A stretch of DNA of 60,183 nt, the filler included, from Dugesia japonica (taxonomy: Eukaryota), in the NCBI GenBank assembly GCA_001938525.1. It is 6 parts of 6 records of this genome, joined end to end, with 100 filler letters (N's around TTAATTAATTAA, not from the genome) between each part and the next. Parts side by side here need not be neighbours in the genome. Positions count along the whole stretch, not along the records: positions 1 to 11,261 come from MQRL01498440.1; 5 more parts are not named here. The stretch is one strand, 5' to 3'. Numbering within the stretch: position 1 is the stretch's first letter; each line of letters starts with the position of its first letter. This document shows, piece after piece, positions 1 to 60,183 of the stretch. A program made the position numbers and the translations under genes. The notes under the pieces were generated by a model, which was not told the origin of the DNA, did no database searches, and saw only the letters and a program-made list of their open reading frames with translations.

Positions 1-35
1 ATTAAAAATTCAATTAAATTGATAACATTATTTAT

Positions 36-401
36 TTACTGGAAAATATGTGGTGGTGGCATTTGATTTTGAATATTCATGAGTGGATTTTGCTGAGCCA
101 AAAATGAATTCTGAATATACGATTGATCGGTTATTTCCTTTACTTGTTTAACATACATAACCCCATTTACAGTAGATGCAACAGGGAAAAAAGATGTCGG
201 ATCAATAATTGGATTAATCAGAGTTCGAGAAAAGTTAGCCAATTCTTCATCAACCATTTTCTGAGCTCTTTTTTTCATTATATCTACGTAATAAGCTTGA
301 TAATTTTCCAAATGAAATTTTCCGGATAAATGAGTTTTTCTAACGGATGGTGAATCGTGAGTGAGATACATATCACAGTAGTCACAATAATATTTAGGCA
401 T
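36..401 (-). CDS. SNRPC: U1 snRNP-specific protein C (U1C), intronless, 121 aa
   Basis: N-terminus [30 protein letters not shown] is the U1C matrin-type zinc finger; short Gln/Pro-rich tail. Confidence 0.96.
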
Positions 402-1206
402 TTTATTGAATATTTATTTTAATTTATTATTTTATAAACAAATATGTTCTTTAAATAATTTTCATGTTTTAAATATTTTTAAAATAAATTTTTAAAAATT
501 TAAATATTCTCTTATTTTACTACTAAAAGAATCCGAATTCGTAACTAATACTTTTTCTACAATACTTTCTATTTTTTTTTCAATTTCTCGAATATCACAT
601 AGAATCGAGAGTAAGCAGATATAATAAAATTACAATTTAATAAATTTCCATTTTCAATTTAATATTTATAAAATTTTAAATAATCAAATAAATATTTAAT
701 TTCCTTATTTTGTGAATTTATCTGTAACTATATAAATAATTTTCTACGTCTGTATGAATGTGAATTTTTTGAAATATTCGAGTTATAAAAGTTCGAGATA
801 AATTTTAATTTTTAAAAATTTTTAATAGTTAAAATAAATAATTTTTTGAAATTATTTCAAATTTGGAAAAAAATTTTTTTTATAATTTTGTTAAAACATT
901 TTTAGATATTTCTGATTATGTTAACAAAGAGGTATTAAATTAAAAAATAAAAGCTCTTTTTAAAATAATAAAAATCCGTCAGTTTTAATGCATTTTTATG
1001 AAAATTGTAGAAAAAGGAAAATTTCAAATATTATAACATTAATAATTTAATATTTTATTTCCTGTTTGTGAATTTATATTGTGTATAAATGGAAATTTTA
1101 AACATTTTTTTGTAATTGTGAAAATCCAGAAAAATTTAAAAAATCTAATATATTTATAATTTCCTGAATCTATGAATTTATCTGTAACGCTTTATATCCA
1201 TATAAA

Positions 1207-1620
1207 CAGTGCTGCAAAAGTCGTGAACTATAGCAAATTTTAAGAAAAAAATTAATTTTCTATTTTTTTATGGTTTATCATATTTATTGTTACTTTTTAA
1301 ATATTTATTATAAAATATTTGAAAATTTTAATTGATATTTAAAACTCTTAAATTGTGGAAGTGAAATTTACAAAAAATGAAATAATCATAGGAAAGCGTT
1401 CTTAATTTCAAAAATACCAGTATATTACAATAAATTTCCAAACTGTTGACCCTGAACTTCTAAACACTTTTGAATTCGGCCTACACAAAAAGTTTGAACA
1501 TTCTGCAACAATTGGACATTGAACTCGGCGCTTTCCAATATTATTCTATCTTTAAAATATAAGACGTTTCGGATCATCTTTAACCAAGTTGTTCAAATCA
1601 AAAGCATGATAAAAATTTAA
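1207..1620 (-). mobile_element. Tc1/mariner-superfamily remnant (transposase C-terminus plus one putative TIR)
   Basis: Minus-strand translation of ~1429-1560 gives FKDRIILESAEFNVQLLQNVQTFCVGRIQKCLEVQGQQFGNLL*, a typical ITm C-terminus; CAGTGCTGCAAAAGTCGTGAAC at 1207 resembles a Tc1-like TIR. Confidence 0.5.
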
Positions 1621-1806
1621 ATTAAAAAATTACAAACACAATAGAAAATCTATAAATTTATTAAACAAAAAATTATTGCAAAATCCAATTTAGATAAAAT
1701 AAAATATTTCACTAAAGGTTCGTTCAAACTCGATATTCACAAGTGATGTATTGCATGTCGCATCGTTTTCGATGAATCATCAAAGGAATACCAATCAGCT
1801 GATAAA

Positions 1807-3495
1807 TTAGAGGCCTACTTTTAACTGAAATTTGTGAAATTTATTGAAATTTTCAATAAATAGTAATTTGTGGTTAACGGTTAGATGAATGTCATTTTTA
1901 TCATTCGCTAATTTAGTATAAGATTTCCATTCATCACTCATTATGATAGAACCTTTCTGAACAGTAGCCCTTATAATGGGTAATAATGTGGTAGCTGTTC
2001 TGTTCACTACTAATTGCAAAAATATTAGGTTGGTAAAAAAATAATTGCAGTTTTTAACATATTAAAGTAAAAGCAAAAATCTCGAAAATTATAAAGATAA
2101 TTTTTTCAAAATATGAACCATTACAATCAATACATTTCTCCCAATGAGAAATAAGTTTATTTATGCCAATAGAATAGAAATCGGCTGTCCTGGATTCGAT
2201 GAACTTGAGGAAGGCATTTTTAACATCGTATTCGTTATACAAGACATTCTCTTGAAGAAAATTGGAGAGATGATAAAAAAATGATAGTCGGTTAGCTACA
2301 GGTTTGGGGAGTATGATGGATGAGGCAGACTTTCAAATCCTAAATCATTTAGTTTGTGCAGGTATAGTTTTGCGACGTGTGGACGGGAATTGTCGTGAAG
2401 AATAATGGGATGTTTTCTGTTAACTAATGCAGCGCACATAGATTTCAATTTGCGGTTGATTTCCCCCATTTCTTGACAATATTTTTCTGCCGTCATAGTT
2501 TCGCCTTGATTTAAAAAGTTGTAATGAACTAGACCGGCTGTGGATCACCAAACCGTCATCATTGTTTTCTTTTGTTGCAATTTCGGCTTTGGAAAATGAT
2601 ATGGTGGTTCGCCTTTGTTCAACCATTGCGAGGCCCGCTTTCTTTTGCCGTATATAATACATTTTTCGTGGCAACTTACAATACAATCAAGAAAAGAATT
2701 GGTTTTATTTCTAAACAGATTCTCCTAGCAGATCTCGTTACGGCGATTTTTCTGAAAATCGTTCAAGTCATGAGAAACCCAATTATCGAGCTTCCATACT
2801 TTTCCAAGTTGATGGAGATGGTATAAAGCTGTTATATGACTTACGCCTAAATTCTTCTCAAGCTCCCGAGTTGTTGCGCGTAGACCTGCTTCAATCATAA
2901 CCTTCAAATCGTTCTTGCTAACTTCTGATGGACTTCCCCGGCCTTTGGTATCTTCAAGGCTCTCATCTCTACTCCAGCATTTTTTAAACCAAAATTACAC
3001 CGTTCTTTCTTTTGCAATTTTATTGCGGAATGAGTTATTGACTTTCCGAGTCGTCTCCGCTGCTTTAGATCCCAGTTTAAATTCATATAGGAATATTGCT
3101 CGTATTTGATATTTATCCAACATAACTTGCAAAAATAATATTTAACAATAAAATAGTAATAAAAATAAAATATTACTTGTACAATAAAGAATTGAATATC
3201 CGCTTCAAAATGACATATAGATTAATATAGTAAAACAAATGTTTCTTTTAAATAATGACTTTTAAAGTTATATTATATAAAACCGCAATTATTTTCTTAC
3301 CAACCTAATATATTTGCATTAGTCGCATCATCAACAATGCCAAAAACTCACAACTAATTTTCAGGAGCACGATCTCTGTGATATCTTAAAAAATGGAAAC
3401 AAATTAAAATTAAATAAGGAAAAGAAATTACCGAAATAAAGATTCATATGTTTAGATGATTCGTTGTTCTCCACCCAAGACAATCGGCTATTTGG
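1807..3495 (-). mobile_element. Merlin/IS1595(ISXO2)-like transposase pseudogene, interrupted by a mariner
   Basis: LGGEQRII*TYESLF (~3433-3485), YHRDRAPEN*L*VFGIVD (~3330-3384), then after the mariner LQLVVNRTATTLLPII...IMSDEWKSY...HLTVNHK: IS1595 DDE motifs. Confidence 0.85.
2025..3308 (-). mobile_element. Full-length (1284 bp) decayed mariner, cecropia/Hsmar1-like
   Basis: TIRs TTAGGTTGGTAAAAAAATAATTGCAGTTTT / AAAACCGCAATTATTTTCTTACCAACCTAA, TA duplication at both ends; fragmented transposase with WVSHDL, LHDNSRPH, HPSYSPNL and WEKCIDCNGSYFE motifs. Confidence 0.95.
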
Positions 3496-3496
3496 A

Positions 3497-3715
3497 AAAA
3501 TAGTTTTTTTATTTGTTAAAATAGTTTTTTTATTTGTTAAAATAGTTTTTTTATTTGTTAAACGAGTTTTTTTATTTGTTAAAATAGTTTTTTTATTTGT
3601 TAAAATTTTTTTTNNNNNNNNNNNNNNNNNNNNNNNNNNNNNNNNNNNTTTTTTTATTTGTTAAAATAGTTTTTTTATTTGTTAAAATTTTTTTTATTTG
3701 TTAAAATAGTTTTTT
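3497..3715. repeat. ~21-bp tandem repeat (AAAATAGTTTTTTTATTTGTT)
   Basis: Directly visible units spanning a small gap; explains the spurious KIVFLFV ORF. Confidence 0.9.
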
Positions 3716-6135
3716 TCAAAATAAGATGATCCGACGTTTCTAGGATGGTTTACTAACAAAATGGACTTCAGTAAGTACTACAGAATAAAAGTTGAGAAGT
3801 GTCTAGATGGTAATTTTACAGTACCACGCTACTCTATCCACTTGTTCAGAAATAATATATTCAAAATATTTCCCACCAATAAATAACCACATATTCACTC
3901 GTTTCGCAATTGACATTTTTTTAAAATTGGCATTAAGATCCCAGTTTAAATTCATATAGGAATATTGCTCGTAAATTGGCATTAACTTCAAATAATATAG
4001 ACCGATAAGCTGTTTACCCACAATGTAACTCACACCGATACTTTAAGGTCATGTTGCAAATGAATTGCCTTCATCCAATGAAAGTTGACGTCAGACCAAT
4101 AACGTACATTATGCCTATTTACGTGAACAATGAGGTGAAGTGTTGCTTCGTCCCTGAAAATATTGTTTGAGATGAGATTTCGCGGTTTCCAGAATCATTC
4201 ACAGAATTCCATACAACGATCCGTATTCTCACGATGAAATTCCTGAACAAGATTCAAGCAATTACGTTTCCTATGTCTGTATTTATGAATATAGAAATGC
4301 TCGAGTTATACAGATTTGTATAAATTTTAATTTTTAAAAATTTTACAAGTTAAAATAAAATTTATTTCAATAATAATAATATTTCATATTATTTTAATAT
4401 GACTTTTAAAAGTTTTACCGAATTATTCATAATTTAATGCGTATTTGTAAACGAAATCTAAAAATATTTAATAACAAATTTTAATATTTGAAAAACTTTC
4501 AAAAGTTTAACTAAATTTTTAAAAAAATATATATATAAATTTCAGAGTTTGGGTACAATAATTTTTAAAAATTTAGTTAAATTTTTGAAAGTTNNNNNNN
4601 NNNNNNNNNNNNNNNNNNNNNNNNNNNNNNNNNNNNNNNNNNNNNNNNNNNNNNNNNNNNNNNNNNNNNNNNNNNNNNNNNNNNNNNNNNNNNNNNNNNN
4701 NNNNNNNNNNNGGTTAGCTTAGCTAAATTTTTTTTGTTAACGGATAAATAGACTTTTTATTTATCAAATTTATAAAAGCTATTTGCTAAATTGCTTTTGT
4801 TATGAGTACATTAATCTTATTCATAGTATTTCTACTAAAGAAACAAGAGATTTTTAGAAAAATCCAAATGGTAACTTTTTATATTAATTGGTCTTCTTAT
4901 GAAAATGAGTTTTTGACAAAATTGCTAAAAATTAGTAAAATTGGTAAAAATAAGAGTGTTGGAATTGTCAAAATAACGGTTAATGGGTATTTGAATAAGT
5001 TGAGGATAAAAAAGAAAATCCGATTAACCGTGGCTGTTTGTGTGAAATACAAGTACCGTTACTAAATGATGAAATTTACTCGCAATTTTAGTTCGGCAAA
5101 AATTCATAATTCATTATAAGAACATTAAATGTTACTCATCTTCTTTTAATTTACTCTAATTATTCTCATTTTCAGATTGAAAATTAAAAAAATTCAAAAA
5201 TTACGGGCGCAAAATAAACTTGTTAATATATAATTTCCTACATCTATGTATTTGTTTTTTACGCTTTAAATTATACAATAATTTTAATTTTAAAAAAGTA
5301 TAGATATACTAGCTTAGTAGTAAGATGGTAGCTCATTGTATCACTCCTTGCGTAAAAAGTGATCTGTTCTTTTCCAATGTAAATAGGCGGTGGCACACAT
5401 TTTTGTGTTATTACGTAAGTGATCTATGATTTTGTAATGTAAATAGCCGACGAGCAAAATTTATGTGCGATTTCATAACTTTTGCTCGTACTTTTTGTGT
5501 GCCTGGATTTTTTCAAATTTTTAATTTTACGCAAATTTTTTATTTTCAGTTATTTTAAAATTATTTAAATTTATATAGGGAATTTTTCCTTGTTTAAATA
5601 TTTCAATTTAATTTATAATAAACATTAATATTTTAAATCTTATAAAACTTTTAGAAATAAGAAATTATTATTATAAATTATAAACAAATATTATAAATAA
5701 GAAACACATAATGAATACAACATATAACATACATAATTTTAAATANNNNNNNNNNNNNNNNNNNNNNNNNNNNNNNNNNNNNAAATAAGAAATTTCAATA
5801 TAGTATTATATAAGAATTTTAATTAGGTTAAATTTTATCCGGTCAATTTTAATTTTAACAGGTAAATTTTAGTGTTTATTTTTCCAATGGTATTTAATTT
5901 TCTAAATATGACTTTAGTAGTTTATTTTAGAATTTTAAGATAGATTGATTTTTTCCTTTATAATTTTAATAAGTTAATTTTCAAGTAGTTGATTTTAAGT
6001 ATTAAATTTTTTATTTTATAATTTCTAGTGGTTAATTTTCAAGTAATATATTTTAGAATTTAATTTTTAACACAGTTAATAATAAAAAGTAAATAACAAG
6101 TCGAAGAATTTTTCATAAAATACATTTATTAACAA

Positions 6136-6480
6136 TCACATGAATACAATTTTAATGCTGATATTTTCAACCACAATGCTGCTTTCTTCACCACAATAAA
6201 CAATGTTGATCACAAGTTGTAGTGAATGGATCTTGAAATCTAATTTTGTTAAATACAATTGGTTTCGATGATCTTGATAGATGCGAGACCAACATTGATG
6301 AATAATAAAATCCAAATTGTAAACCACTAACCAATGTTCTTTTCCGAGATTTGATGTTTGCGTATTGACGACAATAGCTTTATTAACAGAAATAAATTGA
6401 AGCTTATCCAATGGATACACACCGAGAAACTCTGATTCAAGCCATTCTTTTCCGAATTTATCTAACTGAATTGAACTAAT
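6136..6480 (-). pseudogene. Adenain-like cysteine protease (Polinton PRO)
   Basis: FLGVYPLDKL...AIVVNTQTSNLGKEHWLVVY matches the adenain IxNTD...GxHW motif. Confidence 0.85.
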
Positions 6481-6551
6481 TAAATAATTGATGAACTAAA
6501 TAATAAAAACTTACTTCATCTTTAGTTAAAAATACATGTCATTGAGATTGT

Positions 6552-7345
6552 TTAAGCTAATATTGTTATGCTCGATGTAATTTGGATCTCGTTTTCAAAA
6601 AATCCATAAATTATTACAGATGTGGGTACACTCACAACAGTTCTTAGTTTAATATCTAATCTCATATTTCCTTGTAGAGGAAATTGACTCTGATTAATAT
6701 CAAAATCTTGAGCAAGTACAAATGTAAAAAAATGGATATTTATTCTTAAATTCATCCAGTGTTATTTCACACTTCAAATTTTGTTAGATTGCATGTAAGA
6801 TGTGCTAAAATTATCGTTTTCAAAATCTTAAACATGGCTCTCGATAATCAATGTTTTTAGATAAAGTTATAGATTTGGCATTGAAATGTTTAAATGTTGG
6901 ACTAGAGCTTCTATAACTTTCATTATATTGTTCTCCACTTTGAAATGTTACCAACAAAAAGTTAGGCAATCAACGATCTTCAAAGATTTGTTCCTTATAA
7001 AACGATGTACTATCTCTACTAAATGCATAAGCAACAATTCACTTGCATCTTATTGGGTAACTGCATTTTGCTTCTTGAATCCAATTTGATGTCTTGTCAG
7101 TACCGACAATTCAATTCGAACTTTTCTAACCATCAATTTTGCATAAAGTAATTGATATTCAGTTTCATCCTTTACAGATTTTAAACATAGTCTAGAAGTT
7201 GCTCTTTTCATTCGAATGTGAGCATTAACACTAGGAATAAGATATTTTGGTTGATCCATGAAATCAAGTTGCAATGATCCACATAGAGACAATGCTTTCG
7301 AGCCTTTAATAGACTTTTTTCTATTTTCCTTATCTCCATATCTAA
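6552..7345 (-). pseudogene. Polinton major capsid protein (C-terminal part, frameshifted)
   Basis: SLCGSLQLDFMDQPKYLIPSVNAHIRMKR, AKLMVRKVRIELSVL, YKEQIF, GNMRLDIKL...IIYGFFENEIQIT. Confidence 0.85.
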
Positions 7346-7684
7346 TTCATTATCATGATGTATCAATTTAATATGCATGTATTCTTTTTCATATATTTGA
7401 ATAACATCGTCATCAATAGTACTCAATCATTTTTCTTTATTTTCAATTGTAACAATTATTTCCTGTCATGAATCTTTTCCTGTTTCATATTCAATATTTT
7501 ATTTGTTATATAATTGAAAGGGAGAATATATAAAGGTGAAATCCATCAAAACTATTTCCAAACTTCTGACCAAATACATAGGATTTTGAAGCTCTACAAT
7601 GAAACTACTAGCTTTATTATCCGGATGAATAAGTGGACAACTATTACTCAGTAAAAGTGTATAGAAATTATTCGTTGTATTCAT
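7345..7684 (-). pseudogene. Polinton minor capsid (penton-like) N-terminal part
   Basis: NFYTLLLSNSCPLIHPDNKASSFIVELQNPMYL...EIVLMDF matches the adintovirus penton FYxTLPSN...PDN...F...L N-terminus. Confidence 0.8.
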
Positions 7685-7699
7685 TTAACTAAACGAGAT

Positions 7700-9500
7700 G
7701 CTAATATTCAAGTAGTTTTTTCGAATCCATGCCGCTTTACACAGTATTGTTTATGTTCTCCAGTTCCTTTTGATCTGATAATTTTTTCTATTCTAAATAC
7801 TGTTGGTGGTGGAATCACTTGTAATTCCTACTTATAAATTTTTCCTGCTATGATATTATCTTCATATTCTTTAATTACATACATGATTGGATTCTGTTTG
7901 GTATTGATTTTCGTTATTTGAAACACTTCATTGCTCCAATTACTATTGAAATTCTTCATGAATGGTGAAGCTGATATTTTTGATATTTTTACATGATCAC
8001 CAACTTTATATTTAAGTTTCTTGATTGCTTTTGTATCTTGTTTAGATAGCCATAGTTTTAAAGAATTATCAGATGATATATCAACGGGTCTTGCTCAATT
8101 CAATCTTTTTTGACTTTTATGATTATAACTATCAATTATCTATGATGAGACGTGTATCCAGGTTTTATTACCAGTATATATGCAAAGTACTTTTTCAATG
8201 CATCTCTCAATGTTAGATTAAATATTTCAACATATGCTGCTTTGTATTGTGAGATTAAAGAATAATGCTTGATGTTGGGTATGTAACTCAACAAAATATT
8301 TATGGTTCGTTCTTTTACTTGTGTGTAATTGGTTTTATTGTCTGTTGGGATTTATATGTAAATACTGTACTATATACGAAATATATTATTCAAATATAAA
8401 TACGTGATATCGTGTGATTAGCCTTATTTAAATTGAAAATAAATTAACAACCTTTTGAAATATTTTATTTATAGTCAACTAATCGCTGTAATTTATTGAA
8501 GCAGAGAAAAGGCCAGCCGTAGAGACAGGTTTTCTCAGTTCACAAGTTGCTGAAATTTTACAAGAAACCATCAGTATTTATACTGATTTCTAAACTACAT
8601 ACATGTCAATCATTTCAAATCATTATTAAAATAAATCCATTACAACTAAAATTATTCATAAAATATTTATAAATTTTCAAATTTTTTCAATAAACAAATC
8701 CATTACAGATAAAGTTATTTATAAAATATTCACATAGTGTTAATAAATTCATAAATAGAATAATTAACAAATCTATTACAGATAAAGTTATTTATAAAAT
8801 ATTCACATAGTGTTAACAAATTCACAAATCGAATATAATATTAGTAAAATAATGTCAAAAGAAAATAATATAAAACGTAACAATCAAGATTGAATAATGT
8901 CAATGATAATGTTAAATCANCTATCAAAACACGATTAAATCCAAGGATTAATATTGAAGTCTGCATCATCTGATTGATTTGATTCATTCTGGACTCTTCA
9001 TCTCTAATTATTTTGTATGTCTACATGTTTACTTTGTGCATGTGTACTTTGTATTTGTTGTTTGCATATGTTAATAACTCAACATTGATCTTGAAATGTG
9101 AAATACTATTCTTGACTTTTGAATTAAAGAATTCCTTTATAAATTCAGCTTGTAAATTGTCTGGATGTCAATGTTTAAATAATGTTTATAATTAAGCTTC
9201 CATATCATTAGCAAATTTTGATTTGACTGGAACAGCTCTTGCAACTCTACTAAATACATCAACATATGTTAGAATATACTTATTTCCTTTCTTAATTTTT
9301 GAATATGTAATCATCTCTATTAAATCCATATGCCATTAATCATCAATACCAAATGTTTTATACAATCTTGTTGGAAATCTTTTCAGTATTGGTTTGTTAA
9401 CCACTTTTTTGTCTCTTCTTTTGAATTTTTTTGTTTTCATTGGTGTTTCTAATCCTTTGAATCCTTCTGGATTTTTTGGGTCTGTCCATATTGTTTCCAT
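7700..9500 (-). pseudogene. Polinton retroviral-like integrase with C-terminal chromo-like region, split by a solo LTR
   Basis: KPILKRFPTRLYKTFGIDD*WHMDLIEM, YILTYVDVFSR, KAAYVEIFNL, YKVGDHVKISK, NWSNEVFQI, FRIEKII. Confidence 0.85.
8273..9084. mobile_element. Solo LTR (812 bp) inserted in the Polinton integrase
   Basis: TGTTGGGT...ACTCAACA termini with 4-bp TSD TTGA (8269-8272 / 9085-9088); internal ~70-bp direct repeats. Confidence 0.8.
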
Positions 9501-9579
9501 TACAACAGTTTAAAATAGATTTCAGATAAATATGTGACAATGATTTTAAATTACCCATTGTTTATATCAAATTTATAAG

Positions 9580-9882
9580 TTATAATGCTGCTAATGCGAT
9601 TGGTAGTAATGCCGCAAGAGATTCACTTGTTTGTTTATACATTATTTTTCTCGTTAATCTCTTTTTCTTTGTATTAACAAGGGAAACCAACAATCTTTTA
9701 TGACGCTGTAATGCCAACTTTTTCTCTTTGCATAGAATTACATTACCAAGAACAATATATACAACAATTTTTAATAAATCATTAATAACAAACTTTGGAA
9801 ATGACTGTAACATTTTCATTGTCGACTCTTGTGGAGTCTTTAACAATAATTTTAAATAAGAAAGACTTTGTTGAAATGACAT
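9580..9882 (-). CDS. Conserved small basic Maverick/adintovirus protein (putative core protein)
   Basis: IVLGNVILCKEKKLALQRHKRLLVSL...KQTSESLAALLPIALAAL resembles the GNVPL...LxRHK...QxGGFLxxLL family; located between ATPase and integrase. Confidence 0.65.
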   Translation of the reverse strand: MSFQQSLSYLKLLLKTPQESTMKMLQSFPKFVINDLLKIVVYIVLGNVILCKEKKLALQRHKRLLVSLVNTKKKRLTRKIMYKQTSESLAALLPIALAAL

Positions 9883-10258
9883 AATATTTTTTAATTAACA
9901 CATTTATAGATTGTTTATAGCTTTATCCATTTCCCAGTTGATTGAATCTTTATCTTTTCATTTTTCTTTGAGTCTCTCTTTGATTGTTTTTTACTCTTTT
10001 TTTCTTGTTTGCAATCTTTGAATGTTTTTTCGTAATCTTTGATAATGTCTTTTATTGTTTCCTTGATTGACTTTTTATAGATGTTTTTATTGTTCTCTTT
10101 ATTGACTTTTTATTGCATTCTTTATTAAATTGATATCACTTGGAATACTTACATCATTGTTGACTTAATTGTTTATTTCTTCAACTTTCTTGGTTTGATT
10201 AATCCTTTTTGGATCAGCTAAAACTTTACTAAATTTAAACATTTGTAAATATTTCAAC

Positions 10259-10884
10259 TTACTTTAATTTTTTATGTACTGTAACATCTTTTGGATTAAA
10301 AATATCAGTTTGAACTCTTAAATCATCTGGACATTGCTGTGTAAAATTCAGAAAATTATATCCACGTGGTTTTGCTGTTGCATCTTTAAATGAATCCAAT
10401 AGAAATCGTCTATTATTTGGATACGCTTGTCTTACTAGTAAATCAACAATAGTTTGATCTCTTGAGTTTTTGATTATAACCAAGTATTGCACATTTAAAT
10501 TACGATTTCTATGATCACTTCAATGATGAAATAGATTTTATGTAATGAATAGCACAGTAACACCACAATTTCTCTATATTTTTGTGAATAAATTACTCAA
10601 GTCTTTTTCTTGTTTGCTTTCTGGTACAGATCATCAACAACAATAACAACACCGTTAGTTAATCTCTTGATCCAATTTATATCGAATCCATTTATAATAG
10701 TTATTTTTATACCACTGAATTCAGATTGAGTCAATCTATGCTTTTCATCTGCTTCTCTATGCCAATATATTTTGTTGAATTTTGACTTGAATAAATTCGA
10801 TTTCAACAATCTCCTCACAAACAGAGTTTTTCCTCTACCACTTGGACAAACAATTTGATAGACTGCATCATTTCTTAACTCCAT
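10259..10884 (-). pseudogene. FtsK/A32-like DNA packaging ATPase (Polinton), frameshifted
   Basis: Walker A-like CPSGRGKT, Walker B VIVVDDL, QYLVIIKNSRD, DATAKPRGY. Confidence 0.88.
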
Positions 10885-10974
10885 TATAATTTATGCTTGT
10901 TTAAACGTATCACTTTAATTATTATTGTTTATAGATGTATAAATACCCTTTTTAATATTATCTATTAGTCATAA

Positions 10975-11201
10975 ACAAGAATAGCAAATATTAATTACAG
11001 TTGAAAATGGATCAAGAAGTTGTCAACAAAATGAAATTTCCAATAGGAAAACTAGCTCAAGTTGTGGAGAAAACTGACAAGTATACTCTTGTTTTCTTCC
11101 AAACCGGAAACTGTAAAATCATGGGGTGCAAGAAGCCAATAAAACCAAAGAAATTACAATACAATATCAAAATTATTCAATTACAGTCGCTAGCAATTGT
11201 A

Positions 11202-11204
<3 letters not shown>
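10975..11204 (+). pseudogene. TATA-binding protein (TBP)-like ORF, divergent from the Polinton ATPase; truncated by (GAT)n and scaffold end
   Basis: YTLVFFQTGNCKIMGCK resembles the TBP repeat core T(A/L)LIFxSGKxVxTGAK; upstream out-of-frame RIANINY and downstream IQLQSL resemble the xQN starts of the two TBP repeats. Confidence 0.6.

Positions 11205-11261
<57 letters not shown>
11202..11261. repeat. (GAT)n microsatellite
   Basis: About 20 units ending the scaffold. Confidence 0.97.
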
Positions 11262-11361
11262 NNNNNNNNNNNNNNNNNNNNNNNNNNNNNNNNNNNNNNN
11301 NNNNNTTAATTAATTAANNNNNNNNNNNNNNNNNNNNNNNNNNNNNNNNNNNNNNNNNNNN
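11262..11361. other. Artificial scaffold-joining spacer N44-TTAATTAATTAA-N44 (also 23344-23443, 31773-31872, 40874-40973, 50582-50681)
   Basis: Identical 100-nt six-frame-stop linker occurs five times. Confidence 0.97.
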
Positions 11362-14242
11362 TACCATAAATTGCAAGGCAGACCAAGTGTTACGGTATCA
11401 ATTCAAGGAAGAAAAGTAGAATGTCTATTAGATACAGGAGCTCGAATTAACGTGATGAGTTTTTTTTGTTTTAATAAACTACGAGAAGTAAATTTAGAAA
11501 TGAGTGATGAAAGATTGCGTTGTGCAAATAATAGTACACTTGAAATTTGTTGGAAAAGTTAAAATTGGAGTGATAATTGATGAAGTTTGCATAGAGATTA
11601 CCTTCTTAGTTGCTGAAAGAGTAACACCAGATCTGATAGGAGGAATAGATATGCAGAAGATTTTTGGATACCAGCTTNNNNNNNNNNNNNNNNNNNNNNN
11701 NNNNNNNNNNNNNNNNNNNNNCATTTGCAATATTGAAGCAAATTTTGGAAGACAAATTAAAAAAGGAGAGCGATTGACAAGAGCTTTAAATATTTGTAAG
11801 ATTAAAGATGATCAACGGTTAATGAAAAGAATTGAAAGTAAAGAAGATGTTTTTTTGGCAGATAAATGGGATACAGGACGCACACATCTGACAAGACACA
11901 AAATAATCACAAGTGGTGAACCAATCAATGTAAAACCGTATAGACAACCAATGAACTTAGAATCTAAAATTGAAGAAGCTATCCAAAACCTTTGCGAAAA
12001 TATTATTATCAGGAAATGCAACTTACCATGGAATACCCCANTGATATGTGTTTGGAAAAAGGAAAAGAAAGACATAAGAATATGCTTAGATTTTAGACAA
12101 TTGAATGCAGTAACGAAAAGACAAGCTTTTTGCATGCCTAATGTCGATGAAATGCTGGACAAGTTAGATGGAGCCAAAAGTTTTAGTTCAATAGATTTAG
12201 GAAATGCATACTATCAGGTAGAGCTCGAAGAAGAATTATAGAAAAAACGGCGTTTTCAAAGAAGCGCGGGCAATATTGTTTTAATAGAATTCCATTTGGC
12301 TTTGCAGCGGCACCAGGGACATTTCAAGAGATGATGACAAAAGTGGTAGGCGGAATCAATGGATCCATGGTTTATCTTGATGATATACTGATATTTACGA
12401 ACAATAAAAATCAACACTATGAAGTTATTGAAAGAGTATTGACGGAACTAATGAAGGCTGGTCTAAGAATTAATCCGGAAAAATGTCAGTTTCTTCAAAG
12501 TGAAATCAAGTTTCTTGGACACATAATTAGCAGGGATGGTGTTAGAACTGATCCGTCTAAAATAAGAACATTTGGCAAACCTAACTGTGTGAAGAAGTTA
12601 CGAAGTTTCTTGGGAATTTGGAATTATTACAGGAAATTTAAAGAAAACTACTCAAGAAAATCAAAGATATTAGAACAGTTGTGTAGCGGACCAAGCAGCA
12701 AGAAATTAGAATGGACAGATGAAATAAACGATACTTTTGAGGGTCTAAAAAAATCTTTAATGACTGCACCAATATTGTGTTTTCCGGACATAAACAAAGA
12801 ATTTATATTAGATACAGATTCCAGTTTTGATACGATTTGAACAGTATTGTCACAGAGAGATAAAGAAGGAAGATAAAGAGTCGTTTCCTATGGATCACAC
12901 TCAATGACAAGTCATGAAAAGGGATACTGCATTACACGAAAGGAGTTATTGGCTGTTTATTATTTTTGTATGCATTTTAAACATTACTTGTATGGTAGAA
13001 GATTTACTCTAAGAACAGATCAGAAAGCTCTAACCTTCATGATGACGACGAAGAAACCAATTACGTCGGAATTCTAGACATGGATTAATTATCTGACCAG
13101 TTTAGATATGATTTTGGAATATAGAAAAGGAATTCAACATGCTAATGCAGATGTCAAATGTCACATGAAGATGCCAAGAAAGGGAAGATTAAAACGAGAA
13201 TACTGAATATAATTGAAAAAGAAAAAGAAGATCATTTAAATATTTCTCAGGAAACAGATTTAATCAAGAAAATGAAACTTCCGGATGACAAAGTACGTGA
13301 AACAATAGAAGAAATACATAAATTATTATGTCATGCAGGANNNNNNNNNNNNNNNNNNNNNNNNNNAAACAAATATATTGCAAAGAATTTGTGCAGCCAA
13401 ATACAGAAGATAGTTCGAAGTTGTGAAATTTGTCAGAAGACCAACGTAGTGATAACACCAACTAATGAGAAGACAAAGAGTATAGAAGCTACCAATTTAT
13501 TTGAAGTGATTTTCACAGATATATGTGGGCCAATGCGAGAAACAAGTGACGGAAAAAATACACTCTTGGAATAATCTACCAGTACAGTAAATATATGGTT
13601 CTTATAGAATTGCCAAGACAAGACGAGGAAACAATACGAAAAGCTATTTTTGAAAAGTGAATATTGAGATTTGGATGTCCAAGAGAGATAAGATTAGATT
13701 GTTGGAAAGCGTTTGAATCCGGAGTTATGAGAGAGTTTGTACATAAGCTAGACATTAAACTTTGCTTTTCGAGTCCCTATCATCATAATGCAAACGGACA
13801 AATTGAAAAACAGTTCAGAACAATTCAAGATTTAATTAATGAAACACTTCAGGAAAGAAAGTCAACAGATTGGGCAGATCTTTTACCGGAAAGAGAATTT
13901 ACAATGAACGCAACCAAACAGAAGACGACTAGAAAGAGCCCGGCTGAGATTTTATTTGGAAAGACAATTAGCAGAGAAAAGTGGTATGAGTCAGACGTTT
14001 CAGATAGAACTAAAGAAAATACTTCAGACGTGGTTACAAAAAGAGAATTCAAAGTGGGCGATATCGTATCCATCAAGGTAGAAACAAGAAATAAAAGCCA
14101 AGACAGGTTTGAAGGACCCTATCAAATAATTGAGAAAATTCATGAAAGGCGGTATGCGGTACAAGGAGAAAATGGACAGCGATTAGAAAGAAATGTAGAA
14201 AAACTCAGAAAGTTTCTTAAGAAGGGGGATATGAGGAAATAA
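11362..14242 (+). mobile_element. Ty3/gypsy pol pseudogene (PR-RT-RNaseH-IN)
   Basis: LLDTGA protease; PWNTP, DFRQLN, YLDD RT; DTDSSFDTI RNase H; HAG/CEIC and TDICGP integrase; FEGPY motif; multiple stops and frameshifts. Confidence 0.95.
14219..14229 (+). other. Polypurine tract, marking the probable start of the 3' LTR at ~14230
   Basis: AAGAAGGGGGA at the end of the integrase frame, followed by T(A)TGAGG. Confidence 0.65.
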
Positions 14243-14361
14243 TTATTATTTAATAATTTTGAGCCAATAGAAATTGAGTTAAGGCTGGTCAAAGATTTTT
14301 AAAATACTATTCAATAATCATTTCTAATATTAAGATATAGTTTATAGTAGTAAAATAAAAA

Positions 14362-15985
14362 ATGTCTAACAAAATGAATTCAGATTTGCAAAATGAATTA
14401 ACAATTGAAGATTTACCTAACATAAATAAAAATCAGTTCAGATATTATCTGTGTTATTATTTTAATCGCTCAATATTGGTTGGAAATATCTTTCATTCTC
14501 AGTGATAATATCTTATGAATGCCTATTTATATTTCAGTGGAGAATCGATAAGAACAAGTCTGGGATCGCCAGACCCGGCGAGTGGTTTTTGAGGTGCTAC
14601 AAAAACCCCTACAATAGAGACGCCGGCGTACTAACAGACCGTTCCGATCTGCCTGTAATAGAAGTGGTAGTTGAAAGGATATGAGATTTCGGAGAACGTC
14701 AGAACGTTTATTCTTGGGACGGTCCCCTACGGAGTATAGTGACCCAATTTTCATATAGAGTTCCGGTAGCTCCCCCTGGTGTAAGAGCATGTATTAATTA
14801 TTTACTCTGGAGTGTCAGGGACCCGCAAACCTTAAAAACTCAGAAAATTCTGAAAACGTGGAGAACGGTGAAAATTAATTTGGTTTTGATGTTATGTTTA
14901 TAATAAATGTATTAATTCGTAACCTGTCTATGATTTCTTTCTTTACGTAAGGATATCATTTTCTTATCGGCCCTATTCTTGTTTGTTTTAACCACAGATT
15001 CTATTATCAATTGTTATGTCTTTTAAGCCACTTCCAAATTCCAAATTGTTAGGCAGTGAGTTTTTGGCAGTTGTTTTCATCATTCATTAGAATTTAATTT
15101 GTTTACAGTAACCGTTGATCTATCAAACATTTTTCATTTATTCGGTGCATTCCTCACTTAACCGATCAGTCACGCCTACTAAGAAATATCGTGAAGGTAG
15201 TGAGGATCTCGAAATGACGTGGGGCCTATATCGTTTAGCAAAACGAAAATGGGAGGCCAACACTGCTCCCGCAGGTGCCAAGGTAAAACGATTTAAGAAC
15301 AAATGTCGGGAATATCGTCTCGAGGCCGAGTCATCCCACGCTCAACAGAGATCATGAAAGAAACAGTTAGAGGCCTTTGCCGGAATTATTCACGACCTTC
15401 GCGAAAGAGAAAGTAAGCTGGTGAATGATGTCGTAGATCTACGAAAGCCTATTCCCGTCGAACCATTGTATGTTGATAAAGCAACCCAGACATCTCGTTC
15501 CTGAAATCACTTACGACCATATCATTTTTAAATAAATTATGTTTTCTTTGATTTTCAATAAAATAATTTCCACTTTAGGGTCTGCCTTCAAATCTTAATT
15601 TGATTGTTTTTTGACTGAATTGTTAACTAACCAATAAATATGTATTTCGGTTCAGTGCCTAGAATTTGCTTACCAACCAGTCTCTGCAAATGTCACAAAT
15701 TGATCCAAAAACTTTTATTAGAACGTCAATTGACTAAGTAGAATGAACGCTCCTTGTTACGACATCTCACCCAACGGAATAGATTGATAAAAATATTGGA
15801 TATCATAGTTAAGAAACAGGATGAACTGGCTTAATCACACGCGGCAAATACTCGTGAATAAAATCGACTTTTCACAAAGATATATCGCGGATCTCTCCAC
15901 TCGCCTATAACTGGAAACTTGGTAAGGTGGAATATTTTTTGAATGGTGAGCCAGCCCAGTGGCTTGACCCTGAGGCAATAAATTT
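14362..15985 (+). pseudogene. Three-unit accessory gene cassette of unknown function downstream of the gypsy PPT (copy A)
   Basis: ATG exon 14362-14478 plus 59-nt GT-AG intron joins in frame to 14538; units at ~15109-15504 and 15656-~15975; all three are homologous to 59063-60129. Confidence 0.7.
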
Positions 15986-16297
15986 TATGTAAAATTAATT
16001 ATTTATACGGAATAATTTGTCTTATTAATTTCACTAATAGTAACTCGAGTCGGTTTTACTTAAAAGGGGAGTGTTGAACCAGAACTAAAGGTGCACAGGT
16101 GTGAACTGCAAAAAAGTGATGGGAGTCAACCGCTTCGCACCGAGAGCCTAACTAGGAACGTTCTAAGAGGGGTCCCGTGAGGGCTGTTTTTTCCCCCAGC
16201 TATATTTTTCTAACGCCAACTCAGGTGGTACCCCAACAGAAGTGAGACCAAAATAGGATAAACAATTAAAGAAAGTTTTACGATTAAAATATAAATA

Positions 16298-16620
16298 TTA
16301 AAAGTTTATATATTTTCCCGTTGAATGAAAATTCCAAATTTTTGCCGAATTTACTATGTGAGATATTACGCATTTCTTCAAAACGCTTGATACTTTACTT
16401 TTTGGGATACCAATTTCTGAAAGAACATTTTGTGTGGATGGAATTATTTTACCTAATAAACCAAAATTGCAAATCAGCAATTTCACTTTAAATCCTGGTT
16501 TATAATTGTTTCCTTTAAATTATTTTATTTTTTAAGGTTATTATAAGCCTTCTTGAAATTATCTATAAAGTTAATGGGACATTTAATGTCAACTAAATAG
16601 ATAGTTTGATTTTCAACATT
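16298..16620 (-). mobile_element. 3' fragment of REL-endonuclease non-LTR retrotransposon (NeSL/R2-group)
   Basis: VENQTIYLVDIKCPINF...LLICNFGLLGKIIP...SAKIWNFH, homologous to 34371-34690. Confidence 0.8.
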
Positions 16621-16662
16621 AGTAGATGGAATTATTTATATTTTCTGGGAAATATGCAAATA

Positions 16663-17614
16663 AGTAGATGGATAGTATAGCACGGGAACATCTCCCCCTG
16701 AAGGGCAATTTTTTTTGGCCGATTTTTTTGTTTAAATTAGGTGGAATTATTTATTTTGTTTAAATGAAGTAAAATTTTTGATTTTTGTTTAAATTAAGTC
16801 AAAGTAATTATTTTTGTTTAAATTGAGTGAAATAATAAATTTTTTGTTTAAATTAACGCAATTAGTGATTCTTTGTTTAGATTAAATGAAATTAAATAAC
16901 TATTTGTTTAAATTTAATGAAATGAATAATTTTTGAGTTTCTTCATGGAAAAGTTATTGAAAAGCTTATGTTTGCTTAAATTAAAATTAAAATTAAAATT
17001 TAAAAAAATTAGAATTTATCAAATGTGATTTTCTCCCCGACAATATTAACATAAAATATTTTCCCCGAGCAATATTAGTATCAAATTAATCGCTCTAGGC
17101 AATATTAAGATTAGATACTTATCAGACAATGTTAAAAATAATATATAAAAAACAAATGAAAAGACTAATCAAAACATAAAATTTACTGTTGATAAAACAT
17201 GAATAATCAGTCATTATGTACAGTTGTTTAAATCTGGGACTTAATTGTAAATTAGATTTTAATAGTACAAATTAATTAATTAAATAACAAAAAAAATTAC
17301 CTGTAAATGTGCTTCTTTTCATAATAATTAAGTTATATCAATAAGTTAAATCATTAAGTTCAATTATTCATTTGATTAAATTTAAACAAATAATTATTTA
17401 ATTTCGATTAATTTAAACAAAGAATCACTAATTTTGTTAATTTCAATAAAAAATTAATAATTTCACACAATTTAAACAAAAATCAATAATTTTTCTTCAT
17501 TTAAAAAAAATAAATAATTTCACCTTCTTTCAATAAAAAAATCGGGAAAAAATCGTCCGGAAAAAAATTCCCCTTGGGGGGCTGGGTGATCCTGTGCGCT
17601 ACTATCCATCTACT
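16663..17614. mobile_element. Non-autonomous fold-back element with Polinton-type termini
   Basis: AGTAGATGGATAGTA...TACTATCCATCTACT perfect 15-bp ends, long imperfect inverted arms, 6-bp TSD CAAATA (16657-16662 / 17615-17620). Confidence 0.8.
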
Positions 17615-17676
17615 CAAATATAAGTGTATATATTTTAAAACAAAATTTTAAGAGAAAACAATCGAATATTGATTTA

Positions 17677-18025
17677 TGTTAAGAAAAAACAATTGAATAT
17701 CGATTTATTTTGTAAATATTTAATTTTTATGTGTAATGTATGACGATTGGGTGAAAGAGTGTGCATGTAGGATCAGTATAAATACTGATCGGGTTTTATA
17801 ATTTCTCACACAAATTTAATTGAGAGAACTTATCTCTTTGCTTGTCTTCTCTCCTTTAAAATAAACTGAGCGATATAAAGTTTACTTGTAGTATATTTAT
17901 TATACACCAAAAATTATTTATAGAAGTGTGTTTTTGTTTGTTTATTTACTTGAATAAAGGAGATACATAAATCACTTATTTATAATTTTGATTAAAGATA
18001 TCATTATATAATAATTGTATTAACA
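17677..18025 (+). mobile_element. Probable solo LTR
   Basis: TGTTAA...TTAACA, internal TATAAATA and AATAAA; TSD only 3/4 matching. Confidence 0.4.
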
Positions 18026-19049
18026 TATACACAAGAGTAAATTCAACTCCCATAAAATCAACACTTTGTTTTTATATTCTAGTATTAAAATCAGAACCAT
18101 AAATTTTTTGTTGAGTAAAAATACCCAACATACGCGAGTGTAACAAGTGGAAAACGTTCCAGAGAAAGAAGACAAAATATTGAGAGAGATACAAAAAGAA
18201 CAGAACCACAGTGTTTGACACGCCAGAGTTATGGGCATACAAAAAGAGTGTCATAATTATTTCCTCATATACCAATGTAAAACTTATAATACTAAAAATT
18301 AATTATCAAAAACTGAAACTATTTAATAACAGTATATCTCACAAACACCAAATTAAATAAGAAGATATTGAGAGAAGAAGGGCCAATGAAAGAAAAATTA
18401 TATTTTATACACATATTAAAAGCAAATAATTTATCTACAAAAATGAAATGTTTCAGGAAGAATCATAAATGTGTTGGGAGAGTAAAAGAAACAGATTAAC
18501 AAGCTTTATGTTGCTGTCCTAGGATTATGAAATTAGTAATCGCAAGAAATGACAAGATTTCGGATATATTATATGGGAATTTAATGAAGAAAGAAAAATG
18601 TATGAAGATAATACGTGAAGGCGTATCTTCTTTTAAGAAATATATTTTTGTTGATCGTAAAAGTCGATTTGATTTAACTTTAAGCTATGATGGTGCTGAC
18701 CACAAAAATAAAGAAAAATATTGAAATTTATATGGAATATATGAAATTGCGAAAGAAGCAGAAAATCACTAAAGACAACATGGTAATGCTCGCTGTATAC
18801 CTTTATCATTGGAAGCTCTGAGTTATTGTATATCGAAAAAAGGAAATTGTTAAAATGGAGAGGATTTAAGAGTATTTGAGTAGATAAATTTTCATATGAT
18901 TGTGGACTTTCAGCGATAAAGAGCTCTCAAAAATATAGAAAAATTTTAAAACTTGAGCAGAAAAAGATAGGAAATTATAGGGAAATCTTGAAAAAGGAAA
19001 TAGAGAAAAAAAGAAAGAATTAAGTTTATGAATGGCCTGTTTAGTTTTA

Positions 19050-19920
19050 ATCGGCAGAGAAGAACGGCACTCAACCGATCTGTTTGAAATTCCCTCTGAC
19101 CTGAGTAATATGTTGAACAAAATTTGTATTATATCTTAGAAGTACTGCTATTCTTTTCGACAACTTGAAATGTGTTACTAAAATATCCGATTGCTCGTTT
19201 TTGTATCTTTTTAACTAATAGATAGTGCTCTTTGCATAACTATTTGCTTCTTTATCTAGTATAAAAAGTTTTGAAAAACTAGTTGTACTAGTATGGGTGC
19301 TGCCATTAGTTCTTCTTGTGTTATCTCGAAAGTTTTTTATGTTCTTCTGCTCACACTGATTTTGTCTTATTTCACTAGTGATTGTATCGGTTTCACTTTG
19401 ATTGCGAATCCTTTGATAAACAACACTTTCTACAATAATTTTCCATAACCCAGAAATACTTGTATATCATATTTTTTGGTATTAGTAACTTCTTTATCTT
19501 TTCAATATTTGCTGGATTAAGTTGCTTAATTTATATGATATTCGGTTTATCATTTAATTTTTGGTTAATCATATGTGACGGTTGTCGAAAAAATTAATAA
19601 ATCCTGTATGTAAACTATACTATATAGTATGCTATGAATTACAAAATTCATTGTCTTTTAAAATGATACTCGTGCGTCCATCAATCTGAATGGCATTTAA
19701 ATTAACTCGTATAAGTCTTTACTATCGAAAAACGCAGTTTTATCTTAATGTGTTTCTTCAATTTTAATTTGCTAATAACCACTTTTTAAACCAAATGTCG
19801 TAAAGACTTCCACATTATGTAGCAACATTAACATCTCCCTGATATCTAGTAAATGAGACACATCTTTCTTTGTTTCCGCTTTTAATTGACAGTAATTGAT
19901 ACAAATAAGTTTTTCTTTTT
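19050..19920 (-). mobile_element. Highly decayed gypsy RT/RNase H
   Basis: YELI*MPFRLMDA, QVFLGYGKL and LMAAPIL-like fragments on the minus strand. Confidence 0.6.
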
Positions 19921-22339
19921 TAAAAACAAGAGGATTTCATTGATAAATGGATGAATATATTGACAAGGATCAACTCAATAAAATTCGCTAGAGGCGGAGT
20001 TAAAGCAAAATGTAACAACAACAATGACTGCGATGGAATTTGATGGGAGCTTGTTAACAAGACTCATTGGTAGAGTAATGGTAATAATATCAATGATCAT
20101 ATTGATGATAGTAACAATATTATTAATAAAGGAAAACGAGGACAGTACACGAAATTGAGAATTCAGGTGGATTATATAAAAATGACTTTAAATATTTTCA
20201 TTCGCTAAAGATAATGATAAGGTCAAGATTTCACGAGAGGAGAACTGGCCAGTACATGAAGGAAAGAGTGAAATGAGAGATAAAGTTTACATAGTTAAAA
20301 CTCAATATATATTAGTAGAAAAAAATTGCTTTGAACAATGTATTAGTTATTAAAAGTGTATGCTATTAAAAAAAATTATTGGAATCAAACCTGAATAGTT
20401 GAGTAGAGTAAAATAGTAAAGAATTAATGGAAATGTAGAGAAATAAAAATTTGATCATAAATTATGTTAATTGAATGAAAATAATAAAAATTGTATTTTA
20501 TTAGAAAATGGATCCAGAATAGCAAATCAATATAGAGAATAGATTATACGAAAAATGAGTCTTTCTTTCTAAGTCAATCAGAATTGAAAGAAGTACTGAT
20601 TTCCACAGCCGGACAAAGCCATCTGTTTTGGTCGTTTTGTAAAAAAGATCATTATTTGTGATTGGAGAAACTTTGAAGATATTTTGCACTTCGAAAAAGT
20701 TCCGAAAGCTCGTGCTATCGATTCTGAAATCTACTGTACCAGTGTCACTTTGTCGTGTTTACGATAAAGTAGTGAGAAGTATCATACTTTAGTCCGTTCA
20801 AAACTGCCTTCTTTCACGAATACAGCTTTAAGCTACACATAGTCAAGAATACTAAAGAAGAACTTGAAATTTTAGACATTGTCGAATTTATTACACAGAT
20901 GATACAGCTTAGACGTTGCGCCATCTTTTCAGATCTATGCAATTCTCCTTTGTCGTCCATTTGAATCAACATTTCTTTCAGATGTCGGATTGGTAGTTTA
21001 AACAGATTCAAAACCTTGCAGACCGATGGCAGAAAGTGGTCAATAATGATGAACTGTACTTTGAATATTTATTGTTTTAAAAATCAATAAAATATTCTTT
21101 TTGTATTTTTTCACAGAGGTAACAGATCTTTTGGTACAAACTAATATTTCTATTATAATGAATGAATATCCCATTTTAAATCCTTTGTAATATCGTTATT
21201 ATCCTCATCTCTTAAACCAATTAATACCATTTCTAGTATTTTAATAATGATACTAATGCGGCAATTATTAACCAACAGGTCACTATATGTTATTCTAATC
21301 AATTGTTTCGTATTAAGCCAATTTCCATTGATACTAAAATTAGCATTAGTATTGTTTTTATTGATATAAGGTTTTACAATTATTATTCCTATAACTGTTG
21401 TCATTATCTTTGGATAATAATGTTTTGATCTATCATTAGTGTCGGCATTACTGTAAAATACAGTAAGTAAAGATCATTTAAGAAAAGTAAGTAAATTGTA
21501 CTGAAATTTTCAGTTTTAAAGTGTTAACCGTCTTATATTCAGTAATATCTAAATGACAAATCCAAAAAATCCAAGCCAGAACTAGTAAGACACATTGTGT
21601 CACACACTGTTAACAGAAGGATGGTAATTGAACATCATATCAGCAAATTGAATGCCGAATTTGCGGGATTCGTTTGGGCTTGAAGGAATGGATGTCGACT
21701 CATTGTGCATCTATTAGTTCACATTGCATGAACTGGAGAAACAGGTTGAACGACAGAAGCAAGAATTTGGTATGAAAACAAAGCCACGAGTAGAAAACAT
21801 GACAACGAACTAGCAGGACTACTATACCGCATTTAATGACACCTTCAGCAGCAGTAGCCCTTCTTAAACGGTTAGAAAGTGACCTTGGGTCAAACGAAGG
21901 AGTACGAGAAACAGGCTCTTAATTTAAGTGAAGTCACTGATATTGATGTTTACGAGCAGTAAATCTTATGATCTTATACTTATTCTATGTATTCAAGTGT
22001 ATTCTCTTTTCTGTAAGGATATTAAAACTTTTAACCTTATCATTTTACTGACGATTTTCGCGTTTTTTTGTAACTACTAAATTTTAAGTGAATGCGAGAT
22101 GAAATTAGTAATCTAACAAACACATCAACTCATACAAATATTTTGTAAAACAAATTTCGTCATTTAAAATTTTTTTCAAGTGCAAAGATCAAAACGATGT
22201 TCTTCTATTTTCATAGATGATTCATTATTTCGGCTATACCTTCACCAGGAACTCTTGCTAATCAAACCATCATAAAAACCAATATTGCATTAGATAAATT
22301 TGGATTTTATTATTAATATAATTGTTTCCCAACTATATT

Positions 22340-23050
22340 AATTACTAATGTTTCCATTTAGTATGTCTACGAAAAATGGTGAGCCAATTAACATCGAATT
22401 GTTAGAAGAATAGAATAAGTGGAGAACCGATAAAAAGAACATGCTAAAAATTTATTGTGAAGTACATATAATTCAAGCTTACGGACATGCGAGAGGTTAA
22501 GTGTCAACTGCAGTTGCAAGATAGCACTCACGCAAATCAATCAGGTTTAGTAAAAAAAAACCCGTATATTCCAGTATGATCCTGATACCAAAATACAGTC
22601 AATGTACAGAAAAACACCGTCATCGCCAAGAGTGAAAAAACTTGTCAAAGCAATGCTGATTGTGTTTATAGACATAAAGGGTGTCATTTTGCAAGAATGG
22701 GTTCCTTAAGGCACAACAGTTAACTAGCATTATTATGAAGATGTTTTGATAAACCTGAAAGAAAGAGTCAGAAAGAAACTGCCACAGCTGTTGGAAAATG
22801 GTTTCATTCTTCAACCGGACAATGCTGCTACATAGCCCTTTTATTCTCAGACAAGCACATTACTACACTTGAACATCTACCTGATTTATTTTCCCCCAAA
22901 AGTTACAATTGTGTTTAAAGGAACACGTTTTGTAAAAAAAAACGCCGGATGAGTTGGCAGAAATAGGTTTAATCTTGACATTCGACTAGTGGAAAACAAG
23001 AATGCAGCGATGTGTTAGTGCAAATGGGGATTATATTGAACGGAACAAAC
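22340..23050 (+). mobile_element. Decayed mariner transposase (different family from 2025-3308)
   Basis: KAMLIVFIDIKGVILQEWVP*GTTVN*HYY...RVRKKLPQL...ILQPDNAA; WKTRMQRCVSANGDYIE. Confidence 0.85.
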
Positions 23051-24559
23051 ATGAATTATTTAATAGATATACCTCGTATATACGTATTATTATTTAAATT
23101 AAATACACAAAGTGCGCCTGATAATAATTTATTCAACTGTTTCAACTTCAATGCCAAATTACAATTCCTCACTGTCAATTGACAGCACAATCAATCACTA
23201 AATTGAGGCATAGAAAAATCGTTCATTTTACTCTCTCGTGCACTGAGTTACCAGATTATTAGTGAATGGTAAAATTTACTACATTATCATTATAATTATT
23301 ATTAATTTTATTATTATCATTATTAATTTTATTATTATTATCANNNNNNNNNNNNNNNNNNNNNNNNNNNNNNNNNNNNNNNNNNNNTTAATTAATTAAN
23401 NNNNNNNNNNNNNNNNNNNNNNNNNNNNNNNNNNNNNNNNNNNTCTATTTTAAATTTGTTTCATAATTAATAGTTTTCTTTCGGTGACCTTTATGCAACC
23501 AAGAAGATCCTAATTAAGTTTTATAATTTAAAGTTTAAATCTTTCGTGACATCAACGAAATCAAGGAATTTATCATCAATTAACACGTTATTAATTTTAA
23601 TTTATCAAGAATGTGATTTTTATCAATTAACAAAAAAATGTAAAACGTCAATAAATTTCTACTCAAATTTTCAATCTTATGTTTAATTAAATTGGTAGAC
23701 CTTCCAGAGCATTAAAGGCTTTGAGTTTTCTTTCCTTATGTGACTTGGAGTTGTTCGTGGTCTTTGATAAGTAAAATTTATTTGATGGCATCTGAAAGGA
23801 TACCATAACACCATTTAAAGTAAAGCCAGAATTTAAGTTACGTATCATTTGTATAAAGCGCGTAATAAAATGATAAAAAAAATTTTATAGAGAAAATGTC
23901 TTTCAATTAACAAAAATAAGGATAAATCACAATGTTTCCGTTTAAAATTATTATTATGCAGAGTATTATTTAGTCTATTGTTAATGATTTTCATCGAAGA
24001 CAATTTAATATTGATTTTTATATATTGTTTGCTATCATTTTCAGTTTATGTATCTATCTAATTTTTCTCAATTGTATATATTTGTGGTTTAATCACATCT
24101 TTTAATTTCTATAATTTATTATCAGTTATCCAATAACATACGCATTTCATGATTTTCATTGTGTAATTGAATTATCATTAATGCCTGGAAAAATTTACAT
24201 AATAAATTCACTTCAATTTTCAATTGTAATAATATGAGAAAAATATAAAATAAAATATAAAAATTGTTTTCCGAAGAATTGTTAAAATTTTAACCCTTAA
24301 GAAATCAACAAATCATTAATCTAGTCGACATTATCAAACAAGGGGTCTTTTTTCTTATCGATCTCTAACGTAAGGACATGAAAGACGATCGGGACATACA
24401 TCAATCAAAAATCGACAAAGGTAAAAGTTGCATCAGTAGTAATCGATATCATGAAATTGAAATATATATTTATTATTTACACTTAATATTTAAACAAATC
24501 AAGGTCAAAACAATTTCGAACTTGTTTGTCTCTTCCACATTTTTAGCACCTTTTCAGCT

Positions 24560-25370
24560 ATTCTATACGTCTGTATTTTGAACCTTTTGAACCCTGCAAT
24601 ATTACTGGGATGAGGTGATAGGAATTCCATAATTTCGAAAGAGCTATCATATATATAATCGTTTTTCTTTCATTTTGCCGGATTTTTCTTCACCAGGACT
24701 TTATCTCCTACTTTAAATTTCCTTTCACCTTTCTTGATTCATAATTTTTTTGAAACTTCATTTAGGTTCTTATTGGGCTTTTTCAGAACTTCTTTATGGT
24801 TACAACATCTATCACAATTTGTTCCATGGGGTTAGCTGGTATCTTGATATAAATCTTTTCTTAACCTTCTCACTACAAACCTTCCTATGCATACAAAAAT
24901 GACATTATCTGATAACATTCTGAATATCCGTAATCATATTCGGGAAGAAGAAATAATCAGATACATATTTTGTTGTTTTCTTTATTTCAACATGACATAA
25001 GTCTTTGAGTTTTGTTCTCAATATTAGTTACTCATCTTTTGGGAACCACAATCATTTGCTTACCATTTGACTCGATTAGCAGCAATTCGTTTTTAATTAA
25101 AAACCTATTTAAATATTTAAAATATTGGGAGATTTTTACCGTTTCGATCCAATAAATTTTGATTTACTTAAATAATTCATCTTCTTTAAATTCTTTTTTG
25201 TAATTATGTGAATCACTTCTGAAAACATTCATAACATTTAAATATTTTATCTTAAACGATTTGGACTTGGCATTTTCATGTTCAGTCTGGCATAGTGAAC
25301 ACTAACTGGGTGTTCTACTTGACATGCCATCAGCATTAAATGATGTTGCCCTTTCCTATACTTCAATATA
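24560..25370 (-). mobile_element. Decayed gypsy RNaseH-end/integrase
   Basis: ADGMSSR..CSLCQTEHENAK, FFPNMITDIQNVIR*CHFC, FKVGDKVLVK. Confidence 0.7.
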
Positions 25371-26189
25371 AAATCAGATTCCTAGTCACGCATTATACTT
25401 TTCAGAAACCTTGATGCATATGCTAGAACGCTTTCAATACCGTTATGATAGTAGAACTATTCTCGTTATCAGTGATGCTGCCTTTAACTATTGCGGTCAC
25501 TCTTAGTCATTTTTAATTTCAATGCATATGCACACAGTCATCTCAGTGGAGGACGTTTTTGAATAAGATATTATAGGCTAGATTCCATTAAAAGCAATTT
25601 AAATAAATAAGCAGCAGTAATTACAGCATTATCACACTTTTTTCAAATTTCAAGCCAGATTCGTTTTTTGTGTCCGACTTCGCATAACAAATTTATTGAA
25701 AACACTGATTAAAAACAATTTAATCAACAATTATATGTAAAAATTAAAATAGCCAGTCTTTGATTTGAAGGCGAGAAAAGAAAAAAATGGTTTGTGGGGA
25801 ACCTGTGGCCTTCGTGAGTTTTTAGCGTGACCTCCTTTAAAGCTACTTCATTATTCTTATTTGAGTAATAAAATAAAAATAACTACACAAAAACTGAAAC
25901 AATTTCATAAAAGTGTAATTGAAACGTCGACATATCAACTAATGCGGCCTCCTTTATTACATCCTGATTTAAAAGATTCCCATCTATGGATTAGATGAAA
26001 TGTTATGATAATTTGATTACATTGAAAATCAATCAAATTGGTTTATTGGCCAATAAATAAAGATTCTAGTTATTAGAAAAGAGCAAAGTTAAAATTATCA
26101 TCTTAATTTTTTCATTAAATGAAAATAACTATTTACAAATTTAATGTGAAAAAATGAAATGTAGACAAAACAGAACTCAAATCATTTTA

Positions 26190-26972
26190 TTAATCAGAAT
26201 CTTCACTTTCATCATCAAAGTCTTCTCCAATAACAATTTTTGGCTTCACTCTCGATTTTGAGGTTCTTGTTATCAATACAGTTTTCCTACCTGTTTCTTC
26301 GATTTCCTCTTCCGATTCAATGTCTGACGCTTCAACAAACTCCCTTTCTTCTTCATCCATGTCAACATCTTCGTATTCAGATTCATTTTCGAACTCCTCA
26401 ATATCATTTTCCTTCAAATAGTTTTCAAAATGAATTTTATTGAGATTCGCTATTCCATTCTTTTTAACCAGACGCTCAATTAAATCAGTTTCTATAGATT
26501 TTTCGACATTTGCACCTTTCAGAGCCTTCATTTCTCTTCTGTTTTCGTTTCGTTCAACTTTACGAGATTTAGCAATTAGAACTTTGGTGGTGTTCAATGC
26601 TATCTGTCTTCTTCGTTTTATCACTTTTTTTAAACATGCGAATCTGGTTTTATTTTTTTTGATGATGTGTGCTGGCCAATAAATTAAATGGCGATTTATT
26701 TGATCTAAAGCTTGATCGACGTTTTCCTTTAATTTTATTTTTTCCCAATGCTTAGCTGGATATGGCATTCTCTCTGGTTCTCTAATATATAAATAGAGAA
26801 TATTATCCTTCTCTTTAACTGTTGCGTATCTGTAATTCGCCAAGGGACATGCTGTTCGGTTGCAGAGACCATTTATGCTATATTCATTTTTACAGAATTT
26901 CTCAGTTTTAGTCTTGCACATGAAGCTACAATGATTCTTACTTATTATATCCCATATGATATCTTCACTCAT
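26190..26972 (-). CDS. MAK16: MAK16 homolog (60S biogenesis factor), 260 aa
   Basis: DIIWDII..HCSF, FCKNEYSINGLCNRTACPLANYRYATV, WEKIKL, LIYWP, acidic C-terminus; probable 43-nt 5' intron 26973-27015 ending at the ATG. Confidence 0.96.
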   Translation of the reverse strand: MSEDIIWDIISKNHCSFMCKTKTEKFCKNEYSINGLCNRTACPLANYRYATVKEKDNILYLYIREPERMPYPAKHWEKIKLKENVDQALDQINRHLIYWPAHIIKKNKTRFACLKKVIKRRRQIALNTTKVLIAKSRKVERNENRREMKALKGANVEKSIETDLIERLVKKNGIANLNKIHFENYLKENDIEEFENESEYEDVDMDEEEREFVEASDIESEEEIEETGRKTVLITRTSKSRVKPKIVIGEDFDDESEDSD

Positions 26973-28559
26973 CTATAAAAGAAATAAATGTTGAAATTTA
27001 AATTTATAAACATACTTTAAAAAAAACCTCCTTAAATTGTGAATATTAAAACAAAATAAATTGATTATTTTGATTATTGTAATTTGAAATTTCAATAAGA
27101 TTAAAATATTTTTATTAATTCTTTTTATTTAAAAGTTTTAATTTGGAATAAAACCTTATAATCTTTAAAGAGTAATTCTATCTATGTTTAGTAATCTATT
27201 ATTAATAACGAAACCGGGATTAAATCTACATATAACTGTAAAGATCATAGATTAACAAATTCTTAAATTTTTTATTATTTTTTACAATTTTTGACAGTGA
27301 CATTGTTATTTTTTGTTTTATAATTTTTTTATTGTAAATTAACCAATTTTTCTTTAAAATAAACTATTTTCAAAAAAAGCAAATATTAAAATTTTTAATT
27401 TTCTTTATTTTTGTTAATTATCTGAATTTTAACTAAAGACTTTTAAGAATTCACTTTTCATTAATTTCTAGATGTTAAAAAGTGAATTGTTGAAAATTCA
27501 GACAAAGAAATTTAATCATTTTCATCATTGCTTTTTATTTTTTATTAATGTTCGGGTGAAATAACATGTACCGCATGCATACAAAACATAACATACCACA
27601 AAATCTAAGCAATCAATTCATCCGCAACAAAATCAATTCAATCAAAATCGCAAAATCAATAACCCAAGACCAGGATTAATATCCCAATTAATATTATAAC
27701 AATTTATTTATATTTTTAATTTAATCAATTTTTTGACAATTTATTCTGTCTCAATTATCAATTTTATGATTTATATTTTATTTTTATGATTCGCATCAAA
27801 CCGAGCTTTATGATTTGAAATTTTAAATGATTTTCATATAATTGAATTTGTAAATATTGGAATCTTATTATAATAATTCAAATAAGTTAATAAATGACGT
27901 TAAGCACCTACTTAAGATATTTGTGATGAGATGGCAAGAAATGTGACGTCACATCAAAAATCAAAATGATGCAAAATTTTAAAATGTCAAAAAATATCTT
28001 ACTTAATAAATAGTAAGTTGGATGTTATAACAATTGCATAATAATAATTTTTTTGATTATTAACCGAGGTAAGCAACAATCATTCTATATTAGTTATTAT
28101 ACTATGAGCAAGCCAGTAAGTGCTGGCATGTTAGTAATGAAAGTTTAATTTCATTTTTCCAGATTAAAAAAAATCAGATATTTCTTTATATTTGATAAAA
28201 TTGGAAATATTAGTTAATAAGTTGTTTAGTTATTTTTTTATTTATTGATTTATATCAATTTAATTTGCTTATATAAATAATGTAATTTAACATATATTTT
28301 TGGATTAAATTGACCATTGAAGGATACAACTAAAATGTACCAATGTCTTTTAGCTGCATACGTTCTAGCATATTCTACAAATATCAGAAGGATTTCCCAA
28401 GAAGAAGAAAAATGGAATGCCATGAAATATTTTACGAATTTCGAAGTTAAAGCTGATAATTACTTACAAGCAGTAGCGTTGCCAGAAATATATGAAGGGG
28501 GTAGTTTAAATTTTTTCAAAATTTTTTTTTGTTTACTTACATAAAACATAAGACTTATT

Positions 28560-29430
28560 AAATAATGACGTCATTAGCTGACTCTTTACAATATAAGGAC
28601 AAAATATGGGATATCAGAAAAAATAATTATAGTATACTGAGAATCCAGACAAGTGTCACAGTATTTCTTCAAATAATTTCAAATTGTTATCCGAATACAG
28701 ATCTTCTCTGAAATCTTTTTCTACATCATTTTCAATTTTATCATCAACAAAATTTTCGATATCGTCCAAGTCCAAAGCTTCATTCGAAGTAGAATTTATT
28801 GGTATATAAAAACAGTCCATTACGGCTAAATGGAGTGCATAATTATGGCAAAGCTTTTTATTACTGCAGCTGTGTCTTTAGTTGATGCGATAGCATTACT
28901 TTTTAAAGAAATGCCAAAGTTCGCTAGATTAGCTTCAAATGAATATTTAATAGTTTCTTTATTTTTTGCTTAACTATTTCTGTTAAACCCAGTACATAGC
29001 ATTCAACTTTATTTGATTCCATTCAAATTACATGAACTGTTAGATTTACATAACGTAAGATAAGGCAATTTGTCCATTCATCCACAGTAATAGCAAATTT
29101 ACGATTTGCTTTTTGATATTTTTCAAATTTATTTCGCAGTTCAATACATTTTTCTTTATAAAAGCTGATGATGCATTTTGAAATAGTTGTTGGACTTTTT
29201 GGCATTTTATAACCGTTTTGTTGCACATACCATCAAGTGCTGCGACTTTTGACAATATTTCATTTAAAGACTGTCTGTTTACAAAGTTCAAAATAGTACT
29301 TGTTTCAATTTTTTGCTTTTTATGCGGAACATTATTTTATTCATAATTTTCCCTTGATACAGATTTAGATATAAATATGTTGTGCCGTAACATCAAATGA
29401 TTAATCATAGGAGTTACAACCTACGCCACT
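28560..29430 (-). mobile_element. hAT transposase pseudogene
   Basis: MINHLMLRH (BED end), LSKVAALDG, FAITVDEWT..RYVNLTVH, CHNYALHLAV. Confidence 0.8.
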
Positions 29431-30489
29431 GGTTACAAGAAGTAATGACGATTTCCTTTACAAAAGGATCGTTTCTTACGTTTTGGTCTATTCAAATATA
29501 AGGTTTTGATAAAAAAATATTCCAAAAATAAACCTTTTGAAATATCTCAGAAATGTGTATCTCAGTCTGATAGACAAGTGCTATATTATGAGCCCGATGA
29601 TTGGATACATAGTAATATTTTTCCCGCTTTATGAATAATTGCTATAGCTCAGTGTGTTTGCAGTTACAAATTGACATTTTGAATTCAGATCCTTGTACGA
29701 ACGAGAAAAACGCAGAATGCTTATACAGGAAAAAATATAGAAGTGAAAGAGAAAAATGAATCAAAAAAGCAGATGACAATAAAGGTAATCAAAACAGTAA
29801 CAATAAGATAATATTGTTGTTTAAGTATTCAAAAAACAGTTTTATAAATTTTGAAAAGCGTATTTATATTTATATTTAATGAATCAAGATGGTATTGTAA
29901 CTAGCAACCACATCAAAATCACAGTTCTCATAAAGTGTCAGCAGTGGATGACAATTGTAGAATCATTGCCAAATAATGTTCAAGAATCCATTTATTCAGT
30001 AATAAAAAAGTTTTTTGGCTACAAGGAAGAAGATGCAAATTGAAGATTTTGTAACCACAAATTCTTTAAATTTATCTGCAGCAATCGATCTATTTCTGTA
30101 CGGTGACTAGAAAAAATTATGAATAGGCATTAAAGAAAAAATAAAGATTCCGTCAGATTAAGATACAAGAAATTGGTATAGTTCAAAGTATATCAAGTCG
30201 AAAATTTTTTTACAAAAGATCGACGATTTGAGCTAAGTTAATCAACGATCAAATCAAAGATATGAAAAGTTTGCTATTAGACTGAGACAGTTGGTAAGAG
30301 AAATTTTGACGGTGAATTAAAAAGAAGACATGACCGTGAAGGATATAATTTCAAAATGAATTTGTTCCAGAACAGTAAAGTAGTCAATCGCAATGAACTC
30401 AGATATATTCTTGGAAAAATTTGAGAAATTGACGATAAATTTAAAAAACTCAATGAGTATTGAAGAAAAGTCAGAAGTTATTACAACTA

Positions 30490-30951
30490 CTACTACTTTT
30501 GGTTGATCATGGTCCATTAGACATTGCACGCATGTTCCGTATGTATTTCTTGAATGCATATCTGCATTACCATGTGCTGTACCTTTTCTAAATGCCATCT
30601 TAATATCCAGGGTACTCGAATAATTGATCCATATTTGGAATTGTGCCGTTATTGGTTTTTTAGTAGTTAGCATGATTGTAATCGCTTTATGATCTGTACG
30701 TAGTTTAAATCTTTTACCATACAAGTAGTGATTGAAATGCCGACAGAAATAGTAGATCGCCAACAATTCTTTCCTAGTAATACAGTAACCCCGTTCATGA
30801 TCATTCATGGAATGAGATCCATATGATATTACATGTTCATGTCCGTATTCATCCTTTTGAGATAATACCGCTCCAATGGTATCAAAACTTGCATTGGTGT
30901 CGAGTATAAATTCTTTTCGGAAATCTGGGAATATCAATATTGGAGAGCTTA
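30490..30951 (-). mobile_element. Gypsy RNase H fragment, same family as 11362-14242
   Basis: FILDTNASFDTIGAVLSQKD...YCITRKELLAIYYF...RTDHKA...HGNAD. Confidence 0.92.
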
Positions 30952-31229
30952 NNNNNNNNNNNNNNNNNNNNNNNNNNNNNNNNNNNNNNNNNNNNNNNNN
31001 NNNNNNNNNNNNNNNNNNNNNNNNNNNNNNNNNNNNNNNNNNNNNNNNNNNNNNNNNNNNNNNNNNNNNNNNNNNNNNNNNNNNNNNNNNCCTAAAAAAC
31101 TCATTACTAAGAAATTTATTACTAGATGATTTTTTAATATTATTATTATTTAAATTAAAATACTCTATTTTATTTACATTTTTATAGCCAATATCATTAT
31201 CAACATCAAAATTACCTAATAAATCGCTC

Positions 31230-31620
31230 CGACCATCGCCTCTCTAGAAGGAGCTTAACCCTTTGGGTACTCTATAGCTTCATATTCCCCAGTTAGTTCA
31301 TTGCTTTGTTCTTCTACTGGTGTATCCTCATTAGAACCGATAGCTGCTATCATTTTTTGATTTTTCTGTTCCTCTGTTGATCTCTGTTCATGAAATCTCT
31401 AGTCTCATTACTCTGATTTCTGAAATTACCATGTCTCTTATTATTTATATTATCAACTATTCTCGCTTTCTGTCTTCTTTCTAAATTTGTGTAACACTCT
31501 ATTGTCTTATGTCCCTCAGAAGACATCTTCCACACTGAATTGTTGGGCATTCTCTACGCATGTGTCCCAATGCTCCACATGCATAGCATTGAATACTTTT
31601 TTTCATTTGGCAATCTCTGT
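31230..31620 (-). mobile_element. Gypsy gag fragment with two CCHC zinc knuckles
   Basis: CYACGALGHMRRECPTIQCGRC...(frameshift)EGHKTIEC. Confidence 0.8.
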
Positions 31621-31872
31621 TTATATGCCCTGGTTTTTAGAATGTCCAACAAACTGGAATTCGTCTACTTTCATCATATTTATTTATTTTCATATTTGTG
31701 TTGGGGTGAAACACCGGACTAAGGAAAAAAATAATGGTGTAAGTAGACACGGAATTCGAAAGATCTACATAANNNNNNNNNNNNNNNNNNNNNNNNNNNN
31801 NNNNNNNNNNNNNNNNTTAATTAATTAANNNNNNNNNNNNNNNNNNNNNNNNNNNNNNNNNNNNNNNNNNNN

Positions 31873-32370
31873 TTGCGGTAAAACTGAGTTATGTATTTTT
31901 GATCGTCCATCACCTCAAGCAGTTATTGAAAATGCTGCATTTGATGTTTTTTCCAATGAATTCAATTTCTGATTCAAAAAGTGATGTATAGTTTTATATA
32001 AATAGATCTTAAACTGAATATTTAGATTTGAAAGATATTTTATTGTATATTAAAGTGAAGGTAGTTAATAAGGCAGTAAAGATTTGAGTGACAAACATGA
32101 TGCGATTCCTAGTAACTATATGTTGCATACACTTTTTAAGGATTTAACTCTTTAATTTGATAATTACAAAATTAAAGATGGAAATGGAACCTATATTCAA
32201 AAAGCATTAATTGAAACTATATTGAATTATAATGGTGACAGTAAAAATATTTGTCTTACAGCAATGGGGTATGCATCAGAGGAAAATAGAAAAGCTTCTA
32301 TAAAAATATCCAAATCATTGTCTCTATGTAGTTCATTGCAATTAGATTATATGGATCAACCGAAATATTT
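31873..32370 (+). pseudogene. Polinton major capsid N-terminal half (second copy)
   Basis: CGKTELCIFDRPSPQAVIE...EYLDLKD..LYIKVKV; YIQKALIETILNY; SLCSSLQLDYMDQPKY, nearly identical to the peptide at ~7245-7290. Confidence 0.85.
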
Positions 32371-33288
32371 TGATTCTTTGCTTACTACAACAGATTTTTT
32401 AGAGATTTTTGATGACCTTATTGTTGAAAATATAGTTTATAGTTTATATATCCTTTTTATTGAAAATATATTAAACCCTATGAAAACACTATAACTTAGA
32501 AAATTAAATAAAACATTTCAAAATCATATAAAAGCTTATAATTATCTTATTACATCATGCAGCTACTTTATAGAGCCCATATAATTACCACATAACATAT
32601 ACAAAACCATATTAAAATCATATTATGTCCAAATAAACTCATATAATTACCTTATGAATCCTAAATAACCATATTAAACATTATAATGAACTTAAAAAAC
32701 CCGTATAATTATTATGTAAACCGTATTATTACTCTATATATAAAACTTAGAAAATTATATTAAAACCATACAGAACCTTATAGAATCGTGCAAAGTCCTA
32801 TTAACTCTACAAAATTATTTAAAATCGCACATGCACTCCTATTCTACTTAATAGTAATGTTATTTGTCTTACTTCCATTCGTGGTACAATGTCTTTGTTT
32901 CAGCTGCTCACGTGTTGCAAATAATTATTGATATGAATGTAATTCAAAAAATTATGTTTTCGTAACAATTCATTTCCACAAATGAAGAAAATATGATACG
33001 CATTTAAAATTTACTTAACTTTTTGAACATGAATAAATTTGAAAGAAAATAATAAATTTATTGTTTAAGAATATATTTCACTTCAAATTGGATGTAGAAG
33101 AATTTTAGATAATCATATAATGCTTCAATCATCTTTAGTTACATTAAGTGAACTACTACTTAACAAGTGAGAAAATAGTATCTAATGTACCACTAACTGT
33201 CTTAGTAGACTATGTGGTCCACGTATAAAATACATAANNNNNNNNNNNNNNNNNNNNNNNNNNNNNNNNNNNNNNNNNNNNNNNNNNC

Positions 33289-33515
33289 GTTGAACCGTCA
33301 GTATTGGCTGGTCATCAATTGGGATTAAATAAGAAAAATGCAATTTATCTGATAAGAAAGACGGAAATTGTTGAGTTTGCAATTAGTACATCATTTTATA
33401 AGGAGCAAATCTTTGGTGATCGTCGTTTACCCAACTTTCTTTTAATTACATTTCAAAATGGAGATCAATATAATGGTAGTTATAAAGCATCTACTTCAAT
33501 ATTTCAACATTTAAA
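33289..33515 (+). pseudogene. Polinton major capsid, downstream fragment
   Basis: VEPSVLAGHQLGLNKKNAIY...FYKEQIFGDRRLPNF...YNGSY..STSIFQH. Confidence 0.85.
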
Positions 33516-34905
33516 TGGCATATCTTCTAAAACGATCTGAAATTCTATACTTCTACAATTCAACCGAAAATGAAGGAGCTGCTTGCGTCGATTTGTTGGA
33601 TGAATATCAAACTCAATGTGTTGTGCAATATTTTAAATAACTCTCCTCAAGATGCATGTACACAAACAAAATCAATATAGACTCCTGGTGTCTCGCAGCA
33701 AGTCCAAGAATAAACAAACTAAACCCATCTCTAAATGAATGTCTCGAATGGATAAATGGGAAAAAAGCATGGAAAAACTCAAATGCAAAGAAAACGCACT
33801 TTCAGCGAATAAGAACTGCGATAAATTTTTTCGAAAGGATTCATGATACAGATATATCGTTTAATGTACTTAATAAAGAAATAGTCCTTTATATGACAAA
33901 CAAGACAAAAGAAAAATATGTTATTACTCATATCTCTCGTAAAGAAATTTCAAATATCATTCACAAAGTACTATTTGATTCATACGCTGAAAAATGGAAA
34001 ATAAGCAAAGTAAACAACTTGATATTCTCAGCTATTCAAATGAGCCTTATTATTAATAAAATGATTTTCAAAAGTGACCTCAATGAATTTCAGTGGAATT
34101 TCATTCATAGTGCACGAACAAAATCACTATCGATACGTGGTAGATCCTTTTATGAAATACAAAACTGTCGGGGCTGTTTTACTGAAAATGAATCTTTATC
34201 GCATGTTCTTCAAAAATGCAAAATGAATCAGGCAATAGCAACTGAAAGACTTCACGCTTGCCTTGAAATTATTGTCAACAAAATTAAAACTTCAAATTTT
34301 ATTGTTGAGTTCAATAGAATAAATAAATTTATTTCGGATTCTAGGGAAAGAGTGGATGTTACAGTAACTAATGTTGAAAAAAACAATATATTTAATTGAT
34401 GTCAAATGCCCAATAGACTTCGAAAAGAATTTTGAAGAGTGTAATAAAAGAAATTTGAAAAAATATGATCAGCTAAAAAATAAAGTGAAAATAGCGAAGC
34501 CTGACTTTGAAGTAGAATTATATACTTGCATAATTGGATCACTTGGCTCAATTCCTGCCACAACCATTTGAATTCTGGAAATTAAAAAAATAAAAAAATA
34601 TATAATTAAAAGAATATTAAAAGATTGCTCCAAATCAAATATAGCATACTCAGCAGAAATATGGAAGTTCCACAAAATTGGTATTAGAAACCACAAAATA
34701 ACCTTCAATATTGAAGAATAGTATTTAAAGAATTGAAGAAATGTGTGTGGGTTCCATGTAGAACCAAAAACAAGACTNNNNNNNNNNNNNNNNNNNNNNN
34801 NNNNNNNNNNNNNNNNNNNNNNNNNNNTGTGTGGGTTCCATGTAGAACCAAAAACAAGACTGTTTGTTTATTCAAACTTGTTATATTTAATAAATTTTAT
34901 TTCAA
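33515..34905 (+). mobile_element. 5'-truncated REL non-LTR retrotransposon (NeSL/R2-group) abutting the capsid fragment
   Basis: WNFIHSAR, CRGC...ESLSHVLQKC knuckle, RERVDV...IYLIDVKCP (PD-(D/E)xK-type), IIGSLGS, IWKFH; AATAAA near 34889. Confidence 0.88.
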
Positions 34906-35920
34906 ATTGCTCCATTAACGAGGCGCTCAACTGGCCTCAGACGCATATCATCCGCACGATATCTAAATCCTGGTGGTCGAAAATTCATGTGATTTACCTA
35001 TCGAAAGAAAAAATTTGATTTTCAGAGCAGTGAGCTCGGAATTTGAAATGAAATTGTTGATAACCTATCTACAGGAAATTATCTGGATTTTTTAAGAATA
35101 AGCGAACAATGACTAAACTCTTACAAAACATTCTGAGCTGGTCAAATACTGGAAAATGGAACGCTCAATTTCAACGTGGTTCCATTTCCATTTCAATTGG
35201 TGCGTCCCCACTCTCGAAAAAGCTTCTCTATGATAGGTCTATCTTTCAAGATTAGTGGCATATTATACATAGGGCATGAACATGCACTCTTCCTGTAGGA
35301 TCTTATCTTAGTCTCGGAAATAAAGTCTGCAGAAGATGTGCCCTTCATGTTGAAACTCAAGCCCATGTCCTTTGCCACTGCGGTTTATCATCGGATTTTC
35401 GCATTGGGCGTCACACTGATGTTCTGGAACTTCTTGCGGACTTTGTTTGACATAATAAGAGTTTCAAAGTTATTGTTGGCCGGTTATGTGAATTTATGAA
35501 CCGCGCTGATTGAGTTGATTTACAACTGATCAATGTGGAAAAGAGAATGATTATATTGCTGCATTTGAAAATTTCTTATGACACTTCTAACAACATCAAA
35601 TTAGCCAGAGACAACAATATCAGGAAATATACACCATTCATTATATATATTAAACGTAATCTTCCCAATTGGAATGTTTATCTTAAGACGATCTCAGTAG
35701 GATATCTGGGATCGTGGTGTGTTGAAAATGAGTCTATCCTGAAATACGTTGGTCTCAAAGTCAATATTATAAGGAAGTTTGCACTTGCAAGCATAAAAAT
35801 CTGCACCACATGGTCTACAAAGAACTGGCAATTTCACAATGGACAAGCTAATTGAGCTGACTTTGATATGTCTGTTATTAATGATGTCAGCGACACTAAG
35901 TTCTTTGTGTATAATTAAAT
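34906..35920 (+). mobile_element. Second, diverged REL non-LTR retrotransposon 3' part
   Basis: KVCRRCALHVETQAHVLCHC...GRH knuckle (~35325-35415); LKISYD...ARDNNIRKY...VGYLGSW...WQFH. Confidence 0.8.
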
Positions 35921-37096
35921 TCATATGGTTCCTCTTCTAATGTTGGTTCTTCGTGCCATTTCTTCTTAGTGTCTTTCGTTTTCGTTGATTTTTTACAGTG
36001 ATTCGCTAGCTTAACCGAGATATAAAGTCTTTAGGGAAGATTTTCCGGTTTGAAAGACAGCCTTTGTTTATCTTGGTGTAGTTTGCGTGTAGTTCCCCCT
36101 TTAGAAAAACAAAATTTTTTCAAAGTTGATTTTTTGTCCTATAAATCAAAGTAATTCATAATTGATTTTTTCTATAAAACAAAAGTAATTCATGGTTGAT
36201 TTTTCTTATAAAAGTAAAATAAAATTATTTACAACCCACATTCACCTGTGACTAATAAATCATAAAATAAAATAAAATATCCGATCAAAAAATAAAATTA
36301 TTTACAGATTATAATAATTCGTAAAATAAAATAAAATGTCTGGTCAAAAAAACAGAATAGTTCAAAAAATAAAACGTCAAAGATGCAATCAAATAAAATG
36401 TCTGATGCATGGAGCTTAACTGATGGGATTGTTCGGTTGATTTTGATTATCTGCTCGAATATTGTTTATTATGTGGATGCATGTATATATTTTCTGAATG
36501 TGTGTATGTATCTTATGTTTCGCTCTTTCCCAACAATTATTTAATCATGAATATTTTGTTTAAGTTGATTTTTGAAATTTGTAATTAATGAGCATCGAAA
36601 AAAATTTTAAATGCTTTTAAATGATTTTTAAAATAAAAATTTCTTGTACATAATGACAAAATATTAATGGAAAGAAAGAATTTGATGAACATTTAAAAGC
36701 ATTTTAAATCACGAAAATAAAAAATAATCTTACATTTTCATGTTAGTTGAACATAAAATCAAAAGACTTCTGTTTATTAAAAATAAAAGACTTATATTTC
36801 GGATTTGTAAAAAACTACGTGTTTATAAACTAATCGGGCAATCTGAAATCACTTATTGTATTAAATATTAACATATTAATAAATACAATACAATACTATA
36901 AAATACAATACAATTTCAATGATCTCAAAAATCGATCTTTTGAACTAATATTGCACTCCAATGTTGGAATTATCAACCGTTAGAATTCACTTTCTAATTT
37001 AAAATCACAATTTTTATAATTTCATAAGATTTAAACTTTCTTTAAATTATCCTTCTTCTTTTTTGGTTTTAATACTAAATTGCATTGATTCTTAAC

Positions 37097-37403
37097 CAGT
37101 GCTCCCCAACCTCGTCTCGAGTGCGCCGCCAAATAATTACAATTATTTTATGTATATTATTATTATTTGATTTGAATAAATGAAAGATTTGATAAATTTA
37201 AATAATATCAAATTTAAATAATATTAAATATTAAATTCATATTAAATTCAAATATTCATTCAAATATTAAATATTACATTCAATATTAAATAATATTTAA
37301 ATAATATTAATTACTGAAATCAATATTAATTAGTTCCGATGCTCCGGGAAAGTTTGGTGTAATTAAATGCGCTTCACCACCCCTGAAAGGTTAAGAACCA
37401 CTG
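37097..37403. mobile_element. hAT (Charlie-like) MITE
   Basis: CAGTGCTCCCCAACCT...AGGTTAAGAACCACTG ends; TSD degraded; a similar right end at ~38313. Confidence 0.55.
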
Positions 37404-39269
37404 CTCTATTGTTTTGAACTTTTAAATTCGAAATTTTACAGCAGGAATTTATTAACAACTATAATAACTTTTATATAATATCTCTTCGCAGTTTCTCCTT
37501 TAATTTTACCATTGTAATTTTTTTATACAAAAATCTCATTTTAAAATTCTTCCATTAAAAAATATTTTTTTAAAATTTTGCCTCAAAGTTTCTATCTATA
37601 ATTTGGTTCTTTGAGTAACTTTCAATGCAATACTTTACTTATTATTTTTATTTTTCGATTTCTCTGAAACTTTACCGTCTTTTCTGTTTTGTTTATCTGT
37701 CAACATTAGTTTATTATTCTTCATTTGATTTCNNNNNNNNNNNNNNNNNNNNNNNNNNNNNNNNNNNNNNNNNNNNNNNNNNNNNNNNNNNNNNNNNNNN
37801 NNNNNNNNGAGTGATTGCTTTGGGGGTCCGTCGACTTCAATTTAAATTTTAATTCGTAAACTTCAAAACATTTGATTCGATTCAGAAACACTTATAGAGT
37901 TCTGGTCTTCTATCCATTGGTTCTAAAACGAGCTGTGGAAGCTATAAATCCATTTGCCACTGTGTATCTTTGAGATGTGGGAATTTCCACACTTGTGACG
38001 ATAACAAAAAATTGAAATCGTTTGAATCTTGATCATGATATTCGCGTTGCTTTGTAGAAAACCATCTTTCAATTCAAGTAATTAATTAAGGAAATGCAGC
38101 AATAGTTTTCACATTAATAATTTTGTATGCATCTTNTAAACTAATAANTAAATTATTGAATGACTATTAAAGTAAAATAATAAAATCGAATATTTTGAAA
38201 CAATTGATGTCTTCGCTATTTTCATTTTATTTTACATATTGGAAGAAGGGGTCTGCGACTACCAAAAATTATAAAAAAGGAGTCTATTTAACAAAAAGGT
38301 TAAGAAACACTGATTTAGATTAATTATATTTTTTCTGTTATGTATATATTCTTTAATTCTTTTGATTTACTCATCAAACAATTTTTTTAAATTTCCTTTT
38401 AACAAAATACGTAATCTTAATGTCAATCATATTAAAATACTTAATTTTCATTTAAAATTATTTTCATTTTATTTTTTGTGTATTCAATCAATATATATTT
38501 TTTATTTATCAAACAAAATCTTTTGTTAACTCCCACAAACCAAATGGTTTCATATTCAGAGTTTTTCATATCCAGCTCTTTTTATCAAGATTAAAAATTT
38601 AATTAATATTATTAATCCACAAAATATTGATGTGCTGATTAATTTCTAAAATTGATGANGAGTCTTAAAACATTAGAGTAAATAAAGTTTATCAACAACA
38701 ATTCATTAAATGTCAATAAATGCTGAATAATCATTGTTTTAAAAGATTTAGGGGCCGTAAGGCATTATTTTCATGTATTACTGCCTCAAAATCTTTTTCA
38801 ACATTGATAATAATTTTCAAAAAAACATTTATAAAAATCAATCATCAAATTTCTAAAGTAAAACGATTAAATTTATAAAAATTAAAGAAATTTTTAAGAC
38901 TGATAATTTTCATATTATCTCATTTGGTCATTAAGTGTCTGTCTGAGTATTATCATTAGTATAAATACCTTTGATTAAATTTAACTAAAACCAGCTTCAA
39001 ATTGATTATACAAATGTAATAAAATAGTATACGCAAAAGTATGTGTGTGTAAGAGCAAACGTCGTTACTATGCACAATTAATAAATAAAAAAAACAATCA
39101 AAGAAATAATCTATTGGATGAACTTGAGAAACATTATTTAAAATAATCAATTGACAACTTTTGTACTATAACTTTCTTATTCTTACTTACCAAACAAAAA
39201 AATTAATTGAATAATAAATTGAAATGAAATTTTTTAAATTAATAATACATTCTTATATTTGGGGTAGAA

Positions 39270-40100
39270 CACCCGTTATAAGAAAACAATAATATCTGCA
39301 GGTAGAGCAGGTATCAGTAAAGAGTATATTTTTAAGAAAAGAAAAAATCTAAAAGGTATAAGATGCCAAAAGTTGTCGGATAGAAGATTAAATATGAAGA
39401 AACCGAGAATAATTAGGCAAAGCAAATGATAATAACCAATAACGAAAATCATCTTCGAAAGAAGAGAAGAAATAATTAGGAAATAGAGCAACAAAAATTA
39501 GAATAGAAGGAAAATAACAGTGAAAGAAACCAACGGATTAAGAAACAAAGAAGTTTCAAGTAACAACATACCAAATAATTCATTTCGAATTAAAAATGCT
39601 AAAGTAAAATTAATAATTAGCAAAGGAAAATTAACCATAATGAATCATTTATGAATTGGAAAGTTAAAATTAAAATTGATATTTAGCTTGGAAGGAAGAA
39701 AGAAAATCTAATTAATAAATTAAGGAAAAATGTACATAAAATATACGTACTAAACAAATGTATTAAGTAGAGTAATATTAATTATTGTTTCCCTAACACC
39801 CAAGGTTTTTTGAATGATGATACTTGCTGATTAATGTCTAATGGCCCAAGTTCAGCAAGGATGGGTAGTTAAAACTCTTTACAGTTACATACCTCTTGAT
39901 ATACAACATCGAGGTAAATTTACTGAATTATAACACTTGGATTATTGTTAAAAATAGGTTAAAGAACACTTTCATAACACCAAAGATTCTTGGATGGCTA
40001 CAAGTCATTGATCTACTTCAACAACGCTTTTCACGTAATAATCCAATGAAATAAGGGAGTTACGTAGCCAAATATTAAGTGTTATTAGGTAGTGAAAATT
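39270..40100 (-). pseudogene. Probable NUMT: divergent rrnL 3' part followed by nad2-like hydrophobic frame
   Basis: ACCTCGATGTTG LSU motif (minus, ~39904-39915); T-rich hydrophobic frame FPIHK(TGA=W)FIMV...; strong local strand skew. Confidence 0.5.
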
Positions 40101-40396
40101 CTACTTTTATTGATATATTTTTATGAGATCAGTTGTTAAGACTGAAAATAATTAAAATTTAGCTTAAAATATTAATTTTAATGTCATGAATAGAGATCAT
40201 GTAAGATTGTTCTAGAAAAAGATTTTATAAGTTGTAAAGACACTATTGTAGAACTAAAAGTACTGTGTAAAATTTCTATAAAAAATTTTGAAATTATTTA
40301 TTTATTTAGTTTCGAATTATGAAGCTTTGAATCTGAAAAGTGAAAATCAATATTTAAAATAAAGTTATAATTAAAAATACTTCCTATATATATATA

Positions 40397-40575
40397 TAGT
40401 GACGTAGCCAAGGGAGGGGTTTAGGGGGTTAGGGTTTTCTCCGTAATTTAAAGAATCAGCTATTGACGTCATTGTTTAATACTTGGCGTCTTTGTTGATT
40501 TATGTTAGTAAACAAATACAAACATTTTGACAAAAATTTAAAACCCCCTTTCATATATTCCTGGCTGCACTACTG
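40397..40575. mobile_element. hAT-type MITE in (TA)n
   Basis: TAGTGACGTAGCCAAGG...CCTGGCTGCACTACTG, TATATATA on both sides; same family as 54444-54851. Confidence 0.75.
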
Positions 40576-40973
40576 TATATATATTTCATGGCCTCCACAC
40601 GGAGAAGGCTGAAAAGACCCTAGTCTGTGCCCAGAGCTTGGAAGGGGCCCTGGAAATTTATATAAAATGTTTCAAAAATAATACCATAAAATATTAACAT
40701 GTGTTTTGGATTAGAGATAACTCAAAGTGACTCTGCACAAGACTTAAAAATATAATATTATATACATCGACATAGTGTATTATACCTTGTTGATTATAAA
40801 TAATAATTATTATATTTACATATGTACTTACATATGGAATTAAAATTTAATATGATTTGTAGAAAATTTTCGTNNNNNNNNNNNNNNNNNNNNNNNNNNN
40901 NNNNNNNNNNNNNNNNNTTAATTAATTAANNNNNNNNNNNNNNNNNNNNNNNNNNNNNNNNNNNNNNNNNNNN

Positions 40974-41104
40974 AATTTGTATTTTTGGTTTTATGAGATT
41001 AATTCGATATTTCGACTTTGTCTTCGTCAGGAATTGAAAGTCAATTCCTGACGAAGACAAAGTCGAAATATCGAATTAATCTCATAAAACCAAAAATACA
41101 AATT
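40974..41104. ncRNA. Palindrome with a minimal type I hammerhead ribozyme motif on each strand (+ 41043-41077; - 41001-41035)
   Basis: aattc-CTGACGA-A-GAC AAA GTC-GAAA-TA-TC-gaatt; 64-bp perfect arms, 3-nt loop. Confidence 0.75.
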
Positions 41105-41139
41105 TTCATCGAAACTTTTATTTCATATGTATCTATAGA

Positions 41140-41610
41140 TTAATTATATATTGACTATTTATGTATTGATTATTTATGTATTGATTATTTATATATTGAT
41201 TATTTAAATATTGACTATTTAAATATTTTTTATTTATATATTGATTATTAATATATTGACTATTTATGTATTGATTATTTATATATTGATTATTTAAATA
41301 TTGATTATTTAAATTTTGATTATTTATATATTGATTATTTATATATTGATTATTTGTGTATTTATCACCTATTTATTGAATATTGATGTATTCGTTATTT
41401 ATATATTTATTATTTATTTATAGATTAATTATATATTGTCTATTTTTGTATTGATTATTTAAATATTGATTATTTATATATTGAATATTTATATATTGAC
41501 TATTTATATATTGATTATTTATATATTGATTATTTATATATTGATTATTTATATATTGATTATTTATATTGACTATTTGTGTATTGATTATTTAAATATT
41601 GATTATTTAA
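41140..41610. repeat. 15-bp minisatellite (TATTGATTATTTATA and variants)
   Basis: About 30 visible units; explains the spurious IIYIL ORF. Confidence 0.93.
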
Positions 41611-41838
41611 ATTGGTTTATTACGTACATTGACAATAATAGCATATGTAATGATAATGAAAGTTAATAAAATAATATGAATAAAAAAGATATAACATGTA
41701 AAATATTTTTTTTCAAGTTTATTTTTATTGATGTTATTGGTTTTCTATCGATTATAAATATTTCCTCTATTTAATACAATTATCTAGTCTTAAATATGAA
41801 ATTATATTTTTTATGCGATATACTGGTATTTTGAATAG

Positions 41839-42309
41839 AATCCAAGCTTTGAAGAAAGTTTTGACAGTGGAACACAAGCTCCTCGAACATATTCAGTTAA
41901 ACCAGAACAAAAGCCTAGTCCATATCACAATACTGCTCCGAGAATGTCAATTCATGAACAAAACAATGAAAATAAATCTATAATTTATCCGAATTCAGGA
42001 CCACCTAATAATAAAATGCCAAATAGATCGAATAAACCGGTAACAGATCGTCGAAGTAGTCATGATAAACCCATTCACAGAAATCAACAACAGATTAATT
42101 TACCACAAAGAGATCTATCGCCTCCGCCACCTTTAGAAGCCGATGATATGCCAATAGTTATGGATTTAGCTCCGTCAAAAGAAAATCAGGTGAGAAAGCG
42201 CCATCGAATAGAAAATTTTGATAAGTCATGTTCATTGAATTCTATTTCAAATGTAAAAATTGAAAAGGTCACCGACCGAAACTCACTAATAGATAATATT
42301 AAAAATTTA
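41839..42309 (+). CDS. Internal exon of an unidentified host gene (Pro/Asn/Ser-rich, likely disordered)
   Basis: AG acceptor at 41837-41838 in frame with ORF 41944-42345; GT at 42310; raised GC content. Confidence 0.55.
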
Positions 42310-43749
42310 GTTAACGTTAACCTTTTTAATTTTCTATCAAAATAATAATTTCTATTTTATATTTATTTTAGTAACATTAATTTTTAATAATTATTAAATT
42401 TATATTAATTAATAATTGATAATAGTTTTCATATTATACATATCTCAAAATTAATTTTATTTCAATTTGTTTGAATCTATTATCTCTCGTTATTTCGAGT
42501 AAGCCTTAAATTTATCCTTTGTATGGGTTATTAATCTTGGTTTACTAAATATTTTAATGTTGTTATTTCATTTTCGTTTATTTATATTATTCCCATGGGG
42601 ATTTCTTTAATCATTCAATAAATAAATTTTCATCTACTTCTTTAATTATTTATATTTTCTGCTTTCGATTATTTATCGTCTTTCAATTTACAAATTAGAA
42701 TTTCTAATTAAATTTATCATTTAGGTTTCCTAAATGCACTTTTATATCGTGATTAATTTTGTCTCTGCTTAAATATTCCGTTCAAAGTTTACATTTAAAT
42801 ATTTTTTAAATCCTAACAATTAANNNNNNNNNNNNNNNNNNNNNNNNNNNNNNNNNNNNNNNNNNNNNNNNNNNNNNNNNNNNNNNNNNNNNNNNNNNNN
42901 NNNNNNNNNNNNNNNNNNNNNNNNNNNNNNNNNNNNNNNNNNNNNNNNNNNNNNNNNNNNNNNNNNNTAAAATCTATTAAAATATTAATTTACAGCATTT
43001 TAAATTGAATTGTTTATTAATTGTTAATTTCTTTAGAATTGAATTTAAATAAAAATTGAATGCTTTTTTTAATCCGATTTCTTTTGATAAAATTAAAAAA
43101 AGAAATTTTTCGTATATATAATTTTTGAAAATTAAATCGAAGTAAATTGAAATATTTAATGGAAGTTAATAACTTGGAATTTTTGAAAATATACCTTAAA
43201 AAAGAATTTCATTTAAAAAATACCTAAAAATATTTTTAGAATTTATAGAATACCTAAGAAAATATATATACAATAATCAATTAAAAAAATTAATATAAAT
43301 TAATTGTTTATCTGCCTGAGACAAGTTCATCGATTATATCCAATTTCCATTTGTACATTTTCNNNNNNNNNNNNNNNNNNNNNNNNNNNNNNNNNNNNNN
43401 NNNNNNNNNNNNNNNNNNNNNNNNNNNNNNNNNNNNNNNTTCTTAAATGATTTTTTTAATTTATTTTTGTATTTATATTTTTTTCGGTATTCTATAAATT
43501 CTATAAATATTTTTAGGTATTCTATTAATTCTATAAATATTTTTTTTAATAAAATTCTTTTTTTAGGTTTTTTTCAAAAATACCAAATAACTTTTATGAT
43601 TTTGAAGTAGTTTAAATAATAACTTTGTTTTTTTCTTTAAATTATCGATAAAGAATACTTTCGACCAATTCAATAACTTTATTATTATGCTCAATTTTAC
43701 AACTAATTATGTTTCTGCTTGAGTTTAATTGTTTCTTTTTAATAATATA

Positions 43750-44724
43750 TAAAGTGAAACCCAGTTAACGTGGCGAAATAACCCGAACTGGTATACCATT
43801 TTTATTATTATGTAAAATAAAAAGCAATATTGATTTAGACATTGTATTTACTACGTATTTACTAAATGAAATATGAACAAATATCTTTTTTACAAGGCTC
43901 TTGTCTCTTATCTCTTTTGTGGCATTAATTACTTGTAAAATATTTGTGCACACCTCCAACTGTCCATGGTACACAAAGAAGCGTTCTGTTTTATGACGCA
44001 ATTTAATGATTTAAATGTAAACTTCATTTTCTTATGATACTCATGATTGCACGTCGTCTATTGATTCTAATCAAGGCCATTTAATAAAAACTTCTTCTAA
44101 AATTTCATTATACCATTTTTCTTTGTTTCTTGACAAACAAAGCTTACATTAACATTGACATACTTATTTTGTAGAGAAATGGGCTCATCGATTTCTGGTA
44201 TGGTATCCACAGAATCCTCAGACTTGAATCTAGCTTAACAAAAGCAATTACTAATTGTTTATGGATTGAAATTTTTTAGTTCAGAATTAATGGGTTGCCA
44301 TTAAAAACATCCAATAGATTTTTACGAATTTTTTGTCGATAGGTTTTCGTTAAACCGTTGGTTACACCTTGGTTTATAGGTTGAATAATTGAGGTGGTGT
44401 TGGATGGCAAAAATTCAACCTTGATATATCGAAAGCATTTTTTTATGATGAGATGAGACATTATCCAAAAGAAGTAGGATTTGACGAGAAGTCTTGGCAA
44501 GTTCTTTGTCCAATTCATTAAGCCAGTTTGTAAATATAGCAGAAGTCGTCCAAGCTGTTATGTCGAAACATAGTGTACAGACAGTGATTTTAAATCAATA
44601 TTTTCATGCATCGCGGCTTAGACATATTATACTAAGTATCACAAAATTATCCAGAGTGACCACTTTAACAGAGCGTTGGTCGGGATATAGGGGATTTAGT
44701 CACGGTAATCGGATCCCACTGTAT
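43750..44724 (-). mobile_element. pogo/Tigger (DDE_1) remnant with internal deletion
   Basis: WTTSAIFTNWL, IKVEFLPSNTTSIIQPINQGV; TA-CAGTGGGATCCGATTACCGTG end and a degenerate partner near 43750. Confidence 0.75.
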
Positions 44725-45041
44725 TTCTAGATTACCACCATAGTAATTTTATTTGAAAATATTTACTGATTTTTTTAAAATCTTTTATGATTTTTATTTA
44801 TTTTCTTAAAATAGTCAAATTCTATATATTTTATTGAATAACACAAATAACATATAAACTTTGTAATATCTAATTAAGAGTTTATCTAAAAAATTTTTAT
44901 AAGTCATTCAAAAACGTGTAGTCGAGTATTTCCGTGAAGCAAAATAAAATTATACAATTACAATTATTGCGAGAATAATTGTTAGACTTAACCATTGATC
45001 GTATTTGAGATTTAATTGAAAATTATCTTCCATCAAATTTA

Positions 45042-45160
45042 ATTGTTGTTTTATAGATATTCGAATTTTTTACTATTGTCTTCTTCAGTAATATCATTCC
45101 TGAATTGATGTTCTTGAAGAAGACAATAGTCGATAATTCGAATATCTATAAAACAACAAT
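45042..45160. ncRNA. Degenerate palindrome with two decayed hammerhead motifs
   Basis: Arm consensus gatattc-CTGAAGA-A-GAC AATA GTC-GAAA-AT-TC-gaatatc. Confidence 0.6.
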
Positions 45161-45217
45161 GGAATTTGATCGAAGCTATTTTTTCAATGAAATCTAAAAT
45201 AAAATTATTATTATTAA

Positions 45218-45254
<37 letters not shown>

Positions 45255-46252
45255 CATTATTTTTGTTATTTTTATTAGTTTTTCTTGTTTATTTTAATAT
45301 AATTATGTATAATTTATCAATGGAAATATTCTAAAGAAATTTCTATCGCCTTCTTTTAAATAATCCTTTTATCATTGATTATCCTGTTTTACAATACTAA
45401 TTTTCTATTGTGTATCGCTTTATGAAACGTGATATAATCTAAACATTAAACGGCATTGTCTGTATTTTTAGAAACGTTTTAATCTTTTGCATTCTGTAAA
45501 AGAAAATTTATAAATATTCCATTATTAAATTATCGCAAATCTTTTTTTCATTGCACAGCAGTTGATGAATTTTGAAGTAACAACAGAGTCAGAAAACATT
45601 TTTTCCGTAGCACAATCATAAAATAAATTATGTAAAAATTTTAATTAAGCTTACCTAGAAAAAAACTTGCTCGAAATATCACATAATTTTTCAAAAGTTC
45701 AAAAAGATACTGAAAATTATTTGACTGAATGTTGAAAATTCTCTAAATACATAGAAAAAAAATATCGTTTTTTACTAATTAAAAAACCGAAAACCATTAG
45801 CAATTTTAGATATTTTCCTTAGTTTTTTGGTGACTCGTCCGTTGCCCAAAACTGAGTAGGAATATAAAATTATTGAACGTTAATGTTCATGACATTGGCA
45901 ACGATATATTGAATCGATNNNNNNNNNNNNNNNNNNNNNNNNNNNNNNNNNNNNNNNNNNNTATTTGTTTTAACAACATTTGATAATTATGTTTTATTTA
46001 TATTAAATTTGTTATTTATTTGTAAACAATGTACATGAATTTCTTTACAAAATCACACATTCCAAATATCTATAAAAAAACAAACATTATTCAAATAAAT
46101 TTCTTTCAACAAATTTTTGAAATTTTACGTTGAAATGTTTTTAAATACAAACTTATTTTCAAAAAATTATCTTTATTGAATTATTTAAACAGCATTATTA
46201 AATTTTCGAATTATGCTTTTATTAGATAAATCAAAACCTAAACATTAAAAAA

Positions 46253-47860
46253 AATTGATAGATAAGTCAGCACTTGCCTTCGTCCCTCCCCGCTGGCTAC
46301 CAATCAGATTGTGTTTAACCGATTGAGTAATATATGCAAAGTGATTGACAGTTTATTGCGTAATCTATAAGTGTCGGCGAAGTGATCAATATAACATTAC
46401 GTAATAATTACACTATCATTGCCCAGGCTGTCGGAAATTTTATTTGTAATCTAAATAAAGTGCATTTAATGATATTTTACGGGTTTTTCACAGAAAATCA
46501 GCGAGAAAACGTTTATGATTAAATTAACAGAAATTTTCAATTATTAAATCGTTAATTAAATTTCCTTCTGAGCAATATTAACATCAGAATTCCGGTTCCC
46601 ACTGGACAATATTAATATCTTCAATTCTCCCAGAACAATATCAAATTTAGAATTCTGCCCGGATAATGTTTTCATTAACAATAGTTGATCCCGGATAATT
46701 TTGACAATAATAAAAATAAAACCATAATAAAATATTTCTTCACAATATATACAATTGAAATAAATTTGATTAAAATATTCGTGGTTTCTTCATGAGATTG
46801 CTAAATAATAATTTCAAATAGGCAATAAATTTATTGACCTGATTGAGTCAATCTTATTTATTACAAGTCAAAAAAGTATGAGGTTTTAACAATTATTTAA
46901 ATTTTAAATTCACTCAATTTAACTTAAATTTCAATTAAATTTTAATTTATTACTATATTATCAAATTTTTTACCCTTAACTCATATAAAATATTACAATT
47001 TAACTAAAATTCACACGTTTGTAACTTAGTTTTAAACTTTTAAATTAAGTATATTCAAATTAACTATAAGTAAATTAAACTTATCAAGATAAAATTCTAC
47101 GTCAAAAAAATTAAATCATATTAAACTTATTAAAATTAGTAAATTATTAAATTACTAACTCCAAATAAAAATTATCAAAATAGAATTCTTATATCATTAT
47201 TAAACTAATTACATAAAATTTAACTTTAAAAAATTTGACTTATAAAATAATTATTATGAAATCAAGAGAAATCATTAAATTGACTTTAAAATTAAAATAA
47301 AATTAATAATTATAACCTATTTTAATTTGCTATATTAATTTCATAAAAACCATTTAAATTAATCATGATATAGTTTATTCATATTAAAAGTTAATCATAT
47401 TCATATTAATCTAAAATAAAATTAAATGAAATACAGATAAAAATTTTCAAAATTTCTATATTATTAATTATATTATTGTTAATATTATCCCGAAGAACTG
47501 CTAATTATCCGGGAAATCAACTGTTAAGTTTATATTGTCGGAGTAGAATTCTAATGTTGATATTGTCGTGGAAGANNNNNNNNNNNNNNNNNNNNNNNNN
47601 NNNAGAACAACTGAATTTTAATGTGTTCATATTGATCATGAGTACATGTACTTAACGACCTCAAACAAAAAATCATTTAATGTTCTTAATTTAAACAAAG
47701 AATAAAATTTCCCACCGCCTAGGTAATGATAACGTTATTGTTACGCAATATTATATTGACTGCATCATCGACACTTTTCGATTACCTAATAAACTATATG
47801 ATCAAATCTGATTGGTTGCCAGCAGGGTGAGATGGCCCTGTGCGGTCTTATATATTTACT
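46253..47860. mobile_element. Fold-back element related to 16663-17614
   Basis: >200-bp imperfect inverted arms (CCAATCAGATT, GTGTCG, CATT(G/A)CC(C/T)AGGC), shared GCAC.GG..CATCTC.CCCTG motif, right end ...TTTACT, flanks AAAAAA/AATAAA. Confidence 0.7.
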
Positions 47861-49570
47861 AATAAATTTCAGAAAACATTTTAACATTATATTTATTAAA
47901 ATATTTTACGAAAAAATTTAAAACCTACTTTTTTAAATTAAATTTAAATTTCGAATATTTTAAATTTAAATTCAACTTTTATACGAGATAAATGGGTTGT
48001 TTTAATTTTTATATAATTAGTTTTGTTGGTTTATTTAGTAATTATGCAGTTTGAAAAACGTAATTATTAAAAATTAAAATTACTTTTCTAATTTCAAATT
48101 ATTTTCGTATTATCATTATTTAGTAATTTAGACATTTATATTTTTTTTAAATTGATTATATATTTAGTTAATTAAGGTTTAACTGATTATTTTATTTTAG
48201 CCACTCCATTAGCCACTTTAATTATTCTATTTTATCCTAAATAGAGAAAAGTTATAGTATCTCTGAGACATTAATTTAAATAATTGGTTAAAATCAAATT
48301 ATTTTGAAAAATGGTTTTTTTTACATTTTTTTTAGTAGATTTCTTACTAAATTTTTTGATTTTTTCAAATTATATAACAGTATTATTCTCTGTATTTATG
48401 GAAAATAATATTTTATTTTTTTAAAATTATTTCTTTGAATTTTGAAATCCTCAAAATTTGAGTTGCATTATAATAATTATATTTTACAGAAAATATTTAT
48501 AATTATTTATATTATTTTTAATTTTAATAATTTGTATTAAAATATTCTCTATTTTTTGTTGATATTGGCTTATATTTGTTTTATGTAAATATCCTCCTAA
48601 CTTTTTCCTTTTGTTGCATAATCTTACCAAAATTTATATTTAATAATTAAATTGCTGAATATATATCCAAGTTTGTTCAAAACAAAAAAAATTAAAAACA
48701 TATTTTAACATTTTAAATCAATATTGTTAATTTATATATTATATTCTTTTGAAATTCCTGAAATGAATAATTTTAATAAATTAGTAGTTTTGGTTTTAAT
48801 GCTGATTATCAGTAACCAAACTTAAATTTGACAATAATCAAATGTTATCGACTTAGGTTCTTAAAGAATTCGTTGTTGTGCACAAACCGTCATGGAAATT
48901 TTCGTCTTTTTATAGTGTCATTTCGAAATATCTGAATTCATTAACAATTTCAAAAACAATGACACTTTTATCGGCTCCCAAAAATTTACACATGTGAGAT
49001 AACTTTTTTTCCAAATTTATTTTACAATTAAATTTTGTTTTAATTTCTAAAAAATAATTTACAAGCTTTTTCACTTAAAAAAATATATTGATTATTAACC
49101 TAATTTTATTTTGATTTATAATTGGTCATTTTTATATTTATTATTTTTTAATGGTAATGCTTAGTAAATAATTAGCAAAATAAATATGCAAATCACTTTC
49201 GACATAATGACACCCAAAATTATACTTTTCATTCAACCATGCCTTTGACAACGAATCTTATGTTATCTGTAATATTTCTGATATTGACTGTATAATATGC
49301 TTTACTGAAAATAAGCGAGAAAATAATCGTATCAGTTTTATATTTGAATATTTTCGAAAGTGATGAGATTTTTCTTTTGCTCACTATATCCCCATTATTT
49401 ATGTATAAGAAAAATCATTTTCATTGTCAAGAAATATCTAACTTTGTCCAGCGAAATCTCTTAAAACAAAGTTTTCTAGTATATTAAAAATAAAAATAAA
49501 TTTTAATTAAAACAAAATTTATTTTACAAATAAAAGCTATCTCACATCTGTATAAAAAAATACGTTATAG

Positions 49571-49875
49571 CAGTGTCTCGCAAATCTTTTTAGTCTGCGG
49601 CACACCAAAATATAAACTTTTTTCTCGTGGCACACCAAATTATTTTATCATTCATTCTGTTTTAAATACTTGTCCATTCTATTTATTACCAAAAAATATA
49701 TGTAGAATTTCTCTAGATTACAGAAATAAATTTATATTTTAGTGTGCCACAGACTAAAACGTTTGTGAGATTCTAGATTCTAGAATTTTTGTTATCTGTT
49801 TTGAAATCTGTTACGGCACACGTGGATTTCATCGCACACACTAATGTGCCGCTGCGCACAGTTAGCAAGACACTG
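49571..49875. mobile_element. hAT (Charlie-like) MITE
   Basis: CAGTGTCTCGCAAA...TAGCAAGACACTG; 8-bp TSD CGTTATAG/CGTTTGAG. Confidence 0.75.
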
Positions 49876-51559
49876 CGTTTGAGTTCCATAAAATGTAATA
49901 TCAATCTTTAGGTTCGGAAATGTTGAGCTCCCTCCAATTTATTTTTGATTTGCTGCTTCAATTCAGTCCATCGTAACTTTTTATCAATTTTCTCGAGATT
50001 CAAACTTTGATTTATTGAACGAGTGATATTTCATTTTCAAAAAATGTTTTTTCAATGATGTTTAATAATTTTTATTCAAATCCTTTTTAATTTTTTAATC
50101 TTTTAAGATTTTCAAATAACAACTGATGCGTAACAATAATGAACAAATATCAACATAATACGAATAAAAGATTTTGTTGTACTGTAATTTCTAAACAGTA
50201 TTACCCACGTTTTTACATACCTCGTACTTCCTCTCGGAATTTATAAAATCAGGTTTAACCTGAGGGATATATGCGATGAAATGCGGTAGATAAAATATTT
50301 TTATGTCTAATAGATTTAAGAATTCATATAAAAAAATGATAGAGATTTTTGATTTACATTTCTTTCTTTGTAGGCAAACATAATTTATTATTTAATTTGT
50401 TTGTATTTTGCAGAGAATGATGTTTAGTTAATTAGTAATGTCATTAATTAAATGGCATAAAATTCATTAATAGTAAAATACCAGTTAAATTTAAATACAA
50501 AAAAGTAGAATATATTTATTTATTGATATTTATTTTACTCTTATTTTTTCAGTTTAATGAAACTCTCGTATGTTGGTAAAANNNNNNNNNNNNNNNNNNN
50601 NNNNNNNNNNNNNNNNNNNNNNNNNTTAATTAATTAANNNNNNNNNNNNNNNNNNNNNNNNNNNNNNNNNNNNNNNNNNNNAAAATTTTTAATGCAAAAT
50701 AAAACTAACGTTTTTCCTCCATGTTTAAATTAATTAGTGAAGGCAAAGCGAAGACCATTTAAAAAAATTGTGAAAATATTGATTGAAAATTGATATTTCT
50801 TTAGCGGTAAGTGGAAATTATTATATTAAAATTCAAATATTAGTGCTATATTAGTTTACTTTTTAAGTAAAGAATTTATGAGTTAATATTGATTAATATG
50901 GGGATTTTATTTATCGGTTTAATTTTCNTAAATAAATTGATTTATTGATTTATTTTTCCCATTGAATCAACATTGAAAGTCAATTATTATGTAATCTTTT
51001 TTAATTTGCGATAACTTTTAAATTCTGACTAAAATTTAAAATGAGTCACGAACATAGTTTGTATAATAATGATTTCACTCCACTGTAACATTGGATTTAC
51101 CTTTCAAATCAACTCATACATAAATCCAGTTATAATAAATAATTTTTGTTTTAATGGTTAATTAAATTTTTAATGTCAACAAAACTAAAGATGATGATGA
51201 TTTTGAGTATAGAGTTTAAATTATTTTAAGAGTTCTCAAACATCGATTTTTAAAATTTGAAATATTTAAATAAAGAATTTTCAGCATATAATTCTATTGG
51301 AATATTTTTAAATATTGTAAAATAAATATAATGTATATTTATTTAATTAATGTTTACTTTGTTTAAATAAACAAAATAAAAAGTAGCTATAGTACAGGGT
51401 GGTCGAACTTTTAACCACTACGGAGACATGTTTTTGAAATTATTGGTGACTGTCTACTAACATTAAAAGTTGTAATTTAAAGCCAAAAATAAGTTTAAAT
51501 TAAAAATAAACATAGATAAAAATTGCGCTAAACTTTTGTTTAATATACAAATAATCTAG

Positions 51560-51942
51560 ATTTAAACCGCGGGTCTTTCTATGAAAATGGTCCAAAAAAT
51601 GAAAGATATGTTGCAAATAGTGGATTTCTTAATTTACCAAGTTTTCAAAACTTTTTAAATATAAATAATATTAAAATGTAAATATTTTATTTTAGCAATC
51701 AAAGAGGTAGTGAGGTATAAATTATTAGGAGTTATTGATCATTTTGGTACAAGTCAAGATGGTCATTACATTGCAAAAGCTTATCTAAAAAATTTTTGGT
51801 GGATATTTAATGATGAAATGTTTGTTAAATCGTTATGTATTTTCCATCGAATTAATAATACTCTAGAATTTTACCAATGAAGAAATCAATTTATTCTATT
51901 GTTTCTAAAAATAGCGTTATGTTCATTTTTCAAAAATATTAA
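51560..51942 (+). CDS. Ubiquitin-specific protease (C19 family), last three exons: 51560-51640, 51696-51819, 51867-51942
   Basis: Spliced LNRG...KNERYV...FLNLP / YKLLGVIDHFGTSQDGHYIAKAYLKNFWWIFNDE / SKNSVMFIFQKY*: His box and catalytic Asn/Asp; 55- and 47-nt GT-AG introns keep the frame. Confidence 0.85.
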
Positions 51943-52133
51943 ATTTTTCTTTATTTTATCGGGAAAATTTTCATAGTAATTGCATTTACAATACCAATGT
52001 AATTTGTACTTTTTTTAAATAAATTATTTATTGTGCTTGTTTTCTATATTTCACCGATGGAAATTATTTACAATATTTGATATCTAATTTTTACGATAGT
52101 TAACAATAAATTCTAAATTGCTGAATTTAAATA

Positions 52134-52830
52134 TTGACCTTCATTATCAGTTTAAGTCAAGGTTATCGAAGAATAAATCGATATGATAGTTTCAACTTAC
52201 ATACAGGCTTTCTAGATATTGCTGACGCTTTTGGTAGCATCACCATCGAGCATATACTTTGTTTGCTTGGTCGTATGGGAGTGTCAAAGCGGCCTCTGGT
52301 TAGATTAGGAGATTGTAAATTGACTGTTCGAGCTACTATGGTAATAAAAATAGAATAGTGTTCCGTCAAGGATGTTACATGTCAATGTTACTTTTTAACA
52401 TTGGCGTCATAAATGAAATTTTAAAGATTCATGGAAAAGTCAGTTATGCTGGCAATTTCATCTATGTCTTGACATATGTGGATGGCCTTGCGTTGGGTGC
52501 TTCTACGAAGGACTCTCTTCAAGACATGTTTAATAACGCTGTCGGCATAGCTGATTTGTCTTTTTTAGAGTTTCGACTGTATAAATGTGCTTATCTCCAC
52601 TGCCCAGAAAGAACAGCTCACTTCTTCAAGCTGAAATTTAAGGTGAGTGCATACCTAAACTTCTTGATAATAATTCATATCATTATATTGGAGTTGATTT
52701 TAAAATAATCTAGTTTTAAAAAATCCATCGAATATGCTTGAAAAGTCTGTCCGATATTTGAAGAAGTTCACTAAAGCATATAAAACTTTCATCCATTCAA
52801 GGTTGACTTTGCTTTATTTATAATTCCGTC
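52134..52830 (+). mobile_element. Decayed non-LTR reverse transcriptase
   Basis: FLDIADAFGSI, FRQGCYMSMLLFN, LTYVDGLAL. Confidence 0.8.
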
Positions 52831-52959
52831 CTTTCCAATGTTACATTCTTTATTTGTATGAATATTTATCTTCTGCAAACTCTATTCTACGGAGAATCTC
52901 ATTTCAAGATTTCTCCTTCTCTCTCACTTTCAATGAAGTCACAAAATATTTTGATTGTT

Positions 52960-54033
52960 CGTTCAGCTAATACATTACAAAAAATTACGTCAGCAATTCT
53001 TCACGTGTCACAATAAAATTTTTCATGAGCATATAATAATTTGAAATCTTATAATATAACCATTCTTTGACCGTTTTAAAATTGGCGCATTACTGTTCTG
53101 ATCTCACTAAAGCGAGTATCAGTATTCAATATGTACTGGTTGTTTGGATCCAGAAAACATAATATTGGTGTTGTACATAAAGTTTATTTAATTTCATTCT
53201 TTGTACTCTTCAGTTCATTGAATTTATTGTTTATGACTCAGTTTTAACATATAATGGCTTTGAATGTAACAAAAATTCTTAACAAACTTTCTATAATAAT
53301 TTTCCATGCCTAAAAATAAAAGTATTTACATAATGTATTTCGATATTTCTGATTTTGTAATTTCTGAAACATTTTCTGAATTAGGTACAAAAATAACAAT
53401 TCACTTTGACATAGTTTACGGTTGTACTGATTTTGAGATCAGAATCCTAAATTCTTACATACATTTTCAGATATTTTATCATGTTCTAGTCGACCTTTTG
53501 CAAAAATATTAGATGTCATCGATGCGTACAATTAAACCTTTAAACAAAATCAGATTCAAAATTATAGGTATCAATTTTTAAAATGTAGCTGGAATAATAT
53601 AAAATTCAAATTGCATACGATTGCAGCAATATAGTTCTTTCTCTGTGGAAATAATGTTGTAATCTTAACATCCTCGTTTAATTCCACTTGATAATATACT
53701 TTCCCCAATGTCCAAAGTTAAAAATATATTATAACAAAGATGATCAAACAAGAAATAAAACCTTCTTTGTAGAACCATTCAACATTCTGAAGTCTTGGCG
53801 CATTTTAATCTCACCATTATTTTTTAATTCAATTATCAATAGTTCTTTTTACCAATAATTAAAATCATAAAATTCCAAGGACATATGCGTTCTATGATAA
53901 TATCGATTTCAATCAATTGAAAAATCAATTCATTAACCTTCTGTCCAGGTTAAATTTGTTGATGTAGATCATCAACTGTTGGTATGAAATATTTTACAAT
54001 ACGTACTTTTCCAAAATTAAAAGTATCTGACAT
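52960..54033 (-). mobile_element. Decayed gypsy RT/RNase H
   Basis: CPWN, DFRMLN, YYQVELNE, NRMQF..PATF, VRIDDI, TTPILCF..YILNTD, TREELL. Confidence 0.75.
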
Positions 54034-54112
54034 AAATATCTTTAAGAATTTTAGAAGCATTTTTATTAATTATTAACTTTTATTTAAAAAGCTGCTAATG
54101 CTGAATGATGAT

Positions 54113-54210
54113 AATTGACTTTTTAAAAAGTCAATTCCTGACGAAGACAAAGTCGAAATATCGAATCAATCTCAAAAAACAAAACAAAAAAATTTTTGAT
54201 CGAAGATTTT
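54113..54210 (+). ncRNA. Third copy of the hammerhead motif (core 54133-54167)
   Basis: AGTCAATTCCTGACGAAGACAAAGTCGAAATATCGAAT identical to 41039-41076; short inverted remnant AATTGACTTTTT/AAAAAGTCAATT upstream. Confidence 0.7.
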
Positions 54211-54443
54211 ATTTTTAATTAATTCTAAAAAACGAACAATGGTTACATCAAACAATCATTCTTGCAATAATTGCAATTGTAAAATAAAATACTCTCTTGA
54301 TTTTTCTGAATTCTATATAAACCATTTCTTGAACAAGTTAATGCTTATTTTAAAAATGCACCATTCAATTATAGATAAGATCTATCCAATTGAAAAAATC
54401 TACACTCTCTTTATAACCCCTTTATGCATCACAAATACTGGAG

Positions 54444-54851
54444 CAGGGACGTAGCCAAGGGGTAGGAGTAGGTGTTAAACCTCCCATTGACGCATGAAAG
54501 TTTTTTAATGCAACTTCATGTGCCTGGAAAAAGGTCATCCACTTAAATAATAAAAAAACAAAAAATAATTGTTATATAAAAATTGTTTTTCCTACTTTAC
54601 AAACTTTTTTTTATTATTTTATTAATTTATTTATAGTAATACTGTGACACCTGTCTGTACGCTGTACTTTCCGTACACTATAATTAATTATATTTTCTGA
54701 TATCCCATACGTTGTCTCCGTACTTTAAAGAATCAGCTAATGATGTCATTATTTAATACTTCACACCTTTGTTTTTTATGGTAGTAAACAAAAACAAATA
54801 TTTTGACAAAAATTTAAAACCCTCCTTCATATATTCCTGGCTGCGCAACTG
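54444..54851. mobile_element. hAT-type MITE
   Basis: CAGGGACGTAGCCAAGG...CCTGGCTGCGCAACTG with perfect 8-bp TSD TACTGGAG. Confidence 0.88.
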
Positions 54852-56793
54852 TACTGGAGCACATGTATCTCACTAAATTTCGGCCATTTGATTCCTTATT
54901 ATGATTATACTCCAAATTCTTATTTTAAAACCCGTTAATGGTGGTAATATCATCAGGGGCCTAAAAAAGTATGGTACCAAGAAGAGAGGAGAATTGGGAC
55001 ATTAAAAACGACCAATAATAATAACAATTTACCAATAATTTGTAAATCAATAAATAGAAGAAGATCCAGAAAATAATAAACAATGAATATTATTATAATA
55101 AATCAAAATCAAGTCATGATGATTTAAGAAATAATAATTTATCATACAAAAAATAAGGAAAATATCAATTTAATTAAAATAGAAACCACTAAAAAAATTA
55201 ATTAATTTTACTGGGAAAAAAGAAGCATAATTACCCAAAAAAATCGGGAAAGGAAATTTGAAAAGAGAAAGTCACGGGGCAACTAAATTCGGTAACAAGA
55301 AAATTGTAGCTTTTACGAAAGGCTTGATAAAGGGGTTCCAAGGTTCGGCCAATAAGAGGCCAGAAAATAAAGAAAAAACAAAGACCTGGAAAATACGAGG
55401 TGTCCTAAAAATAGGCATCAATAATGAAGTAGAAAATCTTAGAAAATTTTAGAATTTGACAAATGGCGCCGATCAGAAGTGACTAACCAAAAACAAAAAT
55501 AACTAACCAACAGGAAAGTAGTCGAAATTCACATGAAAAGCTATAAAAGCTCTCCAAACTTTAGTAGAAATCAATCACTTTTTCTTAAAATTAACTACCT
55601 GACTTACTCACTAAATCTCTTTAAAGTAAATCACATCTCCATTTAGAAAAGAACTAAAGTAATATCCCCTGTATTTAAATTTGGATTAATTTAAATTTAA
55701 GGAAGAGAAAATTTCATTCAGATAATATGATACTTAGTGCTACCTAAAGAAAATGTCAAGAAACCCGTTGCAGAAACTCAACCTCTAAATTCTAATTAGT
55801 AAGTATGAGTATATTTATGTTGGTTATTTTACATTAATTGTTTTTTTGGATAAGTAAATAAATAATATTCTGAATTAAAATTTACTTTATTCATATATCC
55901 TTTTTTATTATTATTGAATTAGATACTAGTAAATAATCACATGAATAGAGAAATTATTCTCCTCGTTTATACATTAAATAGATAAGAATCCACTGAACTA
56001 TTTATTAAATTTACAGATTTATTCGTTAAATTATCGCGAACAATTCACGATTTTGGAAACTACACATTAATGCCACAACTGTCACCGTTAATCCCGATGA
56101 CTAATGAGTAGATATTCTGAGGAACCATTCGTTTTGCAAATATGCTCAAATCTGTGAATGCTTGTAGATTAGGAAACCGCACCTAAGGTGAATTGCAATT
56201 ATGTTCACATTGTTCATGTTCTGAGTCACGAACCACAAATTTTGGACAAGAAATGAGACTCATTAATAAGTAACTGATCAAGCCGTAATTGCTTTAAGAA
56301 TGATGAATTTCTCATCGTAATCAGACATACTGGTCTTTTCCCCCAACTGCACTAAACTGAGTATGTGTGTCCAGGCTAAGTTCATGTTAGTCATAGAATT
56401 AGTTCACGGATGAATAAATTATTGGTATATTTAATAGTAATATTCTGTTTATTTGCAGTTTATGGCTAACAATGTAAGTGGAAGAATCCTGACCAATCTA
56501 CTCAGTAATATCTTTACTGATGACGTTATCATTATACCATCATTAATGATATGATTGTTATCGACTAACTTTCTTATAGTTTCCATCGTAAAATTATCAG
56601 AACCTGTCTCTCAATGTGGTTTTGTAGCACTGTTAGTGGTACTTTAAATATTATCCTTTATGATCGTCACTGCTACTAATATTATTCTGATTAGCTTTAT
56701 TGGTATTACCACCATTATTGTGTTTATTAGTTAATATAATTACGATCGTTTATTCGGTTTTATTATTCGCATTTTTATTATTATTAATATTAT

Positions 56794-58308
56794 TGTTGGG
56801 GTTTTATCTAGGTGGGTTTATTTTTTATAATTTCGTCTAGGGTGGTTGGCCTAGAAAATCCCAGCCAAGAATTTAATCTGGAATCCTAAAAAATCCAGAT
56901 CTTCAGAATGGAGCCGTTCACTCGTAGTTCGAGTAAAAACTCGCATTCCTTTAGTTTGGGTTCATACTTCAAGATACTCGCTTAATTTAAGATGCACTTA
57001 TCGTTTTCTTAAAAGATTTCTAGTTTATGGAGTGTTTATTAATCTGATTAATCCTAGTTATTTTTAATTTCATTAGTTAGGAGATTAATTATCATAAAAA
57101 CAAAAGAATTTGTGAGATAAAAATATATTGGGATTAACAAACTTCACTTATTAATAATTAAGCATATAATTACAACAATCAATATAACTATCATAGACCG
57201 AATCCCAATCCGGAGCAAACACAGCACGCGAATTGACAACAGTTCGGTAGCCAGTAACGATTGTAATGGTCCTCCATAATTTTCCATCTACCAGTTGGAA
57301 ATCATTGCACCAAAATTTCAAATGGATAAATAATTACCTTTAAGATTCTTGATTTCAGTGAATTTTCCAATAACGAAGATTGATTAATATTGCTTTTTGT
57401 TTTTTCAAGGTTCATTTTGAGTACAGATTTTCACTTAAGGATTAATTTTTTAATGTCATTATCGTCTGAAATTGAAACTAAATTTACACTGTTTTTCTTT
57501 ACACCCTCGTTTCTTTCATTGGTTACTTAACATCGTACGTTTTTTCTAATGTCTCTATTAGCTTGAATGTCACACGAGTTCATTTTATTGGTGGTTATTT
57601 TAGGATTCCAAAATTATTGGTCCATCATCAAACCTTTGAATCTTCTTTCTGAATCTTGTTATGATTTTTTAACATAAATTTTCAAATTCTCCTAATTTTT
57701 CTTGACCATAATCTTCTTAATTGCTCATTTTTTCCACCTTGGGAAGCCGTCGTTTTTGCCATATTTCACAAAATATTTAATTTTCTTTTAAAAATAAATC
57801 ATTTTAATTCGTATGATTTATTTTATTTAAATAAATGAATTATTTATTTTATTTTCTTCTTAAATATTAATTATATGCTCATTTCTTTGTTTTTCTGATC
57901 TTAAATTAATTTAAGTTCATCCTTTTTTCTTTCATTAATTAATTTAATTTATTCCTTTAATTTATTTTCTCTTTCTCCAATTATTAGTTCAATATGGTTT
58001 TCTTAGTTTTGACTAATGAACTAATTATTCATTGTTTTCTTTATCTGGCTGATAGCTTATATTACTTCTTTTCTTCCTTTCGGCTTTCTTATTTCTGAGT
58101 TGTTTCTTGCTGTAACTTTAGATTTTGCTAGTTATTACGTTGGTTTAAACTACCAGCCTAGGATTTTCTCTTAATTATTTCTTTCCTTCAATGAATTGTG
58201 ACTTTCCTTTGTCTGGATTCTTTAGTTCCCCATTTGGTGACTATCTTTTCACTTTCGACTTTACTTACTGCCATTTTTAATCTCCGTACCCGGTGTTTCA
58301 CCACAACA
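56794..58308 (-). mobile_element. Large solo LTR (1515 bp)
   Basis: TGTTGGGG...CCACAACA ends, 4-bp TSD TTAT; end motif TGTTG(T/G)GGTGAAACACCGG recurs at ~31699. Confidence 0.75.
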
Positions 58309-59062
58309 TTATATTAGTACGAATCGGGCTATTGTCATCATTTGACGCTATTACTACTGCGCTTTATCAATACTATTACGGCTATCGATAGTTTTCTAAT
58401 TATTACAACATTATTACAATTAATGTTATCATTCATCAGGTGTATTATGATTATTATCATTATTAGAGGGTGTTTTTAATATTATTATTCGTATTATTGT
58501 TGTATTTATTATTATTACCATTAAAATTACTATTCCTAATATGATTTAAATTATATTTTGTACCAGTATTGTATTATTAACCCTTTACATAGCTTAATCG
58601 ATTAGCATAACTCTATTCCCGTTAAACACGAACTATGATCTACCGAATAATATTTTAACTTTGACGAGTTCTTATAAATTTCTTTCAGGCGAATGTCTAG
58701 GATTCTAATGGACACTCTGAATCTCATACTACAGAAAAGGAAAGGAGCCCGCCAAAAGCAATTGATAGACCATCTCCTATTCCACTATATAATTCTCTTT
58801 CTGGATGAGTTGGATTTATCATGTTTTAAAGAATTGAACCCGCTTCCATAGAAAGTGGATATCTATTATGATGCGTAATTAACTGATTCGCGTTGTTAAA
58901 TATATATTTGAACTAACCATAATTTTTACTCCCTATTATAACTTCTTTGTATGAGAAATTGAGTTAAAACACTCTATATGTCTTGCATGTAGACAATTGC
59001 AAATTTTTATCCAACTATTCTCATTTACCGTTTGAATTGATAATGACCTATTTACTATTTAG

Positions 59063-60129
59063 TGGAGTTCAAATGGGAATTAATCCAAGACAAATCCACT
59101 AGCTGAATGATCTTTAAAAGATATATAAATCCGTACGATCGAAATGCTGGTGTCCTAGTGGAGTGATCTAACTTACCAGCTAAAGTTTTCTGTTTATTTA
59201 GATAATTGCATAAATCGTATACCAACATAGTTATGTCTCAACTTTGTTGTGTTCTTATTTAAAAATTTTTAAAATACATTGATCTGTAATTAATATTCGG
59301 TGCATTTGTCCGTCAATCGTTCAGAAAGTACGCGAAACCAGCGAGAACATCGAGATGTCCTGGGAGTTTTATAGGCATGTGAAAATAAAGTTGGAGGCCG
59401 ACACATCTAACGCCAACGCGAAAGTCAAGCGTTACAGAAACAAATGTCAAATGTATCGGCTCGAAGTAGAGTCTTCACACGAGCAAGAGCGGCTCTGAAA
59501 AAAGAAGTTAAAAACATTTGTTGACTCCATCCGGTCCCTCCATGACCACAAAAATAAACTAGTAGCTGACGTTTTAGAATAAAGGAAAAACATGAAGGAC
59601 GAATCTGTGCAGACTTCGCGCCCATAATTGGAATGTGACGATTCTATTTCAGTTGTAAATAAAACCTCGTTTTTTAAATATATCATCTTGTATTCGCTTA
59701 ACTTATAACTATGTTATTACCTAAATGGTGTTAAAATATATAATTTAACCTTTCATGATTTATTTATTTCTAGTGCCACGAATCCAACTGCCCACAAGTC
59801 TACGTCGGTGCTACTATCTCATTTAAAAACTACTTCTAGAGAGCTATATTAAGAGACAGAACCAACAGGCCTTGCTGCATCAGTTAACTCAAAGAAATCG
59901 ACTGATTAAAAAGTTAGACCTGATAGTGAAAAACCAAGGGGAGTTAGTAGAACACACTAGACAGATACTAAACAATAAAATTGACTTTTTACAACATTAT
60001 ATCGCCGACCTATCAAGCCGGGTGAAACAGGAAACCTGGGTTTGCTGGAATAGCCACGACGATAAGGGCGCTTTCAATTTTATGAATGGCGAGCCCAGGT
60101 TTAATGGAACCTGGGACATTAAACTATAA
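59063..60129 (+). pseudogene. Accessory cassette copy B (units 59063-~59180, ~59296-59627, 59774-60129)
   Basis: Collinear protein homology to 14538-15975: NPYxRxAGVL, AKVKRxxNKC..YRLE.ESSH, VPRIxLPTSL, LTQRNRLIK. Confidence 0.75.
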
Positions 60130-60183
60130 GTAAATAAAAAAGAATATAAACCTTTCTTATATTTTGTATTTAGATCTTGTCTT

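Follow-up and report, generated by a model that had tools for sequence, protein, structure and literature searches.

How Polintons time the expression of their capsid genes, and whether they pass through a real virus-like late phase, is a question addressed by a gene and a promoter box that lie close together in Dugesia japonica DNA. The window analysed here is the whole stretch of 60,183 nucleotides (filler included; six joined parts of assembly GCA_001938525.1), in which a TBP-like gene and the packaging ATPase of a decayed Polinton/Maverick diverge head-to-head. This locus preserves the 5' half, itself broken, of a gene for a shortened TBP fold that Polintons carry, and we lean towards the reading that in working elements its product would serve as a late-gene promoter factor.

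The element surrounding the gene is recognisable from its remnants, most of which were matched to metagenomic loci of relatives. The packaging ATPase (10262-10890, minus strand; profile E 6e-34 and 2e-24) is broken into pieces near 10520-10630 and is followed on the same strand by a small basic conserved gene that we take to be 'PW-like' (9583-9894; 9.7e-29) and by a retroviral-type integrase (7711-9509; rve 2.5e-4 and locus relatives), itself in pieces and interrupted by ~740 nt containing a 73-nt tandem duplication. Downstream lie the 5' piece of a putative penton, presumably the minor capsid protein, with the remainder missing (7502-7684; 2.6e-12), pieces of the major capsid protein (6555-7346) and two pieces of an adenain-type cysteine protease (6139-6495), the last two identified by matches to locus relatives. 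The minus-strand order is ATPase-PW-like-integrase-penton-capsid-protease, all in pieces, and the matches of the ATPase, integrase, capsid and protease remnants to the locus families bear out an earlier note, made from the sequence alone, that had assigned this DNA to a Polinton. A search of the window with locus relatives found no pPolB, the element running into gaps, and neither terminal inverted repeats nor a target-site duplication bound the element in the window; terminal repeats were likewise absent from six long loci scanned, all of them partial contigs.

A second major capsid gene remnant of the same kind, also in pieces, occurs at 31829-33537 (plus strand), and its region has a 77% inverted match to 7239-7347. 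Directly behind the scaffold gap that ends the TBP-like gene is an LTR-retrotransposon pol (RVT_1, RT_RNaseH_2, rve) at 11314-14242 (plus strand), with a related pol piece at 30317-31243 (minus strand). Host genes in the window include a U1C zinc finger (36-413, minus strand) and Mak16 in a single open frame (26190-26972, minus strand), and a MITE-like element of ~840 nt at 16712-17552 has inverted arms built of 29-nt repeats. The frame at 2054-3221 (minus strand) resembles what we take to be a mariner transposase remnant, and those at 33641-35855 and 52131-52708 (plus strand) are presumably non-LTR retrotransposon remnants.

The window copy of the TBP-like gene is read in two frames of the plus strand. 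Its first strand, RIANINY, lies in frame 1 at 10978-10998, and the start codon of relatives is lacking at the corresponding position; the remaining reduced N-lobe plus the first C-lobe strand lie in frame 3 at 10995-11201 (KLAQVVEKTDKYTLVFFQTGNCKIMGCK...IQLQSLAIV, ending at 11201). The frame-3 piece is 74% identical (E 3e-24) to residues 10-75 of the natural 153-aa protein P0001, whose residues 2-7 are identical to the window's IANINY, and a chance match was rejected on these grounds. The earlier note had described this frameshifted gene as one TBP repeat plus the start of a second, on the opposite strand about 100 nt from the ATPase start and downstream of a TATA box near 10938. Each of these points holds: the ATPase starts 94 nt away, at a Met codon at 10884 (minus strand), the box TATAAATA occupies 10938-10945 (plus strand), and full-length relatives place the fragment as a reduced N-lobe with the first C-lobe strand. 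An (ATG)20 microsatellite and the scaffold gap (11202-11361) truncate the gene, so that the second lobe of this copy is not visible. The fragment matches the locus relatives strongly (tblastn 2.9e-29; family profile 2e-14); by itself it has no match in a Pfam scan of the frame-3 piece, its pairwise comparison with a TBP-family protein from rat is not significant (E 0.66), and the TBP assignment therefore rests on the full-length relatives.

This copy is a pseudogene, a fossil of the system, and cannot work: its start codon is missing, its frame breaks near 10998-11004 and its neighbours are in pieces. The frame break is real DNA, given that a single sequencing contig spans 10895-11096 with zero differences and zero gaps, and an assembly slip was rejected as its cause. 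Related copies are many, since 1039-2529 sequencing contigs per run align to 10200-11200, mostly less than 95% alike; summed contig depth over this interval does not equate to copy number. Four sets of raw RNA reads bearing the same species label gave 17, 1023, 83 and 812 aligned reads, on both strands from the integrase to the 5' end of the TBP-like gene and thin beyond 10998, which carry no strand or timing information. They show transcription of related copies and are uninformative on the window copy itself, because 4 of 1935 are at least 95% alike to it (0, 2, 0 and 2 in the four sets).

The fold of the full-length relatives is that of TBP. P0001 matches the Pfam TBP profile (PF00352) at 5.8e-12 and 45.7 bits, above the curated cut-off of 22.9, six copies from relatives' loci score 47-67 bits, and a PDB sequence search retrieved solved TBPs, the best being archaeal TBP 1mp9 (1.4e-12). 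An AlphaFold model of P0001 (pLDDT 94.8) is predicted to form a two-lobed saddle, residues 1-150 aligning to both TBP lobes. With this model as query, every Foldseek row with E below 0.001 among the matches listed was a TBP entry, and structure alignment (VIA) to human TBP 1jfi gave Z 13.2 over 148 residues at 2.7 A, the next unrelated fold scoring Z 6.8. Two structure aligners thus agree on a natural relative, and the profile and structure searches that had been proposed as checks of the TBP identity both returned the TBP fold.

Sequence searches yielded 43 family proteins, and a view by clusters gave 94 representatives with E no higher than 1e-10, almost all of which belong to the family. 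There were 161 metagenome matches, 80 of which were fetched as loci; family matches among those listed (P0001-P0043, P0045-P0200) come from ENA, JGI, Logan and MGnify, and the taxon labels 'Archaea' and 'Arthropoda', resting on 1-9 members, were left out. Scanning viral contigs with alignments of the TBP-like protein, the capsid and the ATPase retrieved no locus. Most members are single saddles of 145-185 aa, and those of the window's sub-clade are ~150 aa. Those that bear a name received it automatically, as ordinary TBP, and the family is therefore open to confusion with cellular or archaeal TBP in metagenomes.

Quick trees separated the family from eukaryotic and archaeal TBP by a branch with SH-aLRT 99. 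These trees took in 87 of 168 family rows and, separately, 25 family rows set beside 38 others (eukaryotic, archaeal and unnamed two-repeat), with long branches in the latter and with no named TRF2 or NCLDV TBP among the rows. The proposed phylogeny with TBP/TRF thus separates the family from cellular TBP and agrees with the initial view that this is not host TBP; a host TBP/TRF pseudogene was rejected on the strength of this branch, and a bacterial single-lobe protein was also rejected as an identity. Codon comparisons of 50 TBP-like gene pairs gave a median dN/dS of 0.16 over 42 pairs, the other 8 being saturated, and the highest value, 1.0, came from one near-identical pair. These sequences indicate that the family is under purifying selection.

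The gene is also linked to Polinton genes in relatives, as had been proposed for verification. At least one core Polinton gene accompanies it in 40 of the 80 loci and in 21 of the 24 loci of at least 4 kb, and across these loci it is found with ATPase, integrase, capsid, protease and pPolB, the last in 9/80 (DNA_pol_B_2 2e-21 for one such locus, L055). The relatives' ATPase matches Pox_A32 (5e-6) and Adeno_IVa2, their integrase matches rve (1e-12 to 1e-14) and chromo, and the family protease profile matches adenovirus protease (5e-6). A full-length relative of the capsid is predicted to fold as a double jelly roll, with a model match of 2e-16 to the PBCV-1 capsid. Locus L081, which was fetched via its ATPase alone, carries the TBP-like gene directly before the ATPase. 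Taken together, the TBP-like gene is a widespread, selected and little-described Polinton gene.

The L081 element sits inside a bacterial MAG record. Among the other conserved genes of these loci, some of which carry C2H2 fingers or KilA-N, is an unnamed ~160-aa family that often adjoins the TBP-like gene (L004 9576-10052, L055 6585-7049 and 24 further loci), has no Pfam match and occurs as tandem double copies in some loci. Five loci (L028, L029, L030, L043 and L045) encode a leucine-rich-repeat protein with a hydrophobic N-terminus, a candidate host-interaction gene, preceded in 5/5 by the YATAAAC box described below. Neither a TFIIB-like Pfam match nor an RNA polymerase gene was found among the 41 locus proteins scanned, which are part of 709 ORFs.

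Two classes of promoter box distinguish the TBP-like gene from the virion genes. Before the window TBP-like gene, TATAAATA is a canonical TATA box 40 nt upstream of the first codon position. The motif alone is weak evidence, because it occurs 55 times in the window; as a family trait, TATAWA lies at -70 to -20 of 23 of 38 dereplicated TBP-like starts (an assignable start being present in 63 of 81 TBP-like ORFs), against 6.5 in shuffles and a highest value of 13 among 200 shuffles. The window box is likely an early promoter. An initiator-like motif, TCA[TC]T / TCATAAWT, lies ~10-20 nt before the TBP-like start codon in many loci (10967-10976 in the window), ~30 nt behind the TATA box.

On the other strand, the window ATPase is preceded by TATAAAC at 10927-10933, 49 nt before its Met codon, which is likely a late promoter element. 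The same motif stands 37 nt before the PW-like Met (9913-9919) and before the integrase (9566), and CATAAAC precedes the penton (7755), all on the minus strand; CATAAAC is also present at 10970, before the window TBP-like gene. In the 69 of 80 loci kept after removal of near-copies, TATAAAC is the top over-represented non-microsatellite 7-mer (189 vs 102). Within 100 nt on the sense strand, YATAAAC precedes ATPase (23/26), penton (12/18), capsid (8/10) and protease (4/6), and never occurs there on the opposite strand; it also precedes PW-like genes (5/7 and 11/11), PLA2-like genes (10/14), integrase (10/15) and the unnamed family (19/27). Corresponding counts are 1/57 for TBP-like starts, 0/7, 1/8 and 2/16 for other TATA-bearing families and 18/743 for coding-interior windows. 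Pooled virion-type starts carry the box in 83 of 103 cases vs 3.9 in 60 shuffles, a pool that was fixed after the box had been seen and in which the four a-priori virion genes give 47/60, drawn from loci that are mutually related and were all chosen for having the TBP-like gene. The box lies at -40 to -31 in 36 of these 83, and 54 of the 83 are outside labelled coding DNA and 29 inside upstream coding DNA. Almost only virion-type starts have the C (62 hits in 104 vs 4 in 110), and the box is found in both sub-clades. It is absent before the ATPase of L081 and from all 32 labelled starts of 12 IMG/VR pPolB elements without a TBP-like match, a control that is partial, includes two duplicates and belongs to another Polinton lineage, so that lineage and gene are confounded in the comparison. 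The suggestion in the earlier note that the protein was 'possibly controlling late genes' thereby gains genuine though indirect support from the box before virion-type genes.

The residues kept and lost in the family were counted over 168 members each below 80% identity to one another, and rat and flatworm TBP were aligned with the family for comparison. The C-lobe is whole, with the YEPE[LI]FP stirrup, both of its Phe (167 and 167 of 168) and both glutamates of the E-x-E pair (157/168). Three of the four DNA-kinking Phe are kept (162, 167 and 167 of 168), the first intercalating Phe being replaced by Pro in 157/168 and the second kept in 162, and the N-lobe Asn is also kept. R47 (162), M49 (166) and N114 (166 of 168) are near-invariant replacements at hydrophobic or Thr positions, which we take to face DNA in TBP structures. 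Position 39 is still I/L/V in the family; an aliphatic TBP residue at this position clashes with C-G pairs, and the sequence accordingly offers no simple reason for a preference for C. The N-lobe helix-2 region has at most 22 residues in 119/168 members, compared with 28-34 in two-repeat TBPs, and in the P0001 model the stretch from residue 52 to 63 lacks a long helix; the longer sub-clade keeps a helix-length, non-basic stretch there in the rows shown. The 23 comparators of this residue analysis included the family members P0115 and P0131 and the three-repeat P0122, which were excluded from the trees. In Ravarani et al. 2020 (PMC7221094), the C-lobe glutamate pair is described as a TFIIB contact and a basic patch on N-lobe helix 2 as the binding site of TFIIA, TAF1, Brf1 and Mot1.

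From these observations we infer the following course of events in a working element. The TBP-like gene would be made early, from its normal TATA box, by the host machinery and host TBP. Its product would then bind YATAAAC before the packaging, capsid and protease genes, recruit host TFIIB through the kept stirrup together with RNA polymerase II, and escape those host regulators that grip the N-lobe of TBP, whereupon the virion genes would be switched on. The protein is likely the element's own switch, because the capsid and packaging genes share an altered TATA box. A fuller form of this proposal, which strikes us as evenly balanced between true and false, is that an animal Polinton lineage runs a herpesvirus-like early-to-late switch through one 150-residue protein. 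No smaller viral TBP would then be known; the protein would have acquired a specificity for YATAAAC, would connect to host TFIIB and Pol II, and would ignore the host factors that remove or hold back TBP.

YATAAAC does not need a private reader, because host-type TBP can bind C at this position with partial activity: structure 1qn3 has C-G Hoogsteen pairs there (available text of PMC4402545), and in plant cells 27% of the activity remained with TATAAACG (available text of PMC10005294). Also weighing against our reading are the occurrence of the box before the integrase and the unnamed family, the CATAAAC before the window TBP-like gene and the lack of a box before the L081 ATPase. It is conceivable, if rather unlikely, that YATAAAC serves host TBP as a weak TATA box and that the TBP-like protein is a decoy or repressor, which soaks up TFIIB or occupies TATA boxes and thereby silences early or host genes. 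Binding of the C(-25) variant by host-type TBP is in keeping with such a decoy, as are the loss of one kinking Phe and the fact that the TFIIB-contact glutamates are the best-kept surface. However, fixed polar replacements on strands that we take to face DNA suggest a new specificity rather than a loss, and a merely weak box need not show the near-exclusive association of C with virion-type starts.

A role for the TBP-like protein in replication, at genome ends or in packaging, with the box read by another element protein such as a zinc-finger or unnamed family, seems less plausible still. The strongly remodelled N-lobe and the further conserved genes of the loci, some with C2H2 or KilA-N domains, would suit such a role, whereas the retention of both TFIIB-contact glutamates and the nature of the box, a TATA variant at TATA distance, argue against it; moreover, zinc-finger and KilA genes are present in part of the loci only and the box is in both sub-clades. 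It is quite improbable that the gene is real but the box has no connection with it, either marking polyadenylation or termination of the upstream gene or arising incidentally from codons for Tyr/His-Lys-Gln. The box does often overlap the upstream stop codon, and 29/83 are in coding DNA, yet 54/83 are non-coding, the box is essentially missing after genes without a virion-type successor (pPolB 0/10, c3 0/15, c11 0/8 and capsid 1/11), and it precedes ATPase even without a nearby gene end, for instance in the divergent promoter of the window. A late-gene promoter factor acting through YATAAAC is thus the reading that we prefer. The one-protein switch, if real, would furnish Polintons with a defined late phase, together with an orthogonal promoter-factor pair. 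The natural loss of the N-lobe regulator surface is in any case informative for TBP biology, and the gene and its matching box are open to a cheap direct test.

Larger DNA viruses are well known to carry TBP-like genes; the Polinton gene with its box is little described. In the accessible literature its sole trace is the label 'TBP' in the legend of Fig. 5 of Starrett et al. 2021 (PMC8502044; preprint 10.1101/697771), and Repbase, bioRxiv supplements and subscription papers may hold further annotation. The gene so labelled, likewise TBP-like, belongs to a MELD virus or a related mid-size pPolB element and is possibly a member of the same family. It is a legend label only: section 3.4 of the available text has no family, structure or promoter analysis, and the supplement text has no match to TBP or TATA. 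The animal Mavericks/Polintons of Barreat and Katzourakis 2021 (PMC8097293) share with the present elements a core of ATPase, integrase, protease, major and minor capsid and, in relatives, pPolB, here with ATPase-PW-like-integrase-penton-capsid-protease on one strand. Word searches found no mention of TBP or TATA in the main text of that paper, of PMC10748475 and PMC6431247, or of 2026 preprints, and the readable supplement files of PMC7221094 have no mention of Polintons.

Compared with cellular TBP/TRF and archaeal TBP (PF00352), the family has the same two-lobed saddle, C-lobe stirrup, three Phe and N-lobe Asn. It differs in its size of ~150 aa in the window's sub-clade, a cut-down N-lobe helix 2 and N-lobe stirrup, an identity of 22-26%, its own branch and its place in a mobile element; of the canonical TBP features, the TFIIB-contact glutamate pair is present and the four intercalating Phe and the full basic N-lobe helix 2 are not. 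The Nucleocytoviricota and poxvirus TBP-like proteins described in the available text of PMC7221094 resemble it in that they retain the DNA-binding Phe and have lost the regulator patch of the N-lobe, and BFVD structure matches of the P0001 model to viral proteins reach E 5e-8 and weaker. According to the same text, their TFIIB-contact positions have diverged and several of these viruses also encode a viral TFIIB, whereas the Polinton family keeps both glutamates and has no TFIIB-like or RNA polymerase gene among the scanned locus proteins.

The closest parallel in logic, if our reading holds, is to ORF24/BcRF1/UL87 of beta- and gammaherpesviruses, in which early genes have normal promoters, late genes have an altered TATA, and a viral TBP mimic works with host Pol II. 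In the available text of PMC12529657, ORF24 reads a TATT variant (TATTWAA) on late promoters. It is large, with several domains, contacts Pol II directly as part of a complex of six proteins, and is predicted to lack TFIIB binding. The Polinton protein, which does not belong to that family, is in contrast a bare saddle of 150-185 aa with clear TBP sequence homology, BcRF1 being a weak structural match to the P0001 model (E 5e-3), and its putative target is YATAAAC rather than TATTWAA. If true, Polintons would represent a further independent lineage of DNA viruses that has rewired TBP, unlike the giant viruses with their own TFIIB and the herpesviruses with their six-protein complex.

Follow-up and report, generated by a model that had tools for sequence, protein, structure and literature searches.

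Analysis of a 60,183-nt window of Dugesia japonica DNA, composed of six scaffolds joined end to end with filler, revealed two deeply diverged copies of a cassette of small genes, units 1 to 3, which are real genes under strong purifying selection. With a probability of roughly one half, the units make up an accessory cassette at the 3' internal end of short-LTR, probably non-autonomous elements nested with ordinary gypsy. Such an element family, with LTRs of ~170-190 bp in a flatworm host, would have at least one member without gag-pol between the PBS and the cassette, which a gypsy helper would copy in trans through the element's own PBS and a second polypurine tract, PPT2. Transcription would begin in the 5' LTR, and one phase-1 leader donor located ~340 nt past the PBS would be cis-spliced to alternative acceptors, every unit acting as a last exon that carries a poly(A) site of its own and the unspliced RNA serving as the genome. 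In units 1 and 3 the final A of the leader and the TG of the exon could form AUG, or the ATG of the leader could open the frame. The segment 14230-16238 would be a remnant of such an element nested in either order with an ordinary gypsy element, which would explain why the cassette sits 308 nt behind PPT1, the polypurine tract of the latter.

Two copies of the cassette and their coding selection

As originally predicted, the three units of copy 1 (14538-15992) were found again at 59063-60129 on another scaffold with their order kept, and the peptide pairs quoted from the two copies are present as stated. Both copies are decayed, also in agreement with the prediction, and contain internal stops and frame breaks. 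In copy 1 these are a frame break near 14590 and two internal stops in unit 1, and breaks near 15833 and 15923 plus internal stops in unit 3. The units are ~110-125 aa in length with gaps of ~150-200 nt between them (Table 1). Units X and Y precede unit 1 in copy 2 and are missing between pol and unit 1 in copy 1; the GC content of unit X, present in a single copy, is 0.36 versus 0.19 in the intron before it.

Synonymous sites are saturated between copies 1 and 2, and the proteins are ~40-60% identical. The pN was 0.254 and the pS 0.919, a pN/pS of 0.28 (bootstrap 0.22-0.34) over 225 of 233 hand-aligned codons, the 8 with a stop having been excluded; the five other frames gave ratios of 0.45-1.99. 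Fisher p values were 1e-7, 9e-21 and 2e-27 for units 1, 2 and 3 respectively, values that are somewhat optimistic since the blocks were picked in the protein-conserved frame. The many synonymous changes noted earlier were borne out, and the ratio suggested as a check is not near 1.

Base composition distinguishes the cassette from the adjacent gypsy pol. Four-fold sites of pol are 50% A and 11% C (n = 229) versus 25% A and 29% C in copy 1 of the cassette (n = 140; p = 1.4e-6), with 29% A and 27% C in copy 2 (n = 84) and 35% A and 35% T in the host MAK16 gene. The difference in stop density, 4/786 for pol versus 5/326 for the cassette, is weak (p = 0.13). The codon composition argues against a putative linkage in which the cassette travels with the adjacent pol.

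Table 1. Features in and around the two cassette copies, with positions counted from the first nucleotide of the window.
Feature	Position	Strand	Observations
Decayed Ty3/gypsy pol: protease region, RT, RNase H, integrase, SH3-like tail	11363..14242	+	Pfam, PDB
PPT1, polypurine tract of pol element	14219..14229	+	one of 2 PPT+T[GA] sites (120 kb, both strands)
LTR-A start, 3' LTR of pol element	14230..14246	+	17/17 inverted match to 18253-18269
Unit 1, copy 1	14538..14903	+	acceptor AG ends 14537; phase 1; AATAAA 14902
Unit 2, copy 1	15109..15504	+	conserved coding 15139-15501; AATAAA 15531 and 15557; 5' end provisional
LC8/DYNLL-type motif DKATQT, unit 2 C-terminus, copy 1	15475..15492	+	
Unit 3, copy 1	15656..15992	+	acceptor AG ends 15655; phase 1; long coiled coil
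PPT2	16062..16071	+	70 nt past unit 3; second of 2 PPT+T[GA] sites (120 kb, both strands)
LTR-B, candidate 3' LTR of cassette element	16072..16238	+	167 bp; TGTTG...CAACA; 50% GC
LTR-C, candidate 5' LTR of copy 2	55270..55461	+	192 bp; AGTCA...TGACA; weak termini (4/10)
Candidate PBS beginning TGGCGCC	55464..55476	+	2 nt past LTR-C
Candidate leader exon, copy 2	55753..55804	+	ATG 55753; stop at codon 12; exon end A 55798
Unit X, candidate, copy 2 only	56017..56418	+	acceptor 56016; phase-1 decayed frame; Cys cluster; AATAAA 56413
LTR-D, unrelated solo LTR within copy 2	56794..58308	.	TGTTGGGG...CCACAACA; 4-bp target duplication TTAT
Unit Y, candidate, copy 2 only	58689..58900	+	acceptor 58688; tentative frame; GC 0.37; single copy
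Unit 1, copy 2, 3' part missing	59063..59190	+	
Unit 2, copy 2	59294..59627	+	frame break near 59320; TGA 59496-59498; motif DESVQT at 59598
Unit 3, copy 2	59774..60129	+	one internal stop; AATAAA 60133

LTR, polypurine and PBS signals

The pol region shares with copy 1 a scaffold that begins at 11362 and is, by its PR-RT-RH-IN order and gypsy-type RT, of Ty3/gypsy affiliation. Matches to Pfam were obtained for RVT_1, RT_RNaseH and Integrase_H2C2, with rve and SH3_Tf2-1 below the cut-off, and the best PDB matches were 4ol8 (E 1e-27) and 7q5b (E 9e-27), both Ty3 Gag-Pol; the protease was recognised by eye, without a Pfam match. The earlier claim that integrase ends at a polypurine tract, PPT1, is correct, and 18253-18269 is the sole exact match of the LTR-A start behind it. 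This decayed pol is the neighbour of the cassette and possibly a separate element. The end of LTR-A was sought upstream of unit 1 and was not found, the best match there being equalled by 7 of 171 background windows, and nesting consequently requires an extra deletion.

A second polypurine tract and candidate LTR, PPT2 and LTR-B, follow unit 3 of copy 1 and are in turn followed by an R2-like fragment and not by gag. The Markov expectation for a PPT+T[GA] site is 0.15 per 60-kb strand, or 0.00025 per 100 nt. The flanks of LTR-B (GGAG/GAAG) match at 3/4 positions and may alternatively be the target duplication left by insertion of a solo LTR; two other LTR ends within the window are similar to the 3' end of LTR-B. 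PPT2 and the LTR-like segment had been overlooked in the first reading.

At the other end of the proposed element, copy 2 is preceded by LTR-C and the candidate PBS, which presumably resembles lysine-tRNA-type PBSs. The word TGGCGCC is unique in the 120 kb of the two strands, where 29 sites carry the common CA+TGG pattern, and a search for tRNA genes in the window found none. No gag-pol was found from 55462 to the scaffold end, no pol match was found in 55200-60183 (0 of 12 pieces scanned reached the Pfam cut-off), and the 3' end of this copy is missing. The scaffold stops at 60183, only 54 nt past unit 3, and gag-pol could therefore follow there. That both LTR candidates are short, and that copy 2 has a PBS candidate and a phase-1 donor, favours a short-LTR element; the stop at codon 12 of the leader frame speaks against it. 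LTR-B and LTR-C share no significant similarity, 189/200 and 47/200 nulls scoring equally, and since neither copy shows both ends, paired LTRs with a target duplication were not seen.

The solo LTR-D in copy 2 has a similarity score of 60 versus a null of 23 (0/200), and a long 'antisense ORF' at 57100-58600 was rejected as mostly solo LTR. PBS-like words at 15943 and 60088 were likewise rejected, the conserved peptide NGEP being the better explanation.

Splicing signals and predicted proteins

The original prediction joined an ATG exon (14362-14478) through a 59-nt intron in frame to unit 1. This exon is not supported because phase 1 is conserved, the donor (GTTGGA) is poor and copy 2 has no counterpart, 91/300 shuffles scoring equally well. 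The frame kept after the unit 1 acceptor is phase 1 and not phase 0 (BLOSUM 30 versus 10 and -7), the break near 14590 interrupts it in copy 1, and ATG-open stretches of at least 39 codons arise about once per kb (122 in six frames). Conservation of the acceptors, also proposed, holds for units 1 and 3 but not for unit 2, whose acceptor at 15108 is not kept in copy 2. The acceptor regions of the two copies beat 299/300 (unit 1) and 300/300 (unit 3) shuffles in alignments that were anchored on AG and are hence biased upward. In all four acceptors of units 1 and 3 the AG is followed by TG, versus a background of 5.4% of 407 acceptor-like AGs, and phase 1 is conserved in both units (BLOSUM 30 versus 10 and 53 versus 5, respectively), and neither has an early Met common to the two copies; in unit 3 both copies lack an early in-frame Met. 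In unit 2 a Met is conserved between the copies, the conserved frame opens on a stop and the 5' junction agrees with no single phase. The acceptor and AATAAA signals described for each unit are present and alone of little meaning at frequencies of 3.0 AATAAA and 3.4 acceptor-like AGs per kb. AATAAA 59658 of unit 2 in copy 2 aligns with AATAAA 15531 in copy 1. In unit 3 of copy 1 the last AATAAA (15977) precedes the likely stop at 15990-15992, an exception to the claim that one follows each unit.

The candidate leader exon of copy 2 is followed at 55799 by a consensus, phase-1 donor, GTAAGT, a word with 25 occurrences in 120 kb. The SLs of flatworms have AUG at their end, giving phase 0 (PMC12582326), and SL trans-splicing, which had been offered as one source of the start codons, disagrees with the phase 1 of units 1 and 3; for unit 2, with its conserved Met, it may still apply. 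Alternative terminal-exon splicing, the other mechanism put forward, is the best fit to phase-1 acceptors with TG and a consensus leader donor, and would be the predicted route of expression.

In both copies, unit 2 terminates with leucine-zipper heptads and, just downstream of them, an LC8-type motif. In copy 1 the unit comprises a basic helix, an internal TGA at 15355-15357 that is also present in copy 2, and a four-heptad leucine zipper. The client motif of LC8/DYNLL is [D/S]KX[T/V/I]Q[T/V][D/E] (PMC3078936), to which DKATQT of copy 1 conforms at positions -4 to +1 and not +2 (5/6 fixed positions) and DESVQT of copy 2 at 4/6 fixed positions. A relaxed pattern, set after copy 2 had been inspected, has 3 matches in 120,362 six-frame codons, of which 2 are the aligned ends of unit 2. 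A client motif would be expected in a disordered stretch beside a coiled coil, and the single-sequence model of unit 2 is helical to residue 97 with a pLDDT of 56-65 there; a canonical bZIP was rejected on the basic-region spacing, judged by eye. No stable RNA structure was found past the shared TGA (z +0.25 and +0.74). Unit 3 is a long coiled coil, and a three-copy complex prediction for it scored 0.02, too low to count for or against an oligomer. The units do not resemble the large env glycoprotein with its signal peptide, furin site and membrane anchor: they are small, no env family was matched in Pfam and their models are helical. Nor was a long hydrophobic run, as in sORF2/FAST-like fusogens with a central transmembrane helix ahead of a polybasic region, seen on inspection of the translations of units 2 and 3. 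It is tentatively suggested, and less likely than the arrangement itself, that unit 2 may be a basic zipper-dimerised LC8-binding adaptor linking the RNA or particles of the element to dynein or to host complexes that depend on LC8, and unit 3 a coiled-coil oligomeric scaffold, neither being an envelope.

The description of the products as novel, partly coiled-coil small proteins held, since they are selected genes with no relatives in any library searched and weak coiled-coil Pfam matches. These Pfam matches were below the cut-off and nothing else was matched. Alignment-based homology searches passed 0/29 candidates for unit 2 and 0/47 for unit 3 (the latter at near lengths only, with longer fused forms outside its scope), and the unit 3 profile had 0 matches among 1.84 billion representatives. 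In the Atlas the best score was 0.75 for unit 3, with no usable match for the unit 1 tail. PHROGs gave 0/5, the PDB no sequence match to unit 1, Rfam 0 matches and prokaryotic genomes 248 pattern matches with 0 confirmed; MAK16 and U1-C were also absent on exact look-up. Foldseek against viral models, a check set by the original prediction, returned 8 matches, none with an E below 6.

Alternative arrangements and known systems

One autonomous 'complex' gypsy with the order LTR-PBS-leader-gag-pol-units-PPT2-LTR-B, spliced as proposed above, is unlikely. PPT1 and the LTR-A start would then have been left by a cassette-capturing recombination and copy 2 would be an internally deleted derivative. 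Consistent with this arrangement, pol and cassette share a strand, lie 295 nt apart and have one PPT-LTR after them, which is the usual ORF3 position (PMC5408684, PMC4402516); gag-pol would fit in the copy 2 intron after the donor, and the two copies share 14 identical nt upstream of unit 1 (at 14269 and 58954, E 0.11). It is opposed by the sharp difference in four-fold-site composition between pol and cassette, the 17/17 match of the LTR-A start to another LTR-A terminus within 4 kb, the absence of units X and Y between pol and unit 1, and the spacers upstream of unit 1, which showed no significant alignment between the copies. The composition mismatch also weighs on the originally predicted location inside the 3' LTR (U3) beginning at 14230, in the manner of nef or MMTV sag, a model with little probability in which LTR-A would extend as far as 18269 and contain insertions of LTR-B, an R2-like piece and a foldback element. 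PPT1, the 17-bp terminus and its inverted partner at 18253-18269 do bracket the cassette, the LTR-B flanks match at 3/4 positions, and copy 2 has a purine tract (58733-58747) 315 nt before unit 1, comparable to the 308 nt of copy 1. That tract is followed by neither TG nor TA and preceded by no integrase, PPT2 would have to be a coincidence, and LTR-C, if the 5' LTR of copy 2, has no cassette although the LTRs of one element should match. The PPT and 167-bp LTR-like segment after unit 3, together with the absence of pol upstream in copy 2, thus lean against an intra-LTR position in spite of the inverted pair.

A cassette upstream of gag-pol, as in MDG1 sORFs or Burro accessory ORFs, is improbable; copy 2 would read LTR-C, PBS and units with gag-pol past the scaffold end at 60183, and copy 1 would be a broken fragment. 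Precedents are two sORFs before gag with a poly(A) site between (PMC11952523) and an upstream accessory ORF (PMC6431247), yet in copy 1 the cassette runs into PPT2, the LTR-like segment and the R2-like fragment and not gag. The gaps of ~150-200 nt are within the range of flatworm operons, in which they reach up to 300 nt (PMC12582326), and consideration was also given to a host gene cluster or operon that SL trans-splicing would resolve and that was then duplicated and pseudogenised among transposons. It is highly improbable given that an AUG-ending SL would impose phase 0 and not the conserved frame, and that an early in-frame Met is missing from unit 3 in copy 1 and copy 2 alike. The two copies are moreover dead and lie among LTR signals, their four-fold composition is unlike that of host MAK16, and no homologue was found in the libraries searched.

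In complex retroviruses a single major 5' donor serves several accessory proteins (nef, MMTV sag, foamy bel). The cassette is similar in that several accessory proteins are proposed to derive from one 5' donor, and differs in that the adjoining pol is of the Ty3/gypsy type, LTR overlap is not supported and there is no env. Drosophila errantiviruses of the gypsy, ZAM, springer and idefix subclades are described, in the portion of the report available, as splicing env to a leader peptide or part of a start codon (10.1101/2023.08.03.551782). Like that env, the units are predicted to be downstream ORFs that lack a start of their own and are spliced to a 5' leader. As far as that portion goes, errantiviruses have one large F-type env and an AU|G split; the cassette instead has at least three last exons, small and soluble, all of them with poly(A) signals, and its predicted split is A|TG. 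Diverse ORF3s, coiled-coil types among them, occur in the LTR elements of bdelloid rotifers, and the non-autonomous TelKA2n keeps ORF3 (PMC5408684, in part). The likeness lies in non-env accessory ORFs 3' of pol that are shared between element types; the same sections describe mostly one ORF3 and no tandem multi-acceptor cassette, and no Pfam match ties the units to them. The sORF1 and sORF2 of MDG1/412 are small accessory ORFs under selection that flank a poly(A) site (PMC11952523), resembling the units in size, selection and intervening poly(A) signals; they are there unspliced and mostly precede gag, with sORF2 being a membrane protein of the FAST-like type, whereas by inspection the units have no hydrophobic segment of that type. 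Planarian Burro is likewise a flatworm gypsy with accessory ORFs; it exceeds 30 kb and has recognisable domains and a polyprotein of ~5000 aa (PMC6431247), unlike an element with short LTR candidates and orphan proteins. Partial accounts are also at hand of C. elegans Cer1, a gypsy with a spliced RNA for a novel protein that is also SL1 trans-spliced (PMC3315495), and of Oikopleura Tor3a, with a donor near the gag start and an acceptor before env, Tor3b/4b using an internal promoter (PMC4402516); in these accounts each element has one product, versus several units in the cassette.

A search of the main texts of openly accessible papers yielded no description of this arrangement, and the invertebrate LTR elements with accessory genes in the sources as consulted have either a single ORF3 that is spliced or two small ORFs that are not. 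If correct, alternatively spliced last exons arrayed in tandem and kept by selection would amount to the gene economy of complex retroviruses in a gypsy-type system, and if the carriers have no gag-pol, accessory genes alone could keep a satellite retroelement under selection. A possible but rather doubtful extension is that of protein-coding satellite LTR elements, gag-pol-less and with short LTRs, which would ride gypsy machinery and carry five or more orphan accessory genes selected until synonymous sites saturated. One leader donor would create their start codon where it is joined to alternative last exons, and the LC8-binding zipper protein, perhaps via programmed TGA readthrough, would couple RNA to dynein or interfere with LC8-dependent silencing. 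The LC8-type motif and the phase-1 junction provide concrete testable predictions. The presence of two saturated copies in 60 kb suggests that the family is old and probably abundant.

Coding selection on the cassette

The window strings together six scaffolds separated by filler. The order and strand of units 1, 2 and 3 in cassette copy 1, located on the second scaffold (11362-23343), are repeated in copy 2 on the sixth (50682-60183). Comparison of the copies gave a pN of 0.254 and a pS of 0.919 (225/233 aligned codons), a ratio of 0.28 (bootstrap 0.22-0.34); the remaining five frames gave 0.45-1.99, and each unit was significant on its own for coding selection. Since synonymous sites are saturated, the copies belong to two old families rather than being recent duplicates, and the unit proteins were under selection long after the copies diverged. 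The recurring order and the low ratio bear out the original prediction that the units are genes. Both copies are broken today, with stops at 5 of 326 codons in copy 1 and 5 of 256 in copy 2, plus frame breaks. The GC content of the units is 39-45% versus 23-29% for the spacers, in window DNA of ~25% GC that is dense with decayed mobile elements. The cassette is genuine and out of the ordinary, and its best place is among LTR elements with accessory genes.

Features of the window (positions on the whole stretch)
Feature	Position	Details
Cassette copy 1	14538-15992	
Cassette copy 2	59063-60129	
pol, decayed Ty3/gypsy	11363-14242	5' of copy 1
PPT1, polypurine tract	14219-14229	
LTR-A, 3' LTR of pol element	from 14230	
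Candidate intron	15056-15108	53 nt, GTGAG...TACAG; before unit 2, copy 1 only
AG aligned between copies	15027, 59201	ahead of unit 2
PPT2, second tract	16062-16071	70 nt after unit 3, copy 1
LTR-B, candidate short LTR	16072-16238	167 bp, TGTTG...CAACA, 50% GC
LTR-C, candidate short LTR	55270-55461	192 bp; TGGCGCC two bases on
Unit X, copy 2 only	56017	acceptor-led, raised GC; 5' of unit 1
Unit Y, copy 2 only	58689	acceptor-led, raised GC; 5' of unit 1
Candidate micro-exon	56459-56473	15 nt, inside copy 2; acceptor, ATG phase 0, consensus GTAAGT donor
Solo LTR	56794-58308	1.5 kb, TTAT duplication; inserted between units X and Y; its end also inserted in gypsy gag at 31698-31763 (minus)
Low-complexity tract	56474-56793, 58309-58688	~700 nt, Asn/Asp-rich on minus strand; interrupted by the solo LTR
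Similar low-complexity tract	19960-20200	
Foldback/MITE-like element	16663-17614	inverted arms ~270 bp
Further foldback/MITE-like elements	40974-41104, 45002-45201, 46350-47795	
Second gypsy, distant, decayed	19100-22400 (minus)	RT 35% identical to first gypsy
Mariner-like insertion	~20560-21100	inside second gypsy
Third gypsy	30557-31640 (minus)	72% nt identity to first over RNase H; gag zinc knuckle; 3' part lost
Presumed remnants of Polinton/adintovirus-like protease, small core protein, packaging ATPase	6136-6495, 9580-9894, 10597-10890 (minus)	Pfam matches weak only, ATPase-type
Presumed R2/NeSL-like non-LTR fragments, restriction-like endonuclease end	16316-16623 (minus), 18300-18750, 33641-34399, 35514-35855	
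15-bp tandem array	41014-41688	~40 copies
U1-C	36-404	divergent host gene, no introns
MAK16	26190-26972 (minus)	divergent host gene, no introns

The top named matches of MAK16 were from Opisthorchis (50%), and in a tree built from 30 of the 121 available rows it grouped with flatworm rows on a long branch (support 96/90). A flatworm host is therefore likely, and base composition tentatively hints at a planarian.

Reading phase and predicted expression

Comparison of both copies placed the frame past acceptor 1 in phase 1 (BLOSUM 30 versus 10 and -7) and that past acceptor 3 clearly in phase 1 (53 versus 5 and 2). TG directly follows all four acceptors of units 1 and 3 (background 5.4%), and neither unit has an early Met common to both copies. 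Units 1 and 3 therefore require an upstream exon ending one base into a codon. A local ATG exon (14362-14478) had been proposed for unit 1, probably wrongly: its donor is GTTGGA, open stretches of its length occur about once per kb in the window, nothing in copy 2 significantly matches the region upstream of unit 1, and the join appears in frame only because the copy 1 frame is broken near 14590. For units 1 and 3, initiation from a spliced leader, also proposed, was discarded, since flatworm leaders end in AUG (PMC12582326) and would impose phase 0. For unit 2, the acceptor at 15108 lacks conservation; conserved coding begins near 15139, with a conserved Met slightly further in.

The suggestion of alternative terminal exons appears right. 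In the favored model, transcription would begin in a short 5' LTR, and one phase-1 donor would be spliced to alternative last exons, each with its own polyadenylation; the start codon would be made at the junction or brought across it. Unspliced RNA would be copied in trans by gypsy Gag-Pol. Coding selection, the phases, the motifs and PPT2 are demonstrated in the sequence, and splicing, pairing of the LTRs, mobilization and function are inferences from it. In copy 2, a consensus donor at 55799 follows an exon that ends in A; counted from an ATG at 55753 this exon is in phase 1, and the frame of that ATG meets a stop at codon 12. The TGGCGCC past LTR-C is the sole occurrence in the window. LTR-B and LTR-C do not align, possibly because the copies split long ago or because a call is wrong. 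The micro-exon could serve unit Y as a second leader, and the low-complexity tract of copy 2 is possibly a decayed antisense ORF.

Relation of the cassette to pol

PPT1 is genuine, and an exact 17-bp inverted match at 18253-18269 marks 14230-14246 as a true LTR terminus. These signals favor the original placement of the cassette inside the LTR, but PPT2 and the LTR-like segment come after unit 3, and that placement is probably wrong, with the cassette probably outside the LTR. PPT1 and PPT2 are the only tracts followed by TG or TA in 120 kb, both strands (expected 0.15 per strand). The GGAG/GAAG flanks of LTR-B are compatible with a solo LTR, in which case TG would still follow PPT2.

Four-fold sites of pol are 50% A and 11% C, versus 25% A and 29% C in cassette copy 1 (p=1.4e-6) and 29% A and 27% C in copy 2. 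Pol and cassette look like separate histories, since, with synonymous sites saturated, long replication on pol's RNA strand should produce shared drift, although genes of one element can differ in bias. Two nested elements, whichever one inserted into the other (probability about 0.5), would jointly explain PPT1 and PPT2, the terminus of LTR-A and the composition at the price of one deletion. A true element holding both pol and cassette is unlikely; the in-LTR arrangement is somewhat less likely again, a cassette upstream of gag is improbable, and that the units are host genes is very improbable. No pol match was found in 55200-60183, around copy 2.

Known systems and unit proteins

Comparable arrangements are known: errantivirus env as a start-less 3' ORF spliced to a leader peptide or part of a start codon (10.1101/2023.08.03.551782), splicing from a donor near gag in Tor3a (PMC4402516), coiled-coil ORF3s and a non-autonomous carrier in rotifers (PMC5408684), paired small ORFs with a poly(A) site in between in MDG1 elements (PMC11952523), a spliced RNA encoding a novel protein in Cer1 (PMC3315495) and accessory ORFs in planarian Burro (PMC6431247). 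The cassette would work like these systems, but its units failed the env and FAST-like tests and the cassette failed the SL-operon test. The literature searched, outside Repbase and most subscription papers, yielded no tandem multi-acceptor cassette of such kind.

Sequence, profile and structure searches, with the units covered varying by database, found no relative for the units tested. The unit 3 model (pLDDT 80.6, pTM 0.42) comprises a single 74-residue helix plus a tail of low confidence, and heptad repeats with a register shift are present. The unit 2 model is helical, with a basic first half followed by a four-heptad zipper. Its C-terminus, DKATQT or DESVQT in the two copies, fits as a putative LC8 motif, which often has coiled coils alongside (PMC3078936). 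A relaxed LC8 pattern, set after both copies were seen, matched three times in 120,362 six-frame codons, two being the unit 2 ends. The likeliest roles, though at low confidence, are a dimeric adaptor bound to LC8 for unit 2 and a coiled-coil scaffold for unit 3. An in-frame TGA occupies the same unit 2 codon in both copies (15355-15357 and 59496-59498), between basic half and zipper. A stop shared in this way has a naive chance of about 0.09, so convergent decay is enough to explain it; programmed readthrough is possible, and the sequence beyond the TGA is still selected (pN 0.32, pS about 1.0).
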